Shown: positions 1 to 64,000 of the stretch, one piece after another | Layout: every line of letters starts with the position of its first letter | Numbering within the stretch: the stretch's first letter is position 1 | Assembly: GCF_964204645.1 (NCBI RefSeq) | Contig: NC_134034.1 | Coordinates: forward strand, 4,810,914-4,874,913 | Length of the DNA stretch: 64,000 nucleotides | Direction: 5' to 3' | Origin: Tubulanus polymorphus | Lineage: Eukaryota > Animalia > Nemertea | Notes under the pieces: model-generated | What the model was told of the DNA's origin: nothing | Database searches by the model: none | The model's input: the letters and a program-made list of their open reading frames with translations, nothing else | Translations under genes and position numbers: made by a program

Positions 1-376
1 GGAATAGCTGTTGGCAGTAATTATATACATATATTATGTAATAATAGAGGCACCTGCCCCAGCTCTCCATAGACGAACTAAGACAAAATAGATTTTCCTA
101 ATCTTAAAAAAATATTCAAATAGGTCAATTGCAATTTTCCAAGAATATCAAGTTTTTCGTATTGACAGGTTTCACAGCCATATGTCAGGACAGGTGTGAC
201 AATACTATGAATAGTTTTCTCACAGGGTTCATAGTAGTAAAGCTCAGGTTCTAATAAGCACTTATAAGCACCATTTCAAAACCCAAAATAAATACTTTCA
301 AGTGCAATTGTGTAGATGTTTCTGTGCAGATAACATCTTAAGTAGCCAGGCAAACACAAGAAACTTTTACAATAAA

Positions 377-1617
377 AACATAAGTTTAATAAATAACGTA
401 TCTACAACATAAAATTACCAAATAAAGTAACTATTTTTTTTCAAACAGCCTGTTTACAATAAAAATCATAATCAGAAATACAACTGTTATTTAGAATATT
501 ATTGCAGTGTACCAAGTGACTTAGAATGTCGCTGAAGACGACTGATGCCCCACAACGCGTTGTGGGGGCATAAAAAGTTTATACCTCTCGTGGCCATAAA
601 ATAGTCCAGAGAACAATATGAAACAGTAATTTATGAATGACAAGTTTTTGCACTCAGGGATTCAATTTGCTTGGAGAGATCAGCAAGTCATTTTTCTTTG
701 ATGAAGTGGAATCACGGAATGTCACAGATTTGGTTATAAGTTCATGGGTTTCAGCAAATTTTTTTTTTTTTCGCTGCCTGTTTCGCATGAATATCTGCCG
801 ACGATGTTAATGTGCTGATGTCTACTTCGAGTAGCTTCGTCTTAGCTTTTAATTCATCGAGCACATCCTGTTTGGCTTTTCTTTTCTTGATGTGCTCTTG
901 GTCTCACTTTTTTTTCTCATTCAAATAAGCTTGATACCTACTGTGGGCACTTGCCACACTAGCAATCAACTCTGCTGTGATTTCTACGTCGAGAACACCC
1001 CTTACAGCAGGAATGTAATCACAAATCCTTCTTTGTGCTACAAAGGCCTCTTCGTCAAGATTTCCTACTTCTACCTGACACAGTATACATCCTATGCTGG
1101 TATAATGATGAATATATTAGAAATGACTCATTACGCACCATCTATTTCAACTTACTATTCTAGGATTTCCTAACCAGGGAAATTTTTCCTCTGTTGTTAA
1201 CTGGCCACTAAGTTCAAGACGATGCTTTAACGTTTTCCGCGCTTCTTAACGACATCCAGATCAGGACGCGATTTTAAAGCTTCCCCCGATAAATATTTCA
1301 GGTGCTGCTCAATACTAGCCGGGTTTTCCATTTCCATGTTATTATCCTGAAGACACAATCAAATTTCTTAATATTGGTAAAAGCAAAATTTGGTGTATGA
1401 TTGACTTTCTTCAAAAAATGACATACCGTCAGTGGAAATAATGGTCTCCACCTTTTGTTCTTTGTTGAATCACCACTGTTATCAGTAGACGAATCACCCT
1501 TGCCCTTTCTACCGAATTTCTTATGAACTTCATCAACTTCTGTAATATCTACGAGAGTTGATCGATCCCTTTTCATCTTTGCTTTTAGGGATTCTTTAGT
1601 ACTTCCTGAATAAAAAA
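377..1617. repeat. Dispersed duplicated segment, copy 1 (copy 2 at 53971-55156)
   Basis: Colinear high similarity starting AACATAAGTTTAATAAATAACG in both copies. Copy 2 has a 220-bp MITE insertion and lacks ~1343-1597. Confidence 0.9.
740..1080 (-). pseudogene. C-terminal remnant of a hAT-like transposase
   Basis: Minus strand reads QVEVGNLDEEAFVAQRRICDY followed by a basic coiled tail, resembling the region after the hAT dimerisation domain. Frameshifted. Paralogous to ORF 54554-54775. Confidence 0.45.
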
Positions 1618-2593
1618 GTAATTTTCATATCTGAACCATGTACTGTGTACTTGATGCCCGATATTACCTTCAATGACCTGACTGAAAATGTCACAAAAGC
1701 TATCTATAGGGCAAGAGTATAGATTCACTGTGGAAGATATTATCAGTATGTACTTAATAATTCCTATCAATCATCAATATACATGCTACAGATTATTACA
1801 TATACTTACAAATCCTGTATTATCCTGCCCTTTTAGATATGGGTACTTCATAAGCAGCTTTGGTATGACAGTGTCATAAAACTGGCGTGTAGGAAACCTA
1901 TGAAAAACATTAAAACACAAGTTTTCTTTTCATACTTTTAGAACAGTACAGGTAGAAGGTGGAAATAGAATATTGGATTTCAGAGTTAAACTCAAGGCCG
2001 ATCAAGCCAAAAGTTTGCATACTTCATTCAAATATCATAGTTATCAAATAATCAGCTTGCCAGTGAATTGCTATGTTAGACACAACTGTTCTTCCCTAAA
2101 TTTTATTCAATACTTACAAGGTATGTTGAATTATATCATTGGCCAATGATGTTATAAGCACGGTTCTTATACAATTTCTCTATGATTTCAATACTTGGTC
2201 GTCTTTGCGTTCAAGCGCTTTTTGTACAAACAGCGTAAAGTTCGGCAGCTCATATGTCATGGGTGATGGTGATTTCGATGAAATGCCTGGAGTGCTGCAA
2301 CTCTGAGGTGGCCCAGGAGACTGAAGTGGCCCGGTGCTAGTGGGCGGTACATGTAGAGATGATCTGCTGTTATCACGGGGAGCTGACATGCATAATGATG
2401 ACGATTCATCTTCTTCAGACATATAAATTACTATCTGTTCTGAATGCTCTCTGAAATGAGTTTTACACAATTTGATATTTAATGTGCTAAAGTACTTAAT
2501 CATGTTAAACTTCGAATGAGTATAATTGTGTGGTTCTGATCAATGGTGTTGATGTAATATAATTGTATCACAGTGGGCAATATGATTGTACTA

Positions 2594-2779
2594 CAGTGAA
2601 CCCCCTCATTACAGCAAACTTCCCAAGACAAGAAAATATGGCTGTTCTAACCGATTGTTGGTTACATTTCCAGTATGAAGTTAATTGAATTTTCTTACTA
2701 ATACTTCTGAATTGAAATTCTATATTTGTTATATCCGATAAATTGTTATATCCGAGTTCGTTGTAATGAGGTTCCACTG
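2594..2779. mobile_element. Tc1/mariner (Tigger/pogo-like) MITE
   Basis: TA|CAGTGAACCCCCTCATTACA ... TGTAATGAGGTTCCACTG|TA: imperfect TIRs and TA TSD. Confidence 0.7.
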
Positions 2780-3099
2780 TAGTGCATTAAATTCAAGAAA
2801 AAACCCGACCTAGTTTTCAACTTTCAATTTTATCATTCCTGCTACAAATTGAGCACTTGGTCTTATGTTAGCTTGCATGGAACAACATGTAGCAGATATT
2901 TCAGCAAGAGCCGATAATCCGAGCTGTTTCACCATGATTCACATCAGTCAACTCAGACTGCATCTCCCCATCTTTAGCCCAAAGCTCTACAGCAATAAGC
3001 CTATGGTATTTTTGATAAATTTTTCTACTCCTGCTCATTCAATCGGTAATACCGTGGATGTGATTTCGCCCTTATAAAAATGGTACACGTGTAATTATA

Positions 3100-3484
3100 A
3101 ATGAAAATACACGTGTATTTTAAGTACACATGTAAAATTTGCCCAATTTTACACATGTACTTCATCCTAAATACACATGTCTTACACGTGTACTTCATCC
3201 TAAATACACGTGTCTTACACGTGTACTTCATCCTAAATACACGTGTCTTACACGTGTACTTCATCCTAAATACACGTGTCTTACACATGTACTTCATCCT
3301 AAATACACGTCTATTACACATGTACTTTATCCTAAATACACGTCTATTAAACATGTACTTTATCCTAAATATATGTGTCTTACACGTGTACTTCATCCTA
3401 AATACACATGTACTTCATCGTAAATACATGGCTATTACGCGTGTACTTCATCCTAAATACAAGGGTCCTTCATCCTAAATACAC
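3100..3484. repeat. 33-bp minisatellite
   Basis: About 10 tandem units of TACACGTGTACTTCATCCTAAATACACGTGTCT; explains the repetitive ORFs at 3025-3478. Confidence 0.95.
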
Positions 3485-4329
3485 TGTCTGTCTATATTCT
3501 GTTATAAGCAATTTCAGCTGCGAGAGGTCCAGGGGCATCTAATTCCTGTCTGAAAATATACTGAATTCCAATCCTTGCTCAGCTTGAAGAAAATATCGAA
3601 CTCCAATTTACCTCAGAAGAACCAAGACACAGTTAAAAGTTATCTTTATGATTTTAATATGTAAGATATAGATAGAATACATAGCTAATCCATGCCATAA
3701 TCTCAAGCCCGAAGCTTCTTCAATTTCTGACGAATTGCAACTTTTACATCGGAAATATTAGCTTCGGGAATCTCTTTTTTTAGGTGCCCTAAAAAGATAA
3801 AACTAGATTTTAGCATAACTTTCCACGCACAATTGCTGTTTAAAAACATCCAGGAATTACTTACTCATTATAAGATTGATTCGCTTTAAATCGATCTGTC
3901 TCGATGGGTCGACCTCCATCGTAATACCATCCCTCCCTGTTGATACGGCCAGCTGATTTGACCTTTCCAGCAAGCCGACGAACCTTGCTTGCGGAATTGG
4001 CGTTCAGCAATCTGTAAGCATCCTAAAAGAAAATGTGTACCGTAATAGAGACAAAAACCCCTTAACAAGTTTTTGAATTGTCAAGTTCATGCTTAAAAAA
4101 TGGTTACCGGTAAATTATCAATTTCTTCGTCCTGAGCTGGTGCGAACTCACGAGCAGGCTCCAATGCAATAGCTGGCTGTAATTCTGCTGCAGGCTCCAC
4201 CTGGTTGATAACGGCAGGTTCTTCGATATCTGGCCTGCCTTCAACAGCATTTTGTACAGATAAAACGCGCTGAAAATCAATGAAACTTCAAATGTACTCC
4301 CATTTCAATGTGTAAGGGGTGAAGAGGCC

Positions 4330-4825
4330 ATGTGTAAGCGGGTAGAGATGATGTGTAATAGGGGTAGAGATATCATGCATAAGGGGCAGAGATAATTCGG
4401 GCGGATCAGAGGTGATGCGTCAGAGGCTAGCGTAAGGAGGGTAGAGATCATGCGTAAGGAGGGTAGAGAGATCATGCGTAAGGAGGGTAGAGATGCGTAA
4501 GGAGGGTAAAAGGTCATGCGTAAGGAGGGAAGAGAGATCATGCGTAAGGAGGGTAGAGGTCATGCGTAAGGAGGGTAGAGAGCTTATGCGTAAGGAGGGT
4601 AGAGAGCTCGCGCGTAAGGAGGGTAAAGAGGTCACGCGTAAGGAGGGTAGAGAGATCATGTAGCTTGGGGGTTGTAGAGACCATGTGTAGGGGTATGTAG
4701 AGAGATCATGCATAGTAGGGGTATAGATCAAGCATCAAGGGGCATAGGGGGTAGATCATGCGTACGGGGGGTAGAGATCATGTGTAAGAGGGTAGAAGGA
4801 CCATGCATCAGGGGGTAGAGGGATT
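4330..4825. repeat. Purine-rich ~22-24-bp minisatellite
   Basis: Tandem ATGCGTAAGGAGGGTAGAGAGATC-like units. Confidence 0.9.
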
Positions 4826-4927
4826 GGGCGGAGGATAAAAAAAGTATCATACAATTCGAACATCTTCAATCGCAACCCCTGAAATGGTAAAATTTAGTTT
4901 TTTTCCGTTGTTAGAATACATATCTAG

Positions 4928-5430
4928 AAACTAGGGGTCCAAAAAGGGGTATAAAACATCCTTTTCCAAAGAATACCCATCACAAATTGCAATTAGAAAT
5001 GGCAAACCAGTAGGAAGCTACAGGACTCAGATTTTGGGCCAAATTGACATTTTTGGACACTAAAAAGGTCATAGGACGGCCATCTTGAGTCCGATCGACC
5101 CAATTTTTCTAGCGGTGATGGGCCCTTGGGGGATTCAAATATATACAAAAGATCAAGGTAATTGATTTTAAGCGTCTTCAAATTTTCCCGTAAAAAGTGC
5201 TGATTTTGACGAACAACAATGGCTGCCAGTCGGCCATCTTGATTCTGGCAGGGCCAGTTTTTGGGCTGAAGATGTGTCTAGGGTAGATACATGTATAAAC
5301 CAAATATCAAGACATTACCTTGAAGCGTCTTCAAAACTTCCCAAAATAACTGGATTCCGTCTATGGACGGACGACGGACGAAAAGTGAACGCAATAGCCC
5401 GCTGGGACTAAAGTCCCAAGTGGGCTAAAA
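4928..5430 (+). mobile_element. Non-autonomous Helentron-associated (HINE/DINE-like) element
   Basis: Starts AAACTAG. Has a GGACGGACGACGGACG microsatellite and a 3' stem-loop (TAGCCC..GGGAC TAAA GTCCC..GGGCTA) before an A-run. A similar 3' end occurs at 41875-41947. Confidence 0.5.
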
Positions 5431-5766
5431 ATTGGTCAAGACGTTGATTAATATAATTTAAGCATTTTATGGAATGTTGCGGGTTGGCATGAGGGATAGA
5501 TGACTTAAATTAATTAACTTAATTAGAGATCCCACTTAAGTGCAGGTTAATGCTTTAAGTATGAGGTTAGAAAATATTGAAACAAAACTACTGTACCTTC
5601 ATCACCAGCATCTTGTGCATGCACAATCCTCCTTGAAGTAACTGAAAAGAGAAATGTCACTAATTAAATGTGCAAGGGATTTGGATGGTATTTAAAAGTT
5701 AATCCCCATCACCATAAACCATCAGCTTACTCAATGCTAGGGTTTTCTGAGAACTAAACATATGTA

Positions 5767-5944
5767 CAGTCATCCCTTGAGCACATCGCTGATTTAGGAT
5801 TTTAGCAATGAAGAGTATGGCAGCATATCGGGGGTTCGTTCTTACTAGTTCAAAAACAAAATACGATGCTTTGTTACAGACAAAATACAATGTTCAATTT
5901 TGAGAAAAAAAACCTGGCATTCAACAGGAGTTGGGGGTTGACTG
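5767..5944. mobile_element. Small TA-flanked Tc1/mariner-type MITE
   Basis: TA|CAGTCATCCC ... GGGGTTGACTG|TA. Confidence 0.55.
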
Positions 5945-6399
5945 TATATATCTCGTCTTAGAGCTAGTCAAAATAACCTCCCAAAATTTTGACATACTTT
6001 CAGTACCACCAAAATCCTAAATCACTGATACCAAAGTAATCGAATATTGACTGCACAGTTTTTCAGTCAATGGCAAGGTCAATTACTACTTCTTTGCCGG
6101 TCTTTTTCTTTCCACTAGTTGTCAACAAATATAGTTACTTTGAATAGAAATTACCTGCATTCATTATATCATCAAACTTGTTTGAGATATCTTTCAGGAT
6201 GGCTGGCGTTTCTGAAAATACAAATGCCAGAATTGAAACAATATTTCACTAAAATCTGTCATAAAAGAACCTTGAATGAACTAGAAAAAACTTTGCACAG
6301 AATTGAAACAATATTTTACTAAAATCTGTCATAAAAGAACCTTGAATGAACTAAAGCACATTACCTGTTTCAAGCTGAAAATTTATTGCCATTAATTTT

Positions 6400-7179
6400 C
6401 TGGTCCTCTCTTTTGACTCTCGTAAGTCCCGTAGTAAACGTTTTATAGCTGAACCTCGAAGGGAACTACTCATTGCCATCAGAATCTGCGACTCCGAATA
6501 AGTAGGGTCACGTAGGATCAACTCATTTTTATTGCTACCGGGATCCCCAGAAAATTTTCCCAGTCGGGTTACGTACAGCCACTGTTGCTGTCTTACTGAA
6601 TGCGCTATGGTCACTGAAAGACACACATTTCGGGGTCGACGTAGCCGCTGGCAAATCAAATCGTAATCTATTATGAGGAGAGCTGCGTTTTGACAATTGC
6701 TTTAACATAACGCCTTGTTGCTGAGGATTAAGCTCATCAAAACATCTAAATACTTTTTCCATATCATGTTCTTGCCCCCCTTTCTCCTCTTTAACACTAT
6801 AGCGCAACGTTCTTTCCCCACCTAATTCCGTCTGACTAAAGAAAGACTGTGCAAGAAACCTATCCTGTTCCTTTCCCGCCATCTTTGATACCAATCTCAC
6901 TTCTCCTTCCAACTGGGAAACAATTTGCCCATCACTTATCGATACAGCTGTTTGTGACATACCCGTGGTCGGAAATAAAATATAAAAGCCATCCCCATAA
7001 GCTTTAACGCCCTGGACCTCTAATTCAGTGGACCGAAACCTATCAGCCACAGCTTGAGGAGTATGTTGTTTGATATCAAGCCCCGTAATAAACACCACCC
7101 GTTCATACAAAGCCATTTGATTATCGGGAACAATACCAGAAATGACGAACGCGATAAACATAACAAAAGTGCAATACAT
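6400..7179 (-). pseudogene. gag: Gypsy Gag (PNMA-like), frameshifted and truncated
   Basis: ORFs 6535-7179 and 6351-6659 lie downstream of the PBS; YSESQILMAMSSSLRGSA resembles the PNMA/Gypsy capsid helix. Confidence 0.55.
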
Positions 7180-7874
7180 TTGAATTAACTCTTCTCACAC
7201 CAAAAAGAAAAACCTGGTAAGTCTACACAAACCAAATGAAAAAAAAACAGATAATTACAATGTCTTTCCGACACACCAAAAAGAAAAACCTGGTACGTCT
7301 GCACAAACCAAATGAAAAAACAGATAATTACAATGTCTTTCCGACACACACAGAAAATAAAAAACACAAATCGTTGAGCGCTCCTGGCGCACAGATGGAA
7401 AGTAAAATGTAAACTAAACCCGAAGCAAGCAAGCGTTAATAGATACAACATACATTTCTGAACGCTCTTTGGCGCATGACACAAGCGAGCAAGCATTGGT
7501 TAGAATAGCGCAACACGAAACATATACATATGCTCACCCAAACGCCGGTTGTCACCGTCACAGCTGATCACAATCGTTGAAGACAAATTTACCAGTTGAA
7601 TTCACCTTGGCGAATGCGGTTCGGACGAACTAAACGGAAGCATGCATGCATTATACATACATATGAGACAGATCAATCCTTAACCATATAATATATATAC
7701 TGACGAACGAAATACCAGTACCGGATTTCACATCAGCAACGCACAATCGACACAATCAGACGATTTCAATACTTTCATACGAGGATGCATCCACTTTATA
7801 TCGGCATGAACCTGGATAACTTTTTAATTATCCAGAATATAACGCTGAGTCTACCCACGCAAATCACTCCAGTG

Positions 7875-7892
7875 GCCCCACATCGGGCGCCA
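7875..7892 (-). promoter_or_regulatory. Primer-binding site, tRNA-Lys(CUU)-like
   Basis: TGGCGCCCGATGTGGGGC versus canonical TGGCGCCCAACGTGGGGC (2 mismatches). Confidence 0.8.
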
Positions 7893-8275
7893 AATGTGAC
7901 CGATCCATTTTTATAACAGCAGAGGACGAATGGCCAATCGAATAAATGGGCTCCTGGAGATCACCGGCGACTCAGCTCCGATTCCTCACGACGATATGTG
8001 TTGTCTCCTCCGATCGAGCAATAAACCAACAATCCTGACAACACAACCAAGCCTGCAGCAACAGGATAAATAAATAAATGATTTATTACATACAAACAAC
8101 AACAGTTGTCACCCGAGTGGACAACAACTCAACAATCCCCTGTTCTCACAACATTATCGATATAATTCTGACATGACAGAGAAACATAGACTACAATAAC
8201 AGCTTATCCCGAGAGGGATTACGTTTTTAAAACAAGACAACAACAACTCAACAATGACCTGTTGCCGCCAAAACA

Positions 8276-8590
8276 CCCAACTGGTGTATGTAACAATGCC
8301 AGCGTATCAATCATGATATTTTGGGGAACAACTGGAGCCGACGTCTCACTAATGATGGTCTTGTCGTTTATGAAAATGACATTTTTCTTTGCGCGAAAGT
8401 TTTTGATCATTACACCTGAATTCTTCGCAAATTTGTGATTTGTGTATACCATTGCTTTAATACAGCCAGTGGAATCCGCTAGAGAGAGCTGCTTACGATT
8501 TAGATCCTCCTCAATTATTTGTACTTTCAATGGCTCGGAATAAGGAAGCATTAGCTCCCGTTGCTGCAACAACTGAACTACTGATAACAT
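8276..8590 (-). pseudogene. RPA-like OB-fold protein fragment of the Helitron
   Basis: ORF 8219-8695 contains QLSLADSTGCIKAMVY..KFAKNSGVMIKNF; its C-terminus runs into the Gypsy LTR. Confidence 0.45.
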
Positions 8591-9298
8591 CTGAAATGTA
8601 GTAAAAAGGATTATGTTAATGTTATTTACTATATCTGTAACATTTAAAAACTGTTTTGACCCGGCATTAGTAACTCTTAGAGTATTAACTGACAAGTGTC
8701 AAGTCAGAGGCAGCGTCAGCAAAATTTTGTAAATTGCCCAATACATGAATGCCAGAATACATTTTCAATGCAAACCATACTCAAGTGATAAAAGATGTCG
8801 AGATCTACTACTGTGCAAATTTTCAGGGCAATACAACCAGTAAAGCAAAGCAGTCTGTGCAACAATATGGTATTATTATATAAGATTATTTTACAAGATT
8901 ACACCTTAGAAAAAACTCGCAGCAAAAACCATACTGTCGTGATTTTAAAATGTAGCTAACTATTAACGGTAGAATTAAATCCCCACGTCCTAACAATAGT
9001 GAATTTACTGATGAAGACAACAGCAATAGCAGATAGCAGGACTATCTGATATACAGTGTGCAGAATATACTACCTGTTCATCAATACTCTCAACTTGGCA
9101 ACACTCATGCAATACACATCTAATCTGCCAAATGGATCCAAAAGGATCACAATTTTTATCAAAATAACCTAGTATAGGGCCAAATTGAGCATCTTTAAGC
9201 AAGACATATTTACAACAGTTTTTACAAATTTATAGGAGGTAACTGCAAGAAATATAATTACAATTGATGAATCAAAAGAATCATAATTCTTCATCAAT

Positions 9299-9962
9299 TC
9301 ATATTGATATACATATCATACTATGATCAGACCAGTATGTATCTACATGAACAGAGGACTTAGCCATATTCGTAAATATCAGATCGAGAAAGCTGCCTTG
9401 AGTTGTTGTGGGGTGTTCAACAAGTTGAGTGCAATTGAGAACATCAACCATAAAAGATATTAGAGGCAAATTATACTCATTTGTATGAACAAGAGATTTC
9501 ATATTAAAATCACCCATAATAATCAAGGGATTATCCAAGTCTAAATGAAGTGACAAGGTTGTTAAAGTGGCAAACAGATAATTAAACGTACGATGTGGTG
9601 AGACATAGAAAAACACAAGTTGGCAGGGCCTGTGTTTATGTTAAATGCACAGATATGAATATTCAATATATTGTTCATTGGCTATAGAGCTCTCTAAGAA
9701 ACACAAATTTGATTTGTAGAATGCTACAATACCATGGGATGGTCTAGTTTGTAAATGTTGAATCATTGTCATTGCGAATTATTTTGAAGCCTGGTAATGC
9801 TATTTTTGCATCTTGATCACTGGGAATATGTCTTGACTCAGAAAATGCAGCAGCACAGATATTTTGATTGGACCTTATAATGACATAGAGCTGAAAATAT
9901 GAGCGTGCGTTCTGACTATCTTTAATCCTGGTAAACTTGTGGAATATAATGGTGTATAGCAT
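9299..9962 (-). pseudogene. APE-type endonuclease (Helentron)
   Basis: AFSESR..LPGFKIIRND, IIMGDFN, PTT..GSFLDLIF and SDH motifs across frameshifted ORFs. Confidence 0.85.
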
Positions 9963-10369
9963 CGCAACATTGGGCTCTTAAGACGCATGTATTCCATATT
10001 TGCAATTACATCAGGAGAGACTGTTATTTTCTTTTCATTTAGATTAACTATGTGTAATCCAGACAGCTGCTTGACTCTACTCATGGCAACATAATGTGAA
10101 TGTGTTAATAAAGATACAGGAGTCTTGTTTCCAGTGCCCATATCAACAACTATGCTGTGGAATGCTCCACTCTGAGCTGTATGTATTGTTCTGCCTGAAC
10201 TTGGCATCAAAGGAAATGGAGTTCTTTGTACTATTACATTTCATAGGAAAAGTACGCTTCACTGCAAATATTGGCATCCACCTTGAGGATATTTCTTGTG
10301 TGAAATAACATTTGTACTTTTGTCGCTGATGGCTTCCTGTTTGTGCATCAATGAACTTGTGATGGAATA
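9963..10369 (-). pseudogene. PIF1-like helicase, C-terminal part
   Basis: TIHTAQS (motif V-like) and YVAMSRVKQLSGL (motif VI). Confidence 0.85.
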
Positions 10370-10551
10370 TGTCCATCAGTCGTTTTCTATGTTGTAACTG
10401 GAGGGTGCTGCCCTCTCTCTCTCGAAAATACAGAACAATAGGTGATTGTGTTAATATCTTTTGTCCGCCTTTTTACTGGTTTTTGGGCTCTCAGAGTCGA
10501 TATTTGGAGGAAACTTCTACTGTGGAACAGGCAGAATAGAACCTCGTTACA
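10370..10551 (+). repeat. 5' LTR (182 bp)
   Basis: TG...CA termini, matches both ends of the 3' LTR, followed by the PBS. Confidence 0.9.
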
Positions 10552-10795
10552 TCTGGTGGCAGCGTAGTGGGATTTGATTGTGAAAAAACCAGTTGAAATT
10601 GAGTTGAAGCGGTGAACACGTTTTTCTCCGTTTAGTCTGTGTAAATTACGGTTACTTTTTGTGTGTACTTTACGTATTTTTTTTACCTACTTCGTAATTC
10701 CTAGTATATATTTAGTATTATTTAAGTGCCTGTTTCCCCTAAATTTATTTGCGGTCCTGTATTTTCTTTGTCATTTATATAAAAGAATAGTAATT

Positions 10796-13700
10796 ATGTC
10801 GGATGTTGAGAATGATGTGTGTGAGCCCTTGGCCTTATCTAGGCCTATGTCACCAACGGCCGGAGCTGCACATCATGACCCCCTGGTTAGTGGGGAGGGT
10901 AACTTCTCGTTAAAACCAAAACGTGGCCGTCCAACGAAGACAAAAGCTGAAAATTTGAAAACATCTGAGGATTCCATCCTCCAGGGACTGACTGAAGTGA
11001 TGGAGAGGGTCGTGACGAGAGATGCACCCACCCCGAAAATGCACAATATTCCTGCACCCAAGCCCTATACCATGGGACACAATTTCCGCGTTTGGCTCGA
11101 AAGGTTTGACGCGTTCGCTGACCTGGCTCAGATTAGTTCTCGCATCAACGGGGGAGAACAGCGTAAATCACACCTGATGATGCGACTTGACCATGAGGCA
11201 TACCAGGCTGTCTCGAACCTACGTCTCGACTCGAGCCTGTCGTATGATGATTTCTGTCGGCGGCTATCATCATCCCGTTTCCAACAAACAAAGACTGTGG
11301 ATGACTTTAAGATGTTGTTGAAAGGGAGGGACCAAAAGACAACTGAATCTGTGGAACGCTATGCCGACGAGTTAGCAGAACTGGCAAGGAACGCGTACCC
11401 TGGCATTGCCTTCGAGCTGCAGGATGAATTGGCCATTTGGAAGCAGTTGTCTCTGGTAATGGCAATCGTCGACCGCCCGCCGATGACAAATGTTGGCGTT
11501 GCAGGGATGCAGACCATCCCAAAAACTTGTGCCCACAAGTTAAATGCTATAATTGCGGGGGGAGTGGTCACTATTCAAGTAACTGCCACCTACCTAAGGG
11601 AAACCAGGGAAACGAGAAGCAGGGTTTTCAGGGGGCAGTGGAAACTCCATCAGGAAATAGTCCCCCCTGTACCGCTGTATATACCCCCCGCAAGACGTAG
11701 GAAAAATCGGATGAATATGGCAAATGGGCTAACGTGCGATGCAAATAGAGATGCACCTATTGATGGTTACCATCATACTAGCCCCACCACCGTGAGACCA
11801 TCAAACCATATTCAAATGATACCGAGACCATCAAACCATATGCAAACGGCACCTCAAGATGGATATGTGGTTGCTGGCCAGGCATGTGATTCTAGTGGAG
11901 ATACACCTACTGATGGTCCGCATCCTACTAGAACCATCACTGTTAGACCACCACAACATACCCAAAGTATAGAAGAAAATCGACGTGACCCTTCGGAGAA
12001 CAGTGAGGCTCCCAGTCCGGCTACGGAAAACACTTGTCACAAGTTGCGCGACACCAAGGTTCAAACAACAGGAACAGAACCAGCCCAGACGAGCTTAGTT
12101 ACAAACATCGGAACAGTGAGGCTCCACACCTCGGGCCTTTTCTGTGATGCCGTAGTAAATGACAATTCGAAAGCGGTGGTACTCCTGGACACTGGTGCCT
12201 CCTGCACAATCATTAAAGGTTCGGTATGGGACTCTAGTAGCCCGACTGGTGAAGCTGCTACACTGAGGCCAATCGAAGGAATCGTGACAACGGCTACCGG
12301 TCAGCCAATGGAGTTACGTGGATTAGCTGATGTATGTCTGAGAGTTAGAACTGAAGAATTTCATGTCCCCATGATCGTCAGCGAGGATTTGGCACAAGAC
12401 TGCTTGCTTGGAAGTGATTTCTTCGAGAAATATGGCTGCAACATACATTACCGTAACAAAGTGCTCCGCTTCGGAAGCCTCAGCGAGGTGCCTGTCCGCC
12501 AGAGCTCCAAACGTGCGAGCGCTTGCAGGGTGTTCATCAGTAAGAGCCAAATCATTCCAGCTGGATCCGAGGTGGTGGTAATTGGATACGTGAAACGGAG
12601 TTATGCTCATAATAATTCGACCTCAGGGATGATCAGCAGCTGTGGACGGAATAATTTCTGCACTGGGAAAACACTGGTGGTACCGAAGGCAAACCAGATA
12701 CCGGTTCGGCTAGCTAACTCCTCGGATGAGGCTTGTAGAGTCGACAGGGGCCAGACTATTGGTCTATTCTGCCCCCTACAGTCAGTTGACATCATGACTG
12801 TCGACGACCATGCTCAAAACCCGTCAACTCCCATCATGACTGTCGACGACCATGCTCAAAACCCGTCAACTCCAAAAATCCAGCTGCAGGGTGGTGACAA
12901 TACTGAATTCATGGACCTCTTGAGAGAATTGAAAATCGACCAGCTTGAAATCCCCACTGACATGAAAACACAGCTTGTTGACATCATACGGGAGCACAAG
13001 TCAGTATTCTCGATGGGAGACTTTGACATTGGTCGAACAGATTCGCTTGAATTCGAGATTGACACCGGTGACCACCCACCAATAAAACTACATCCCCGCC
13101 GGCTACCCCCTGGTAGGAGAGCTTTTGTTGAGGGGACGACCAAGGAGCTTTTAGAACACGACTTGATCCGGCAATCCACCAGACCGTGGTCACGCCCAAT
13201 AGTTCTAGGCGAAAAAGACCGATGGTTCCCTGCGTCTATGCTGCGATTACCGCCGACTCAATGACGCAACAGTCAAAGACTCTCACCCATTAGGTAGAAT
13301 AGACAGTACCCTAGAGGCTTTATCGGGCGCAACCTGGTTCTCGTCCCTCGATTTGACCAGCGGATACTGGCAGGTCCCAATAAAGGAATCAGACAAACAT
13401 AAGACCGCATTCACGACTGAAAACCATCTATTTGAGTGGCCGGTGTCGAAACCGACGGTGCAAATGCGATAGAGTCAGGGATTGGCCGACCCCAACGTCA
13501 GTTACCGAACTGCGTAGTTTCCTTGGTCTTGTGACATATTACTCGCAATTCATCAAGGATTTCGCCGACTTGACAGCCCCACTACACCGCCTTACGAGGA
13601 AAAATGAACCATTCGTCTGGACATCCAAGCAACAACTAGCGTTTGACGGACTGAAAGAAAAACTGACCAGCTCCCCTATCCTGGCATTCCCAGATTTCTC

Positions 13701-15974
13701 GTAGGGCGCTGGAGAGTTCATTTTGGACTGTGACGCCTATAACTGGGCTATCGGAGGGGTGCTGTCACAGCTACAACGCAATGAGAGAGTGATCGAGTAC
13801 GGTAGCCGCACGCTGAAAGGTGGAGAGGAGAACTATTGTGCCACCAGGCGTGAAATGTTGGCCTTGGTTGACATGATTGATCACTTCCGCCACCATTTAC
13901 AAACCTTCAAAAACCCTGAGGGCCAAGTGGCTCGGTGGCTTGAACGCCTGTCGGAATATGATTTCGTGATCGAACATCGAGCTGGAAGCAAACATTTGAA
14001 CGCAGACGCCCTGTCTCGCATCCCTAAGAAACAGAGGAAACATGGGGACTGCCCAACTTGTGGTGACACTGGTCCATCTATATACCAGGTGACTGCAAAA
14101 CATCAGGGCGATTTGACAGCGCACTCCACTGGCTTGTCCAGGAACAAAATAATCGAGGCGCAAGTAAATGACCCCGAAATATCAGAAATTAGGGAGTTCT
14201 TGGCCGGAGATGGGGTCAAGGACAAGAAACGGCTACAACGGTGTGGTAGAACAGCGAGGAGCCTCTATAGTCTGGTTGAGCGTCTAGAGCTTTTAGATGG
14301 CATTCTTGCGCTTCGGGGGCTACCTCAACGAGACGCCGAGTGGTATTACCCATTTCACTGACTGATGGAACCATAGGAGTCATACATCAGGGATTTGCGG
14401 GGAAACATCTCGGTTCCAAAAAGACAGAGTGCAAAATTAGGGAAAGATTCTGGGTATTAGGCCTCTCAGCTAGGGTCAGGGATTTTGTTCGGGGCTGCAA
14501 AACTTGCCAAGAGTGCAAGTCCCCGTCCAAACTACCAAAAGCCCCAATGATGTCTACACCGGTAGGGCGGACGCTTCCAGCGTGTACATGTAGACATCGT
14601 GGGTCCATTACCGAGAACCCGCCGCGGCAATGTCTACATTCTAGTGGCTCAAGATGCATTCACTAAGTGGCCCGAAGCATGGCCAATTCGCACGGAAAAG
14701 GCCTCCGTGGTGGCACGTGCCCTTGTGAACGAGTGGGTCACCCGTTACGGCTGCCCTGAATCCATCCACTCGGACAAAGGCGCGAACTTCGAGTCGAAAG
14801 TTTTCATGGAGATGTGTAGGATCTTGGCTATTGAAAAGACCAGAACCACTGCCTACCATCCTATGGGCAATGGGCAGGTGGAAAATTTCAATAAGTCCCT
14901 GAAGGCCATGCTGACTACAGCCGTCAATGAGTGTGGAACAAACTGGGACGAGGAACTACCTGCGTGTTTGATGGCATTTCGTTCAAGCGTCGAGATCTCC
15001 ACTCTTGAAACGCCGTTCTACTTGATGTACGCCGAGGAAATGTCACTACCAATCGACATCAGCGTAGGCTTGCCCGAGGACCACCAACCAAGGACTAAGT
15101 ATGGCATGGACCTCTCTGACCGCCTCACTAAGTCACACAATATTGTTCGTGATCGACTAGTGATGCCACAAAGGAGTCAGAAAATGGACTATGACCGTTT
15201 CGCAAAACGTGGGGGTTACAAGGTCGGGGATCGCCTGTGGCTGATGAGCCATTTCTTGAAAAAGGACGAGGCATCTTAGTTCCACCGGAAATGGAAAGGG
15301 CCTTACGTCGTGACCGAGAGACTATCGGAGGTGAATTACAGGGTTGTCCTGGAACCAGGCGCCGATCCGAGGGCGGTAAAGAGAAAGCGGGTTGTGCACT
15401 TCAATGATATAATGATATGAAACCGTGCTTCCTGTCTAGTGAGACCGTGACCATAGGTCATAAAAAACCTAGACAGGAACCGGTTAAAACGACCGATCCC
15501 GAGGAGCAACCAACCCTCAATGACGACGAGGGGGAGGAAGATGAAGACTGTTTCTGGACACGGTCACACCCCGAGACAACGGCGGTTATTCAAGAACCTC
15601 TTGTAACAAACCCTACCCAAAACCATCGCGAGCCTCCTACTCAAAACCGCTCCAAGCCTGGGCCTTTGAACATTACAGACACTGAGGGGCACAGAAGACT
15701 CAGGCCCAGAGTAGGGATCAGACGCCCTAGTCGGTTCGTAAACTCATGTACAGTCAACAACGATGATTCGCTAGCCAACCAAAATAGGGCCTCAGACCCT
15801 TTGGTGGATCCAAACACACTTATAGGACCTCCAGTTGCCTCGGACAAGATTGAGCAGAACAACATTTTTGATATAGAACTGATCCAAAATTGCAAGAAAT
15901 GTCGCGAAGTTCGGTCCCGGATTAACATGAGGAAAGGCTACTGGTTAGAAATGGGCCGGTATATATATAAATAG
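10796..15974 (+). pseudogene. gag-pol: Gypsy gag-pol, disrupted
   Basis: Two CCHC knuckles (11437 frame), protease LLDTGA, RT start (LDLTSGYWQV..KTAF) with the YxDD region deleted near 13430, RNase H (DCDA..RREMLA), integrase HHCC/DDE and WKGPY. Several stops and frameshifts. Confidence 0.92.
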
Positions 15975-16023
15975 TCTTGTCGTTGCAGCCAACTCATGTT
16001 TTGAACTATTTATCGTTTCTAGC

Positions 16024-16854
16024 ATGGACTGTATCGAGTTAGACCAGTTATCTAGCCTCCGCGAGGCGACACAGTCCCTACGGCAGGTCTCGAAAGAAGT
16101 CTGTTCCACCCTTCACAGACAGGACAAGACCCTCAGCGAATTGAGAGCCAAGATGGGCAGACTTTATAACTCTGCCGTAGAACAGTCGTTTGTGGAGGAT
16201 CCTGGTCGCATAGTAACCGGTGCGGTAGTAACTGGTCTCAAGACGACAAAGACCCGACGTTTTCGGCCGAAGATGAGCACAGCTGCATTTGAGTACATCA
16301 GCCAGGAACTAGTGAACGCCCTGGCCGAATGTGGTGGTGACTCCTCGCACATCTGACCGAAACTTGGGGACTTGAAACAGAGGGCAGTTGAGGACTTACC
16401 AATCGTGTTGCTGGGAGACTCGATGTTTACGGGGCTAAAGGCCAGCAGCGGTTTGATTCCAATTTGCCACCCTGGTGAACGACTCGGTGATTTGTTGGAG
16501 TACCTCCCACATGTATCCTTTAGGGCAAGGGTGATTGTGGTCAGGCATGGTATGAACCATGCCGGCGATTATGGCAGGACGACAGAGGAGTTTGCGGAAG
16601 TTTTGGCGCTACTCAAGGGCAAGCACCCTTCTGTTCCCCTTTTCCACCTACAGACCCCTGTCCCTCCTTGCTGGCGTGATGACCACAATCGGGTAAACAA
16701 CATCAACCGGGTTAACGTCTTCGCCCTCCGTGCCGGGTTCCAACAGGCCGACCATCCAGATATCCCGGATTCTGATTTTGTGGGGATCCACTACAAAAAG
16801 TCGGCCATGCACTATGTCTGTCGGGAAATAATCCGTGTGGTAGATCGCGTCTGA
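16024..16854 (+). pseudogene. Extra Gypsy ORF: coiled coil + SGNH/GDSL esterase
   Basis: ORFs 16024-16356 and 16372-16854 are in one frame separated by a single TGA. Motifs VLLGDSM, HGMNH and a C-terminal GIH. Confidence 0.7.
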
Positions 16855-17357
16855 ATGTGTTTCCTTCGGTACCTAACGATGGTTCACCTGGAGTCGCTTA
16901 TTCTTTGTAATGTTAGTGACAAAAAGCCATTCAGTCCAAATACTACCACACGTGACCCCCCAGATGTAGCACACCCCATTGCGAACAGTTTCTTTCCGTT
17001 TTCTTTTGATTGTATTTTTCAGCTTCCCAGGACGAGGAACAGTGGCAGAGGGGCAAGCCAAGTGCAGTGTCCATTGGCCGTATCTACCTTTTGATGGTAT
17101 AGATATTTTTGGTTAGACACTACGCTTAGGTGCGCCCCGAAAACAAACCACAAACCATTAGTGGAGATCGAAAGCTGCATGTATTATCATCACTGAGATA
17201 CAACCCTAATGCGAAACAACGACTACGCCGTGTTAGATGTCTACTGTATCCAGAGCCGAGAAGTTTGGAGCTTAATATACTATAATTAAATTTGTGTAGA
17301 TATTTTGACTATATATTCCTGTTCAAATAGGAGTTTGAACAATTTGAAGGGGGGTGA

Positions 17358-18112
<755 letters not shown>

Positions 18113-19455
18113 AACTCAACCCAGATTATGCTCAGAAGGTCATTGCCTTGCAGACACTGTTTTTTTGAACCACACACATACAACCATTTATTATGCCATC
18201 ATCAACTGCAATATTCACCGTTGTTGTATAAAGTAATGATTTACCAACATCTAACTGTCTAAGAAGACCACATGCATCGAAGTATGATTTACAGTTTTCA
18301 GAAGCAAACAAGACTTTATTTTTCGATTGAACTGCAAACATCCGTAATTACAACATCAGTACATTTGACAGATACTTTGCATGTGGATATGGAATTGAAA
18401 ACTTGTTCATTATGCTTGTGATGAACAATGGCTTCAAGTGGAAAGATATGTGGCACAGTTATAGGGTATGATGGATCTTGTGGATGAACCAGACGTGATT
18501 TCAAAATGTCAGAGTCAGATGAAGTATAAGTACCAGTCCTCAAACGATTAAGTAATTGGGCAAAAATTTTATCATCTTTTTGTCTCATGATTTCCAACAG
18601 CTCAAACATTTTAAAATTATCAAGCCAAAGATTAGAAGCGAAGGGGTCAAATTCTGGTGGTGGTGGTGGATGAAACATATGTCTGTCCATGACTGGCTTT
18701 AATTGAAACAAGTCACCAAATGTAATAACATGACGACCTCCAAATATCTTGTTACTACCCATTATTTCTTTGAAACGGAGATTTATTGTTTACAGCATAC
18801 ATGAACCTACCATAGATATTTCATCGATAATTACTACTTTCAAATGTATGAATTTAGTTCTTAGTGTATTAAGAGAACTAGCTGATAATGATTCATATTT
18901 ATAACCTCTACTAGGTGGGATTTTTAATGCACCATGAATTGTAGAGCTATTTATTCCATACGCAGCCATACCAATAGGAGCCATGAGCAAGATTTTAGTA
19001 TCATCTGGGTTTTCTCCTGGTAAAAATGACAATGATCGCAGCAAGTACTGATATAATGCTTTTATAAGAACAGATTTGCCACAACCAGCAGAGCCAGTAC
19101 AAAATATGTGAAGACTGTCATCAGGTATACGGATCATATGCTGAATGATGTGTGTAAAGAATTCATTCTGTTCTATATTAAGGCTTTGTAACAAAGCAAA
19201 GGTATTCTTGTTCATTCATACGATTAGGTAATAAAGATATTTCAACATCATAATTTCTTGATTGTAAACCCATATCATGACTCAAGTCATAATGTTGCTG
19301 GTGTTCTGGTCTATCAGGATCAAAAAACATGGTTTCACTGACTAAACTTTCAGATGTTTCTTCAATAGATTCATCTTGAGTATCTACATTAAGGATGTCA
19401 ATTTTTTATTTATTTCATCATTTTATGATTCATATTTTTCAACCATCTCAGCAAT
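18113..19455 (-). pseudogene. PIF1-like helicase, N-terminal part
   Basis: TGSAGCGKS, APIGMAA..TIH, IIDEISMV, FGG..FGDLFQLKPV, IMRQKDD..LLNRLRTG; stops and frameshifts present. Confidence 0.92.
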
Positions 19456-20491
19456 TTGTACGGCACGATGACGAAAAGCTGTTTCATAAGAATCATAAGG
19501 TCCTTGAAGTTGAGTTTCTTTTGTTCCCGTTCTGTGACGCGGATACTGTGTCGGATATCCCGTTCTCACCTCGCTGATGTTTCTCTCTCCCATGTTGTCG
19601 AGCTGTTCAGTGAACGAATCGACAAATTTTCCGATTTCGAATTCTTCCCCTTGATTTGACGTACCCATGCGTTCCTGAATCATCTTTGGAATTTTCCTTT
19701 CCAGAATCGGCACCAGTAGTGCCGAACACTCCTCCGTTTTCACTCCTAGATTGTCGAGTGAACGGATGTGCCCATTAACCGTGTGAAGAAATTGGGTCAG
19801 ACTGGTGTAGTTGTTGGACGGCACTGCTAAGTCCAGAAATTCATTTACGTGTGCGCGAATAACCTTTCTCGGTTGGCCGAAACGGTTTTTTAAAATGGAA
19901 ATCATGGTGTCCAGGTTTTCTCCGTACGGGTGTATACCGATCATGGCGTCGGCAGCAGTTCCCTGAAGCTGGCCTAATATATAATTGAACTTGGTAATGG
20001 CACAATATTCCGCGTTAATGACATCAGCTTCCATTGTCTGCCAGAATGATGCCCACTTCGTCGGCGTCCCGTCGAACGTAGGCAGTTTCATTTTAGGCAA
20101 CTGAGCGGTCTTCATTGTCCTAGACTCATTTGTGGTCTCGTCTTTTTTATCCGATTTTGATGCGAGAAAATTTTTTGTCTTCATTAGGCTAATCCTTTGT
20201 TCGGTTCTCGTTCGTTTCGCGTTGCTAATTTCATCTTCGAATTCGTCGGTGTTGAGCAGTTTCTCTTCGATCCGATCGTTTATCTCTATACATTCATTGT
20301 GCGTAATTCTGAGCCCTTCGAGTCGGGCTTCTACTTCTGTTATCTCATCGGCTGATGTCGTTTTCTTTCTCATGAGTTTGTTGACCGTGCTGAGATCTTC
20401 TTCAAAATTCTTTAATAGGACTTTTCTCTTCGTCTTGAGCGTCTGTGTATCCATTGCGTTGTGTTTTATAGCGATCCTGGTCACGGCACCA
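19456..20491 (-). pseudogene. gag: BEL/Pao retrotransposon gag remnant with PBS
   Basis: Coiled N-terminus then LPKMKLPTFDG..WASFW..TKFNYILGQLQG (DUF1759-type). PBS TGGTGCCGTGACCAGGAT (tRNA-His-like) at 20474-20491. No LTR or pol. Confidence 0.85.
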
Positions 20492-20569
20492 TGTGGAAAA
20501 TCAGAGTCACAGCCACCCCAGAGTTTGAACCCCCATTTTTGGGTTTTTTGGCATATATTGTTTGAGTAG
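20492..20569 (-). pseudogene. piggyBac transposase fragment (downstream part)
   Basis: LLKQYMPKNPK/WGFKLW with one frameshift; continues the fragment at 46613-46839. Confidence 0.8.
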
Positions 20570-20699
20570 CAGACCTGCCAACATTGAATTTTTCAAGATA
20601 GTAACATTTTTCAAATTTGCCAGTATTTTCTAGATTTTGCCAGTGACCCACTAGACTTGATGTAACCTTTGCCAGTAACATTTTCAATATGGCCATTAA

Positions 20700-20898
20700 A
20701 ATTTCAGAGAGTTCCGCTTTATCCTTATGTCCTTTTCTTTCACAATGACGTGAAATATCATTTAATCCGCCATGTGAGATCACTATATCGATTTGACATA
20801 TCGTACATCTTGCATGATATTTACTTAATTTCGATGCTATGAAACATGGATATTGTGCGCTGTACGATTTTTTATACTTCTGTTTCCGATATTTCTTA
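20700..20898 (-). pseudogene. BED-type zinc finger, N-terminus of a hAT-like transposase
   Basis: QKYKKSYSAQYPCF..ARCTICQIDIVISHGGLNDISRHCERKGH; the rest of the transposase is deleted. Confidence 0.75.
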
Positions 20899-21248
20899 GC
20901 AAAACTCATAAAAATGAAAAATAAATTCTCACACGCTCGAATTTATTTTTCATTTTTATGAGTTTCACTCCTAATTCAAGTAGAAATTGTTATTATTTTT
21001 ATGTTTTTCATTTTTTACTCACCCGCCCGTTCAACCTTTAGCTTGAAAGCCTATTATCCCTATTACTCTTAAAATATTCATATATATGAATAACATTTAA
21101 ATCATTGAACTTCTAAAATCAATTTTAATAAAAAATTTAGTATTAAAATGGAAGCAAATAAGTACTACTGCCCAACATGTAAGATAAGTATAGATAAGTC
21201 TCAAAAAGCAAGACACAATAAATTGAGAATAAATTGAAATTAGAATAT
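20899..21248 (+). repeat. Left inverted repeat of the Maverick (inverted copy of 36203-36565)
   Basis: Near-exact reverse complement that includes the first polB codons (MEANKYYCPTC); the outer ~100 bp are missing. Confidence 0.9.
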
Positions 21249-22432
21249 TTACAGTTATATTCAGAACAGTTAACAAAGGGAAAGAAATTTATTGAATTAT
21301 GGAATAATGATCCAAATAATGAACAATACGTTGAATTTGATATCAAGGATCTGATGTTTATACTAGAACATGATTCTATTTGAGCCTATATACATTCAAT
21401 GTACAGAGCTATAGAATAAATCTATAAATTCACAGCTGTTACAGCTGTTACTATGACGTCGAGACATTATGAATCAATATTACAAACGTGTAGAGAGAGA
21501 ACACTCTAGAACCGGAACTAGATGACGTGGCATAATCAACGACGTGTCATTCTAGAAATCGCCCCGGAAATGAAAAGGCGCCGTAATATTGTGCTCAGGA
21601 TATTCTATCTTTCGAAACGAAATTAGGTGTTTATAGTACACAATTATAAATCTAAATGTAAGTACTGTTTGTTGTAGTTATTAAGGCTATTAAATATGAA
21701 ACCTTTAGATATATTTAAGTGTATTTAGTATATCTTTTAGATAGCTAGAGTTACCGCTAATATCTTTTAGATTAATAAAACGCCATACGCATCAAGAAGT
21801 GATAGAGAAACTCAAGATACTCTTTCTGACTGAGGAATCAACAGCAATGGATATCGAACCAATAGAAATTGACACAAGAAACACCAAAAGATCAACGAAG
21901 AAACTATATAAGAATTTCAAAAACATTGAGACTCCAATGATTAAGTTTAACATTTGTTGATGTAGTTAAATATTTACCAGCAATTGAAAAAATGTTTGTA
22001 ATTATAAATTGTATTTATAGAAATCAAATAATGTATTGGAAGAAATGACTGAACAACTTGTATAATATATTGTGCAAATCTGTTTGGTGAATTTTTATGT
22101 TCAGTCGTTTCAATTATGATTAACGCATGCGCATTAAGCAAAAACGCTCCTAATAGAGCGGTATTGCCTAGTGCGAACACGTTTTGATATTTTATGTCGG
22201 TCGTTTCTATTTTACAGAATTTATAGAATGAATATATAATTAGGATTAACGCATGCGCATTAAGCAAAAACGCTCCTAATAGAGCGGTTTGCTCAGTGGT
22301 ATTATTTAGATATCAAGGAATCGAAACTGACTTATCAAAAACAGCGAAGAATGAAAAAAGATGACGTTGGTCGAAGAAATGGAAGAGGATTATAAAATAT
22401 TAACCAATTTAGTAAAAAAATACGTATAATAA

Positions 22433-23107
22433 ATGGAACCAGAACAACCACAAACTATCAATATTACAAATAACACTGGCGTTATAAACATATATTACAA
22501 GAAGTGTTCTAAATGTGAATTAGATAAATCATTAACAGAATTTAGTAAGCGTAAGATTAGCAAAGATGGTTTTCAATATTGCTGTAAAACTTGTTTTAAA
22601 CTATATACCAAACAATACCGAGAAGATAATATAGAACATTATAATTATTATATGACAAAATATATGAGAGAAAGATATCAAACAGATCTTAATTTTAGAT
22701 TGAAACAATGCTTAAGATCTAGATTAACACAATTATTCAACAAAGAAACACATTCAGAAACACTATCTAATTTATTGGGTTGTTCAGATGAATTTCTTAA
22801 ATCATGGATTATATTTCAATTCGATGATAAAATGAATATAGATAATTATGGGGATTATTACCATATTGATCATGTGTTACCAATATCTAAATTTAACATG
22901 AATGATGAATACAATAAAAAACTTATTTGGGGTTGGAAAAATTTAAGACCTTTAGAAAAGAAAGAAAATCAAATCAAATCTAATAAACTAGATTTACAGT
23001 TATATTTAGAACAGTTAACAAAGGCAAAGAAATTTATTGATCAATGGAACAATAATCCAAATAATGAACAATACGTTGAGGAATTTGATATCAAGGATCC
23101 GAAATGA
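22433..23107 (+). CDS. Zn-ribbon + HNH/EndoVII-like endonuclease of giant-virus type
   Basis: KKCSKC..K..EF..DG...CKTC; LLGCS..FL; NYG..YHIDHVLPISKF; W.NLRPL..EN..KSNK. Confidence 0.75.
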   Translation: MEPEQPQTINITNNTGVINIYYKKCSKCELDKSLTEFSKRKISKDGFQYCCKTCFKLYTKQYREDNIEHYNYYMTKYMRERYQTDLNFRLKQCLRSRLTQLFNKETHSETLSNLLGCSDEFLKSWIIFQFDDKMNIDNYGDYYHIDHVLPISKFNMNDEYNKKLIWGWKNLRPLEKKENQIKSNKLDLQLYLEQLTKAKKFIDQWNNNPNNEQYVEEFDIKDPK

Positions 23108-23441
23108 CTTATCTGGACAGTTATAACTACTGCTCCTAATAGATGGTGCCATAAACGGCACCCGCACAGTGATAAACAAAAGTAGTGAGATGGTGCCGTA
23201 CAGCACCCACATAGTAATATCAAATAGATTTTAAATAAAATATAATAAAAATTACATACCTTCAACTATCTATTATTTCTATTTTAATTTTTAATATTTT
23301 CTTTTCAAAAAAGAATACTTTGTATCACAAATAAAAAATACTAAAAAACAATAACTAATACTAGAATTCTTTAGCTTTAACTAGCTAGTATCATTTGAAG
23401 AATACTTATAATACTATTCTTATTAAATTTCTCTAATATAA

Positions 23442-24071
23442 ATGTCTAAGAAATCGAATAAGAATAATGTTAAAGTTGAAAAAACTTTGGAAGATTTAGG
23501 CCTAACAGATGATAATGATAATGTGACAACTAAATGTGATAATGGTGCCATATGGCGCTCACACTGTGATATTGATTATGAGTACTATTTATATTGTAAA
23601 CATCAACTCGAACTATTGATTGCGAGTGGCAAATCTAAAGAGTTTATTGGTAAAACAATAACTTTTCAAGAATTAGATAACATGAACAAAGAAAAAGTAA
23701 TCAAATATTTTAAGATTTATGAAGAGTCAAGATTAGCTAGAATAAATGATTCTATTTCTAATGGTATTATCAAATGTTATTGAAAATTATGTAACCGGCT
23801 AATGCCAATTAATGATGAAAATAAATTATATAGTGATTTAAAAAATGACTTCTTAGTTATGACTGAATTACAAAAATGGGTTGGATACGCTTCATTCCAA
23901 TTAGGATCGGTTATGACATTGATTTCTACTGGAGTTATAACATTTTCGAATATCAAACCTATGGAAAACAAAGATAAAAGTAAATCAGGTAAGAACGAAA
24001 CAGATGTACTACAACCAAACCACGAAACAGAAGATGAATCAGAACAAAAATTAAGTAAAATAAATGAGTGA
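23442..24071 (+). pseudogene. Maverick protein of unknown function, one internal stop
   Basis: ORFs 23442-23783 and 23802-24071 share a frame; TAAATG start; hydrophobic segment near the C-terminus. Confidence 0.65.
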
Positions 24072-24459
24072 TGATGGTGTCGTTCAACACCCACACGGTG
24101 ATATTAAAAAAAAGCCTAGATCTGAGAAACAAATTGAATGGGCAAAGAAATTAGGTAAAAGATCTGCAGAATTAAAAAAAGCTAAGAAAAAGAAATTTAC
24201 TGATATAAATGAATCTGGTATTAATTCAAATAATAATCCATCTAATTCTTATAATGCTGGAAGTGATAATATATTATATATTACAATTGGATTAATCACA
24301 GTAATTATATTCTCGGGTGTAATATATAAATATAAATTTAATAATAATGAAAGTGATAATGATAATGATGAACGGAAACTTCGTTACCCATGTACAGACA
24401 ATAAACCACCAGAAAATAAATCAAATGAAAATAAATCTAAAATATTATTAATGGATTAA
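24064..24459 (+). CDS. Basic single-TM protein
   Basis: KKKPRSEKQIEWAKKLG basic helix; TM ILYITIGLITVIIFSGVIY; TAAATG start. Confidence 0.7.
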   Translation: MSDDGVVQHPHGDIKKKPRSEKQIEWAKKLGKRSAELKKAKKKKFTDINESGINSNNNPSNSYNAGSDNILYITIGLITVIIFSGVIYKYKFNNNESDNDNDERKLRYPCTDNKPPENKSNENKSKILLMD

Positions 24460-24462
24460 AAT

Positions 24463-24780
24463 ATGATGAAAAAACAACAATATTTAAGAGATTTATATTA
24501 TAACCCAGAAAGTGAAGTTTCATATTCAAGTGTTTCGGAATTATGGGATAAAATTAAATCTGATAAAGAAAAAATAAAATATAGTGAATTAAAATCATGG
24601 TTACAAAATCAACCCACATATCAAATTCATAAAAAGATGGATAAAAAATATTTAACAAGAAAAGTAATGGTTTCATGTATTGACCAACAATGGCAAGCTG
24701 ATTTAATTGATATGAAAAACTTAGAAGAATATAACAAAGGATATTTTTGGATACTAAATGTTATAGATGTTATAGATAGA
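24463..24780 (+). pseudogene. int: Maverick retroviral-like integrase, N-terminal third only
   Basis: YYNP...WLQNQPTYQIHK...QWQADLIDM...ILNVIDV, then homology ends abruptly. Confidence 0.9.
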
Positions 24781-25390
24781 TATTTGATCCTAATATTTCA
24801 TTAGCATCGGTTAGATCTAATTCATCTTTATTAGGTGTTGCTAATAAAAAATCTTCATATAATTCTTTACCATTTACTTTTTTATTTGAAACAAACTTTG
24901 TAACATATCTAAATGGGTGTTCTATAAATTCTCTTAAACCAACACGTTCTTTAACATTAGTAATATGTACCTTTGTATTCATATGTTTATTCCAATTTGA
25001 TGGAGCGTTTGAAAATTCACCATTACAATAACCACAATAATTTCTATTTTCACTAACATCTAATATTATTGAATTATTATATGTAGAAGGTATTACATTA
25101 TTTGATGTAGAGGGTATTACAGATGTAGTAGGTATTACAGATGTAGTAGTAGGTATTACAGGTGTTGTAGTAGGTATTACAGGTGTAGTAGGTATTACAT
25201 TATTATCAATTACACTATTATTAACAACACCACTTTTATTATTATCGATTTCTATCAGTTTAGTTTTATAATTTTTAAAAATAGGATCAAATATCAAAGC
25301 TATATTACAAGGTATTACATAATATAAACCATCATTATTTTCATGTGTATCGATGTATGGAATATGTTTATATACTTTACCTCCTTCCAT
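24770..25390 (-). CDS. VIPTT-repeat and C2H2 zinc-finger protein (3' end probably lost at the deletion junction)
   Basis: About 6 VIP(T/S)T repeats; CGYC...H....VH; TAAATG start. Confidence 0.65.
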   Translation of the reverse strand: MEGGKVYKHIPYIDTHENNDGLYYVIPCNIALIFDPIFKNYKTKLIEIDNNKSGVVNNSVIDNNVIPTTPVIPTTTPVIPTTTSVIPTTSVIPSTSNNVIPSTYNNSIILDVSENRNYCGYCNGEFSNAPSNWNKHMNTKVHITNVKERVGLREFIEHPFRYVTKFVSNKKVNGKELYEDFLLATPNKDELDLTDANEILGSNIYL

Positions 25391-25422
25391 TTATATAATA
25401 AATTTTTATTAAAGTTAAAATT

Positions 25423-26670
25423 TTAATACATAACACTATCTAATTGTGAATTTACAATATTTAATTGCGCGTCAGATATAATATAAATGTGCATTCTAAA
25501 ATTTTTGATTCCTTTATTCTTTGTCATGAATAATTGTATTCCATCTTTTGTATTTTGTAGTTTTTTTCCAGAACCATGTAATGAATTATCTTCAGTTGTT
25601 CTAAAATCTAACCATAATGCAAATTTATTACCGGTATAATAATTTATTTGATTAATATTACAATCTTCAGATGATTTTATTTTTTCATTCATAAAATGTT
25701 TTCTAATTTCTGGCCATTGATCAATCATTCTCATTCCTTGACAAAATATTTTATTCGCTATACCTTCGATAGTTATTTCTACTTTAGTTATTTCAGGATT
25801 ATAATAATTCTCAACATTTATTGCGCCATTAGTATACGTTCCAATGGTAAAAAATATTAATATACCTTTAATAGATCTTCTAGGAAAGTTAATATTCTCA
25901 TTAATAATTTCATCATTTGCATTAATAGTTACAGTTTTAAATTTATCAATATAATCATATAATAATGAAAATCCTTGATTGTATTGAGTTTGAATTATAC
26001 TTGAAATATTTTCATCAGTTACTGTATCATATTCTAAACATATATTCGATAATTTATAACTCATATCTTTATTAACACTAGATAATACAATTTCATTTAC
26101 AGGAGCAAATGTTATCTCAAATATAATATCTTCTTGAATTGCGTATTTATATAAAGGTGCATTATTATTTATCAATTCAAAATCTAACGGAATTTTATAT
26201 TTGCTTCCATATATACTTTTTATCAATTTATCTACATCATTAGTTAATATTGCGCTATTAGCTTCTGATCTTAATTTATTTTGGTTTTCTGATTGAATTC
26301 CTTGAAATATCATATTATTTCTATTTTCTTTAGTTAACCATAAATCTTTATAATGTGAAAATAAATTATAATCATCTAATGAGAAAACTGTTTCTGGACC
26401 AATCTTTATTGTTAACTTTTTAATCAAATATCTTCCAACATTATCAACAACATAATTATTATTATTGCCAGATACTTTTATATCAGCTGATAAATAAATA
26501 CTGTTTGGAACATAAAAAGTATTTTGTGTTAATCTCGGAATTCTAACATATAAAGTTTCATCGGGATTAATATTTGAAGGGTTATGAGTAATTATATGAT
26601 GTGATCTTTCTGCTTTAATAGCATTAGATATTCTATGATTCTTAGAAGGATTGATATAACTCCCACTCAT
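25423..26670 (-). CDS. Major capsid protein (double jelly roll)
   Basis: 415-aa intact beta-rich ORF: HNPSNINPDETLYVRIP, VVDNVGRYLIKKLTIKI, LSNICLEYDTV, FALWLDFRT; motifs recognised from invertebrate Maverick MCPs. Confidence 0.82.
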   Translation of the reverse strand: MSGSYINPSKNHRISNAIKAERSHHIITHNPSNINPDETLYVRIPRLTQNTFYVPNSIYLSADIKVSGNNNNYVVDNVGRYLIKKLTIKIGPETVFSLDDYNLFSHYKDLWLTKENRNNMIFQGIQSENQNKLRSEANSAILTNDVDKLIKSIYGSKYKIPLDFELINNNAPLYKYAIQEDIIFEITFAPVNEIVLSSVNKDMSYKLSNICLEYDTVTDENISSIIQTQYNQGFSLLYDYIDKFKTVTINANDEIINENINFPRRSIKGILIFFTIGTYTNGAINVENYYNPEITKVEITIEGIANKIFCQGMRMIDQWPEIRKHFMNEKIKSSEDCNINQINYYTGNKFALWLDFRTTEDNSLHGSGKKLQNTKDGIQLFMTKNKGIKNFRMHIYIISDAQLNIVNSQLDSVMY

Positions 26671-26737
26671 TTATTTAACAAAAAAAATTAATTATTTATT
26701 TTTGATTATGTTTACTTGATATTTTTTGATATCATGT

Positions 26738-28318
26738 TTACTTGATATTTTTTGATATCATATTTACTAAACCAAAAATAATAGCACTTACAACTGTAAT
26801 TAAAAATTAAATAATATGTTCAGCAGCAAAGTTAATAATGTTTCCTGCAGATTTCAATATAAAACCAACAATTGAAGCAATAACTCCTGGTAAAGCTGCA
26901 GCAGATTTTTTAGATAGTTCCCATAAATATTTTGCTAATTTCTTTAAACCATCTTTAACTTTATCTTGTATAGAATTATTACCTGGAGGTTTATCTGGTT
27001 TATTGGGAGTAGGAGTAGATTTCAAAGCATTTGATATTGCTAAACCAATTGTTGTAAATAACATAGTTACAGCTGTTAGAATTGAAAGAATTGTTATTCC
27101 TTCTAATTTAAATAATAATCTTATTCTGTCTTTTAATGATATTTCAGAATTTGGTTTAATCAACAAATCTTTAAAAATAACTTTTAATCTATTAATATTA
27201 TAATCATATGATTTTAATAATAATTTAATTTCTTCTTTTTGTAATTCTATGTTATATTCTAAATCATCAATTTCTTTTTCTAAATATGCATTTCTTTTTT
27301 TAAATTCAATTTCTTCAATAACTTTATTATCTCTATCTAATTTTAATTGTTCTATTTCTTTATTTTTATCAGTTCTATCTTTTTCTAAAAATCTAATTTT
27401 AAAATCTCTTTTACTTTTTTCATGCGCAATTTTATCAGCTGATTCTTGCATACCTTTAATTTCTCTACGTGTTTTTTCAGGAAATTGTTTTAATTCTTCA
27501 TCAGTTAAATCAAGTAATCCTTTTTCTAGTAAAGATTGTATTCGATTTATTCCAGTTTCAGTACCGGGTGTATCTAAAATACTATTCATCTGTTCGTCAA
27601 ATGAATGAATTGCATCTAACATGCTATCAAAATGTTTTCCTAATTGTAATTGATTTGAATCATTATCAATTTGTTGAATATCTCTTCTAGATGTTTCGGG
27701 TGTTGAAGATCTTAATTTATCTAATCGATCTCTATTCTCTTCCATTTCCGTTTCTGGATTATCATCGATTATTTTAAATAAGTCATCAATTTTTTGACTA
27801 AATACTCTTATATTATCATCTCTTTCTTTTTGTGTAACACCAGTTATTTCATTACTAATACTTATTCTCTTAATTCTAAATGTTTCTAAATTTTCCAAAG
27901 TTGATTCCGCTAATATTTTACTTCGTCTTGTCCTTTTATTAGTGATATCAATATAATAATCATCTTTCAAACGATAATAATATTCACCATCTAAAAACTC
28001 TTGTACTAAAAGTCTGGCGCCTCTACCATTTATATTATATCCAGAATCTTTAAATACATCTTGAAACTTATATATAAATTTATTATTTTCTATATCTTCC
28101 TTTGATAAACCTGGGTCTAAATTTTCAGTAGGTATTCTCGATCTAGTTCTTCTATCAAATTCATCTGTTGATGGGGCTTTAGAACCACTATCTGCTAAAT
28201 TAGAATTATATGCCGATTCATTACCATCATCAATATTAGTTTCTGCATCATTATAATCATCAATATATCCTTCATTATTATTTCCCATTTCATAATCTTC
28301 TCCACCTTCTACATCCAT
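26738..28318 (-). pseudogene. Acidic/coiled-coil protein with C-terminal TM helices, late nonsense codon
   Basis: 503-aa ORF; the frame continues past the TAA as FLITVVSAIIFGLVNMISKNIK*. Confidence 0.7.
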
Positions 28319-28334
28319 TTACATAATAAAAAAA

Positions 28335-29636
28335 TTAAAATTTAAAATATAATATTCCTCCGATTACAATTCCTATACAAGTTATAGCTAATTTAGTATT
28401 TTCATGGGATTTATTATCATCATTTAGTTTAATTATATCATGTTGAATTTTATCAGTTTTTATATCTTCTGATGTATTGTAATCTTTTATTTTAGAATCA
28501 TTAACCAATTTAATATTCTTAGTTTTAGTTTCAGTTGATTGAATATGTTTTTTATTTTTTTCACCCTCCATTAATTTTGGAGCAGTAATAATCTTTTTAT
28601 TTATATCATTCAATCCAAATAAATTATTTATTGTTGCAGTTTTAATTAGATTATTATAACCAATTATATTTCCCATCTTCAATACTAAATCATTAGAAAT
28701 AATTAATAGATTAGGGCCTATACAATAATTAAGTCTTACATGAGATTTATCTAAATAATTTTGATATCTTATAATGTTTTCTGGAATCGATTTATTTTTA
28801 TCATTATGAATTGAATCTTCAAATAAAACTTTAAACTGTTTCTGCGCATCGAATGAAGTGTTATCATTTCCAATTATTGGGGATCTTGTTTCAACTTGTG
28901 ATCCTAGAATACAAATCAAATAAGTTCTAATAGATTGATTTATTCTTTCTATACCTGATTTAGTAAAACCTTCACTATTTTCTAAAATAAAATAAACCCA
29001 ACCATTATTATTATCAATTTTATAATTATGATAAGCTCCAATTCTATGCATATAATCAATTCTTTTTATTTCATACTGTTCACCAACACCTTGCAATTTA
29101 CCATGCGCTCTGAAATCGGAATTAATATTTATATTAAATTCATTACATATTTTATAAAACTTGGATATATTAATATTATTATCCAATTCTTTAAAATATT
29201 TAGACCCGGGTAAAGGACATTCTAATTCATTTAATATTATTCTGATTTGAAAATATGTGTGAAATCTAAATATTGTATGAATTAATTTTAAATCAGAATA
29301 CTTCAAATTTTTATCTAAATTATTTAAATTATCATTCCAACTTATTCCACATCCTGTTGTTGCACAATAAACAGCAAAATTTAATTGATTCTGCCAATAT
29401 TTCATATTAGATTTTACTTTATATATATGATATTCATCTCGAGTAAAAGTAACTTCATATGTATTAAATATATTTTCCATTTTAGAAATAAAAAACTGTG
29501 ATTCATTAACATAAATTTCTAAATTAGTTAATGAATTTAAAACTACATTTTTATATGTAATATTTTTCTTAAAATCTATTGCTGGAATATTATATTTAAT
29601 TGATTTATAATATTGGAAAGCTTTTGGAAACCCCAT
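28335..29636 (-). CDS. Maverick protein with C-terminal TM anchor
   Basis: 433-aa intact ORF; QLNFAVYCATTGCGIS, RFHTYFQIR, ILGSQVETRS; terminal hydrophobic helix. Confidence 0.75.
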   Translation of the reverse strand: MGFPKAFQYYKSIKYNIPAIDFKKNITYKNVVLNSLTNLEIYVNESQFFISKMENIFNTYEVTFTRDEYHIYKVKSNMKYWQNQLNFAVYCATTGCGISWNDNLNNLDKNLKYSDLKLIHTIFRFHTYFQIRIILNELECPLPGSKYFKELDNNINISKFYKICNEFNININSDFRAHGKLQGVGEQYEIKRIDYMHRIGAYHNYKIDNNNGWVYFILENSEGFTKSGIERINQSIRTYLICILGSQVETRSPIIGNDNTSFDAQKQFKVLFEDSIHNDKNKSIPENIIRYQNYLDKSHVRLNYCIGPNLLIISNDLVLKMGNIIGYNNLIKTATINNLFGLNDINKKIITAPKLMEGEKNKKHIQSTETKTKNIKLVNDSKIKDYNTSEDIKTDKIQHDIIKLNDDNKSHENTKLAITCIGIVIGGILYFKF

Positions 29637-29664
29637 TTATATAACTAAAAAATTAATAATTTAT

Positions 29665-30087
29665 TTATTCTTTTAATAATTTATCTTGTTCTTCAACTGT
29701 TATATGACCATTTAAACTTAATATATAATCTAGTGTATTCTTTAATTTATTAATTTCTTTTATATTAGTTTTAATTTTTTCTTTATTACTTTTTATATTT
29801 AATTTTGAACTTATACCGGTTAAAACACTTGAACTTAATCCTAATACACCAATTGATATAGCTAAAGGTGTTAATGGGCTGAATATTGCTAAAAATGTTA
29901 TTACAGAACTAATTGTAACCGAACCACTTATAATCAAATAATATATAATTTTACTTTTTAAATATTTTTTCTTTTTTATCTTTAAGTCACTTTCAAATTC
30001 TAATATTTGTTTTTCTAAATATGTTTTTAATTTAGTTTTATTTATATCATGAGGAATAATATCAATACTATCAACTTTATCTTCCAT
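29665..30087 (-). CDS. Two-TM coiled-coil protein
   Basis: Hydrophobic hairpin flanked by Lys-rich coils; TAAATG start. Confidence 0.7.
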   Translation of the reverse strand: MEDKVDSIDIIPHDINKTKLKTYLEKQILEFESDLKIKKKKYLKSKIIYYLIISGSVTISSVITFLAIFSPLTPLAISIGVLGLSSSVLTGISSKLNIKSNKEKIKTNIKEINKLKNTLDYILSLNGHITVEEQDKLLKE

Positions 30088-30106
30088 TTATTTAGAATAA
30101 AAATTA

Positions 30107-30529
30107 CTAATTAGTAAACTTATAAGCAACAAACATAACAATAACTGTTCCACCTAAAATCCATATTATTTCATATTTCTGTTGTTCTTTACTTGGGGTA
30201 TAATAATCTGATAATTTAGGTTTGTATAGATGTAATTTTTCTTTATTTGTTACTGCGTTATATAAACTCATTGCATTATCAACTGATTGAAAATCTCTAT
30301 GTGAAATCTTCTGATCATATAATTCTTTATTGATGTAATCCATATAGTTTTGTCTCTTTTCTCTATATTCTTCTGCAGCTTTATTGTATTTCTCTAACGC
30401 TAAGTTATGTCTTCTTTGTTCTCCTAATGAACTATTTTTATCAATATGTTTAAATAAATAACCACCACCAGTAAATGCTAAAGCGTTAACAATTGCCGAT
30501 CCTATAATAGTTATAATTGCAGAAGCCAT
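30107..30529 (-). CDS. Small protein with N- and C-terminal hydrophobic helices
   Basis: IGSAIVNALAFTGGGYLF...EQRRHNLALEK; TAAATG start. Confidence 0.75.
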   Translation of the reverse strand: MASAIITIIGSAIVNALAFTGGGYLFKHIDKNSSLGEQRRHNLALEKYNKAAEEYREKRQNYMDYINKELYDQKISHRDFQSVDNAMSLYNAVTNKEKLHLYKPKLSDYYTPSKEQQKYEIIWILGGTVIVMFVAYKFTN

Positions 30530-30556
30530 TTATTTAGCAAAAAAATTACACACTTC

Positions 30557-30778
30557 TTATATGGGAGGAATATATTTTTGTTTTTCCAAATAATCAATAG
30601 TTAAATTAGATAAAGTAACCGCTAATGTTAACTTTAAAATATCATTTATATCAAATCTATCAACATTAACACTTCCCATTTTGAATACTTTTTTTAATAC
30701 CATTGAATAACCAACAGTTCCAACTGATAGTAATGCGCCATTATATAATCCAGTTATTATCCACTTATTATCACTCAT
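30557..30778 (-). CDS. Small hydrophobic protein
   Basis: 73 aa, two hydrophobic segments, TAAATG start, tight packing with neighbours. Confidence 0.7.
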   Translation of the reverse strand: MSDNKWIITGLYNGALLSVGTVGYSMVLKKVFKMGSVNVDRFDINDILKLTLAVTLSNLTIDYLEKQKYIPPI

Positions 30779-30927
30779 TTATTTATCAAAAAATTACTAT
30801 CATCAAAATATTTAGTTATCTTAGTGATGATTATTTCAACATTTATTTCATTACTAGTTTTATGATTATCATATATTTTGGATAATATGTTTTTGATATC
30901 ATCAATAATTCAATCTTCATTTAATTC

Positions 30928-31119
30928 TTAATATTCTAAAGGTGATTTAATTAAATCAATTACTTTTTCTATATTATAATTTTCTTTATCAATCATTGAT
31001 GCATTGTTAAATGATTTACTTTTTATATCAGTAATTACATCATTTAGTTTAATTCTCATTTCTTTACCATGTTTAAAATCAAACCCAAAACATATACTCG
31101 GTCCAACAGTTATATTCAT
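30928..31119 (-). CDS. Small hypothetical Maverick protein, possibly truncated
   Basis: T-tract + TAAATG start. Confidence 0.5.
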   Translation of the reverse strand: MNITVGPSICFGFDFKHGKEMRIKLNDVITDIKSKSFNNASMIDKENYNIEKVIDLIKSPLEY

Positions 31120-31136
31120 TTATATAGTGAAAAAAA

Positions 31137-31898
31137 TTACTCTTTACATCTTATAACTAATTCATAAATTACAGGGAAATTATTTAAATCAATTAAGTAT
31201 CCATTATGATTTCTAATTTCTAATCTAAAATTATTAAAACGAGGAATGCATGGTTTGAAATCACATTCTGTTAAATTATAATTTATTTGTGTTCCAAATT
31301 CTTTAACATTCTTCAATGGTAAAATGTTTAGTAAACCAGAATTACAAGTTATATCTTTAGTTGCTTCGAATGTTTTTGTAGGATCGATTAAATTGCAATA
31401 AATATAAAAATGTGTGTAAGGTATTAAGTTTGGTGTAGTAGCGTCAATATTTGTAAAAGATCCATCTGGAAGAATTCCTAACAGTTTAGCTATAGGTTTT
31501 TTTACCATAAATTTATGTTTTTCACTATTAGACAACCTTATCTTTATTCTATCAGAACTCTCACTTTTTAAAAATCTAATACTAAACCCAGAACTACTAC
31601 CTAATTTGTGCCAGGCTTTTCTATTAATTTCTTGTGCTAATGTATCTAAATTATATAACCCCGGTTTTAAATATATATAGACGCATTCATTTTTATTTTT
31701 ATTAAAAATTAAAAAAGCTCTATGTTCAATAGTTTTATTCGATATATTGTAAAAAGAATTACATAAACTTATATTAACTAATTTTAAATCTACACAATTC
31801 TTAAATTCTCTATCTAATTGTACTAATAAATTATGAGATTTATAATTTGTAAGTTTTCTAGAATCAACATATATTCTATATTCTTTTAATTCTACCAT
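31137..31898 (-). CDS. Minor capsid protein (penton, single jelly roll)
   Basis: IYVDSR, NSFYNIS, LKPGLYNL, FYIYCNLI, LEIRNHNGYLIDLN pattern. Confidence 0.8.
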   Translation of the reverse strand: MVELKEYRIYVDSRKLTNYKSHNLLVQLDREFKNCVDLKLVNISLCNSFYNISNKTIEHRAFLIFNKNKNECVYIYLKPGLYNLDTLAQEINRKAWHKLGSSSGFSIRFLKSESSDRIKIRLSNSEKHKFMVKKPIAKLLGILPDGSFTNIDATTPNLIPYTHFYIYCNLIDPTKTFEATKDITCNSGLLNILPLKNVKEFGTQINYNLTECDFKPCIPRFNNFRLEIRNHNGYLIDLNNFPVIYELVIRCKE

Positions 31899-31913
31899 TT
31901 ATTTTACATATTT

Positions 31914-32253
31914 TCATTCAAAATCAATATCGTGGTGCCCTTTTTCATTCTCACCTTTATATATGAAATAGAAATCACCAGAATATAATTCTTCTAGATC
32001 TTCACTTGATAATCTATGAAATCTATCTGGTAAATAAGTTCTGAATTTATATTTATTTCCTTTTAATCCTTCATATTCTAAATTTATTAATTTATCTCCA
32101 TATTTATTAGTAATTGTTTCAATGTTAGTAATTAAATATTTCTTGTGAATTGTTAACTCAGTTAGTTTTTTTAAATTTATAATCTACAGATTTGACGCTT
32201 GAAGTATCTTTAATTCTATCTAAGAATTCACTGTGTACTTGTTTACTCTCCAT
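31914..32253 (-). pseudogene. Frameshifted orthologue of 63333-63686
   Basis: Aligns with copy 2; an extra A in an A-run breaks the frame. Confidence 0.8.
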
Positions 32254-32281
32254 TTATTATACAAATTTTTATTGAAATTGA

Positions 32282-35200
32282 TTAACACGCTAGAATCCTT
32301 TTCATAATCTCATTTTCTGTTGTTTCTTCTCTTTTGAATTTTATATATTCATCTAAATTGCAACCATAGGCGACTGTGTGGATTCCATCATCTAAAATAT
32401 ATCTTTTATCATCAAATGGGTTTAGACTTATCTTCTCTATCTCTTCAATATACATTTCATGATCTTCAGATCTTAAACATTTCATTTTATGTTTTCTAAC
32501 TTCTTCATTAAATATACAATTGATGTAATCTTTAAAATGAATATTCTTTTCAACAACGCTTTTGGTAATTCCTTTTAACTTTTTAGCTTCATGAGTTTTA
32601 GTTTTATAACTATACATTTTAGATCTAATACCTATGAACTCTATCATTTCTTCACCGCCTAATTCATCCTTAAACTTCCCAGGAACTTTTTTATTATCAT
32701 TGGTAAACAATTCATGATTTTTTGGATAGTTACTGAAATCAAAATGATGTTTTGATGTTTTTAAATCATCTGTTATATTATTAGTTTTTATCTTTAATAT
32801 GTAACTGTCAGTATCGAAGTATAAGATTTATATATGTTTTTCTCCAAAATGAGGTTGTAATACGTTATAGTAAAATTGATACATTAATAATTTTGAAATT
32901 TCTAAAACTGCAGCTCCAACATAAATCGGTTTATTAAATTTCATTGAAGTTCTTCTCATCTTAACTGCGGCTAAATTTTCATCAAATATTCTGTTACCTA
33001 TAAACTTAGGATATGATTGTAAATGCCTTATCCTTTTACCATTACTAACTAACTCAATATCATTTCTATTTCTAATATTTTCACAAGTCTTACCATAGAA
33101 CGCATTATTCATTAGTTTAAAATAATCTTTTTCAAAATCAGTTTTAGATTTAGTTCTCTGTGTAGTATTAAAATCTATATATTTTTCTAACCATTTAGAT
33201 TGACTGAATGAAATATATCTATGTACTTTTTTAAATATCATTCCTTGTCTCAAATAAAACTTCAACATTCTATAATGCACAACGTAATTATATTTATCTT
33301 CTTGAGTTACCATTAACTTTTCAGTATGAATATGATTATCGGGTTTAATTCTTTTTTGATAATTTGATAATTCTTCATGTTTAACAGTTTTATGTTCGGG
33401 ACAATATGCTAGATTTCTAGATTTGAATTTAATATTTTCAGGGTATTCTAAATCTACAACGAAGAAGTAACCAGTATCTGAATCATCTGCAATATCTAGG
33501 ATTCTTTTCTTCCAATCAAATTTATCAATTTGTAAAACTTCAGTTATTTCAAACATCCCATAAGGTTGTGGTTCCATCATTGCCCAACCATAAAGATTAT
33601 TTGCATCTATGTATAATAATTTATATCCAGGATTATCATTTACATTGAAATATCTATCACCCAATACACCTGAAACACCTCCTCTTATAGATTTTTCAAA
33701 TAATAGTAATTGATCTATATTTGTTAACAAATCCATTTTTATATCTGTAAATTTTAATCCACAATCCCATGTTAATCCTGGTGATGAATAACAATGACAA
33801 GGATCAATATTGAAATATTTTAGGTTTACATCTCTAAACCTTTCGAATATATCGGTTAATAATAATACATCTGATTTTAAATATAAATCTACTAATTGAC
33901 CATGATTTTCTATTTTGAAATGATTCCAAATATTCAATGTTCTATTATAGACTTCATCTTTAACATATTCATTTTTTAATTCATCATAAAATTGTTCTTT
34001 CAATAATTCAGTTATTTTAAAATTATTATGATTTTTATAGAAAGAATATGGAATTGCTCCTTTATATCTCATTAATTTAAAATCATCATTATTTGGGTAA
34101 TATTCTTTTAATATCTTTAATTCATCATCAACTAATGATTTTGATAAGTTATCTAATGAACTATTTAAAAATCTATATGAATCTATAAATCTTAGACAAC
34201 CAAATTGGAATGATATATAATTCTCAGATGTTTTAGCTAACATTCTAAATTTATAAGTTGGTATTTTATCTTTTGATCTATTTGAATTTGATATTTCTAT
34301 TTCATTATTGATTTCTTCTATTTTATAACATAACTGTTTGATAAATAAATGTGCATCATATCCTGATAGATTATGAAATATAACTGGAACAAAATTCATT
34401 TTCTTTGCTTGCAAATTACAATTCTCATGCGCAGCGCCTCTAAACTTTCCGTTCAAATGATCATGGTCTCTTACTTTTTTAACTTTATAATTAAATATCT
34501 TTTCACAATAATAACATTTACCTGAAAACACAAATTCTTCTTTATCTTCTTCTGTCATAATCATTTTTTTATTTGTATTCAATAATTTACTAAATCTTAT
34601 TTCATATTCAATTAATAAGTCACAAAAATGATTGATAACATTTTAATTTCTATAATGATGATATTCACTTTCAATTAGTTTTGGATAATCAGATTTAATA
34701 TATAACCCGAAAGCAGCAGCTGATTGATGAATCTTTTTAATAGTATTTGTTTTTGGTGGTTCATCTGAAAAATCATTTTCATTAGAATTTAATTTCTTTC
34801 TTTTATAATATATTTCTTTTCTATCTTGATCAGTTAGTTCTTTATTTAATGATTCAAAATCTCCATATATTACAAATGGTACTTTATTTTTGTAATCATA
34901 TTTTTTGAATTCTAATATTTTATCTTTTTCATTTGGTAAAACTAATTTACAATAATCATGATTATCACATAGTTGTTTATGATTTAATAATGTACTTTCA
35001 TTACTAAATTTATGTAAACATTTTCTACATAGATATATTTTATTATGGTGATCACTTTCTGTTCTAAAAAATAAATCTATTTGTGTAATCCACATATAAT
35101 GATTCTCATAATATAGTATATCTATAACATCATTTGAATCATAATCTTTTGATAGATATAAAGGTTCTAATGTATAATGTTTTATGTTGTTACCTTTTGT

Positions 35201-36316
35201 ATTTGGTAATTTAATTAAATCAAATACATTTATTTTAAGATTATTATCTCTTTCTATTTTTGGAATATTTTTAATTCTAACAGGATACTTATCTATCTTA
35301 TAATTATTTTCAAATTGTTTATAATGAGTTAATCTAAAACTATGTTGTTTATAATCTTCAACTGGGTGTAAGCAACTTATAATTGTCCATAGAAAACATT
35401 TATCATCTTCATTTTGTACATTTATTACAGCATTAGTTTTAAATGGTAGTTTAATATAACTTGATGCTTCAATATCTGGTTCTTTATAATATGATAAATT
35501 ATTTTCATCAATTGGTTTTGATTTAGTTAACTTATTATATTTTGTGTTATAAACATGCAAAGTTATAAATATTATCTCATCAAATATTAAACCAGATCCT
35601 TCAAAATATTTCTCTTCTATTTTAGTTTTTATTTCATTATAACATTTATTTAATTTATCATCGATATGTTGTTTAGATATAATATGTTGTGAATGAGAAT
35701 TTATATTATATATTGGTTTATCTTCAGATTTTATAAACTTTACTTTAACTGATATACTAATTTTAGGATATTCAACATCTGTAATTATTTTTATTATTTC
35801 TTTCATATTTTCTAAATGTTTTTTATTTTCTTCTAATGTTTTACCTTTATGAAATTTAAACTCGATAGCTGCTGGACCAATATCACTTTTAAATGCTTCG
35901 GTTATCTCTATATCTTTTTTATTATCTAATGAATTAATATAATTTCTTACATCTTCCATATATGGTCTTTTATTGTTTAATTTATTTTTTATTCTTTTAA
36001 TTGCGCTTTGTTTCTTATCATTATCCTTATCAAAATAATCTTCACCTATAATATCATTATTCATATTTCTAATATGACTTTGAGATTTCAAATGTTCTTT
36101 ATAATATCTTTTATCACTGAATGATTGATTACATTTATCACATTTGTATGTTTCTTTTTCATCCTTTAATTCTTCTAATTTAGTTTCTAATATATTATCT
36201 TTATATTCTAATTTCAATTTATTCTCTAAATGTGTTCTAGTTTTATTGTGTCTTGCTTTTTGAGACTTATCTATACTTATCTTACATGTTGGGCAGTAGT
36301 ACTTATTTGCTTCCAT
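32282..36316 (-). pseudogene. polB: Protein-primed family B DNA polymerase (1344 codons, two nonsense mutations)
   Basis: All three ORFs are in one frame; both stops are GAA in copy 2. N-terminal C2H2 fingers, DFES, VRDHDH..GAAH..CN, FHNLSGYD, YIDANNLYG, KLMNNAFYGK, YFDTDS. Confidence 0.96.
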
Positions 36317-36396
36317 TTTAATACTAAATTTTTTATCAAAATTGATTTTAGAAGTTCAATGATTTAAATGTTATTCATATATATGAATATTTTAAG

Positions 36397-36664
36397 AGTA
36401 AAAGGGATAATAGGCTTTAAAGCTAAAGGTTGAACGGGCGGGTGAGTAAAAAATGAAAAACATAAAAATAATAACAATTTCTACTTGAATTAGGAGTGAA
36501 ACTCATAAAAATGAAAAATAAATTCGAGCGTGTGAGAATTTATTTTTCATTTTTATGAGTTTTGCGAGTAATTCAAGTAGAAATTGTTATTATTTTTATG
36601 TTTTTCATTTTTTACGAGCTCGACCGTTCGACCTTTGGCTTGAAAGCCTATTATCCCTATTACT
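36397..36664. repeat. Terminal imperfect palindrome: 129-bp arms, 10-nt loop
   Basis: 36397-36525 pairs with 36536-36664; loop GAGCGTGTGA. Confidence 0.92.
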
Positions 36665-37146
36665 GGCATCAGACCACAATTAGGTACCTAAAATGAAAAA
36701 GAGGTCCTCCATAAATGTTGCCATAATTCTGCAAATGGGATAGGTAACGAATTTCGGTTATATGTATGAAATCCATTGGTCCTGAGAGACAGATTGATGA
36801 TGAAATAAGGGATTCCCTGGACTTTTTTTGCTTGGAGTAAGGGTACCAAACCCGGTGGGGCATTCCCTTCTATATTCGGTCCAGATGTACTGGCATACCT
36901 GTACTGGGATACCCCTCCTTTCTAAAGGTTTGATTATTTCAAAAGTTAGGTTGGGTACATGGGGCGAAAACCACTTCAATGCGTAGCTAAGATGCTGGCC
37001 TATGAGGCATACGCAGGATTTCCCCTGAATTTACGCGCTTATATGTGAACTAAACGTTTGAATTTCTTGTTTTTACCATAGGATATAGAAGATTTTGGAA
37101 TAGTGGTCTGAGCTCAAATGGCAAATTCCGCGCAAATTCCAATACA

Positions 37147-39708
37147 ATGAATGTCGTACTCTCAGAACTTAATCTACACCATCTAATCGAAAGATTTCAA
37201 GAAGAAAATGTAAGTAGTAGTAGTAGTAGTAGTCCGAATATCAGAGAGTGTATGGGTTCCTGGGTCATGGGAATTACCAATTCAAATGATAATATTACCG
37301 CTAGATAAAAGTATTGTTTTATTTTTAACCATTTTGTCGTAGGTAAATATTGATATCGTAAAGCATCTTTCTCATGAACAGCTTGTGGAATTAGGAGTCC
37401 ACAATCTTGGCGACAGAGTCTTACTGATAGACAAGTGCAAAAATCCAGTTCCACGAGAAGTTGGTATGTCATAATATTGAAATTATTTCTTGCTCAACAA
37501 TTTGAGGCAATGGCCAATAATGAGATGAGATTGCTTGATTATATTCAGTTAGGGAGCATCTCAAAATGTTGATAGTTACTTCAATTAGAATAACTCGCGG
37601 AAGGGGATGGGGGGGGTAAAGGCCTCCCGCGGATTCATCACCACTGCCGAACTATCGATTTATTGTGGTGCAATAAAGATAACATTGAATTGAACCGTTT
37701 CTCGTTTAGATGCTGTTGATATTTTAGATGTATTTTATTTTGTTTATAAAAGTCTATTAGGCTTTAATAGGTTTCTCACTTGTAATTTTGCTATTTTATT
37801 TTTCAATTAAAAGTTGTGATAATTGCGAAATACACTCGTGAGAATGTCTTATCTTTGTCTGTGGTTTCTCATTAGAAAATCAATAGTTCCAACTTTGAAA
37901 GGGTGGGGTGGGGGGTTAGAAAGAATTAGACAGTTATTCTAATTGAAGTAACTATCGAAATTTTGAGATGCTCCCTTTAGTCATACTCGTATGTCTTCTC
38001 TTCCTATTAATCTGATGCTAGATAATTAAATTTCAGCAATGGTTCGTGGAAGACCTAAAAGAGAGATACCATATCAAAGTCTTGAATATCTTATTCTACA
38101 TACATTCACTTATAAAGAGATTGGCATTATGTTCAATGTTTGTGAAAGAACTATTGCTCAACGTGTTATGGAATTTGGACTTCGCGTCTCTAATATGTCA
38201 GATAAATTATCAGGTGGGTAAGGTCTTGTAAATCACCTATGATATCTGAATACAGCTACATTGGTTTTCGCATTTCTTTAAACCGGTAAACGCCTAATTC
38301 GGTGGAAAAAATTAAAGTCCCAACTGTACTGGTTTAGGCGGAGTCTACTGTATTTCTTACTAGCAAATAAAGCATAATTTTTCTATTTGCAGATGATATT
38401 CTTGATGACATCGTGGCAGATGCTGTAGCCATTCATCCTAATTGGGGAGAAAAGCTACATGCTGGCCACATACAAAGTTTAGGCCTTAGAGTTCAGCGTG
38501 ACCGGATAAGGGAGTCGTTAAGACGGGTCGACCCAGATGGAATCGATTAGAGGAAACGGAAAACACTGAAGAGAAGAGAATATTGGGTTCCAGGGCCAAA
38601 TTTTATATGGCATGTAGATGGCAATCATAAGTTGATTAGGTATAGATTTTTGTCACTTACACTTAATATTTCCTCGATGTATTTGAAAAATATCAAAATG
38701 AAGTATTCTATCCAAAATGATTTCACGATATTTAGCCTTTGACGAGAAGTTCATGTGTATTTCAAACAATAATTAAGAAAGCATTATTGTTACATGGATA
38801 TTAGTAATACATTGTATGAACAATATCATTGAAAGATAACATTTATTGAATTTTCAGATGGCGTATAGTAATTCATGGGGGAATTGATGGATTTTCTCGG
38901 ATTCCTGTCTTTATGTGATGTAGCAACAACAATAGAGCAGATACAGTTTTTAGGAGTTTCAAAAATGCAGTCGAAAGATATGGGCTACCCCAGAAAGTTA
39001 GATCAGACCACGGTGGAGAAAATGTCTTAATTGCTGATTACATAATTGCACATCCTGACAGAGGCCCTGGGCATTTTATTACTGGCCGCAGTGTCCACAA
39101 TCAACAGATAGAAAGACTTTGGCGCGATGTGTATTCTCTCTGCACATCTACCTTCTATAATTTATTTCATTCACTAGAAGAAGAAGGTTTACTGATAGCA
39201 GACAATGACGTTGACCTGTATGTTTTGCACATGGTTTTTCTACCCCGCCTACAAAACAGCATTAATCGCTTTATTGATGCCTGGATATGTCATAAGGTCA
39301 GAACAGTGGGTCAGTCACCGCTTCAATTATGGTTAAGAGGTGAAAACCAAGGCAGCCCTCCTGTTGGTGATCATTTGGTAAGCGAAAAAAAAAAACACAT
39401 GCACAACTTTTTCAGTAGAATAATTTTTCAGTTAATTTATTTATAATCATATTCTGTATAAATTGGTAATACAAGTTTTGAGCTCAAAATGATGTGTGCC
39501 AATTATATTCTCTTTCATTTAGGAACTAATGGCAGCTAACTTGGATGATCACGAGAGAGTTATGGTGCCCTTAACTCCATGTCCCATAGATGAAGCAGAT
39601 CTACCAGTGTTCCAAGAGTTGTCAAGAAGTTCAATGGAAACAGAACATGACTTAGGAAAAAATGCTTATATTGAAATCCGACAAGCTTTCCTGCATTTAT
39701 TATTGTAA
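37147..39708 (+). pseudogene. Six-exon SAM-HTH-integrase-core (IS3EU-like) DDE transposase, two nonsense codons
   Basis: GT-AG, phase-consistent exons 37147-37209, 37343-37463, 38037-38213, 38393-38639, 38858-39377, 39523-39708. Motifs WHVDGNHKLIRW, GIDGFSR, VRSDHGGEN, NQQIERLWRD. Stops at 38548 and 38916. Confidence 0.85.
37551..37976. mobile_element. Harbinger-like MITE in intron 2
   Basis: ~45-bp TIRs AGGGAGCATCTCAAAAT..GATAGTTACTTCAATTAGAATAACT; TTA-type flanks. Confidence 0.7.
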
Positions 39709-39712
39709 TATA

Positions 39713-40022
39713 CAGTCAACTCCTCTTAATCCGGATCCCATTAATCCGGATTTTTAATTATTCCGTAGTCATTTCAAAGTCCCGTTTTTTCTTGTTCAAA
39801 TCCTTAATAAATTATTCAGTTAATCCGTATGAAATAATCCGTATTAATGCTGAAGTAATCAATTTACAAGTGAAAAAATTAATAATACACCCCTTAAGGG
39901 CTATTTCCTGCCTATACTAGGCCAGGTATTAATATTCTGAGAATTTTCAAATAATCTGTATTTTCAGTTAATCCGTATGATTTTGCCAGGTCCCACTTCT
40001 ACGGATTAAGAGGAGTTGACTG
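39713..40022. mobile_element. Tc1/mariner (pogo-like) MITE
   Basis: TA|CAGTCAACTCCTCTTAATCCG ... CGGATTAAGAGGAGTTGACTG|TA. Confidence 0.88.
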
Positions 40023-40283
40023 TAGACTGTAGACTTGACTGTATATAGATAGAAACCAGCTGAATCGTTTATCTGAAACACCAATTTTATGTATTATTTG
40101 TTCAAAAAATATAAAAACTTAATGGACTGAATAAATGAATAACGAAGTAGTCTTATGAATAAAACATAAGTTCATAAACTGGAATGTTAATTGTCAATCC
40201 ACAACAAGCCTTTTGATATCAATATGATTGAACTGAAACCTTGACTGACAAATTCAATGACCGGTTTTCCCTTGAACCTGTTA

Positions 40284-40505
40284 CCCTTTAAAGCCTGGCC
40301 CACTCTAGGGATATATCAAAGGTGAGTGTATGATGGCACATTTCCCATCACCTGCCTTTGATAAATTCCAAGAGGGGGCACTTTTAAGAGTCAACAACCA
40401 GTATGCTGGGCGGGGACGGAATTTATATTCGTGAGGGATCAGGCCCAATTCCCGACCACCGTCATACTAGCTATTGACAAAAAGGGTGCTTTGAGCTTTA
40501 AAGGG
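40284..40505. mobile_element. Degenerate palindromic MITE
   Basis: CCCTTTAAAGC...GCTTTAAAGGG ends with a further internal inverted repeat. Confidence 0.4.
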
Positions 40506-40640
40506 TAAAGATTCTAGGACTATTATCCGACTTAATACATAGTAAATAAAACATACAAACAAATGGGATGTGTGTCATGAGGATTTCATGTTGATTTACT
40601 TCGAATATCCATTTAAAATGAATGCATGTATAAAATCATT

Positions 40641-43600
40641 TTATATACATCCAAATCCCGGGGAATTGTATATACAAAATGTCATCTCCTTGACAAAACT
40701 TTTAACCTCAAGCATCTTTTTATTCACTGGAAGTCTTATTACCATGGCACAAGTATTGGCATGTACTAAGTATCCATCACCACTATGATTGAACTCGATC
40801 CTAGGCTTGTGGTGGAAACCTATTATTGGTTTCTGAGAAGATCCTGTGACAAACATGTGAATATCCTCCAAGGACAGGGTCATCTCGCCAACATCTGTTT
40901 TTTCCTTGATATTGCCTTCTGTAACAGAATTTAATGAAAATAACTCATTGTTTGTTTCAATTATCAAGTTCAGAATGCAGAGAAATAATAATTTTGTTAC
41001 ATAAGTTTGTTCTGTGAAAAATAAAAGTGAAATTAAAAAGAATAGCAGCCTTAAAATGGATTTTGACTGTAGATGTATAAATGATAACACCAGGAGGTGC
41101 TTAAACCTACCAAATGATTCTTCGAGTAAGAACGTCCAATTCATGATAATTTGTTCTTCTTCTACCCTCTTATTTGATCCAGGAGGGGAGTAATCAACAT
41201 GAAATAACTGTGTCATGTAGTCTACGGACATTGGACTTGGAGCCCCACTAAAGACCTTTTCGAATGATGAGGGGAATTTGCGGATGAGATCCAGAACTCC
41301 GAGAGTCGACATGCCTGCATAACATAAGATGTACAAGAATTCAAACATTGTAGCCCTAATGAACAGAATCGTACCGAGCTCTCTGCGTGAACAGAAAACA
41401 ACCTTAAACCCAAGCTGAGACCGAAATGTAATATAGCTGCATTCGCAAATTCTACTGCTAAACTGTAAAATACTAACCTTCTAGAAGTTGGTTTAGCTCT
41501 GATTTTGAACGGTGAACCAGGAAGTTCAAGGCCAGATACTCTACTATCTTTTGTTTGTCGGACAATTTTATGAAAATAGAGGGTTTTGTAAAGCCCATTT
41601 CAAAGCGACATTCTATATTTTCATCTACAAATTTCACCAATTCAGCTTCGTCACAAATCTCATTTAGCTGCAAAAGAAAGTTGAAACAATCAAAAGTGTA
41701 TTAGTACTGTCTTATAATGAACCCGAATACAAACTCTTGAACTGAGAGTCCAGGGAAACCATGCCTACTTTGTGAAATGCTTGACAATTTGACAATTCAA
41801 TATTCAACATCATGGTAAACATATACAAATCAATGAGCTTGAAACTCATTAGGAAGCTACAGGTCGAGGAATTAGCAATAGCCCAAGTGGGCTAAAAAGT
41901 GAATGCAACAGCCCACTAGGACTTCAGTACAAATGGGCTAAAAAAATCAATGAATACTACACCGTTGTAGTTTTTTGCGTAAATCGACATCAGGCACTTC
42001 TTCGACAACGATTGTTTTGGCATCATACTTCTCGTACAGGATAATTTTGGCAATTAATGAATTAAAAAAGTGGGCCCCAGCCCCGCCATGAATAAGGTTC
42101 AAAGCTATTAACTGGCCAAAATGAAAAAAAGATCTGTTATCCAGAGCTACCAAGTCATGACTCAGTGATCTCGAATTTTCTGGCCCAACAAGAAGCGGAG
42201 ATCTAGCAGCCTCTGAAATGACTAATTCCAGGAATTCCCTTCGAGGACCACCATTGTCAATTCCAGCCTCTCCCAAGAAGGTCACTTGAACAGGCTTGGT
42301 TAGTTTTGAAGAATTCGTCCTCTTCAGCTTAGCAACGGCATCTTTAAAGATAAACTTTCTTCTACACGTGAAACTCAATGTCTCTTCGGAATCTTGTTCA
42401 ACTACCTTGGCAGCGTGGTCTTTTACGATAACCTCAAGAGAACGGCCATCCCTAAAGTGAAAATATTTCATTCTATATTTAACCTTTGAAAATAAATTGA
42501 AAAGACCTTAATGAAGTGCAACATAATGATGTGATTTAAACTTGGTTACAGTCGCTTTTGTGAATGTTAACAAATACTTTTTTTGGTTAGGGTTAGAGTG
42601 TATGGGGCACCCACACACCGCTACTGCGGCAATCGAGGATTCCACTCATGGCAGGCGAGGATCCGCCAGGTTCGCTGGTAGATAGTTGGTCGTCCGCGTG
42701 CAATTTCTTCCACATTTCGATTAATTAAATCTGAATGAATTTTTCTCTTATCTTTCCGATACCTAAGTAAAAGAATGAATTTATTGCATATTTGCATAGT
42801 ATATGGATTCGCGAGTCTAAAAATTCAGTTCAATGAAATTCAATGAACTGATTTTGAGAACGGAAGACCTGTCGCCATCTGGTGGGTGAATCGCGTTCCA
42901 TAGATAGCTGGTGTTGTGGGTTCCCCATTGAGAAGGAAAGCATGTACATGTACCATATATAATAAATCTACACACCGATAGCCTAAGAAAGTACACATAG
43001 ACATATAAAAAGCAGAGACCTGAATATAGACTGGGTAACAAAAATATATCCAAGCTACTACCTTTGTTCTTTTAGATAATGATGCCGTAACTGTAAAATA
43101 AATTTGGATTATCCATGACAAGTGTGAATGTGGCATCGTGAAAAGCTGATAGGAAATTGTCTATGAATGTTAATGCAAGAAAATATAGTTTTTCAATTTC
43201 CTGAGTTTAATACAATTCACGTTGACAGTGAAAAGTTTACGACCGTGGCTTACCGTTCCTCTTTCAATTGTGGTTCCACCACCTCGGCTAAGCTGTTAGC
43301 AATTGCCTGATTCAAATCTGCATCACTGTCATCATCTGGAAACATCATATCTAAATCGGTAGTAAGATCAATAAACTCCTGGTGCCTAAAATAAAACCAA
43401 TTATGCATTTTATATAAGCTAATTTAGTACAAGAATCAGAGGGTGTGTCCAGGATGCTGGGAAGAAGCAAGCCATTTAAGACAATCATCTCGGCTTTTTA
43501 TGAAACTAATAATGCATTAAATATCTTACATTTACATGTATGGTAGGTAGTATTGACACCTGATGATGAATTGTAAAACATACATCAACATCACCATATA

Positions 43601-45795
43601 CAGCGAATGTGGAATATAGCTGCTGAAGAAACGTACCTGTGGAAATTGTAGGCTGAATTAGGCCGAACTTGTTTAGGATTTCTTTCTGCATCATTTGTCT
43701 GTAATCCATAATAATAATAATCCTTAGGTCCATTATAGAAAACTTATCACTGATAAAATATTTAGTCAGTGTACTTTTTAATTCAGCAGATACAACAAAC
43801 ATAATAAACTGTTATTGCCTGCAATCTGAAACATCTTGTTACAATGTACATGTATATTACAAGCTATACATACAGACGAAATGCTCCTCTTAACAGCAGC
43901 AACAGCAGCAGCAGCAGCATTTGAAATCTTCGGTAGATCATCGATCAAACTAGCGATTTAAGAATAATATTTAAAAATTTAATTCCTTTCATCTGTAGAG
44001 TGGAATCCTCATTATAACAAACAATAAATCAATTCATCAGATACGGATAACATACATGTATATAGAATTGCGACCCAAGTAAGACAAATTAATTTTATAC
44101 TGGTTTTAACCAACAGGACCCGGTTCCACAGTAGTGAGTTAGAGTTAACTCTGAGTTAAAATTAGTTCATTTTCAATGTTTTAACTCAGAGTCAAATCTT
44201 AACTCACAACTGTGGAACTGGGTTCTGATTTTCTGGTCCTGTGAAGTTCGTTGTAATAAGAAAAAATATATACCCGTCACAGCTTTCAGTGTGTTCCCTC
44301 AACAAAGAGAGTGGAAATTCCTGATCGCATTTCAAGCACTTTTCTTTCACTGATTCCGCCTACAACCAGAAACAAATTTTATTCATACTTAAGATCATTT
44401 ATAAGAACAGCAGAAAATAGTTCATTGACTCACCTTTGGAGTAGTTTGCGACAATATCTCTCTTTGTATGGGGCGAATATAGATTTTTTCTCGAGCCACA
44501 AGGCTCTTCAAGGCATACGGTGTGATGGAGCTGCTTTCAATGTCAAGCAGCTCCAACATTTTATTTGCCCTGGCAGCAAGAAACTCGAAACCACCACCGG
44601 TGGACAACTGTGGAAACACTTCGAACAATTTACCTCGAAGTTCTATGAATGTTGAATCTTTTTCTATTTCCAATGTTTTCTCGCCCAATCCTGACTGTAT
44701 CAGGCTAATTCTACTTTCCCTGTCATGCGGAATAACCATCTGGAAGCAATGAAATAAAACCATTATTGAAACAGATCGTATTAGTGATAATTCGAAGATA
44801 ACTTCTGAGTTATACAATGTACAGTTACTTTGGTATTTTTTAATTAAAACAGCTTTACAATAGGCCTATTAACTTTTCAATGTCTGAACTGCTGGTATAT
44901 GAATGAAAATCTATAACTAACACAGTCAGGATTGCCTAGACAAAAGAAAGTTAATTTCATCATAGCCGACTTGTTTTTCGGATCCTTTTTTTTGATGTAA
45001 ATAAAGTTTTCCTCTCCTTGCCTATGTCATAGGACGGAATAGGTACAGCTAAAAATTTAAAGCATAGGTTTAGTACTGGTACTCGTTATTACAACTTATG
45101 ATTGTAAATTCCCATTTACTCACTTGGACGATTAACACTAGTTGATGATATAAAGTGCCGACATTTCACTTTCAGGAGTGCTCGATCGCCCATTCTTGTT
45201 ACTCCCATGGAGGTGAGGTCAGTGTCGAGCATTGCTACGACAGCTGCTGGAGTTACCTGAATAAGATAATGAAAATATTCTGCAAAACACATTATCTCGC
45301 TTGTGCTGTGAGCCCAATTATGTTACCGCTTCGAGAGAGTAGGCCTAGACTCTGCGCCTGGAAAAATGTTGTTACCGGTTATTGAGAAATACCAGAGCCA
45401 GAAGAGCACTTAGTTTACATCCTTATTACACGTCACAAGACATTACTTCAGGCTTGTAAAGCTGCCTAGCCTGTCATTAGTCATTATAATAATAAAATGA
45501 TCTTAACATATCACAATTCATTTCCATCAACAGGAGACGATCGTCCGGGAGTGGGTGCACGTGCCGGGCGACGATATGGTCTGGATCTTCTCCATATCGA
45601 CGATCCATCCATCCAGATCCATCAACGTATCGTCCGCCGGCGGCGGCACTCGACACTGGTGGTAAGTGGTAGGCCTATGTATATATCTGGATGGATGGGC
45701 TTATTGTCCTTATATTGAATAGTTATCCTTACATTTTCCCTCCGGAATGTTTCTATTACTTCATCAAGTTTCAACTCGGAAAGAATTGCATCCAT
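40641..45795 (-). CDS. Multi-exon SAM + ubiquitin-like + UIM + HECT (G2E3-like) E3 ligase; intactness uncertain
   Basis: Exons 45795-45733 and 45256-45124 (SAM); ~44740-44433 (GGGFEFL..IYIRPIQ); ~43385-43255 (DADLNQAIANSL, UIM-like); HECT exons ~42450-41960 (FLGEAGIDNGGPRREF), ~41667-41477, ~41315-41110 and ~40918-40641 (HANTC). Confidence 0.75.
41740..41947 (+). mobile_element. Short HINE-like element in an intron (related to 51760-52455)
   Basis: Shares GTCCAGGGA.ACCATGCC.ACTTTG and TTCAATATTCAAC with ~51770; has a 3' stem-loop and A-run like 5395-5430. Confidence 0.5.
44118..44225. mobile_element. Small palindromic MITE
   Basis: GACCCGGTTCCACAGT..TTAACTCTGAGTTAAAA pairs with TTTTAACTCAGAGTCAA..ACTGTGGAACTGGGTTC. 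Confidence 0.6.
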
Positions 45796-46612
45796 GATTT
45801 GTATACCGGCGTGATTAGATTAGATTAGATTCGAAGGAAAGCGCAAAAGTTTCGGATTGTGGCGTACTATGTTGCGTCGAAAAGAGCGATATGATTCAAT
45901 TAAATTCTAACTTTATTGAATATATAATACCGTGGCGCCACCATACGGTGAACTATGGAACCTTCACGTAAATAAGCTACGTCGTTACAAACTACCCACG
46001 TCGCAGCGAAATAGATGCGATGAAAAGTAGACACGTCGCAAATATACTACGGTGCAGCAATTATCCTACGTCGGAGAAAATATACACCGACGCAAATATA
46101 CTACGGCGCAGCAATTATCCTACGTCGTAACAATGGTCATGTTTATTGCATGAATCGCGTTCCATAGAGAACCCTCCGAATTTTCCAGATTTGACAAAAC
46201 GTCGTGAACTTCGTCCGCCATTTGCAACATTCATGACAATTTGAGCGATGAAAATTACTCGTTGTAACCGAAAATTCGCTAGACTGGTTCCCGGTATTAC
46301 TCGTTGTAACCGAAAATTCGCTAGACTGGTTCCCGGCTGTATGGAAACTTCGTGACAATTACTCAAATAAAAACCAAATTTCCCCGTAATAAATGTTAAT
46401 AAACCATTAAAATACCGATTATGTACTGCAAAATTACCTTTATTGACATAATATAAGGAGATTTTTATTGAGGCCGTATTTATTTGCTCATTCGCGTAAC
46501 ATCGGAACGATATCGGAAAAAAGCGTATTCCATTGCCTGTGCCAGTAACGCCGTATTACCGCGGGTAGCACCGGAACGGAATACGGCAAAAACGTAACGG
46601 TTGGCAGGTGTG

Positions 46613-46839
46613 GAGTAGGGCTCGGCCTTTGAACACCACCATTATTTAGTCAATACTTTGATGTTCATCTGGCGATACACAAACAAAAGTTGCATTCAGA
46701 CCATCAAGCCAAGGCCTAACTTTCCATGCGCAGTCTTTTTTTCCTCCTCGGTTACAGTAAGATTGTTCTTTATATGTAGGTAAGATACAAATTTCTGGAA
46801 CCGGTTTCTTGACATTATATCAGCGACGGCATTATAGCG
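46613..46839 (-). pseudogene. piggyBac transposase fragment (upstream part)
   Basis: ADIMSRNRFQKFVSYLHIKNN...WKVRPWLD...QSID*IMVVFKGR. Confidence 0.85.
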
Positions 46840-46910
46840 AAAAAAATATTAAAATATAGGTGCAAGTATTTTCACTTGGTATCTTCTGGTATCAATCTGG
46901 GAAAGTGTCT

Positions 46911-47775
46911 TTAACGTTGACTGATTTTAGGGCATGAACAAGTGGAAGACCGTGTCATCAATTTCAGATTTTTGGAGTACCTACCGTCCCTCGCATCTAT
47001 TTTAGAGGCTGACTCTTGTGGAAGTTTTGTTAACAACTCTCGGACACTAGGCTGCTGGTGGTTCGAATATTTTGCCGCAGCGCGATAAACATCGTGCAAT
47101 GGTTCCCATTCAATTAACGATGAATACTTGGAGCCAGATTTGGGAAGCCGATGCCATGAAAGTAGTTGCTCCAGTGCGTCACAGATGTTAGCCTTTCCTT
47201 TGAGTTCAGATTCGTATGGATTTTGCGCACAAGGGTCTTTCAGATGGAAGAAAACCATAGCGATGGACGATATATCCATTTGCATTAACTCGTGCAAACT
47301 CTCCAGAGTAGCTAAGTAGATTTCAGGTGCCATATACACCGGTGAGCCCCTCGCGAAATTTGTGGTGCGCGGTTTTTAAATATAGTTCCAGTCTGTATTA
47401 GGTTCGATCTACTTTCTCTAAAATCTGTTAACTTAGCAATAATCGGTTTCACAGTCCACAATTGACCTTTCGCGCACTCTGGTACATTTTCCCAATGTGT
47501 GTTGGACACCAAAATGTTAGCAGGCTTAAGGTCTCGATGAGCAATGTTATTTTGATGAAGGTAATCTATTCCATTAAGTATGTCCCGTGCTAAAAACATC
47601 TGAAGGTGCTCAAAGTTTTTGTAATCAGAAATACTATCGCAAGTTTTAAGAAAATCTGAGGTTTGAAACATTTTAGGTTTGACGCCAATATGCTCAAATT
47701 TGAATGCGCAATATTCCATTGAATGGCATTTTCCAATGAGGAATATGCTTCGAATGATACAATGTTTTGGTGGAT
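46911..47775 (-). pseudogene. Intronless Ser/Thr protein kinase pseudogene
   Basis: IAHRDLKPANILV, KLTDFR (DFG altered) and YMAPE in a shifted frame. Confidence 0.8.
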
Positions 47776-49189
47776 TTAAAGATCAGATTTGATGCGTTAA
47801 ATATGATTTTTGTATTTTGCGTTGAATTAACGGGTTATTGATGTTTAAGTTTGACGGGTAAAATTTAATGTTTGACGGATGAAATATGAAGGTATGATAT
47901 ATTAAGCTAATGTTTCATTTTGACAGCACATGTATATCTATACCATGGCATAGATAATTTATCAGAAAAAAAGACTTTGACCATGAAAGAAATTTAAAAA
48001 TCGTTTACATTTGTGAACAATCAATTTCTTGTAGCCAATAGAATTTGATGACATATTGGGCATATTTCAATCTGGATAAGCCGATAAAATCATCATTATT
48101 TTATCAGTGCTGAATGATGAAGTTTGATTTTAATAAATTATGGATTTGTGATCTTTCCAAAAAGCCCAGCAGCCGTCAGTGAACAAGTGAATAGAACGAT
48201 AACCACACTCAAACGTGGTAAACGGATAATAAGATAAAAACCCACTATCTACAGATTAAAAAGTGTACACCTGACCATAATCTCTAGCGTGAGGTCGAAA
48301 CGTCGTGTATTTTATATATTCTAGATTGTTCGAATAAATAAATTCTTATATTTTTAATGTATTTTCGTATTCATTAATTCTGTAGCTTCAAGAATGTTAT
48401 ATTATGTACATTTCTAATTCATACTCTATCTCAATATATTGAAGTATATCTAATGAAGCAGCGGTTCGTAATTCCAGTATTTGACATTATAAATCATATC
48501 ATATAACTAGTATTGATAAACATTAACAAATTAAACGCTGATAGCATACAACTTGAATATCAAAATCGAAAAAATAATTTGTTCGTAAATAAATCAAGGG
48601 CAATGGACACAGGGTGAAGGTATAGGCTGATAAAAATATCTAATGACTAAGAATTGTGAATGTGTTTCATAATCATGAATTGAATTAAAATCTTTACGTA
48701 ACGACTTTTCATTTCTCTAAAATTTTCACAAAAACCTACGTATACTTGAACAGTGCAACTTTACATTAAATCCATACATTATATATATTTGTTCCATACA
48801 TTATATATATTTGTTATATAAAAGAGTGAGTTGGCGTGAGCTGAATACAAAACTAACAATACTACAATACTACAATGGCGGCATAGATTTGTTGTCAATC
48901 TTAGTCATTATGATTTATGTGAGATGGTATTTTTTACAGATTTTAGGTCACCGGATGCTTGAAATACAACTGTAAAGCTGTTATATGGCCATTTTTTCAC
49001 TGGTGTTTATATTGTCACGTATCACTGCAAATCTTAAAAATATATCTGGTGGTTAGCAAGACTTCTGCCAGTAATTTCAAAACCGTTCTATATACTTTCC
49101 AGTGGAATTTTCAAAATGATGTTTTCGAAGCTGCAGCTGTCGCGGTAATAGTTGCTATTACAAAGTGACTACTAAAAAAGGTTTCGTTA

Positions 49190-49537
49190 AGCCGCGGACA
49201 CACTGGGCGATTTTATGACCGATTTGATCGTCGACAGACCCGGACACTGAACGATTTCGTCGGCGACGAAATAGGCGAACAGCGCCGCTTATTTTGAAAC
49301 GACCAGCTGCTAGCGCCACCTTTAATAAATCAAAGAGCCGTGATTGGCTGGTTAATACGGCGCTCAAGGCGACTGATCGCCGTACCCGGACACATTGGGC
49401 GATTCTGTCGCCAGCGACAGAATCCAACATGTTGGATTCGGGCGATTTCGTCGGCCGACTAAATCGCCGAAGGCGATTGCCCGGACACTGGGCGATTTTA
49501 CCGGCGGGCGACGAAATTGCCCAGTGTGTCCGGGCCT
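49190..49537. mobile_element. PIF/Harbinger MITE
   Basis: TTA|AGCCGCGGACACACTGGGCG ... GCCCAGTGTGTCCGGGCCT|TTA; internal CGGACAC(A)TGGGCGATT repeats. Confidence 0.8.
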
Positions 49538-51759
49538 TTAGAATTAAATCAAAAATATGTTTATTTTTTATAGAATGGAGACGAATGGAAGTAAAGCTCA
49601 CGGTCGAAATGAGGCGCAGCGTGACATCTTTACAAACCATTGCCCATTGTACTCAAAAACATATTACTTAAAACGCACTGGCCGAAATTGGGTATTGAAA
49701 TTGATTATAGTGAAAATGGACAGAGGCATCTGACTTGTGATGGATCGATATAAAATGAATGAGTGTTATGTCATACCACATACATTGATTTGGTAGGAGT
49801 AGAGAAATTTTATAGTGTCGCGGAACGTGACAATATTTAAAAAATTATATATTTTTTTGTAACATAGAACAATATTTAAATTGGGTTTTCTCGTGCTTTA
49901 CCGCAATATTCTCAGCGATACAAAAATAGTTACACGATTAGCTCCGTTCTGAATATTCGTCAGTTGAATTTTAGAACTTCGTTTAGCACGTTCGCGGTTT
50001 TGAATGTGTTATTCTGTTAATTGTTAGGACTAATATTAATATTTTGCTTTATGTATAAATAGTAGTGTAGCCATGGGACGACCCAATGATGGCACAAAAT
50101 AACAATGTAGTGTTATCTAAGCGTCAATCATTACGTCGTATAGTTTTAAAGGTTGGACCGTTCCTTCTATCTCAATTGCAAATAATATATATTTTTTGCA
50201 TTCATTTGGTTACTACCCAGGCATCACATTCACGTCCGAACAACGTTTTTTAAAGTTATGTTTTGACCTTGGAACGTTATTGAAAGACGTGATCAAAACG
50301 TAATGCCAACGTAATTATGGCTAATTGTTGGAATGTTATATATACGCTCAAGAGTACGTTTTTTCAACGTTCACCTATAACCTAAGAAACGTAAAACCAA
50401 CATTGATGAAACGTTCCAAACACCATAACACAACCATTTTCCAACATTCAACTAACAAAAATAATCTTGTATATTAACTGTAATAAAACTTTATTTGTCA
50501 AAAATAAAACTTGAATTATGTAGATTACATCTTACAAAAACACTAAAAAACAAAAACATTCTGCTCATATTAACAATAGTCCACTGTACATCTATGTTCA
50601 TGTAAATAAATATATCTTCTCAGACCATATTTATTAACAACCGTGATAAAATGTTTGAAAATTGCTAAGTAATAATTTTATCAATAAATGCAAATGAGAC
50701 ACAATTAAAGAATGATAGGAGAGTGAAACCATGCCTCCTTGGAAAGTGACTTAGAACAAAGTGTACTAGAATCCACAAACCTTCTTACCATTCTTATCTC
50801 CATGAAAATGGCTCAAGAGATTTGAGGCGAAATGTTGATACACCCTTACAATTTTTCTTCAATGATTGGTTTCATTCATCAACTGAATCAGACAGTAACT
50901 TGTTTTTGAAAACCAACGAGACGCAAATAGCTTTGTCTTTCAATAAAGGGAATGTAGAACTTCAAACAGTTGAGGAGTATAAAATGTTTAAAACCATACA
51001 AATTACTAGGTAAAAATCTAAATTTTATTAAATCAGAGATTTAAAGAGACGATGATTTCTAGAGTGTGGTCGAAATTTCGCATCCCTTTAAATCTTTGAT
51101 TTAATAAATTCTTGATTTTCAACTAGTAATTTGTTTAGTGGGTTTTTAACATTTATCTATCATTAACGTTTGAGTGAGGTGTATTCTACTAGTTGAGGAG
51201 TATGCATAATAATGCAATGAATTGCATGTAAAAGAAACAGGCATAATGGCCATTATCTCATGAATATTTGGCCACATGTTATAAAAATTAAATTAACTTC
51301 TTTAAATCGGGATCGAAAAACCGTCCACTAAATCAGCCACTAAATTCAGTCAGAATCTTCTTTGGGTCCAGGACAGGTATTTCTCTATAAATACAAGAAA
51401 AAGAAATCAAGATCATGAGCTTTATATGAAATAGGACTAAACTGGAGACTAGAAGGTCGACCACCAGTAACAACAAGCAATGACGAAACACTTGACCAGA
51501 TCATAACTAGGGAAATCTATAACTACTGTCTCGCGGAGCATAGACACCGTTACGGTATGTGCCATTGGTATTTTAAGGGCTATTCAGTTTACTCCAAAAC
51601 AAATCTCTGATAAGCTTTAAGAAGCCTCATATCAAGGGTATGTCGCTGACTCTTGACGCCCATGAATTATCATCCCATAATAACAATGAATCGAATTCTG
51701 CATGTACGTTAGTACGACTGATTATTAATCCAAATATTGTAAACATGACGTTAGAAAAT

Positions 51760-52455
51760 AAACTAGGGGTCCAGGGACACCATGCCCACTTTGGAAGTGG
51801 TTTGAAATGCTCAACAAACAGAAAATTTCAATATTCAACGCACCCTGGTGAACATATTAAGAAAGCAATGATCTTACAACTCACCACAATCATAGAACAT
51901 GTAATGAGCTACAATTTTGCAATTGATTGTGGTAACAAAATATGCCTAGAGACCATTACAATATGAACATACTAAGTTATTCTGCTATCAAATGCCCCCT
52001 GGTACATGACCATATACAAAAACTAACGGCCTTGAAACTCACCACAATCATAGAAAATGTCACAAGCTACAATTTTGCAATTCATTGTGGTTACAAAATA
52101 CGCCTGGTTACCAATAGAATATGAAAATAGTCAGTTATTCGGATATTTAACGCCCCCTGGTGATCAAAAAGAAAAACTTATGACCTTGAAATTCATCACA
52201 ATCATAGAAAATGCCACACACTACAATTTTACAATTCATTGTGGTTACAAAATATGTCTGGGTACCGATATAATAGGAAAGTATTATTGAAATTGAAATT
52301 GAAATTTATTTACACTCATCACCTCAACGAGAGGTATACAGAGGGACATCAAGAAGTATTTACAATTGTATAACATTCGTTATTAACATTAAGTTATTCG
52401 GCTATTCAACGCCCCCTGGTGACCATATACAAAAACAAATAACCTTGAAACTCAA
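51760..52455 (+). repeat. HINE-like element with ~128-bp tandem internal units
   Basis: Starts AAACTAGGGGTCC; about 4 units containing CCCCCTGGT...CACAATCATAGAA...CTACAATTTT. Confidence 0.6.
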
Positions 52456-53232
52456 AAGCGTTTTCCAGAGTTGCCACTTATGTGAAGCTAAAAATCCGGA
52501 AAATAATTGCTAAGCGCCAATAATCCCAACACACACGACTCGAAGCATTAAAACTTTGTCTTGTGATGCGAACGAGTTGGTTCATTTTGAAGGGAGACTG
52601 CTTCCTCGATGCATCTGAAAATAATTATGACAAACACTGAATAATAATTTTGACGAAATTAATCGTAGTGAATATTCTAAAGATTTTGTTTGGAATTTCC
52701 TGATTTCTGTAGTTGATACTGTTATGCATTTCAATCAAATACAATCACAATCTTACTCTGATTCTTCATCTGGGTTCCACGAGGGATCATAAAATTCATC
52801 ATCACCATTATCATCATCATCATAATTATCATCCATGAAATTTCTGTTATAATCTCTACTATTACCACCTTCGACGCGAAAATTTGATTTGGGGCACAAC
52901 AGCGTGCTCTGAACTGCTACTGATTTTTGAGCAAATGAGGTCTGCTGGGAAACACTTTTTGATGGTATTTCAATAGAGCATTGTGTTGAAATCTGGCGAC
53001 GTGCATATTGATAAGATATGCTGTACCGGTACTATGCCCTGTATTTGTTGAAGTAAATTCATTCTCTCTGATAAGAGTGGATGTTTCCTCAAGTATGCCC
53101 TCTAGGCTCTCCTCGACAAGAGTGGACGTGTCCTCAACTATGTCCTCTAGACTCACTTCGACAAGAGTGGCTATTTCATCCTTGATGGAATGGGAATCAA
53201 ACGTCTTGGGTGAAACTGCCTTGATGGGACTG

Positions 53233-53454
<222 letters not shown>

Positions 53455-53699
53455 GTATATAGGCCTGTATTAGATTTACTGAGCATATTGTGACAAAAAT
53501 ATTAGATATATAATAATAAAATAAGATACTGAAAACAATAGATTTGACCAAAAAAATGTACCGTACCTGAATATGCGCCCGTTTCTCAACTGCTCTACTC
53601 TTCCTCTCTGACTCTGCCCCAGAAGATTTTTGCCCCGTTGACGTAGTTGCTTAAGATAGAGTTTAAAAATTAAAAATTTTAGTCACAGCATCCGGTTTG

Positions 53700-53943
53700 A
53701 GCCTCATGATTTTTGGTTTAAACCAACGGAATCCGATAAAGACAACGGAATTTGGTAATCTTTTTCCGTGTAATGGGCACTACACAGACTCGAATGCTTC
53801 GTCAGCTGAAAGTTCTTTCTCCCACAAGCAAATATATCCATCGCTTGCATAAATCCTACGAATAGGGAATTTGTGAAATCCCACACTGCCAAAAGAATCA
53901 TTCTTACAATTGAACGCTACACAATACACCATTTGTTGTTCAT
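53700..53943 (-). pseudogene. THAP-domain remnant of a DNA transposon
   Basis: MNNKWCIV..., FHKFP in a shifted frame, ACGRKNF...SSLCSAHY. Confidence 0.65.
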
Positions 53944-53970
53944 AAAATAGCCTAACAACAATACAATCTG

Positions 53971-55156
53971 AACATAAGTTTAATAAATAACGTATCTACA
54001 ACATAAAATTACCAAATAAGGCTAAACAAAAATGATACCCTGTTTCTCCGCAGCGGCCGGGTCATTTTTGTAAAATATGATAAAATTTATAAACAGTTCA
54101 TTTCTATAGCGGCCGGGTCAGTTATGGTGAAATTGATCACGATTTTTAAAAAAGTAATGTATAGGGTAGATAGGCGGCCGGCCGGGTCAACATTTAAGCT
54201 CAGCAGAGTGGAGAAACAAGGTATCAATTTTTTTTGGCCTAAAGTAACTATTTTTTTTTCAAACAGCCTGTTTACAATAAAAATCTTAATCAGAAATACA
54301 ACTGTTATTTAGAATATTATTGCAGTGTACCAAGTGACTTAGAATGTCGCTGAAGACGACTGATGCCCCACAACGCGTTGTGGGGGCATAAAAAGTTTAT
54401 ACCTCTCGTGGGCGTAAAATGGTCCTGAGAACAATAAGAAACAGTAATTTATGAATGACAAGTTTTTGCACTCAGGGATTCAATTTGCTTGGAGAGATCA
54501 GCAATTCATTTTTTTCTTTGATGTAGCGGAATCGCGGAGTGTCACAGATTTGGTTATAAATTCATGGGTTTCAGCAAATTTTGTTTTTTTGCTGCCTGTT
54601 TCGCATAATTATCTGCCGACGATGTAAATGTGCTGATGTCTACTTCGAGTAGCTTCCTCTTAGCTTTTAATTCATCGAGCACATCCTGTTCGGCTTTTCT
54701 TTTCTTGGTGCGCTCTTGGTCACACTTTTTTTTCACATTCAAATAAGCTTGATACCTAATGTGGGCACTTGCCACACTAGCAATCCTTCACACACCCCTT
54801 ACCGCAGGAATATAATCACAAATCATTCTTTGTGCTACATACGCCTCTTCGTCAAGATTTCTGCTTCCACCTGACACAGTATATATCCTATGCTGGTATA
54901 ATGATGAATATATTAGATATGACTCATTACGCACCATCTATTTCAACTTACTATTCTAAGATTTCCTTACCAGGAAAATTTTTCTACCATTTCTCCTGTT
55001 GTTAACTGGCCACTAAGTTCGAGATCCGCGCTTTCTCCTTAACGACATCCAGATCAGGACGCGATTTTAAAGCTTCCTCCGATAAATATTCCAGGTGCTG
55101 CTCAATATTAACCGGGTCTTCCATTTCCATGTTATTAGTACTTCCTGAATAAAAAA
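53971..55156. repeat. Dispersed duplicated segment, copy 2 (hAT-like C-terminal remnant)
   Basis: Aligns with 377-1617. Confidence 0.9.
54020..54239. mobile_element. PIF/Harbinger MITE, 220 bp, TAA TSD
   Basis: ~30-bp TIRs (GGCTAAACAAAAATGATACCCTGTTTCTCC); the empty site CAAA-TAA-AGTAAC is present in copy 1 at ~424. Confidence 0.92.
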
Positions 55157-55614
55157 CCTATTGATTCTCATATAACTTATCTATGTAGACATGACAGAAG
55201 CAGAGATAAAAAGCTGCTTCGTTCAAATTGATTTCGAATAAGAAAGAAATCGTGGAAGGAACAGTGCTCGTAATCGGAGAATGCCGATTCATGTCCATCG
55301 GAAGGATTGATTTAGAGAATGAGGTAGGTCTAGAAGTTCTTAATGATAACACCATAGTAAAAAAAAAATCTGAATAGGCCTATTTATCATAAACAATGAA
55401 ATATGCAAATACTGATTCATTGTTTTACACGACATGCATTTGCTGCATACTTGTCAAAATACTGTATAAGAATTGGTTATGATAACCTGTTTTTTTAAAC
55501 CCAAATCTACATGAGGCCACTTGAATGTGGTATGCATCAGCTGATGAAGATGAAATGTATGTCCCTTGCGTTATACCGCTCGCTCAATTACAAAGAAAGT
55601 GGATGCATTTCTTG

Positions 55615-55745
55615 TGGAGAGAGGCGCGCAAATGGTTGAGGCTGCCAGTTAGAGGTCTTGTCAATCCAGTTTTTATGGGTTCAAACCCTGGTGGCGACAG
55701 AGTTTCTAGCTCTCTCCGGTCTCTCCCACGTTGGGAAAAAGAAAC
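55615..55745 (+). mobile_element. Possible tRNA-derived SINE head
   Basis: A-box-like GGCGCGCAAATGG and B-box GGTTCAAACCC; no full cloverleaf. Confidence 0.35.
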
Positions 55746-57864
55746 ATAAAACCCGCGTATAATGCCCTGCGCGGTGCTTAGTGGGTTGAGGGTGTTGAGA
55801 AAAATGAATTTCTTGTGTATCCCGAGGGGAAGAAACATCATCTAAGGCATCATCTAAGGCAGCCCTATAAGTGAAAAAGAGGCCAAATCCTCTAATTTGT
55901 TTTGTTCACTTTTGGCTGATTGAGTCATGCATGAATTATTCGAAGAAGTTGAGGAGCCTGCGCCCGAGGCAAGATCTGATCCGAAGGCGAACAACAGCAA
56001 CAAAAGATAAGTAATTGTATTACAAGCAGACCTAACAATGACAGAAAAATTAAATAACAATAACAAATAAGTGAAAGCAAAACCCCATGCACAGTAGTGT
56101 CCCAATATGGGGCATCAGCATTATTTCCCCTTCAATAATCAATTCATTTCAGACTATAATAAGAACAGCGATTGACATAAATTCGTTTACAGAAGAAAAT
56201 TTTACCACAAAGATCAAAGAAACAGTTGAAAGAGTATGTTAATTTGATGGACCTACATGTTAAATATGTTCGATTAAATTTCATTTTTCCAGATTGAGAG
56301 AACCCTTACAAGAAATCAATTACCATCAGATATAAACATCGTTTAAGAAATTAAAAAGAAAATGATGAACAAACGGCAACACGAAAAGAGGTATCTATCA
56401 TAATGATGTTTAAATCTAACTTTTTCATTATCTTTGACATCGCACTCAATGCTGAAATGATACATGTATATGTAATAAAGGAAAGAGAAAAAATCTGAAA
56501 TCAGAGGGACAGTAGGAAACATGCGATATGAAACATGAATTAGGAGTAATAGGGAGGTGCATAATTTTGAATATGAAAGGTATTGCTGATAAAACTTTCA
56601 ATCAATGTGATATTCACGAGATCAAAAGAATGAAGCCTTGATTATTTGTGTTTGAACTTGAATTCTTGCATTATCAATTATTATTATAAGAGCTTTTTAA
56701 AATCCAATCAATATTTTTAGAAAACGCTGCACTAGTTATTATCACTGAAAAAAATCTTAAAATATCCGCAGATTGGAAGAGTGGGAACAGACCGTCGATA
56801 CCTGCCACATTCATCAGCAACGAAGAGTGAAAGTATCAGAGGTATGAAAAAGAACCCTCCTTAATTAGTAACCTGCTGTAGGCCTACCCTTAGGTCAAGT
56901 TGAACTAGACATAAGTAGTAGGTAGGCCTGCTCCTTGACATATGACATCATCGTCAATCCTTAGAGTTATTATTGAATATTCCTATGTCATATCATTGGT
57001 TTATAAACATATGCCCATGATAAAAGCCTTTGCCACCATTACCACCTGGGCCCAGTTGCACAGGTTTGTGACTTGTGTCCAAAAATAATTTCTACATCAT
57101 AGGACTGATCATGGCGTCTTAAGTTGTTATATCGACTTCCGGTATAGATTTAAAATGGTCACAATTCAATTAATTGTGTGCTTTCAATTTCTAGTAAACA
57201 ATAGGACCTTCGTCAAATTTTTTTCGTAGGACAGGTGGTATCACGTTCGCGTGGTGTTGACAATCGACAATGGGAATGACCATTATTGTCAATGATATTA
57301 ATCGTAACTTCAAATTACAGTATAGGGTTTTGGCTTTTAACAATTACATGAATGTTATCTTTTCAGGCTGCTAAAAGATGCGAGACACAGGTTGCGAAAA
57401 AAGGTCCTTCACCAAAGACGTTTGGAGAAAAGCTGATCGCATTAGTTTGTCGCTTAAATGGACCTGTTATATCAGTCAGGACTATACAAAAGAACATCGG
57501 ACGTGGGTGCACAACATTGCACATTCAAAGTAACTTAGATCTAGTTAGGAAAGGGAGTGTTGGAAAATTGAAATGTTGCTGTTTCCACAGCGTTGTTTAG
57601 AATCGAATGTTAGATGAGCCTATTTGATTCTTACAAGTACCCCGGTCCCTACGGCTAAAAAGAAATAGTTTCTCTTAAAATCTGTGCTAAAATTTGTGGT
57701 CAGTACATTCCATAAATGCCGAGTCTGTTATTGTTAGCTTGTTAGCTTGAATAGTTTTTTTTATAAATTATAAATATGAATTATTAATCTAAGTATAGAA
57801 ATTTAAGTGAAAACATATAATTTATTCATTTTTATATATTTCAGCCAATTTAACAGTCTATTGC

Positions 57865-58167
57865 TTAATTTGAATTATGTAACCTATCATTTAATTCATG
57901 AATATATCTATGATTTCTCAAACTCTTTTCATTTTTATATCTTTTATTGCATATTTTACAGCATTTAATATTATTCAATCTATCTGAAATATAATTTATG
58001 TTATCTTTTAAATCTGTATATTTAATTTTGCAATTATCATAGAATTCTAACAACTGTTTTAATGAGTAAACTGAAAATGAAACTAATCCTGCAAGCATAA
58101 TAATTGATTTAATATTCTGTTGATTTTTATATATTAGATGTAATAAATTTAATATATTTTCACTCAT
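57865..58167 (-). CDS. Small TM + C2H2 zinc-finger protein (Maverick-like)
   Basis: CKICNKRYKNEKSLRNHRYIH; TAAATG start. Confidence 0.6.
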   Translation of the reverse strand: MSENILNLLHLIYKNQQNIKSIIMLAGLVSFSVYSLKQLLEFYDNCKIKYTDLKDNINYISDRLNNIKCCKICNKRYKNEKSLRNHRYIHELNDRLHNSN

Positions 58168-58187
58168 TTAATTATTCGATTAATTCA

Positions 58188-58388
58188 CTAATCTGATTCA
58201 ATAACTTTTTTATTTCGATGATTGTTTCCATTTAACTTCTTTAACTTTTTACTCAATTTAATGTTTTCATTCAATAGATCTTTTGAAATATTTTCATAGT
58301 AAAAGTATAATGCAGCCAATATCAACCCTTCTGCTACAAGATAATGTTTTAAATCACTTTTTTCAATTGGAATGCTGAAACCATCCAT
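58188..58388 (-). CDS. Small single-TM protein (Maverick-like)
   Basis: T-tract + TAAATG start; YLVAEGLILAALYFYY. Confidence 0.55.
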   Translation of the reverse strand: MDGFSIPIEKSDLKHYLVAEGLILAALYFYYENISKDLLNENIKLSKKLKKLNGNNHRNKKVIESD

Positions 58389-58429
58389 TTATTTAAGAGA
58401 AAAATTTAAAGTAATTTGAAATATCTTAT

Positions 58430-59023
58430 TTTGAATATTTAGAGTTGAATTATTATTTTTGAGTTATGATATTTTGATTTAAGATGGTGTGATTTATTGC
58501 TTCGAGTATAATATTTTCCGCAATCAATATTCCGCATAAAACGCTTTCAATGGGATTATATTTAGGTGTTTCGATTTTATTGTCTAAGTTACATTGAATT
58601 CCAACATCTTTGAATGATTTTTCATTTGGAATGTCAGGGATAAATCTTTTCTCTAGTAATCTGAAAAATAATACATAACATTCTCTGAAAGGGTAATAAC
58701 GTAAGTGTAGAAATAATGTTTTATGTGAATTTTCATTATTAGAAAGTGATTGTATTTCATCTGTAATTATTAAATGTTGATCTATTTCATCAAATGTTGT
58801 GAATTTTGGAATTATTGTATTGAATTAGATTTTATCTTTTTCATTGGATAACTCTATCATTAGATAATGATTTTTAAATATTAATTCAGTAATATTATTC
58901 ACTTGAAAACGAAAACGTCCAGTTTGAATCAAATATTTATATAGGAATAAAATTTCTAATTGTAAAATATTTTTCTAATTCATTTAAATCGATATCTTTG
59001 AACTGTAGTATCTGTTCATTCAT
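58430..59023 (-). pseudogene. Disrupted Maverick-like ORF with C-terminal zinc finger
   Basis: TAAATG start (MNEQILQF); terminal CGKYYTRSNKSHHLKSKYH; stops and frameshifts. Confidence 0.5.
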
Positions 59024-59278
59024 TTATTAGTCATTTTTTTATTAAAAATTAATAATTCTCGCACACTCGAATTTATTTTTCATTTTTTATGAGTTTCACT
59101 CCTAATTCAAGTAGAAATTATTATTATTTTCATATTTTTTCATTTTTTACTCACCCGCCCTTTCAACCTTTAACCTAGAACAACTAAACCCCTATTACTC
59201 TTAAAATATTCATATATATGAATAAAATATAAATGAATAACTTCTAAAATCAATTTTAATAATAAATTTATTATTAAA

Positions 59279-62200
59279 ATGGAAGCAAATAAGTACTACT
59301 GTCCAACATGTAATATCAATATAGATAATTCCCAAATATCAAGACACAATAAAACTAAAACACATTTAGAGAATAAATTGAAACTAGAATATAAAGATGA
59401 TATATTAGAAACTAAATTAGATGAATTAAAGAATGAAAAAGAAACATACAAATGTGAAACATGTAATCAATCATTCAGTGATAAAAGATATTATAATGAA
59501 CATTTAAAATCTAAAAGTCATATTAGAAATATGAATAATGATATTTTAGGTGAGGATTATTTTGATAATGACAATGATAAGAAACATAAGACAATTAAAA
59601 GAATAAGAAATAAATTAAACAATAAAAGACCATACATGGAAGATGTAAGAAATTATATTAATTCATTAGGTAATAAAAAAGATATAGAGATAACCGAAGC
59701 ATTCAAAAGTGATATTGGCCTAGCAGCTATCGAGTTTAAATTTCATAAAGGAAAAACATTAGAAGAAAATAAAAAACATTTAGAAAATATGAAAAATATT
59801 ATAAAAATAATAACTGATGTTGAATACCATAAAATTAGTATATCTTCTAAAGTAAAGTTTATAAAATCTGAAGATAAACCAATATATAATATAAATTCTC
59901 ATTCACAACATATTATATCCAAACAACATATAGATGAAAAATTAGATGAATGTTATAATGAAGTAAAAACTAAAATAGAAGAGAAATATTTTGAAGGATC
60001 TGGTTTAATATTTGATGAAATAATATTTATGACTTTACATGTTTATAACACAAAATATAATAAGTTAACTAAATCAAAACCAATTGATGAAAATAATGTA
60101 TCATATTATAAAGAACCAGATATTGAAGCATCGTGTTATATTAAACTACCATTTAAAACTAATGCTGTTATAAATGTACACAATTTTGATGATAAATGTT
60201 TTCTATGGGTTATAATTAGTTGCTTACATCCTGCAACTGATAATATTTGTAGATTAACTCATTATAAACCATTTGAAAATAATTATAAGATAGATAATTA
60301 TCCTGTTAGAATTAAAAATATCCCAAAAATAGAAAGAGATAATAATCTAAGAATAAATGTATTTGATTTAATCAAATTACCAAATACAAATGGTAACAAT
60401 ATAAAACATTATACATTAGAACCTTTATATCTATCAAAAGATTATGATTCAAACGATGTTATAGATATATTATATTATGAAAATCATTATATGTGGATTA
60501 AAAGAATTGATTTATTTTTTAAATGAGAAAATGATTTTGATAATAAAATATATCTATGTAGAAAATGTTTACATAAATTCAGAACTGAAAGTGCATTATT
60601 AAATCATAAACAATTATGTGAAAATCGTGATTATTGTAAATTAGTTTTACCAAATGAAAAGGATAAAATATTAGAATTCAAAAAATATGATTACAAAAAT
60701 AAAGTACCATTTGTTATATATGGAGATTTTGAATCATTAAATAAGGAACTAACTGATCAAGATAGAAAAAAAAATATATTATAAAAGAAAGAAATTAAAT
60801 TCTAATGAAAATGATTTTTCAGATGAACCACCAAAAACAAATACAATTAAAAAGATTCATCAATCAGCTGCTGCTTTCGGGTTATATATAAAATCTGATT
60901 ATCCAGAACTAATTGAAAGTGAATATTATCATTATAGAAATGAAAATGTTATCAATCATTTTTGTGACTTATTAATTGAATATGAAATAAGATTTAGTAA
61001 ATTATTGAATACAAATAAAGAAATTATAATGGCAGACGAAGATAAAGAAGAATTTGTGTTTACAGGTAAATGTTATTATTGTGAAAAGATATTTAATTAT
61101 AAAGATAAAAAAGTAAGAGACCATGATCATTTAAATGGAAAGTTTAGAGGCGCTGCACATGAGAATTGTAACTTACAAGCTAAGAAAATTAACTTTGTAC
61201 CAGTTATATTTCATAATCTATCAGGATATGATGCTCATTTATTTATCAAACAGCTATGTTATAAAATAGAATAAATCAATAATGAAATAGAAAGATTAAA
61301 TTCCAATGGATCAAAAGATAAAATACCAACTTATAAATTTAAAATGTTAGCTAAAACATCTGAGAATTATATATCATTTCAATTTGGTTGCCTAAGATTT
61401 ATAGATTCATATAGATTTTTAAATAGTTCATTAGATAACTTATCAAAATCATTAGTTGATGATGAATTAAACATATTAAAGCAACACTATCCAAATAATG
61501 ATGATTTCCAATTAATGAGATATAAAGGCGCAATTCCATATTCATTTTATAAATCACATAATTATTTCAATATAACTGAATTATTGAAAGAACAATTCTA
61601 TGATGAATTAAAAAATGAATATTTTAAAGATTAAGTATATAATAGAACATTGAATATTCGGAATCATTTCAAAATGAAAAATCATGGGCAATTAGTAGAT
61701 TTATATTTAAAATCAGATGTATTATTATTATCGGATATATTTGAAAGGTTTAGAGATGTAAACCTAAAATATTTTAACATTGATCCATGTCATTGTTATT
61801 CTAGTCCAGGTTTAACATGGGATTGTGGATTAAAATTTACAGATATAAAAATGGATTTGTTAACAAATATAGATCAATTATTATTATTTGAAAAATCTAT
61901 AAGAGGAGGAGCTTCAGGTGTATTAGGCGATAGATATTTCAATGTAAATGATAACCCCGGATATAAGTTATTATATATAGATGCAAATAATTTGTACGGT
62001 TGGGCAATGATGGAACCACAACCTTATGGAGTATTTGAAATAAGTGAAGTTTTACAACATGAAAATAATGATAAATTTGATTGGAAGAAAAGAATCTTAG
62101 ATATTGCAGATGATTCAGATACTGGTTACTTTTTTGTTGTAGATTTAGAATATCCTGAACATATTTAATTTAAATCTAGAAATCTAGCATACTGTCCAGA

Positions 62201-63242
62201 ACATAAAACTCTAACTCATGAAGAATTATCAAATTATCAAAAAAGAATTAAACCCGAAAATCATATTCATACAGAAAAGTTAATGGTAACTCAGGAAGAT
62301 AAATATAATTATGTAGTACATTATAGTATGTTAAAGTTTTATCTAAAACAAGGAATGATTCTAAAAAAAGTACATAGATATATTTCATTTAGTCAATCTA
62401 AATGGTTAGAAAAATATATAGATTTTAACACCAAACAGAGAACTGATTTCGAGAAAGATTTCTTCAAGTTAATGAACAATGCATTCTATGGTAAGACTTG
62501 TGAAAATATCAGAAATAGAAATGATATTGAGTTAGTAAGTAATGGCAAAAGGATAAGGCATTTACAAACTTATCCTAAATTTATAGGTAACAGAATATTT
62601 GATAAAAATTTAGCTGCAGTTAAGATAAGAAGAACATCTATGGAATTTAATAAACCAATTTATGTCGGAGCATCAGTTTTAGAAATATCAAAGTTATTAA
62701 TGTATGAATTCTATTATAATGTATTACAACCTCATTTTGGAGAAAAACATATAGAAATCTTATATTTTGATACAGATTCTTACATATTAAAGATAAAAAC
62801 TAATAACATAACTGATGATTTAAAAACATTAAAACATCATTTTGATTTCAGTAAATATCCTAAAGATCATGAATTGTTTAGCAATGATAATAAAAAAGTT
62901 CCTGGTAAATTCAAAGATGAATTAGGTGGTGAAGAAATGATTGAATTCATCGGTATTAGATCTAAAATGTATTCATATAAAACTAAAGAACATGAAGCTA
63001 AAAAGTTAAAAGGAATAACCAAAAGTGTAGTAGAAAAGAATATTCATTTCAAAGATTACATCAATTGTATATTCAATGAAGAAGTTAGAAAACATAATAC
63101 GAGATGTTTAAGATCTGAAGATCATGAAATGTTTATTGAAGAAATTGAAAAGATTAGTCTAAACCCATTTGATGATAAAAGATATATTTTAGATGATGGA
63201 ATTCATACAGTTGCTTATGGTTGTAATTTAGATGAATACTAA
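59279..63242 (+). pseudogene. polB: pPolB of copy 2, multiple stops and frameshifts
   Basis: Closely similar to 32282-36316 with the same motifs. Confidence 0.96.
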
Positions 63243-63332
63243 AAAATTTAAAAGAGAAGAAACAAAAGAGAATGAGATAATGAAAAGAATTCTAACGTGT
63301 AAATCAAATTTTAATAAAAATATGTTATTAAA

Positions 63333-63686
63333 ATGGAGAGTAAACAAACACACAGTGAGAACAACAAATTATTTCTAGATAGAATAAAAGATACTTCAAA
63401 TGTCAAATCAGTAGATTATAAATTTAAGAAGTTAATAGAATTAATAATCCATAAGAAATATCTAATTACAGATATTGTTACAGTTACTAACAAATATGGA
63501 GATAAATTAGTTATACACTTAGAATATGAAGGATTAAAAGGAAATACATATAAATTCAGAACATATTTACCAGATAGATTTCATAGATTATCAAGTGAAG
63601 ATCTAGAAGAATTATGTTCAGGTGATTTCTATTTCGTATACCAAGGTAAGAATGAGAAAGGGCACCATGAAATAGATTTCGAATAA
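63333..63686 (+). CDS. Small Maverick protein, putative OB-fold ssDNA-binding
   Basis: FKKL.EL...Y.I....NKYG..LVI....TYLPDRF pattern, directly after polB; conserved in copy 1. The fold is inferred. Confidence 0.65.
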   Translation: MESKQTHSENNKLFLDRIKDTSNVKSVDYKFKKLIELIIHKKYLITDIVTVTNKYGDKLVIHLEYEGLKGNTYKFRTYLPDRFHRLSSEDLEELCSGDFYFVYQGKNEKGHHEIDFE

Positions 63687-63700
63687 AATGTGTAAAATAA

Positions 63701-64000
63701 ATGGTAGAATTAAAAGAATATAGAATATTTGTTGATTCTAGAAGGCTTACAAATTATAAATCTCATAATTTACTAGTTCAATTAGATAGGGAATATAAAA
63801 ATTGTGTTGATTTAAAATTAGTAAATATAAGTTTATGTAACTCATTTTACAATATATCGAATAAAACTGTTGAACATAGAGCCTTTTTAATTTTTAATAA
63901 AAACAAAAATGAATGGGCCTATATATATTTAAAACCGGGGTTATGTAATTTAGATACATTGGGACAAGAAATTAATAGAAAAGCCTGGCACAAGTCAGGT
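63701..64000 (+). CDS. Penton of copy 2 (partial, window edge)
   Basis: MVELKEYRIFVDSR..., orthologous to 31137-31898. Confidence 0.85.
   Translation, partial: MVELKEYRIFVDSRRLTNYKSHNLLVQLDREYKNCVDLKLVNISLCNSFYNISNKTVEHRAFLIFNKNKNEWAYIYLKPGLCNLDTLGQEINRKAWHKSG

Follow-up and report, generated by a model that had tools for sequence, protein, structure and literature searches.

Mavirus and the polinton-like virus (PLV) Gezel-14T are the precedents for small DNA viruses with promoters shared with a giant virus (10.1101/068312; 10.1101/2022.07.28.501842). In animals, PLVs have been described within entomopoxvirus occlusion bodies (PMC11296320), in a report with no occurrence of 'promoter' or 'TAAAT' in its main text, and the main text of the adintovirus paper (PMC8502044) does not mention promoters. 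Our literature search returned no report of a TAAATG start motif in Mavericks and no particle-forming cycle tied to a helper for any integrase-bearing animal Maverick. In vaccinia, a TAAAT(G/A) initiator lies 5–7 bp behind a T-containing core (PMC5294985); consensus tables show a T 10 nt before TAAAT as well as TAAAAA cores (PMC11423596), and the polymerase core itself recognises TAAA (PMC12917281).

Structure of the element and its relatives

The window (the whole 64,000-nt stretch of DNA analysed) contains two copies of a Maverick (polinton). Copy 1 is a broken deletion derivative of an AT-rich clade (76% A+T). Its left terminal inverted repeat (TIR; 20899..21235, 337 nt, 98% complementary to 36229–36565) is cut off ~35 nt past the centre of the terminal palindrome and contains the polB promoter a second time, with the gene's first codons. 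The right terminal palindrome (36397..36664) has two 129-nt arms that are 89% complementary (hairpin −111 kcal/mol, z −26), and the right end of the element, at ~36665, reads 5'-AGTAATAG, a 5'-AG type end. A pattern for the poxvirus concatemer-resolution motif had no match in the terminal palindromes.

On the forward strand, copy 1 carries an HNH/endonuclease VII-like gene of 224 aa (22433..23107; PHROG 1035, E = 1e-17) with a relative in L002, one of four related elements (L001–L004) with capsids 71–76% identical to that of copy 1. It is followed by a conserved Maverick gene (23442..24071; found by tblastn from L001/L002, 186 representatives) that starts with TAAATG, is split by a stop in copy 1 and encodes a protein of ~206 aa in the relatives. 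This protein has no Pfam or PDB family; TBP/TFIIB was considered as its identity and rejected, Pfam and PDB giving no support and Atlas leads remaining under 0.9. A predicted membrane protein of 131 aa (24064..24459, start TAAATG) precedes a 5' fragment of an rve integrase gene (24463..24804), 73% identical to residues 1–107 of the 362-aa L002 integrase, which matches PF00665 and PF00385. The rest of the integrase and the ATPase were lost through an internal deletion; no ATPase match exists anywhere in the window, and L001–L005 have a packaging ATPase (PF04665). The defectiveness of copy 1 was overlooked in the first-pass annotation.

The remaining genes lie on the reverse strand. A truncated low-complexity/zinc-finger-like gene (24770..25390) is followed by an intact double jelly-roll major capsid protein of 415 aa (25423..26670; model pLDDT 87). 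Foldseek matched it to the PBCV-1, SGIV and mavirus capsids (E down to 2e-16), and a sequence search gave 927 homologs, which we take to be Maverick-type capsids; it is not a virophage-family major capsid protein, since the mavirus match is by fold only (9% identity). Next come a 503-aa gene with a shortened C-terminus (26807..28318), which we take from its naming to be GasderminX-like; a conserved 433-aa gene (28335..29636; 67% identical to L001), presumably PZ, again by naming; three small hydrophobic genes of 140, 140 and 73 aa (29665..30778); and a 63-aa ORF (30928..31119). A putative minor capsid protein of 253 aa (31137..31898) is assigned by position and size, its single-sequence model (pLDDT 32) being too low for fold assignment. 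The SSB-like gene (31900..32253) is a frameshifted copy of a 117-aa gene that is intact in copy 2; the closest Atlas cluster with a name, phi29 SSB (0.85), is a lead only. The gene of a protein-primed DNA polymerase B (32282..36316; PF03175, E = 2.5e-15) is in three pieces.

Copy 2 (59054..64000, forward strand) is degraded, extends past the end of the window and carries polB, the SSB-like gene and the start of the minor capsid gene, 91% identical to 31599–36540. AT-rich ORFs lie on the reverse strand to the left of its hairpin (57865..59041).

The Maverick hallmarks found are protein-primed polymerase (pPolB), an rve integrase fragment and a double jelly-roll capsid, with TIRs and a right-end 5'-AG. 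No adenain/Ulp1-like cysteine protease was matched in Pfam among the ORFs of the window and of L001, L002 and L004, which are incomplete or broken elements. L001 also encodes a deoxynucleoside kinase (dNK); homolog searches with it and with the HNH protein pointed to no named virus as donor. In the host the family is present in high copy number, with many divergent contigs in three sequencing runs; the one presumed RNA run gave 3 short pieces, which speak neither for nor against transcription. IMG/VR protein scans with capsid, capsid-alignment, ATPase and polB queries returned no relatives, as did a polB family search of the three MAGs behind the more distant Mavericks L006–L008. A capsid tree (quick IQ-TREE, 70 rows) left out L008, proteins of ≤330 aa and 51 of 120 listed homologs.

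The start motif, its upstream boxes and their conservation

TAAATG at the Maverick gene starts, as reported by the first-pass annotation, is confirmed. All 13 copy-1 starts listed there read TAAATG, the polB start (36316) is TAAAATG and the integrase start (24463) is TAAAATATG. The hexamer occurs at 13 of 15 copy-1 starts versus 38 of 601 other element ATGs (Fisher p = 1.7e-13). Because in-frame internal ATGs are unable to follow TAA, a position-shifted control was added; elsewhere in the regions upstream of these starts, the frequency of TAA per position is 0.083 (binomial p = 7e-13). When starts were chosen mechanically, as the first ATG of non-overlapping ORFs of at least 100 aa, the counts were 10/14 versus 41/602 other ATGs of the element; among the misses are polB, the integrase and pieces of disrupted genes. 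In the window's non-Maverick ORFs the motif stands at 1 of 23 starts. The longer pattern AATTTTT-N5-9-TAAATG occurs eight times in the window, always at an ORF start, versus 0.30 expected, and none of 100 shuffles reached eight.

The copy-2 starts also read as described (TAAAATG at 59279 and 63333; TAAATG at 63701, 59023, 58388 and 58167), but three do not give independent support, as their genes are ~91% identical to copy 1 in DNA. The other three, left of the terminal hairpin, belong to short ORFs that match no L001 or L002 protein. The reading frame from 59023 ends after eight codons and that from 32253 after 31. None of the 40 listed variants, of 105 over 29550–31250, falls inside the five TAAATG hexamers there, numbers too small for meaning.

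Two A/T boxes, a T-tract (T-class) and TAAAAA (A-class), were recognized upstream of the starts, where positions −12 to −18 are almost devoid of G/C. Sorted post hoc, the T-tract stands at 16 of 17 starts of the capsid/membrane block, with a spacer to TAAATG fixed at 5–8 nt, and TAAAAA mostly at polymerase, SSB-like and zinc-finger genes. One or other box precedes 32/43 starts versus 9/111 non-start TAA(A)ATG. T-class sites of copy 1, all on the reverse strand, are those of the capsid gene (26668..26689; AATTTTTTTT-GTTAAA-TAAATG, kept in L001–L004), the 503-aa gene (28316–28336), the 433-aa gene (29634–29654), the hydrophobic genes (30085–30105, 30527–30547 and 30776–30795) and the 63-aa ORF (31117–31138); their T-runs of 5–8 nt and spacers of 6–8 nt agree with the first description. 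A-class sites precede the HNH gene (22413..22435, forward strand; TAAAAA-N11-TAAATG) and, on the reverse strand, the zinc-finger-like gene (25388–25408), the SSB-like gene (32251–32271) and polB (36314–36335; TAAAAA-N9-TAAAATG). Left of the copy-2 hairpin there is one site of each class (T, 58386–58406; A, 59021–59041). The putative minor capsid gene, with TAAATG and no T-tract, and the ATPase lie outside the T-class, which counts against the class split. The classes echo the late (T-tract) and intermediate (TAAAAA) promoters of vaccinia; the single late-like promoter first proposed describes the T-class well and overlooks the A-class box.

The T-tract is not merely a terminator, since it also precedes the L001 dNK gene, which has no co-oriented upstream neighbour, and lies within upstream codons at L001 4328. 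TTTTTNT is depleted in element ORFs (12 versus 28; less so in giant-virus bins, 63 versus 70), a non-specific effect because A-runs are likewise depleted.

In L001–L004, 29 of 31 mechanically chosen starts have TAAATG. Across 39 orthologue pairs, which are not independent of one another, identity is 0.85–1.0 at −4..−1 and 0.82 at −12 versus 0.15–0.54 at −45..−19; that the motif positions were kept while the latter diverged points to selection on the motif.

Which polymerase reads the sites

We propose, with a probability of roughly 0.6, that this is a helper-dependent, virophage-like Maverick clade and that the sites are promoters for which a co-infecting member of the Nucleocytoviricota would supply the RNA polymerase. 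The promoter type of cytoplasmic large DNA viruses, as claimed at first pass, is suggested at the sequence level by the architecture, the conservation in four elements, the presence of the motif on divergent genes (two L002 starts are 19 nt apart), the lack of recognisable transcription genes and the tight gene packing. No RNA polymerase, TBP, TFIIB or capping family was found among 43 proteins scanned against Pfam (~40 of them element proteins). Many element genes are separated by 0–30 nt, leaving little room for Pol II signals, and 32.4 kb of intronless ORFs contain sense-strand AATAAA 180 times, with 175 expected, or once per 180 nt; the control is weak (4 versus 4.4 expected in the non-Maverick ORFs of the window).

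As in vaccinia post-replicative promoters (PMC5294985; PMC11423596; PMC12917281), TAAAT(G) is fused to the start codon behind an A/T core and a short spacer (5–8 nt from the T-run here, 5–7 bp in poxviruses), with T-rich and TAAAAA-type classes. Unlike in vaccinia, the T peak is at −12 instead of −13, the TAAAAA spacer is 8–11 nt instead of 14 (counted from the table in PMC11423596), and the promoters are carried by an element lacking a recognisable RNA polymerase, with a start site and poly(A) leader that are predicted only.

In the proposed mechanism, the helper's RNA polymerase would read the shared TAAATG and the A/T-only box 12–18 nt upstream, start inside TAAA and slip on three template Ts; the resulting mRNAs would be near-leaderless and begin with non-templated 5' poly(A), and the slippage would replace an unfavourable T(−3) context by AAAAUG. 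Genes with a TAAAAA box (polymerase, SSB-like, zinc-finger and endonuclease) would be turned on before the T-tract genes of the capsid/membrane block, like vaccinia intermediate and late genes, and integrated copies would stay silent until the arrival of a helper in the cell, as those of mavirus do. Some observations count against a helper. A cytoplasmic polymerase would have to reach an integrated copy, and the high repetition of the family in the host means that nuclear steps are needed; several element ORFs may encode transcription factors; and the more distant Mavericks L005–L008 and L101 lack exact TAAATG, the TAAAATG of L007 being compatible with an ordinary A-rich translation context.

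The alternative that survives best, though unlikely, is that these are nuclear core promoters used by host Pol II and steered by element-encoded or host factors, with the boxes as early and late classes and no helper. It draws on the integration and repetition of the element, on a TATAAA-like sequence in many starts and on a conserved 206-aa protein and a zinc-finger gene without assigned function. Pol II initiates ~25–30 nt from a TATA box, however, and one touching the ATG would place the start inside the ORF; the T that 29 of 31 starts of L001–L004 have at −3, the short gene gaps, the frequency of AATAAA within ORFs and the lack of a TBP/TFIIB match also speak against it.

It is improbable that a linear element resident in the cytoplasm supplies the polymerase, as pGKL2 does for pGKL1, or that the motif survives from an earlier, helper-dependent stage in copies that are now only transposons. 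We know of no cytoplasmic linear element bearing an RNA polymerase in animals. Both window copies are broken, as befits relics, but a functionless motif would not have lasted while flanking intergenic DNA diverged. Yeast virus-like elements do derive from polintons (PMC11071308), and pGKL1/2 share with the present elements pPolB, AT-richness and a TAAAN initiator, used with slippage, but they have no capsid or integrase, carry their own RNA polymerase on pGKL2 and need a UCS promoter box, not a T-tract (PMC6211774).

A translation signal is very improbable, be it a stop-start at which ribosomes on long multi-gene RNAs would terminate and reinitiate or an A-rich context around the start. TAAATG can be read as stop plus start, and the L001 integrase/ATPase junction is one true case, alongside two junctions of the form TAA-TAA-ATG, but the TAA ends the upstream ORF at 0/13 window starts and 1/40 across the four elements, much as the first-pass annotation held; the triplet before ATG is never TAG or TGA, and boxes at fixed spacing, also on divergent genes, have no place in it. 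Chance in 76% A+T DNA or an ORF-calling artefact, for which the 51 TAAATG sites in the element and the bias of first-ATG calling towards upstream stops might speak, is refuted by three independent nulls and conservation in four other elements.

The candidate helper and comparison with known systems

The helper would be a host virus of pox-like or iridovirus-like type. The suggestion of a 'pox/asfar-like' helper stands in its pox-like half, which is compatible and not unique, and fits poorly in the other: the ASFV late initiator is TA(+1)TA (PMC7163114), but the invariant element here is TAAATG, with TATA directly upstream of only part of the starts. TAA(A)ATG is found at about half of the starts in iridovirus-like giant-virus bins and is common in other giant-virus bins too, so that a pox-like virus is not the only candidate type. 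IMG/VR motif scans (84, 47 and 92 loci) gave no helper with near-universal TAAATG; none of 118 loci had it at ≥80% of starts and the best of a set of 80 had 5/9, rates biased upwards because the loci were chosen by motif.

A broader reading, possible but on balance doubtful, is that the clade consists of endogenous virophages, inherited as silent satellites with a two-step promoter programme for a pox-like or iridovirus-like RNA polymerase, whose many copies act as an inducible defence like mavirus in Cafeteria. If so, the promoter would be a fingerprint predicting a helper before its discovery, and virophage-type endogenous defence would extend from protists to animals. The signature would also provide a simple sequence test for telling autonomous Maverick clades from helper-dependent ones, making animal Maverick transcription and giant-virus dependence directly testable.

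In gene content, the elements resemble adintoviruses with the 'Terrapene-class (Beta) virion module' (PMC8502044) in pPolB, rve integrase, double jelly-roll capsid, TIRs, 5'-AG end, an A32-type ATPase (here in relatives) and a block of membrane-type genes. They differ in a GC content of 20–24%, near-universal TAAATG starts, a 270-nt terminal palindrome, a dNK in one relative and a cysteine protease undetected in the available parts. The entomopoxvirus-associated PLVs, proposed as poxvirus hyperparasites, are likewise polinton-like elements in animals, but come from insect occlusion bodies, have other capsid lineages and mostly lack an rve integrase (PMC11296320). Mavirus, Sputnik and Gezel-14T have protist hosts, Imitervirales motifs, other capsid families and a helper dependence established by experiment, which here is proposed from sequence; what they have in common with the present clade is a small integrating DNA virus without an RNA polymerase and a giant-virus-type promoter on most of its genes (10.1101/068312; 10.1101/2022.07.28.501842).

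Structure and decay of the Maverick copies

The segment at 20899-36665 of the window is a Maverick (copy 1), a 24% GC island flanked by 337-nt inverted repeats. Its capsid protein, modelled as a double jelly-roll at pLDDT 87, matches PBCV-1 with a Foldseek E value of 2e-16 and belongs to a capsid group described as almost wholly metazoan (PMC10120064, PMC8502044). Copy 1 also encodes an integrase fragment, an HNH endonuclease, an SSB-like gene, a block of hydrophobic proteins and a protein-primed polymerase gene broken into three pieces. Set against its relatives, copy 1 has an internal deletion near 24770-24804 in which the ATPase and most of the integrase were lost, and several further genes carry stops or frameshifts. 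A second copy (copy 2), beginning at 59054, is 91% identical to copy 1 and more degraded. No cysteine protease gene was detected in the covered parts of the window and of three metagenomic relatives (L001, L002 and L004).

An imperfect 270-nt palindrome lies at each Maverick end (36397-36664, 20899-20965 and 59054-59190); copy 2, like copy 1 at its left end, is broken off 10-35 nt from the palindrome centre, which suggests a fold-back or breakage hot spot. The degraded left arm of copy 1 contains a 62-nt direct repeat (22112-22173 and 22238-22298) and a second copy of the 3' end of the endonuclease gene (21247-21354). Flanking host mobile elements (10796-13264, 18316-19215 and 19423-20454) comprise an LTR retrotransposon with an aspartyl protease, PIF1 helicase fragments and a DUF1759 gene of BEL/Pao type. 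The flanking retroelements and the metazoan character of the capsid group point to an animal host. On the minus strand at 57865-59041, AT-rich ORFs with the promoter-like sites described below, one encoding a C2H2 zinc finger, are fused to the copy 2 hairpin; they match neither copy 1 nor L001 or L002 and may represent the accessory end of a different element.

The TAAATG start signal and its upstream boxes

The TAAATG signal of this Maverick clade is real and conserved, and unreported in the literature covered. The first-pass annotation had read it as a poxvirus-late-like promoter, and every TAAATG start that it named was confirmed. The motif is found at 13/15 starts compared with 38/601 other ATGs (p = 1.7e-13), or at 10/14 compared with 41/602 when the copy 1 starts are chosen mechanically, and a position control against TAA elsewhere in the same upstream regions gives p = 7e-13. 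The TAA closes an upstream ORF at none of the 13 starts, in agreement with the earlier remark that it is generally not the stop of the preceding gene. Among the non-Maverick ORFs of the window, 1/23 starts with TAAATG. The full pattern of T-tract plus TAAATG occurs eight times in the window, always at starts, with 0.30 occurrences expected.

Five loci were obtained from one metagenome scan. The close relatives L001-L004 (capsids 71-76% identical to that of the window, 20-22% GC) form with the window a seven-row clade with an SH-aLRT of 100 in a quick tree, their placement resting on the identical or near-identical proteins P0002-P0005. They carry TAAATG at 29/31 starts versus 48/1018 other ATGs. 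Orthologous upstream regions (39 pairs) agree at 0.85-1.0 identity over -4 to -1 and at 0.56-0.82 over -18 to -12, exceeding the 0.15-0.54 seen further upstream, which argues that the start motif and the upstream box are both under selection. Among more distant Mavericks, the ATG of L005 (53% identity) is preceded at a few bases by TAAAT or TAAAC, L006 and L007 have TAAAATG (3/3 ORFs in the latter), L101 has the exact motif at 0/4 starts and L008 (55% GC) has none. Since the exact motif fades in this way outside the clade, it appears from this small sample of sequences to be a trait of one clade and not of Mavericks generally. Binning contamination is the most likely reason why the capsid contigs L006, L007 and L008 are found in bacterial and archaeal MAGs.

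Two upstream box types were distinguished. T-class sites have a run of at least five T, then 4-9 nt and TAA(A)ATG; A-class sites have TAAAAA, then 8-11 nt and TAA(A)ATG. With classes and gene groups defined after inspection of the data and orthologues that are not independent, either box precedes 32/43 starts versus 9/111 non-start occurrences of TAA(A)ATG. In this post hoc grouping, T-class boxes lie at 16/17 starts of the capsid/membrane block (16/20 if the minor capsid is included), while the polB, SSB-like, zinc-finger, endonuclease and integrase starts are A-class at 8/16 and T-class at 3/16; the other 16 starts, which belong to the putative minor capsid, ATPase, 131-aa, 206-aa and deoxynucleoside kinase genes, include four T-class and three A-class sites. 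The A-class pattern is present five times in the window (0.56 expected), four of them at starts. The deoxynucleoside kinase gene of L001 (10340-10981) has a T-class site and three close homologs at 60-67%.

Helper-promoter sharing is already known for protist virophages and PLVs, and entomopoxvirus-packaged PLVs are known in insects, with no promoter analysis in the main text (PMC11296320). No report of TAAATG, or of any giant-virus promoter, in animal Mavericks was found in the main texts of the non-subscription literature covered, including PMC8502044, PMC10120064, PMC11071308, PMC10328495 and 10.64898/2026.10.13.758929.

Transcription and candidate helpers

Judged from sequence, the Maverick genes are probably transcribed by the polymerase of a helper virus (estimated probability about 0.6). 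The Maverick ORFs that lack an assigned function could conceal a factor steering host Pol II, an arrangement that we consider unlikely given that the RNA polymerase, TBP, TFIIB and capping Pfam families had no match among 43 scanned proteins (about 40 from Mavericks); the most conserved such ORF product likewise matched nothing. Nor do the intronless ORFs favour host Pol II, with sense AATAAA as frequent in them as in codon shuffles (180 versus 175 in 32.4 kb, a count lacking a powered positive control), gaps of 0-30 nt between many genes and a distance of 19 nt between two divergent starts in L002. The T at -3, a base unfavoured by scanning ribosomes, argues the same way. Under helper transcription, a transcript starting within AAA with a poly(A) leader would present A in place of T at -3. 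Start sites, leaders, timing, induction and host benefit may resemble those of mavirus (10.1101/068312) and Gezel-14T (10.1101/2022.07.28.501842).

The helper would not necessarily be a poxvirus. A motif scan of IMG/VR returned giant-virus bins rich in TAAATG and TAAAATG starts; in three bins picked for the motif, stretches away from the matches have these at 13/22 (G001), 11/22 (G002) and 13/27 (G003) starts, and T-tract plus TAAATG at only 1/22, 1/22 and 2/27, respectively. The G001 and G003 capsids have an iridovirus (SGIV by entry) as the closest solved structure. About half of the starts are TAAATG or TAAAATG in the environmental giant viruses G001, G002 and G003 (L093-L100), L184 and L228, two of which have iridovirus-like capsids; no statement to this effect was found in a promoter review (PMC5294985). 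Maverick-like uniformity (80% TAAATG starts) was found in 0/118 IMG/VR loci scanned, all selected for the motif. Iridoviruses infect many invertebrate hosts and have a nuclear phase, so that a helper of this type would reach an integrated copy more easily. Poxviruses are the closer match for the combination of a strict TAAATG with a T-tract.

Comparison with known viral promoters

The asfar-like helper also proposed in the first-pass annotation is a poor fit, because the late initiator of ASFV is TA(+1)TA (PMC7163114) and its pacmanvirus counterpart is TATATA (PMC11788076), both unlike TAAATG. In vaccinia, late promoters consist of TAAAT(G/A) preceded at 5-7 bp by a T-containing core (PMC5294985); the consensus sequences place a T ten bases ahead of TAAAT in late promoters and TAAAAA fourteen bases ahead of TAAA in intermediate promoters (PMC11423596 Table 1; distances counted here). 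In the vaccinia intermediate complex, TAAA is read directly by the polymerase core and the upstream core acts as an AT-rich shape signal (PMC12917281), while slippage on TAAA yields poly(A) leaders in both vaccinia and yeast virus-like elements (PMC6211774). The Maverick sites share the layout of the vaccinia promoters, but their T lies one base closer and the A-class spacer is shorter.
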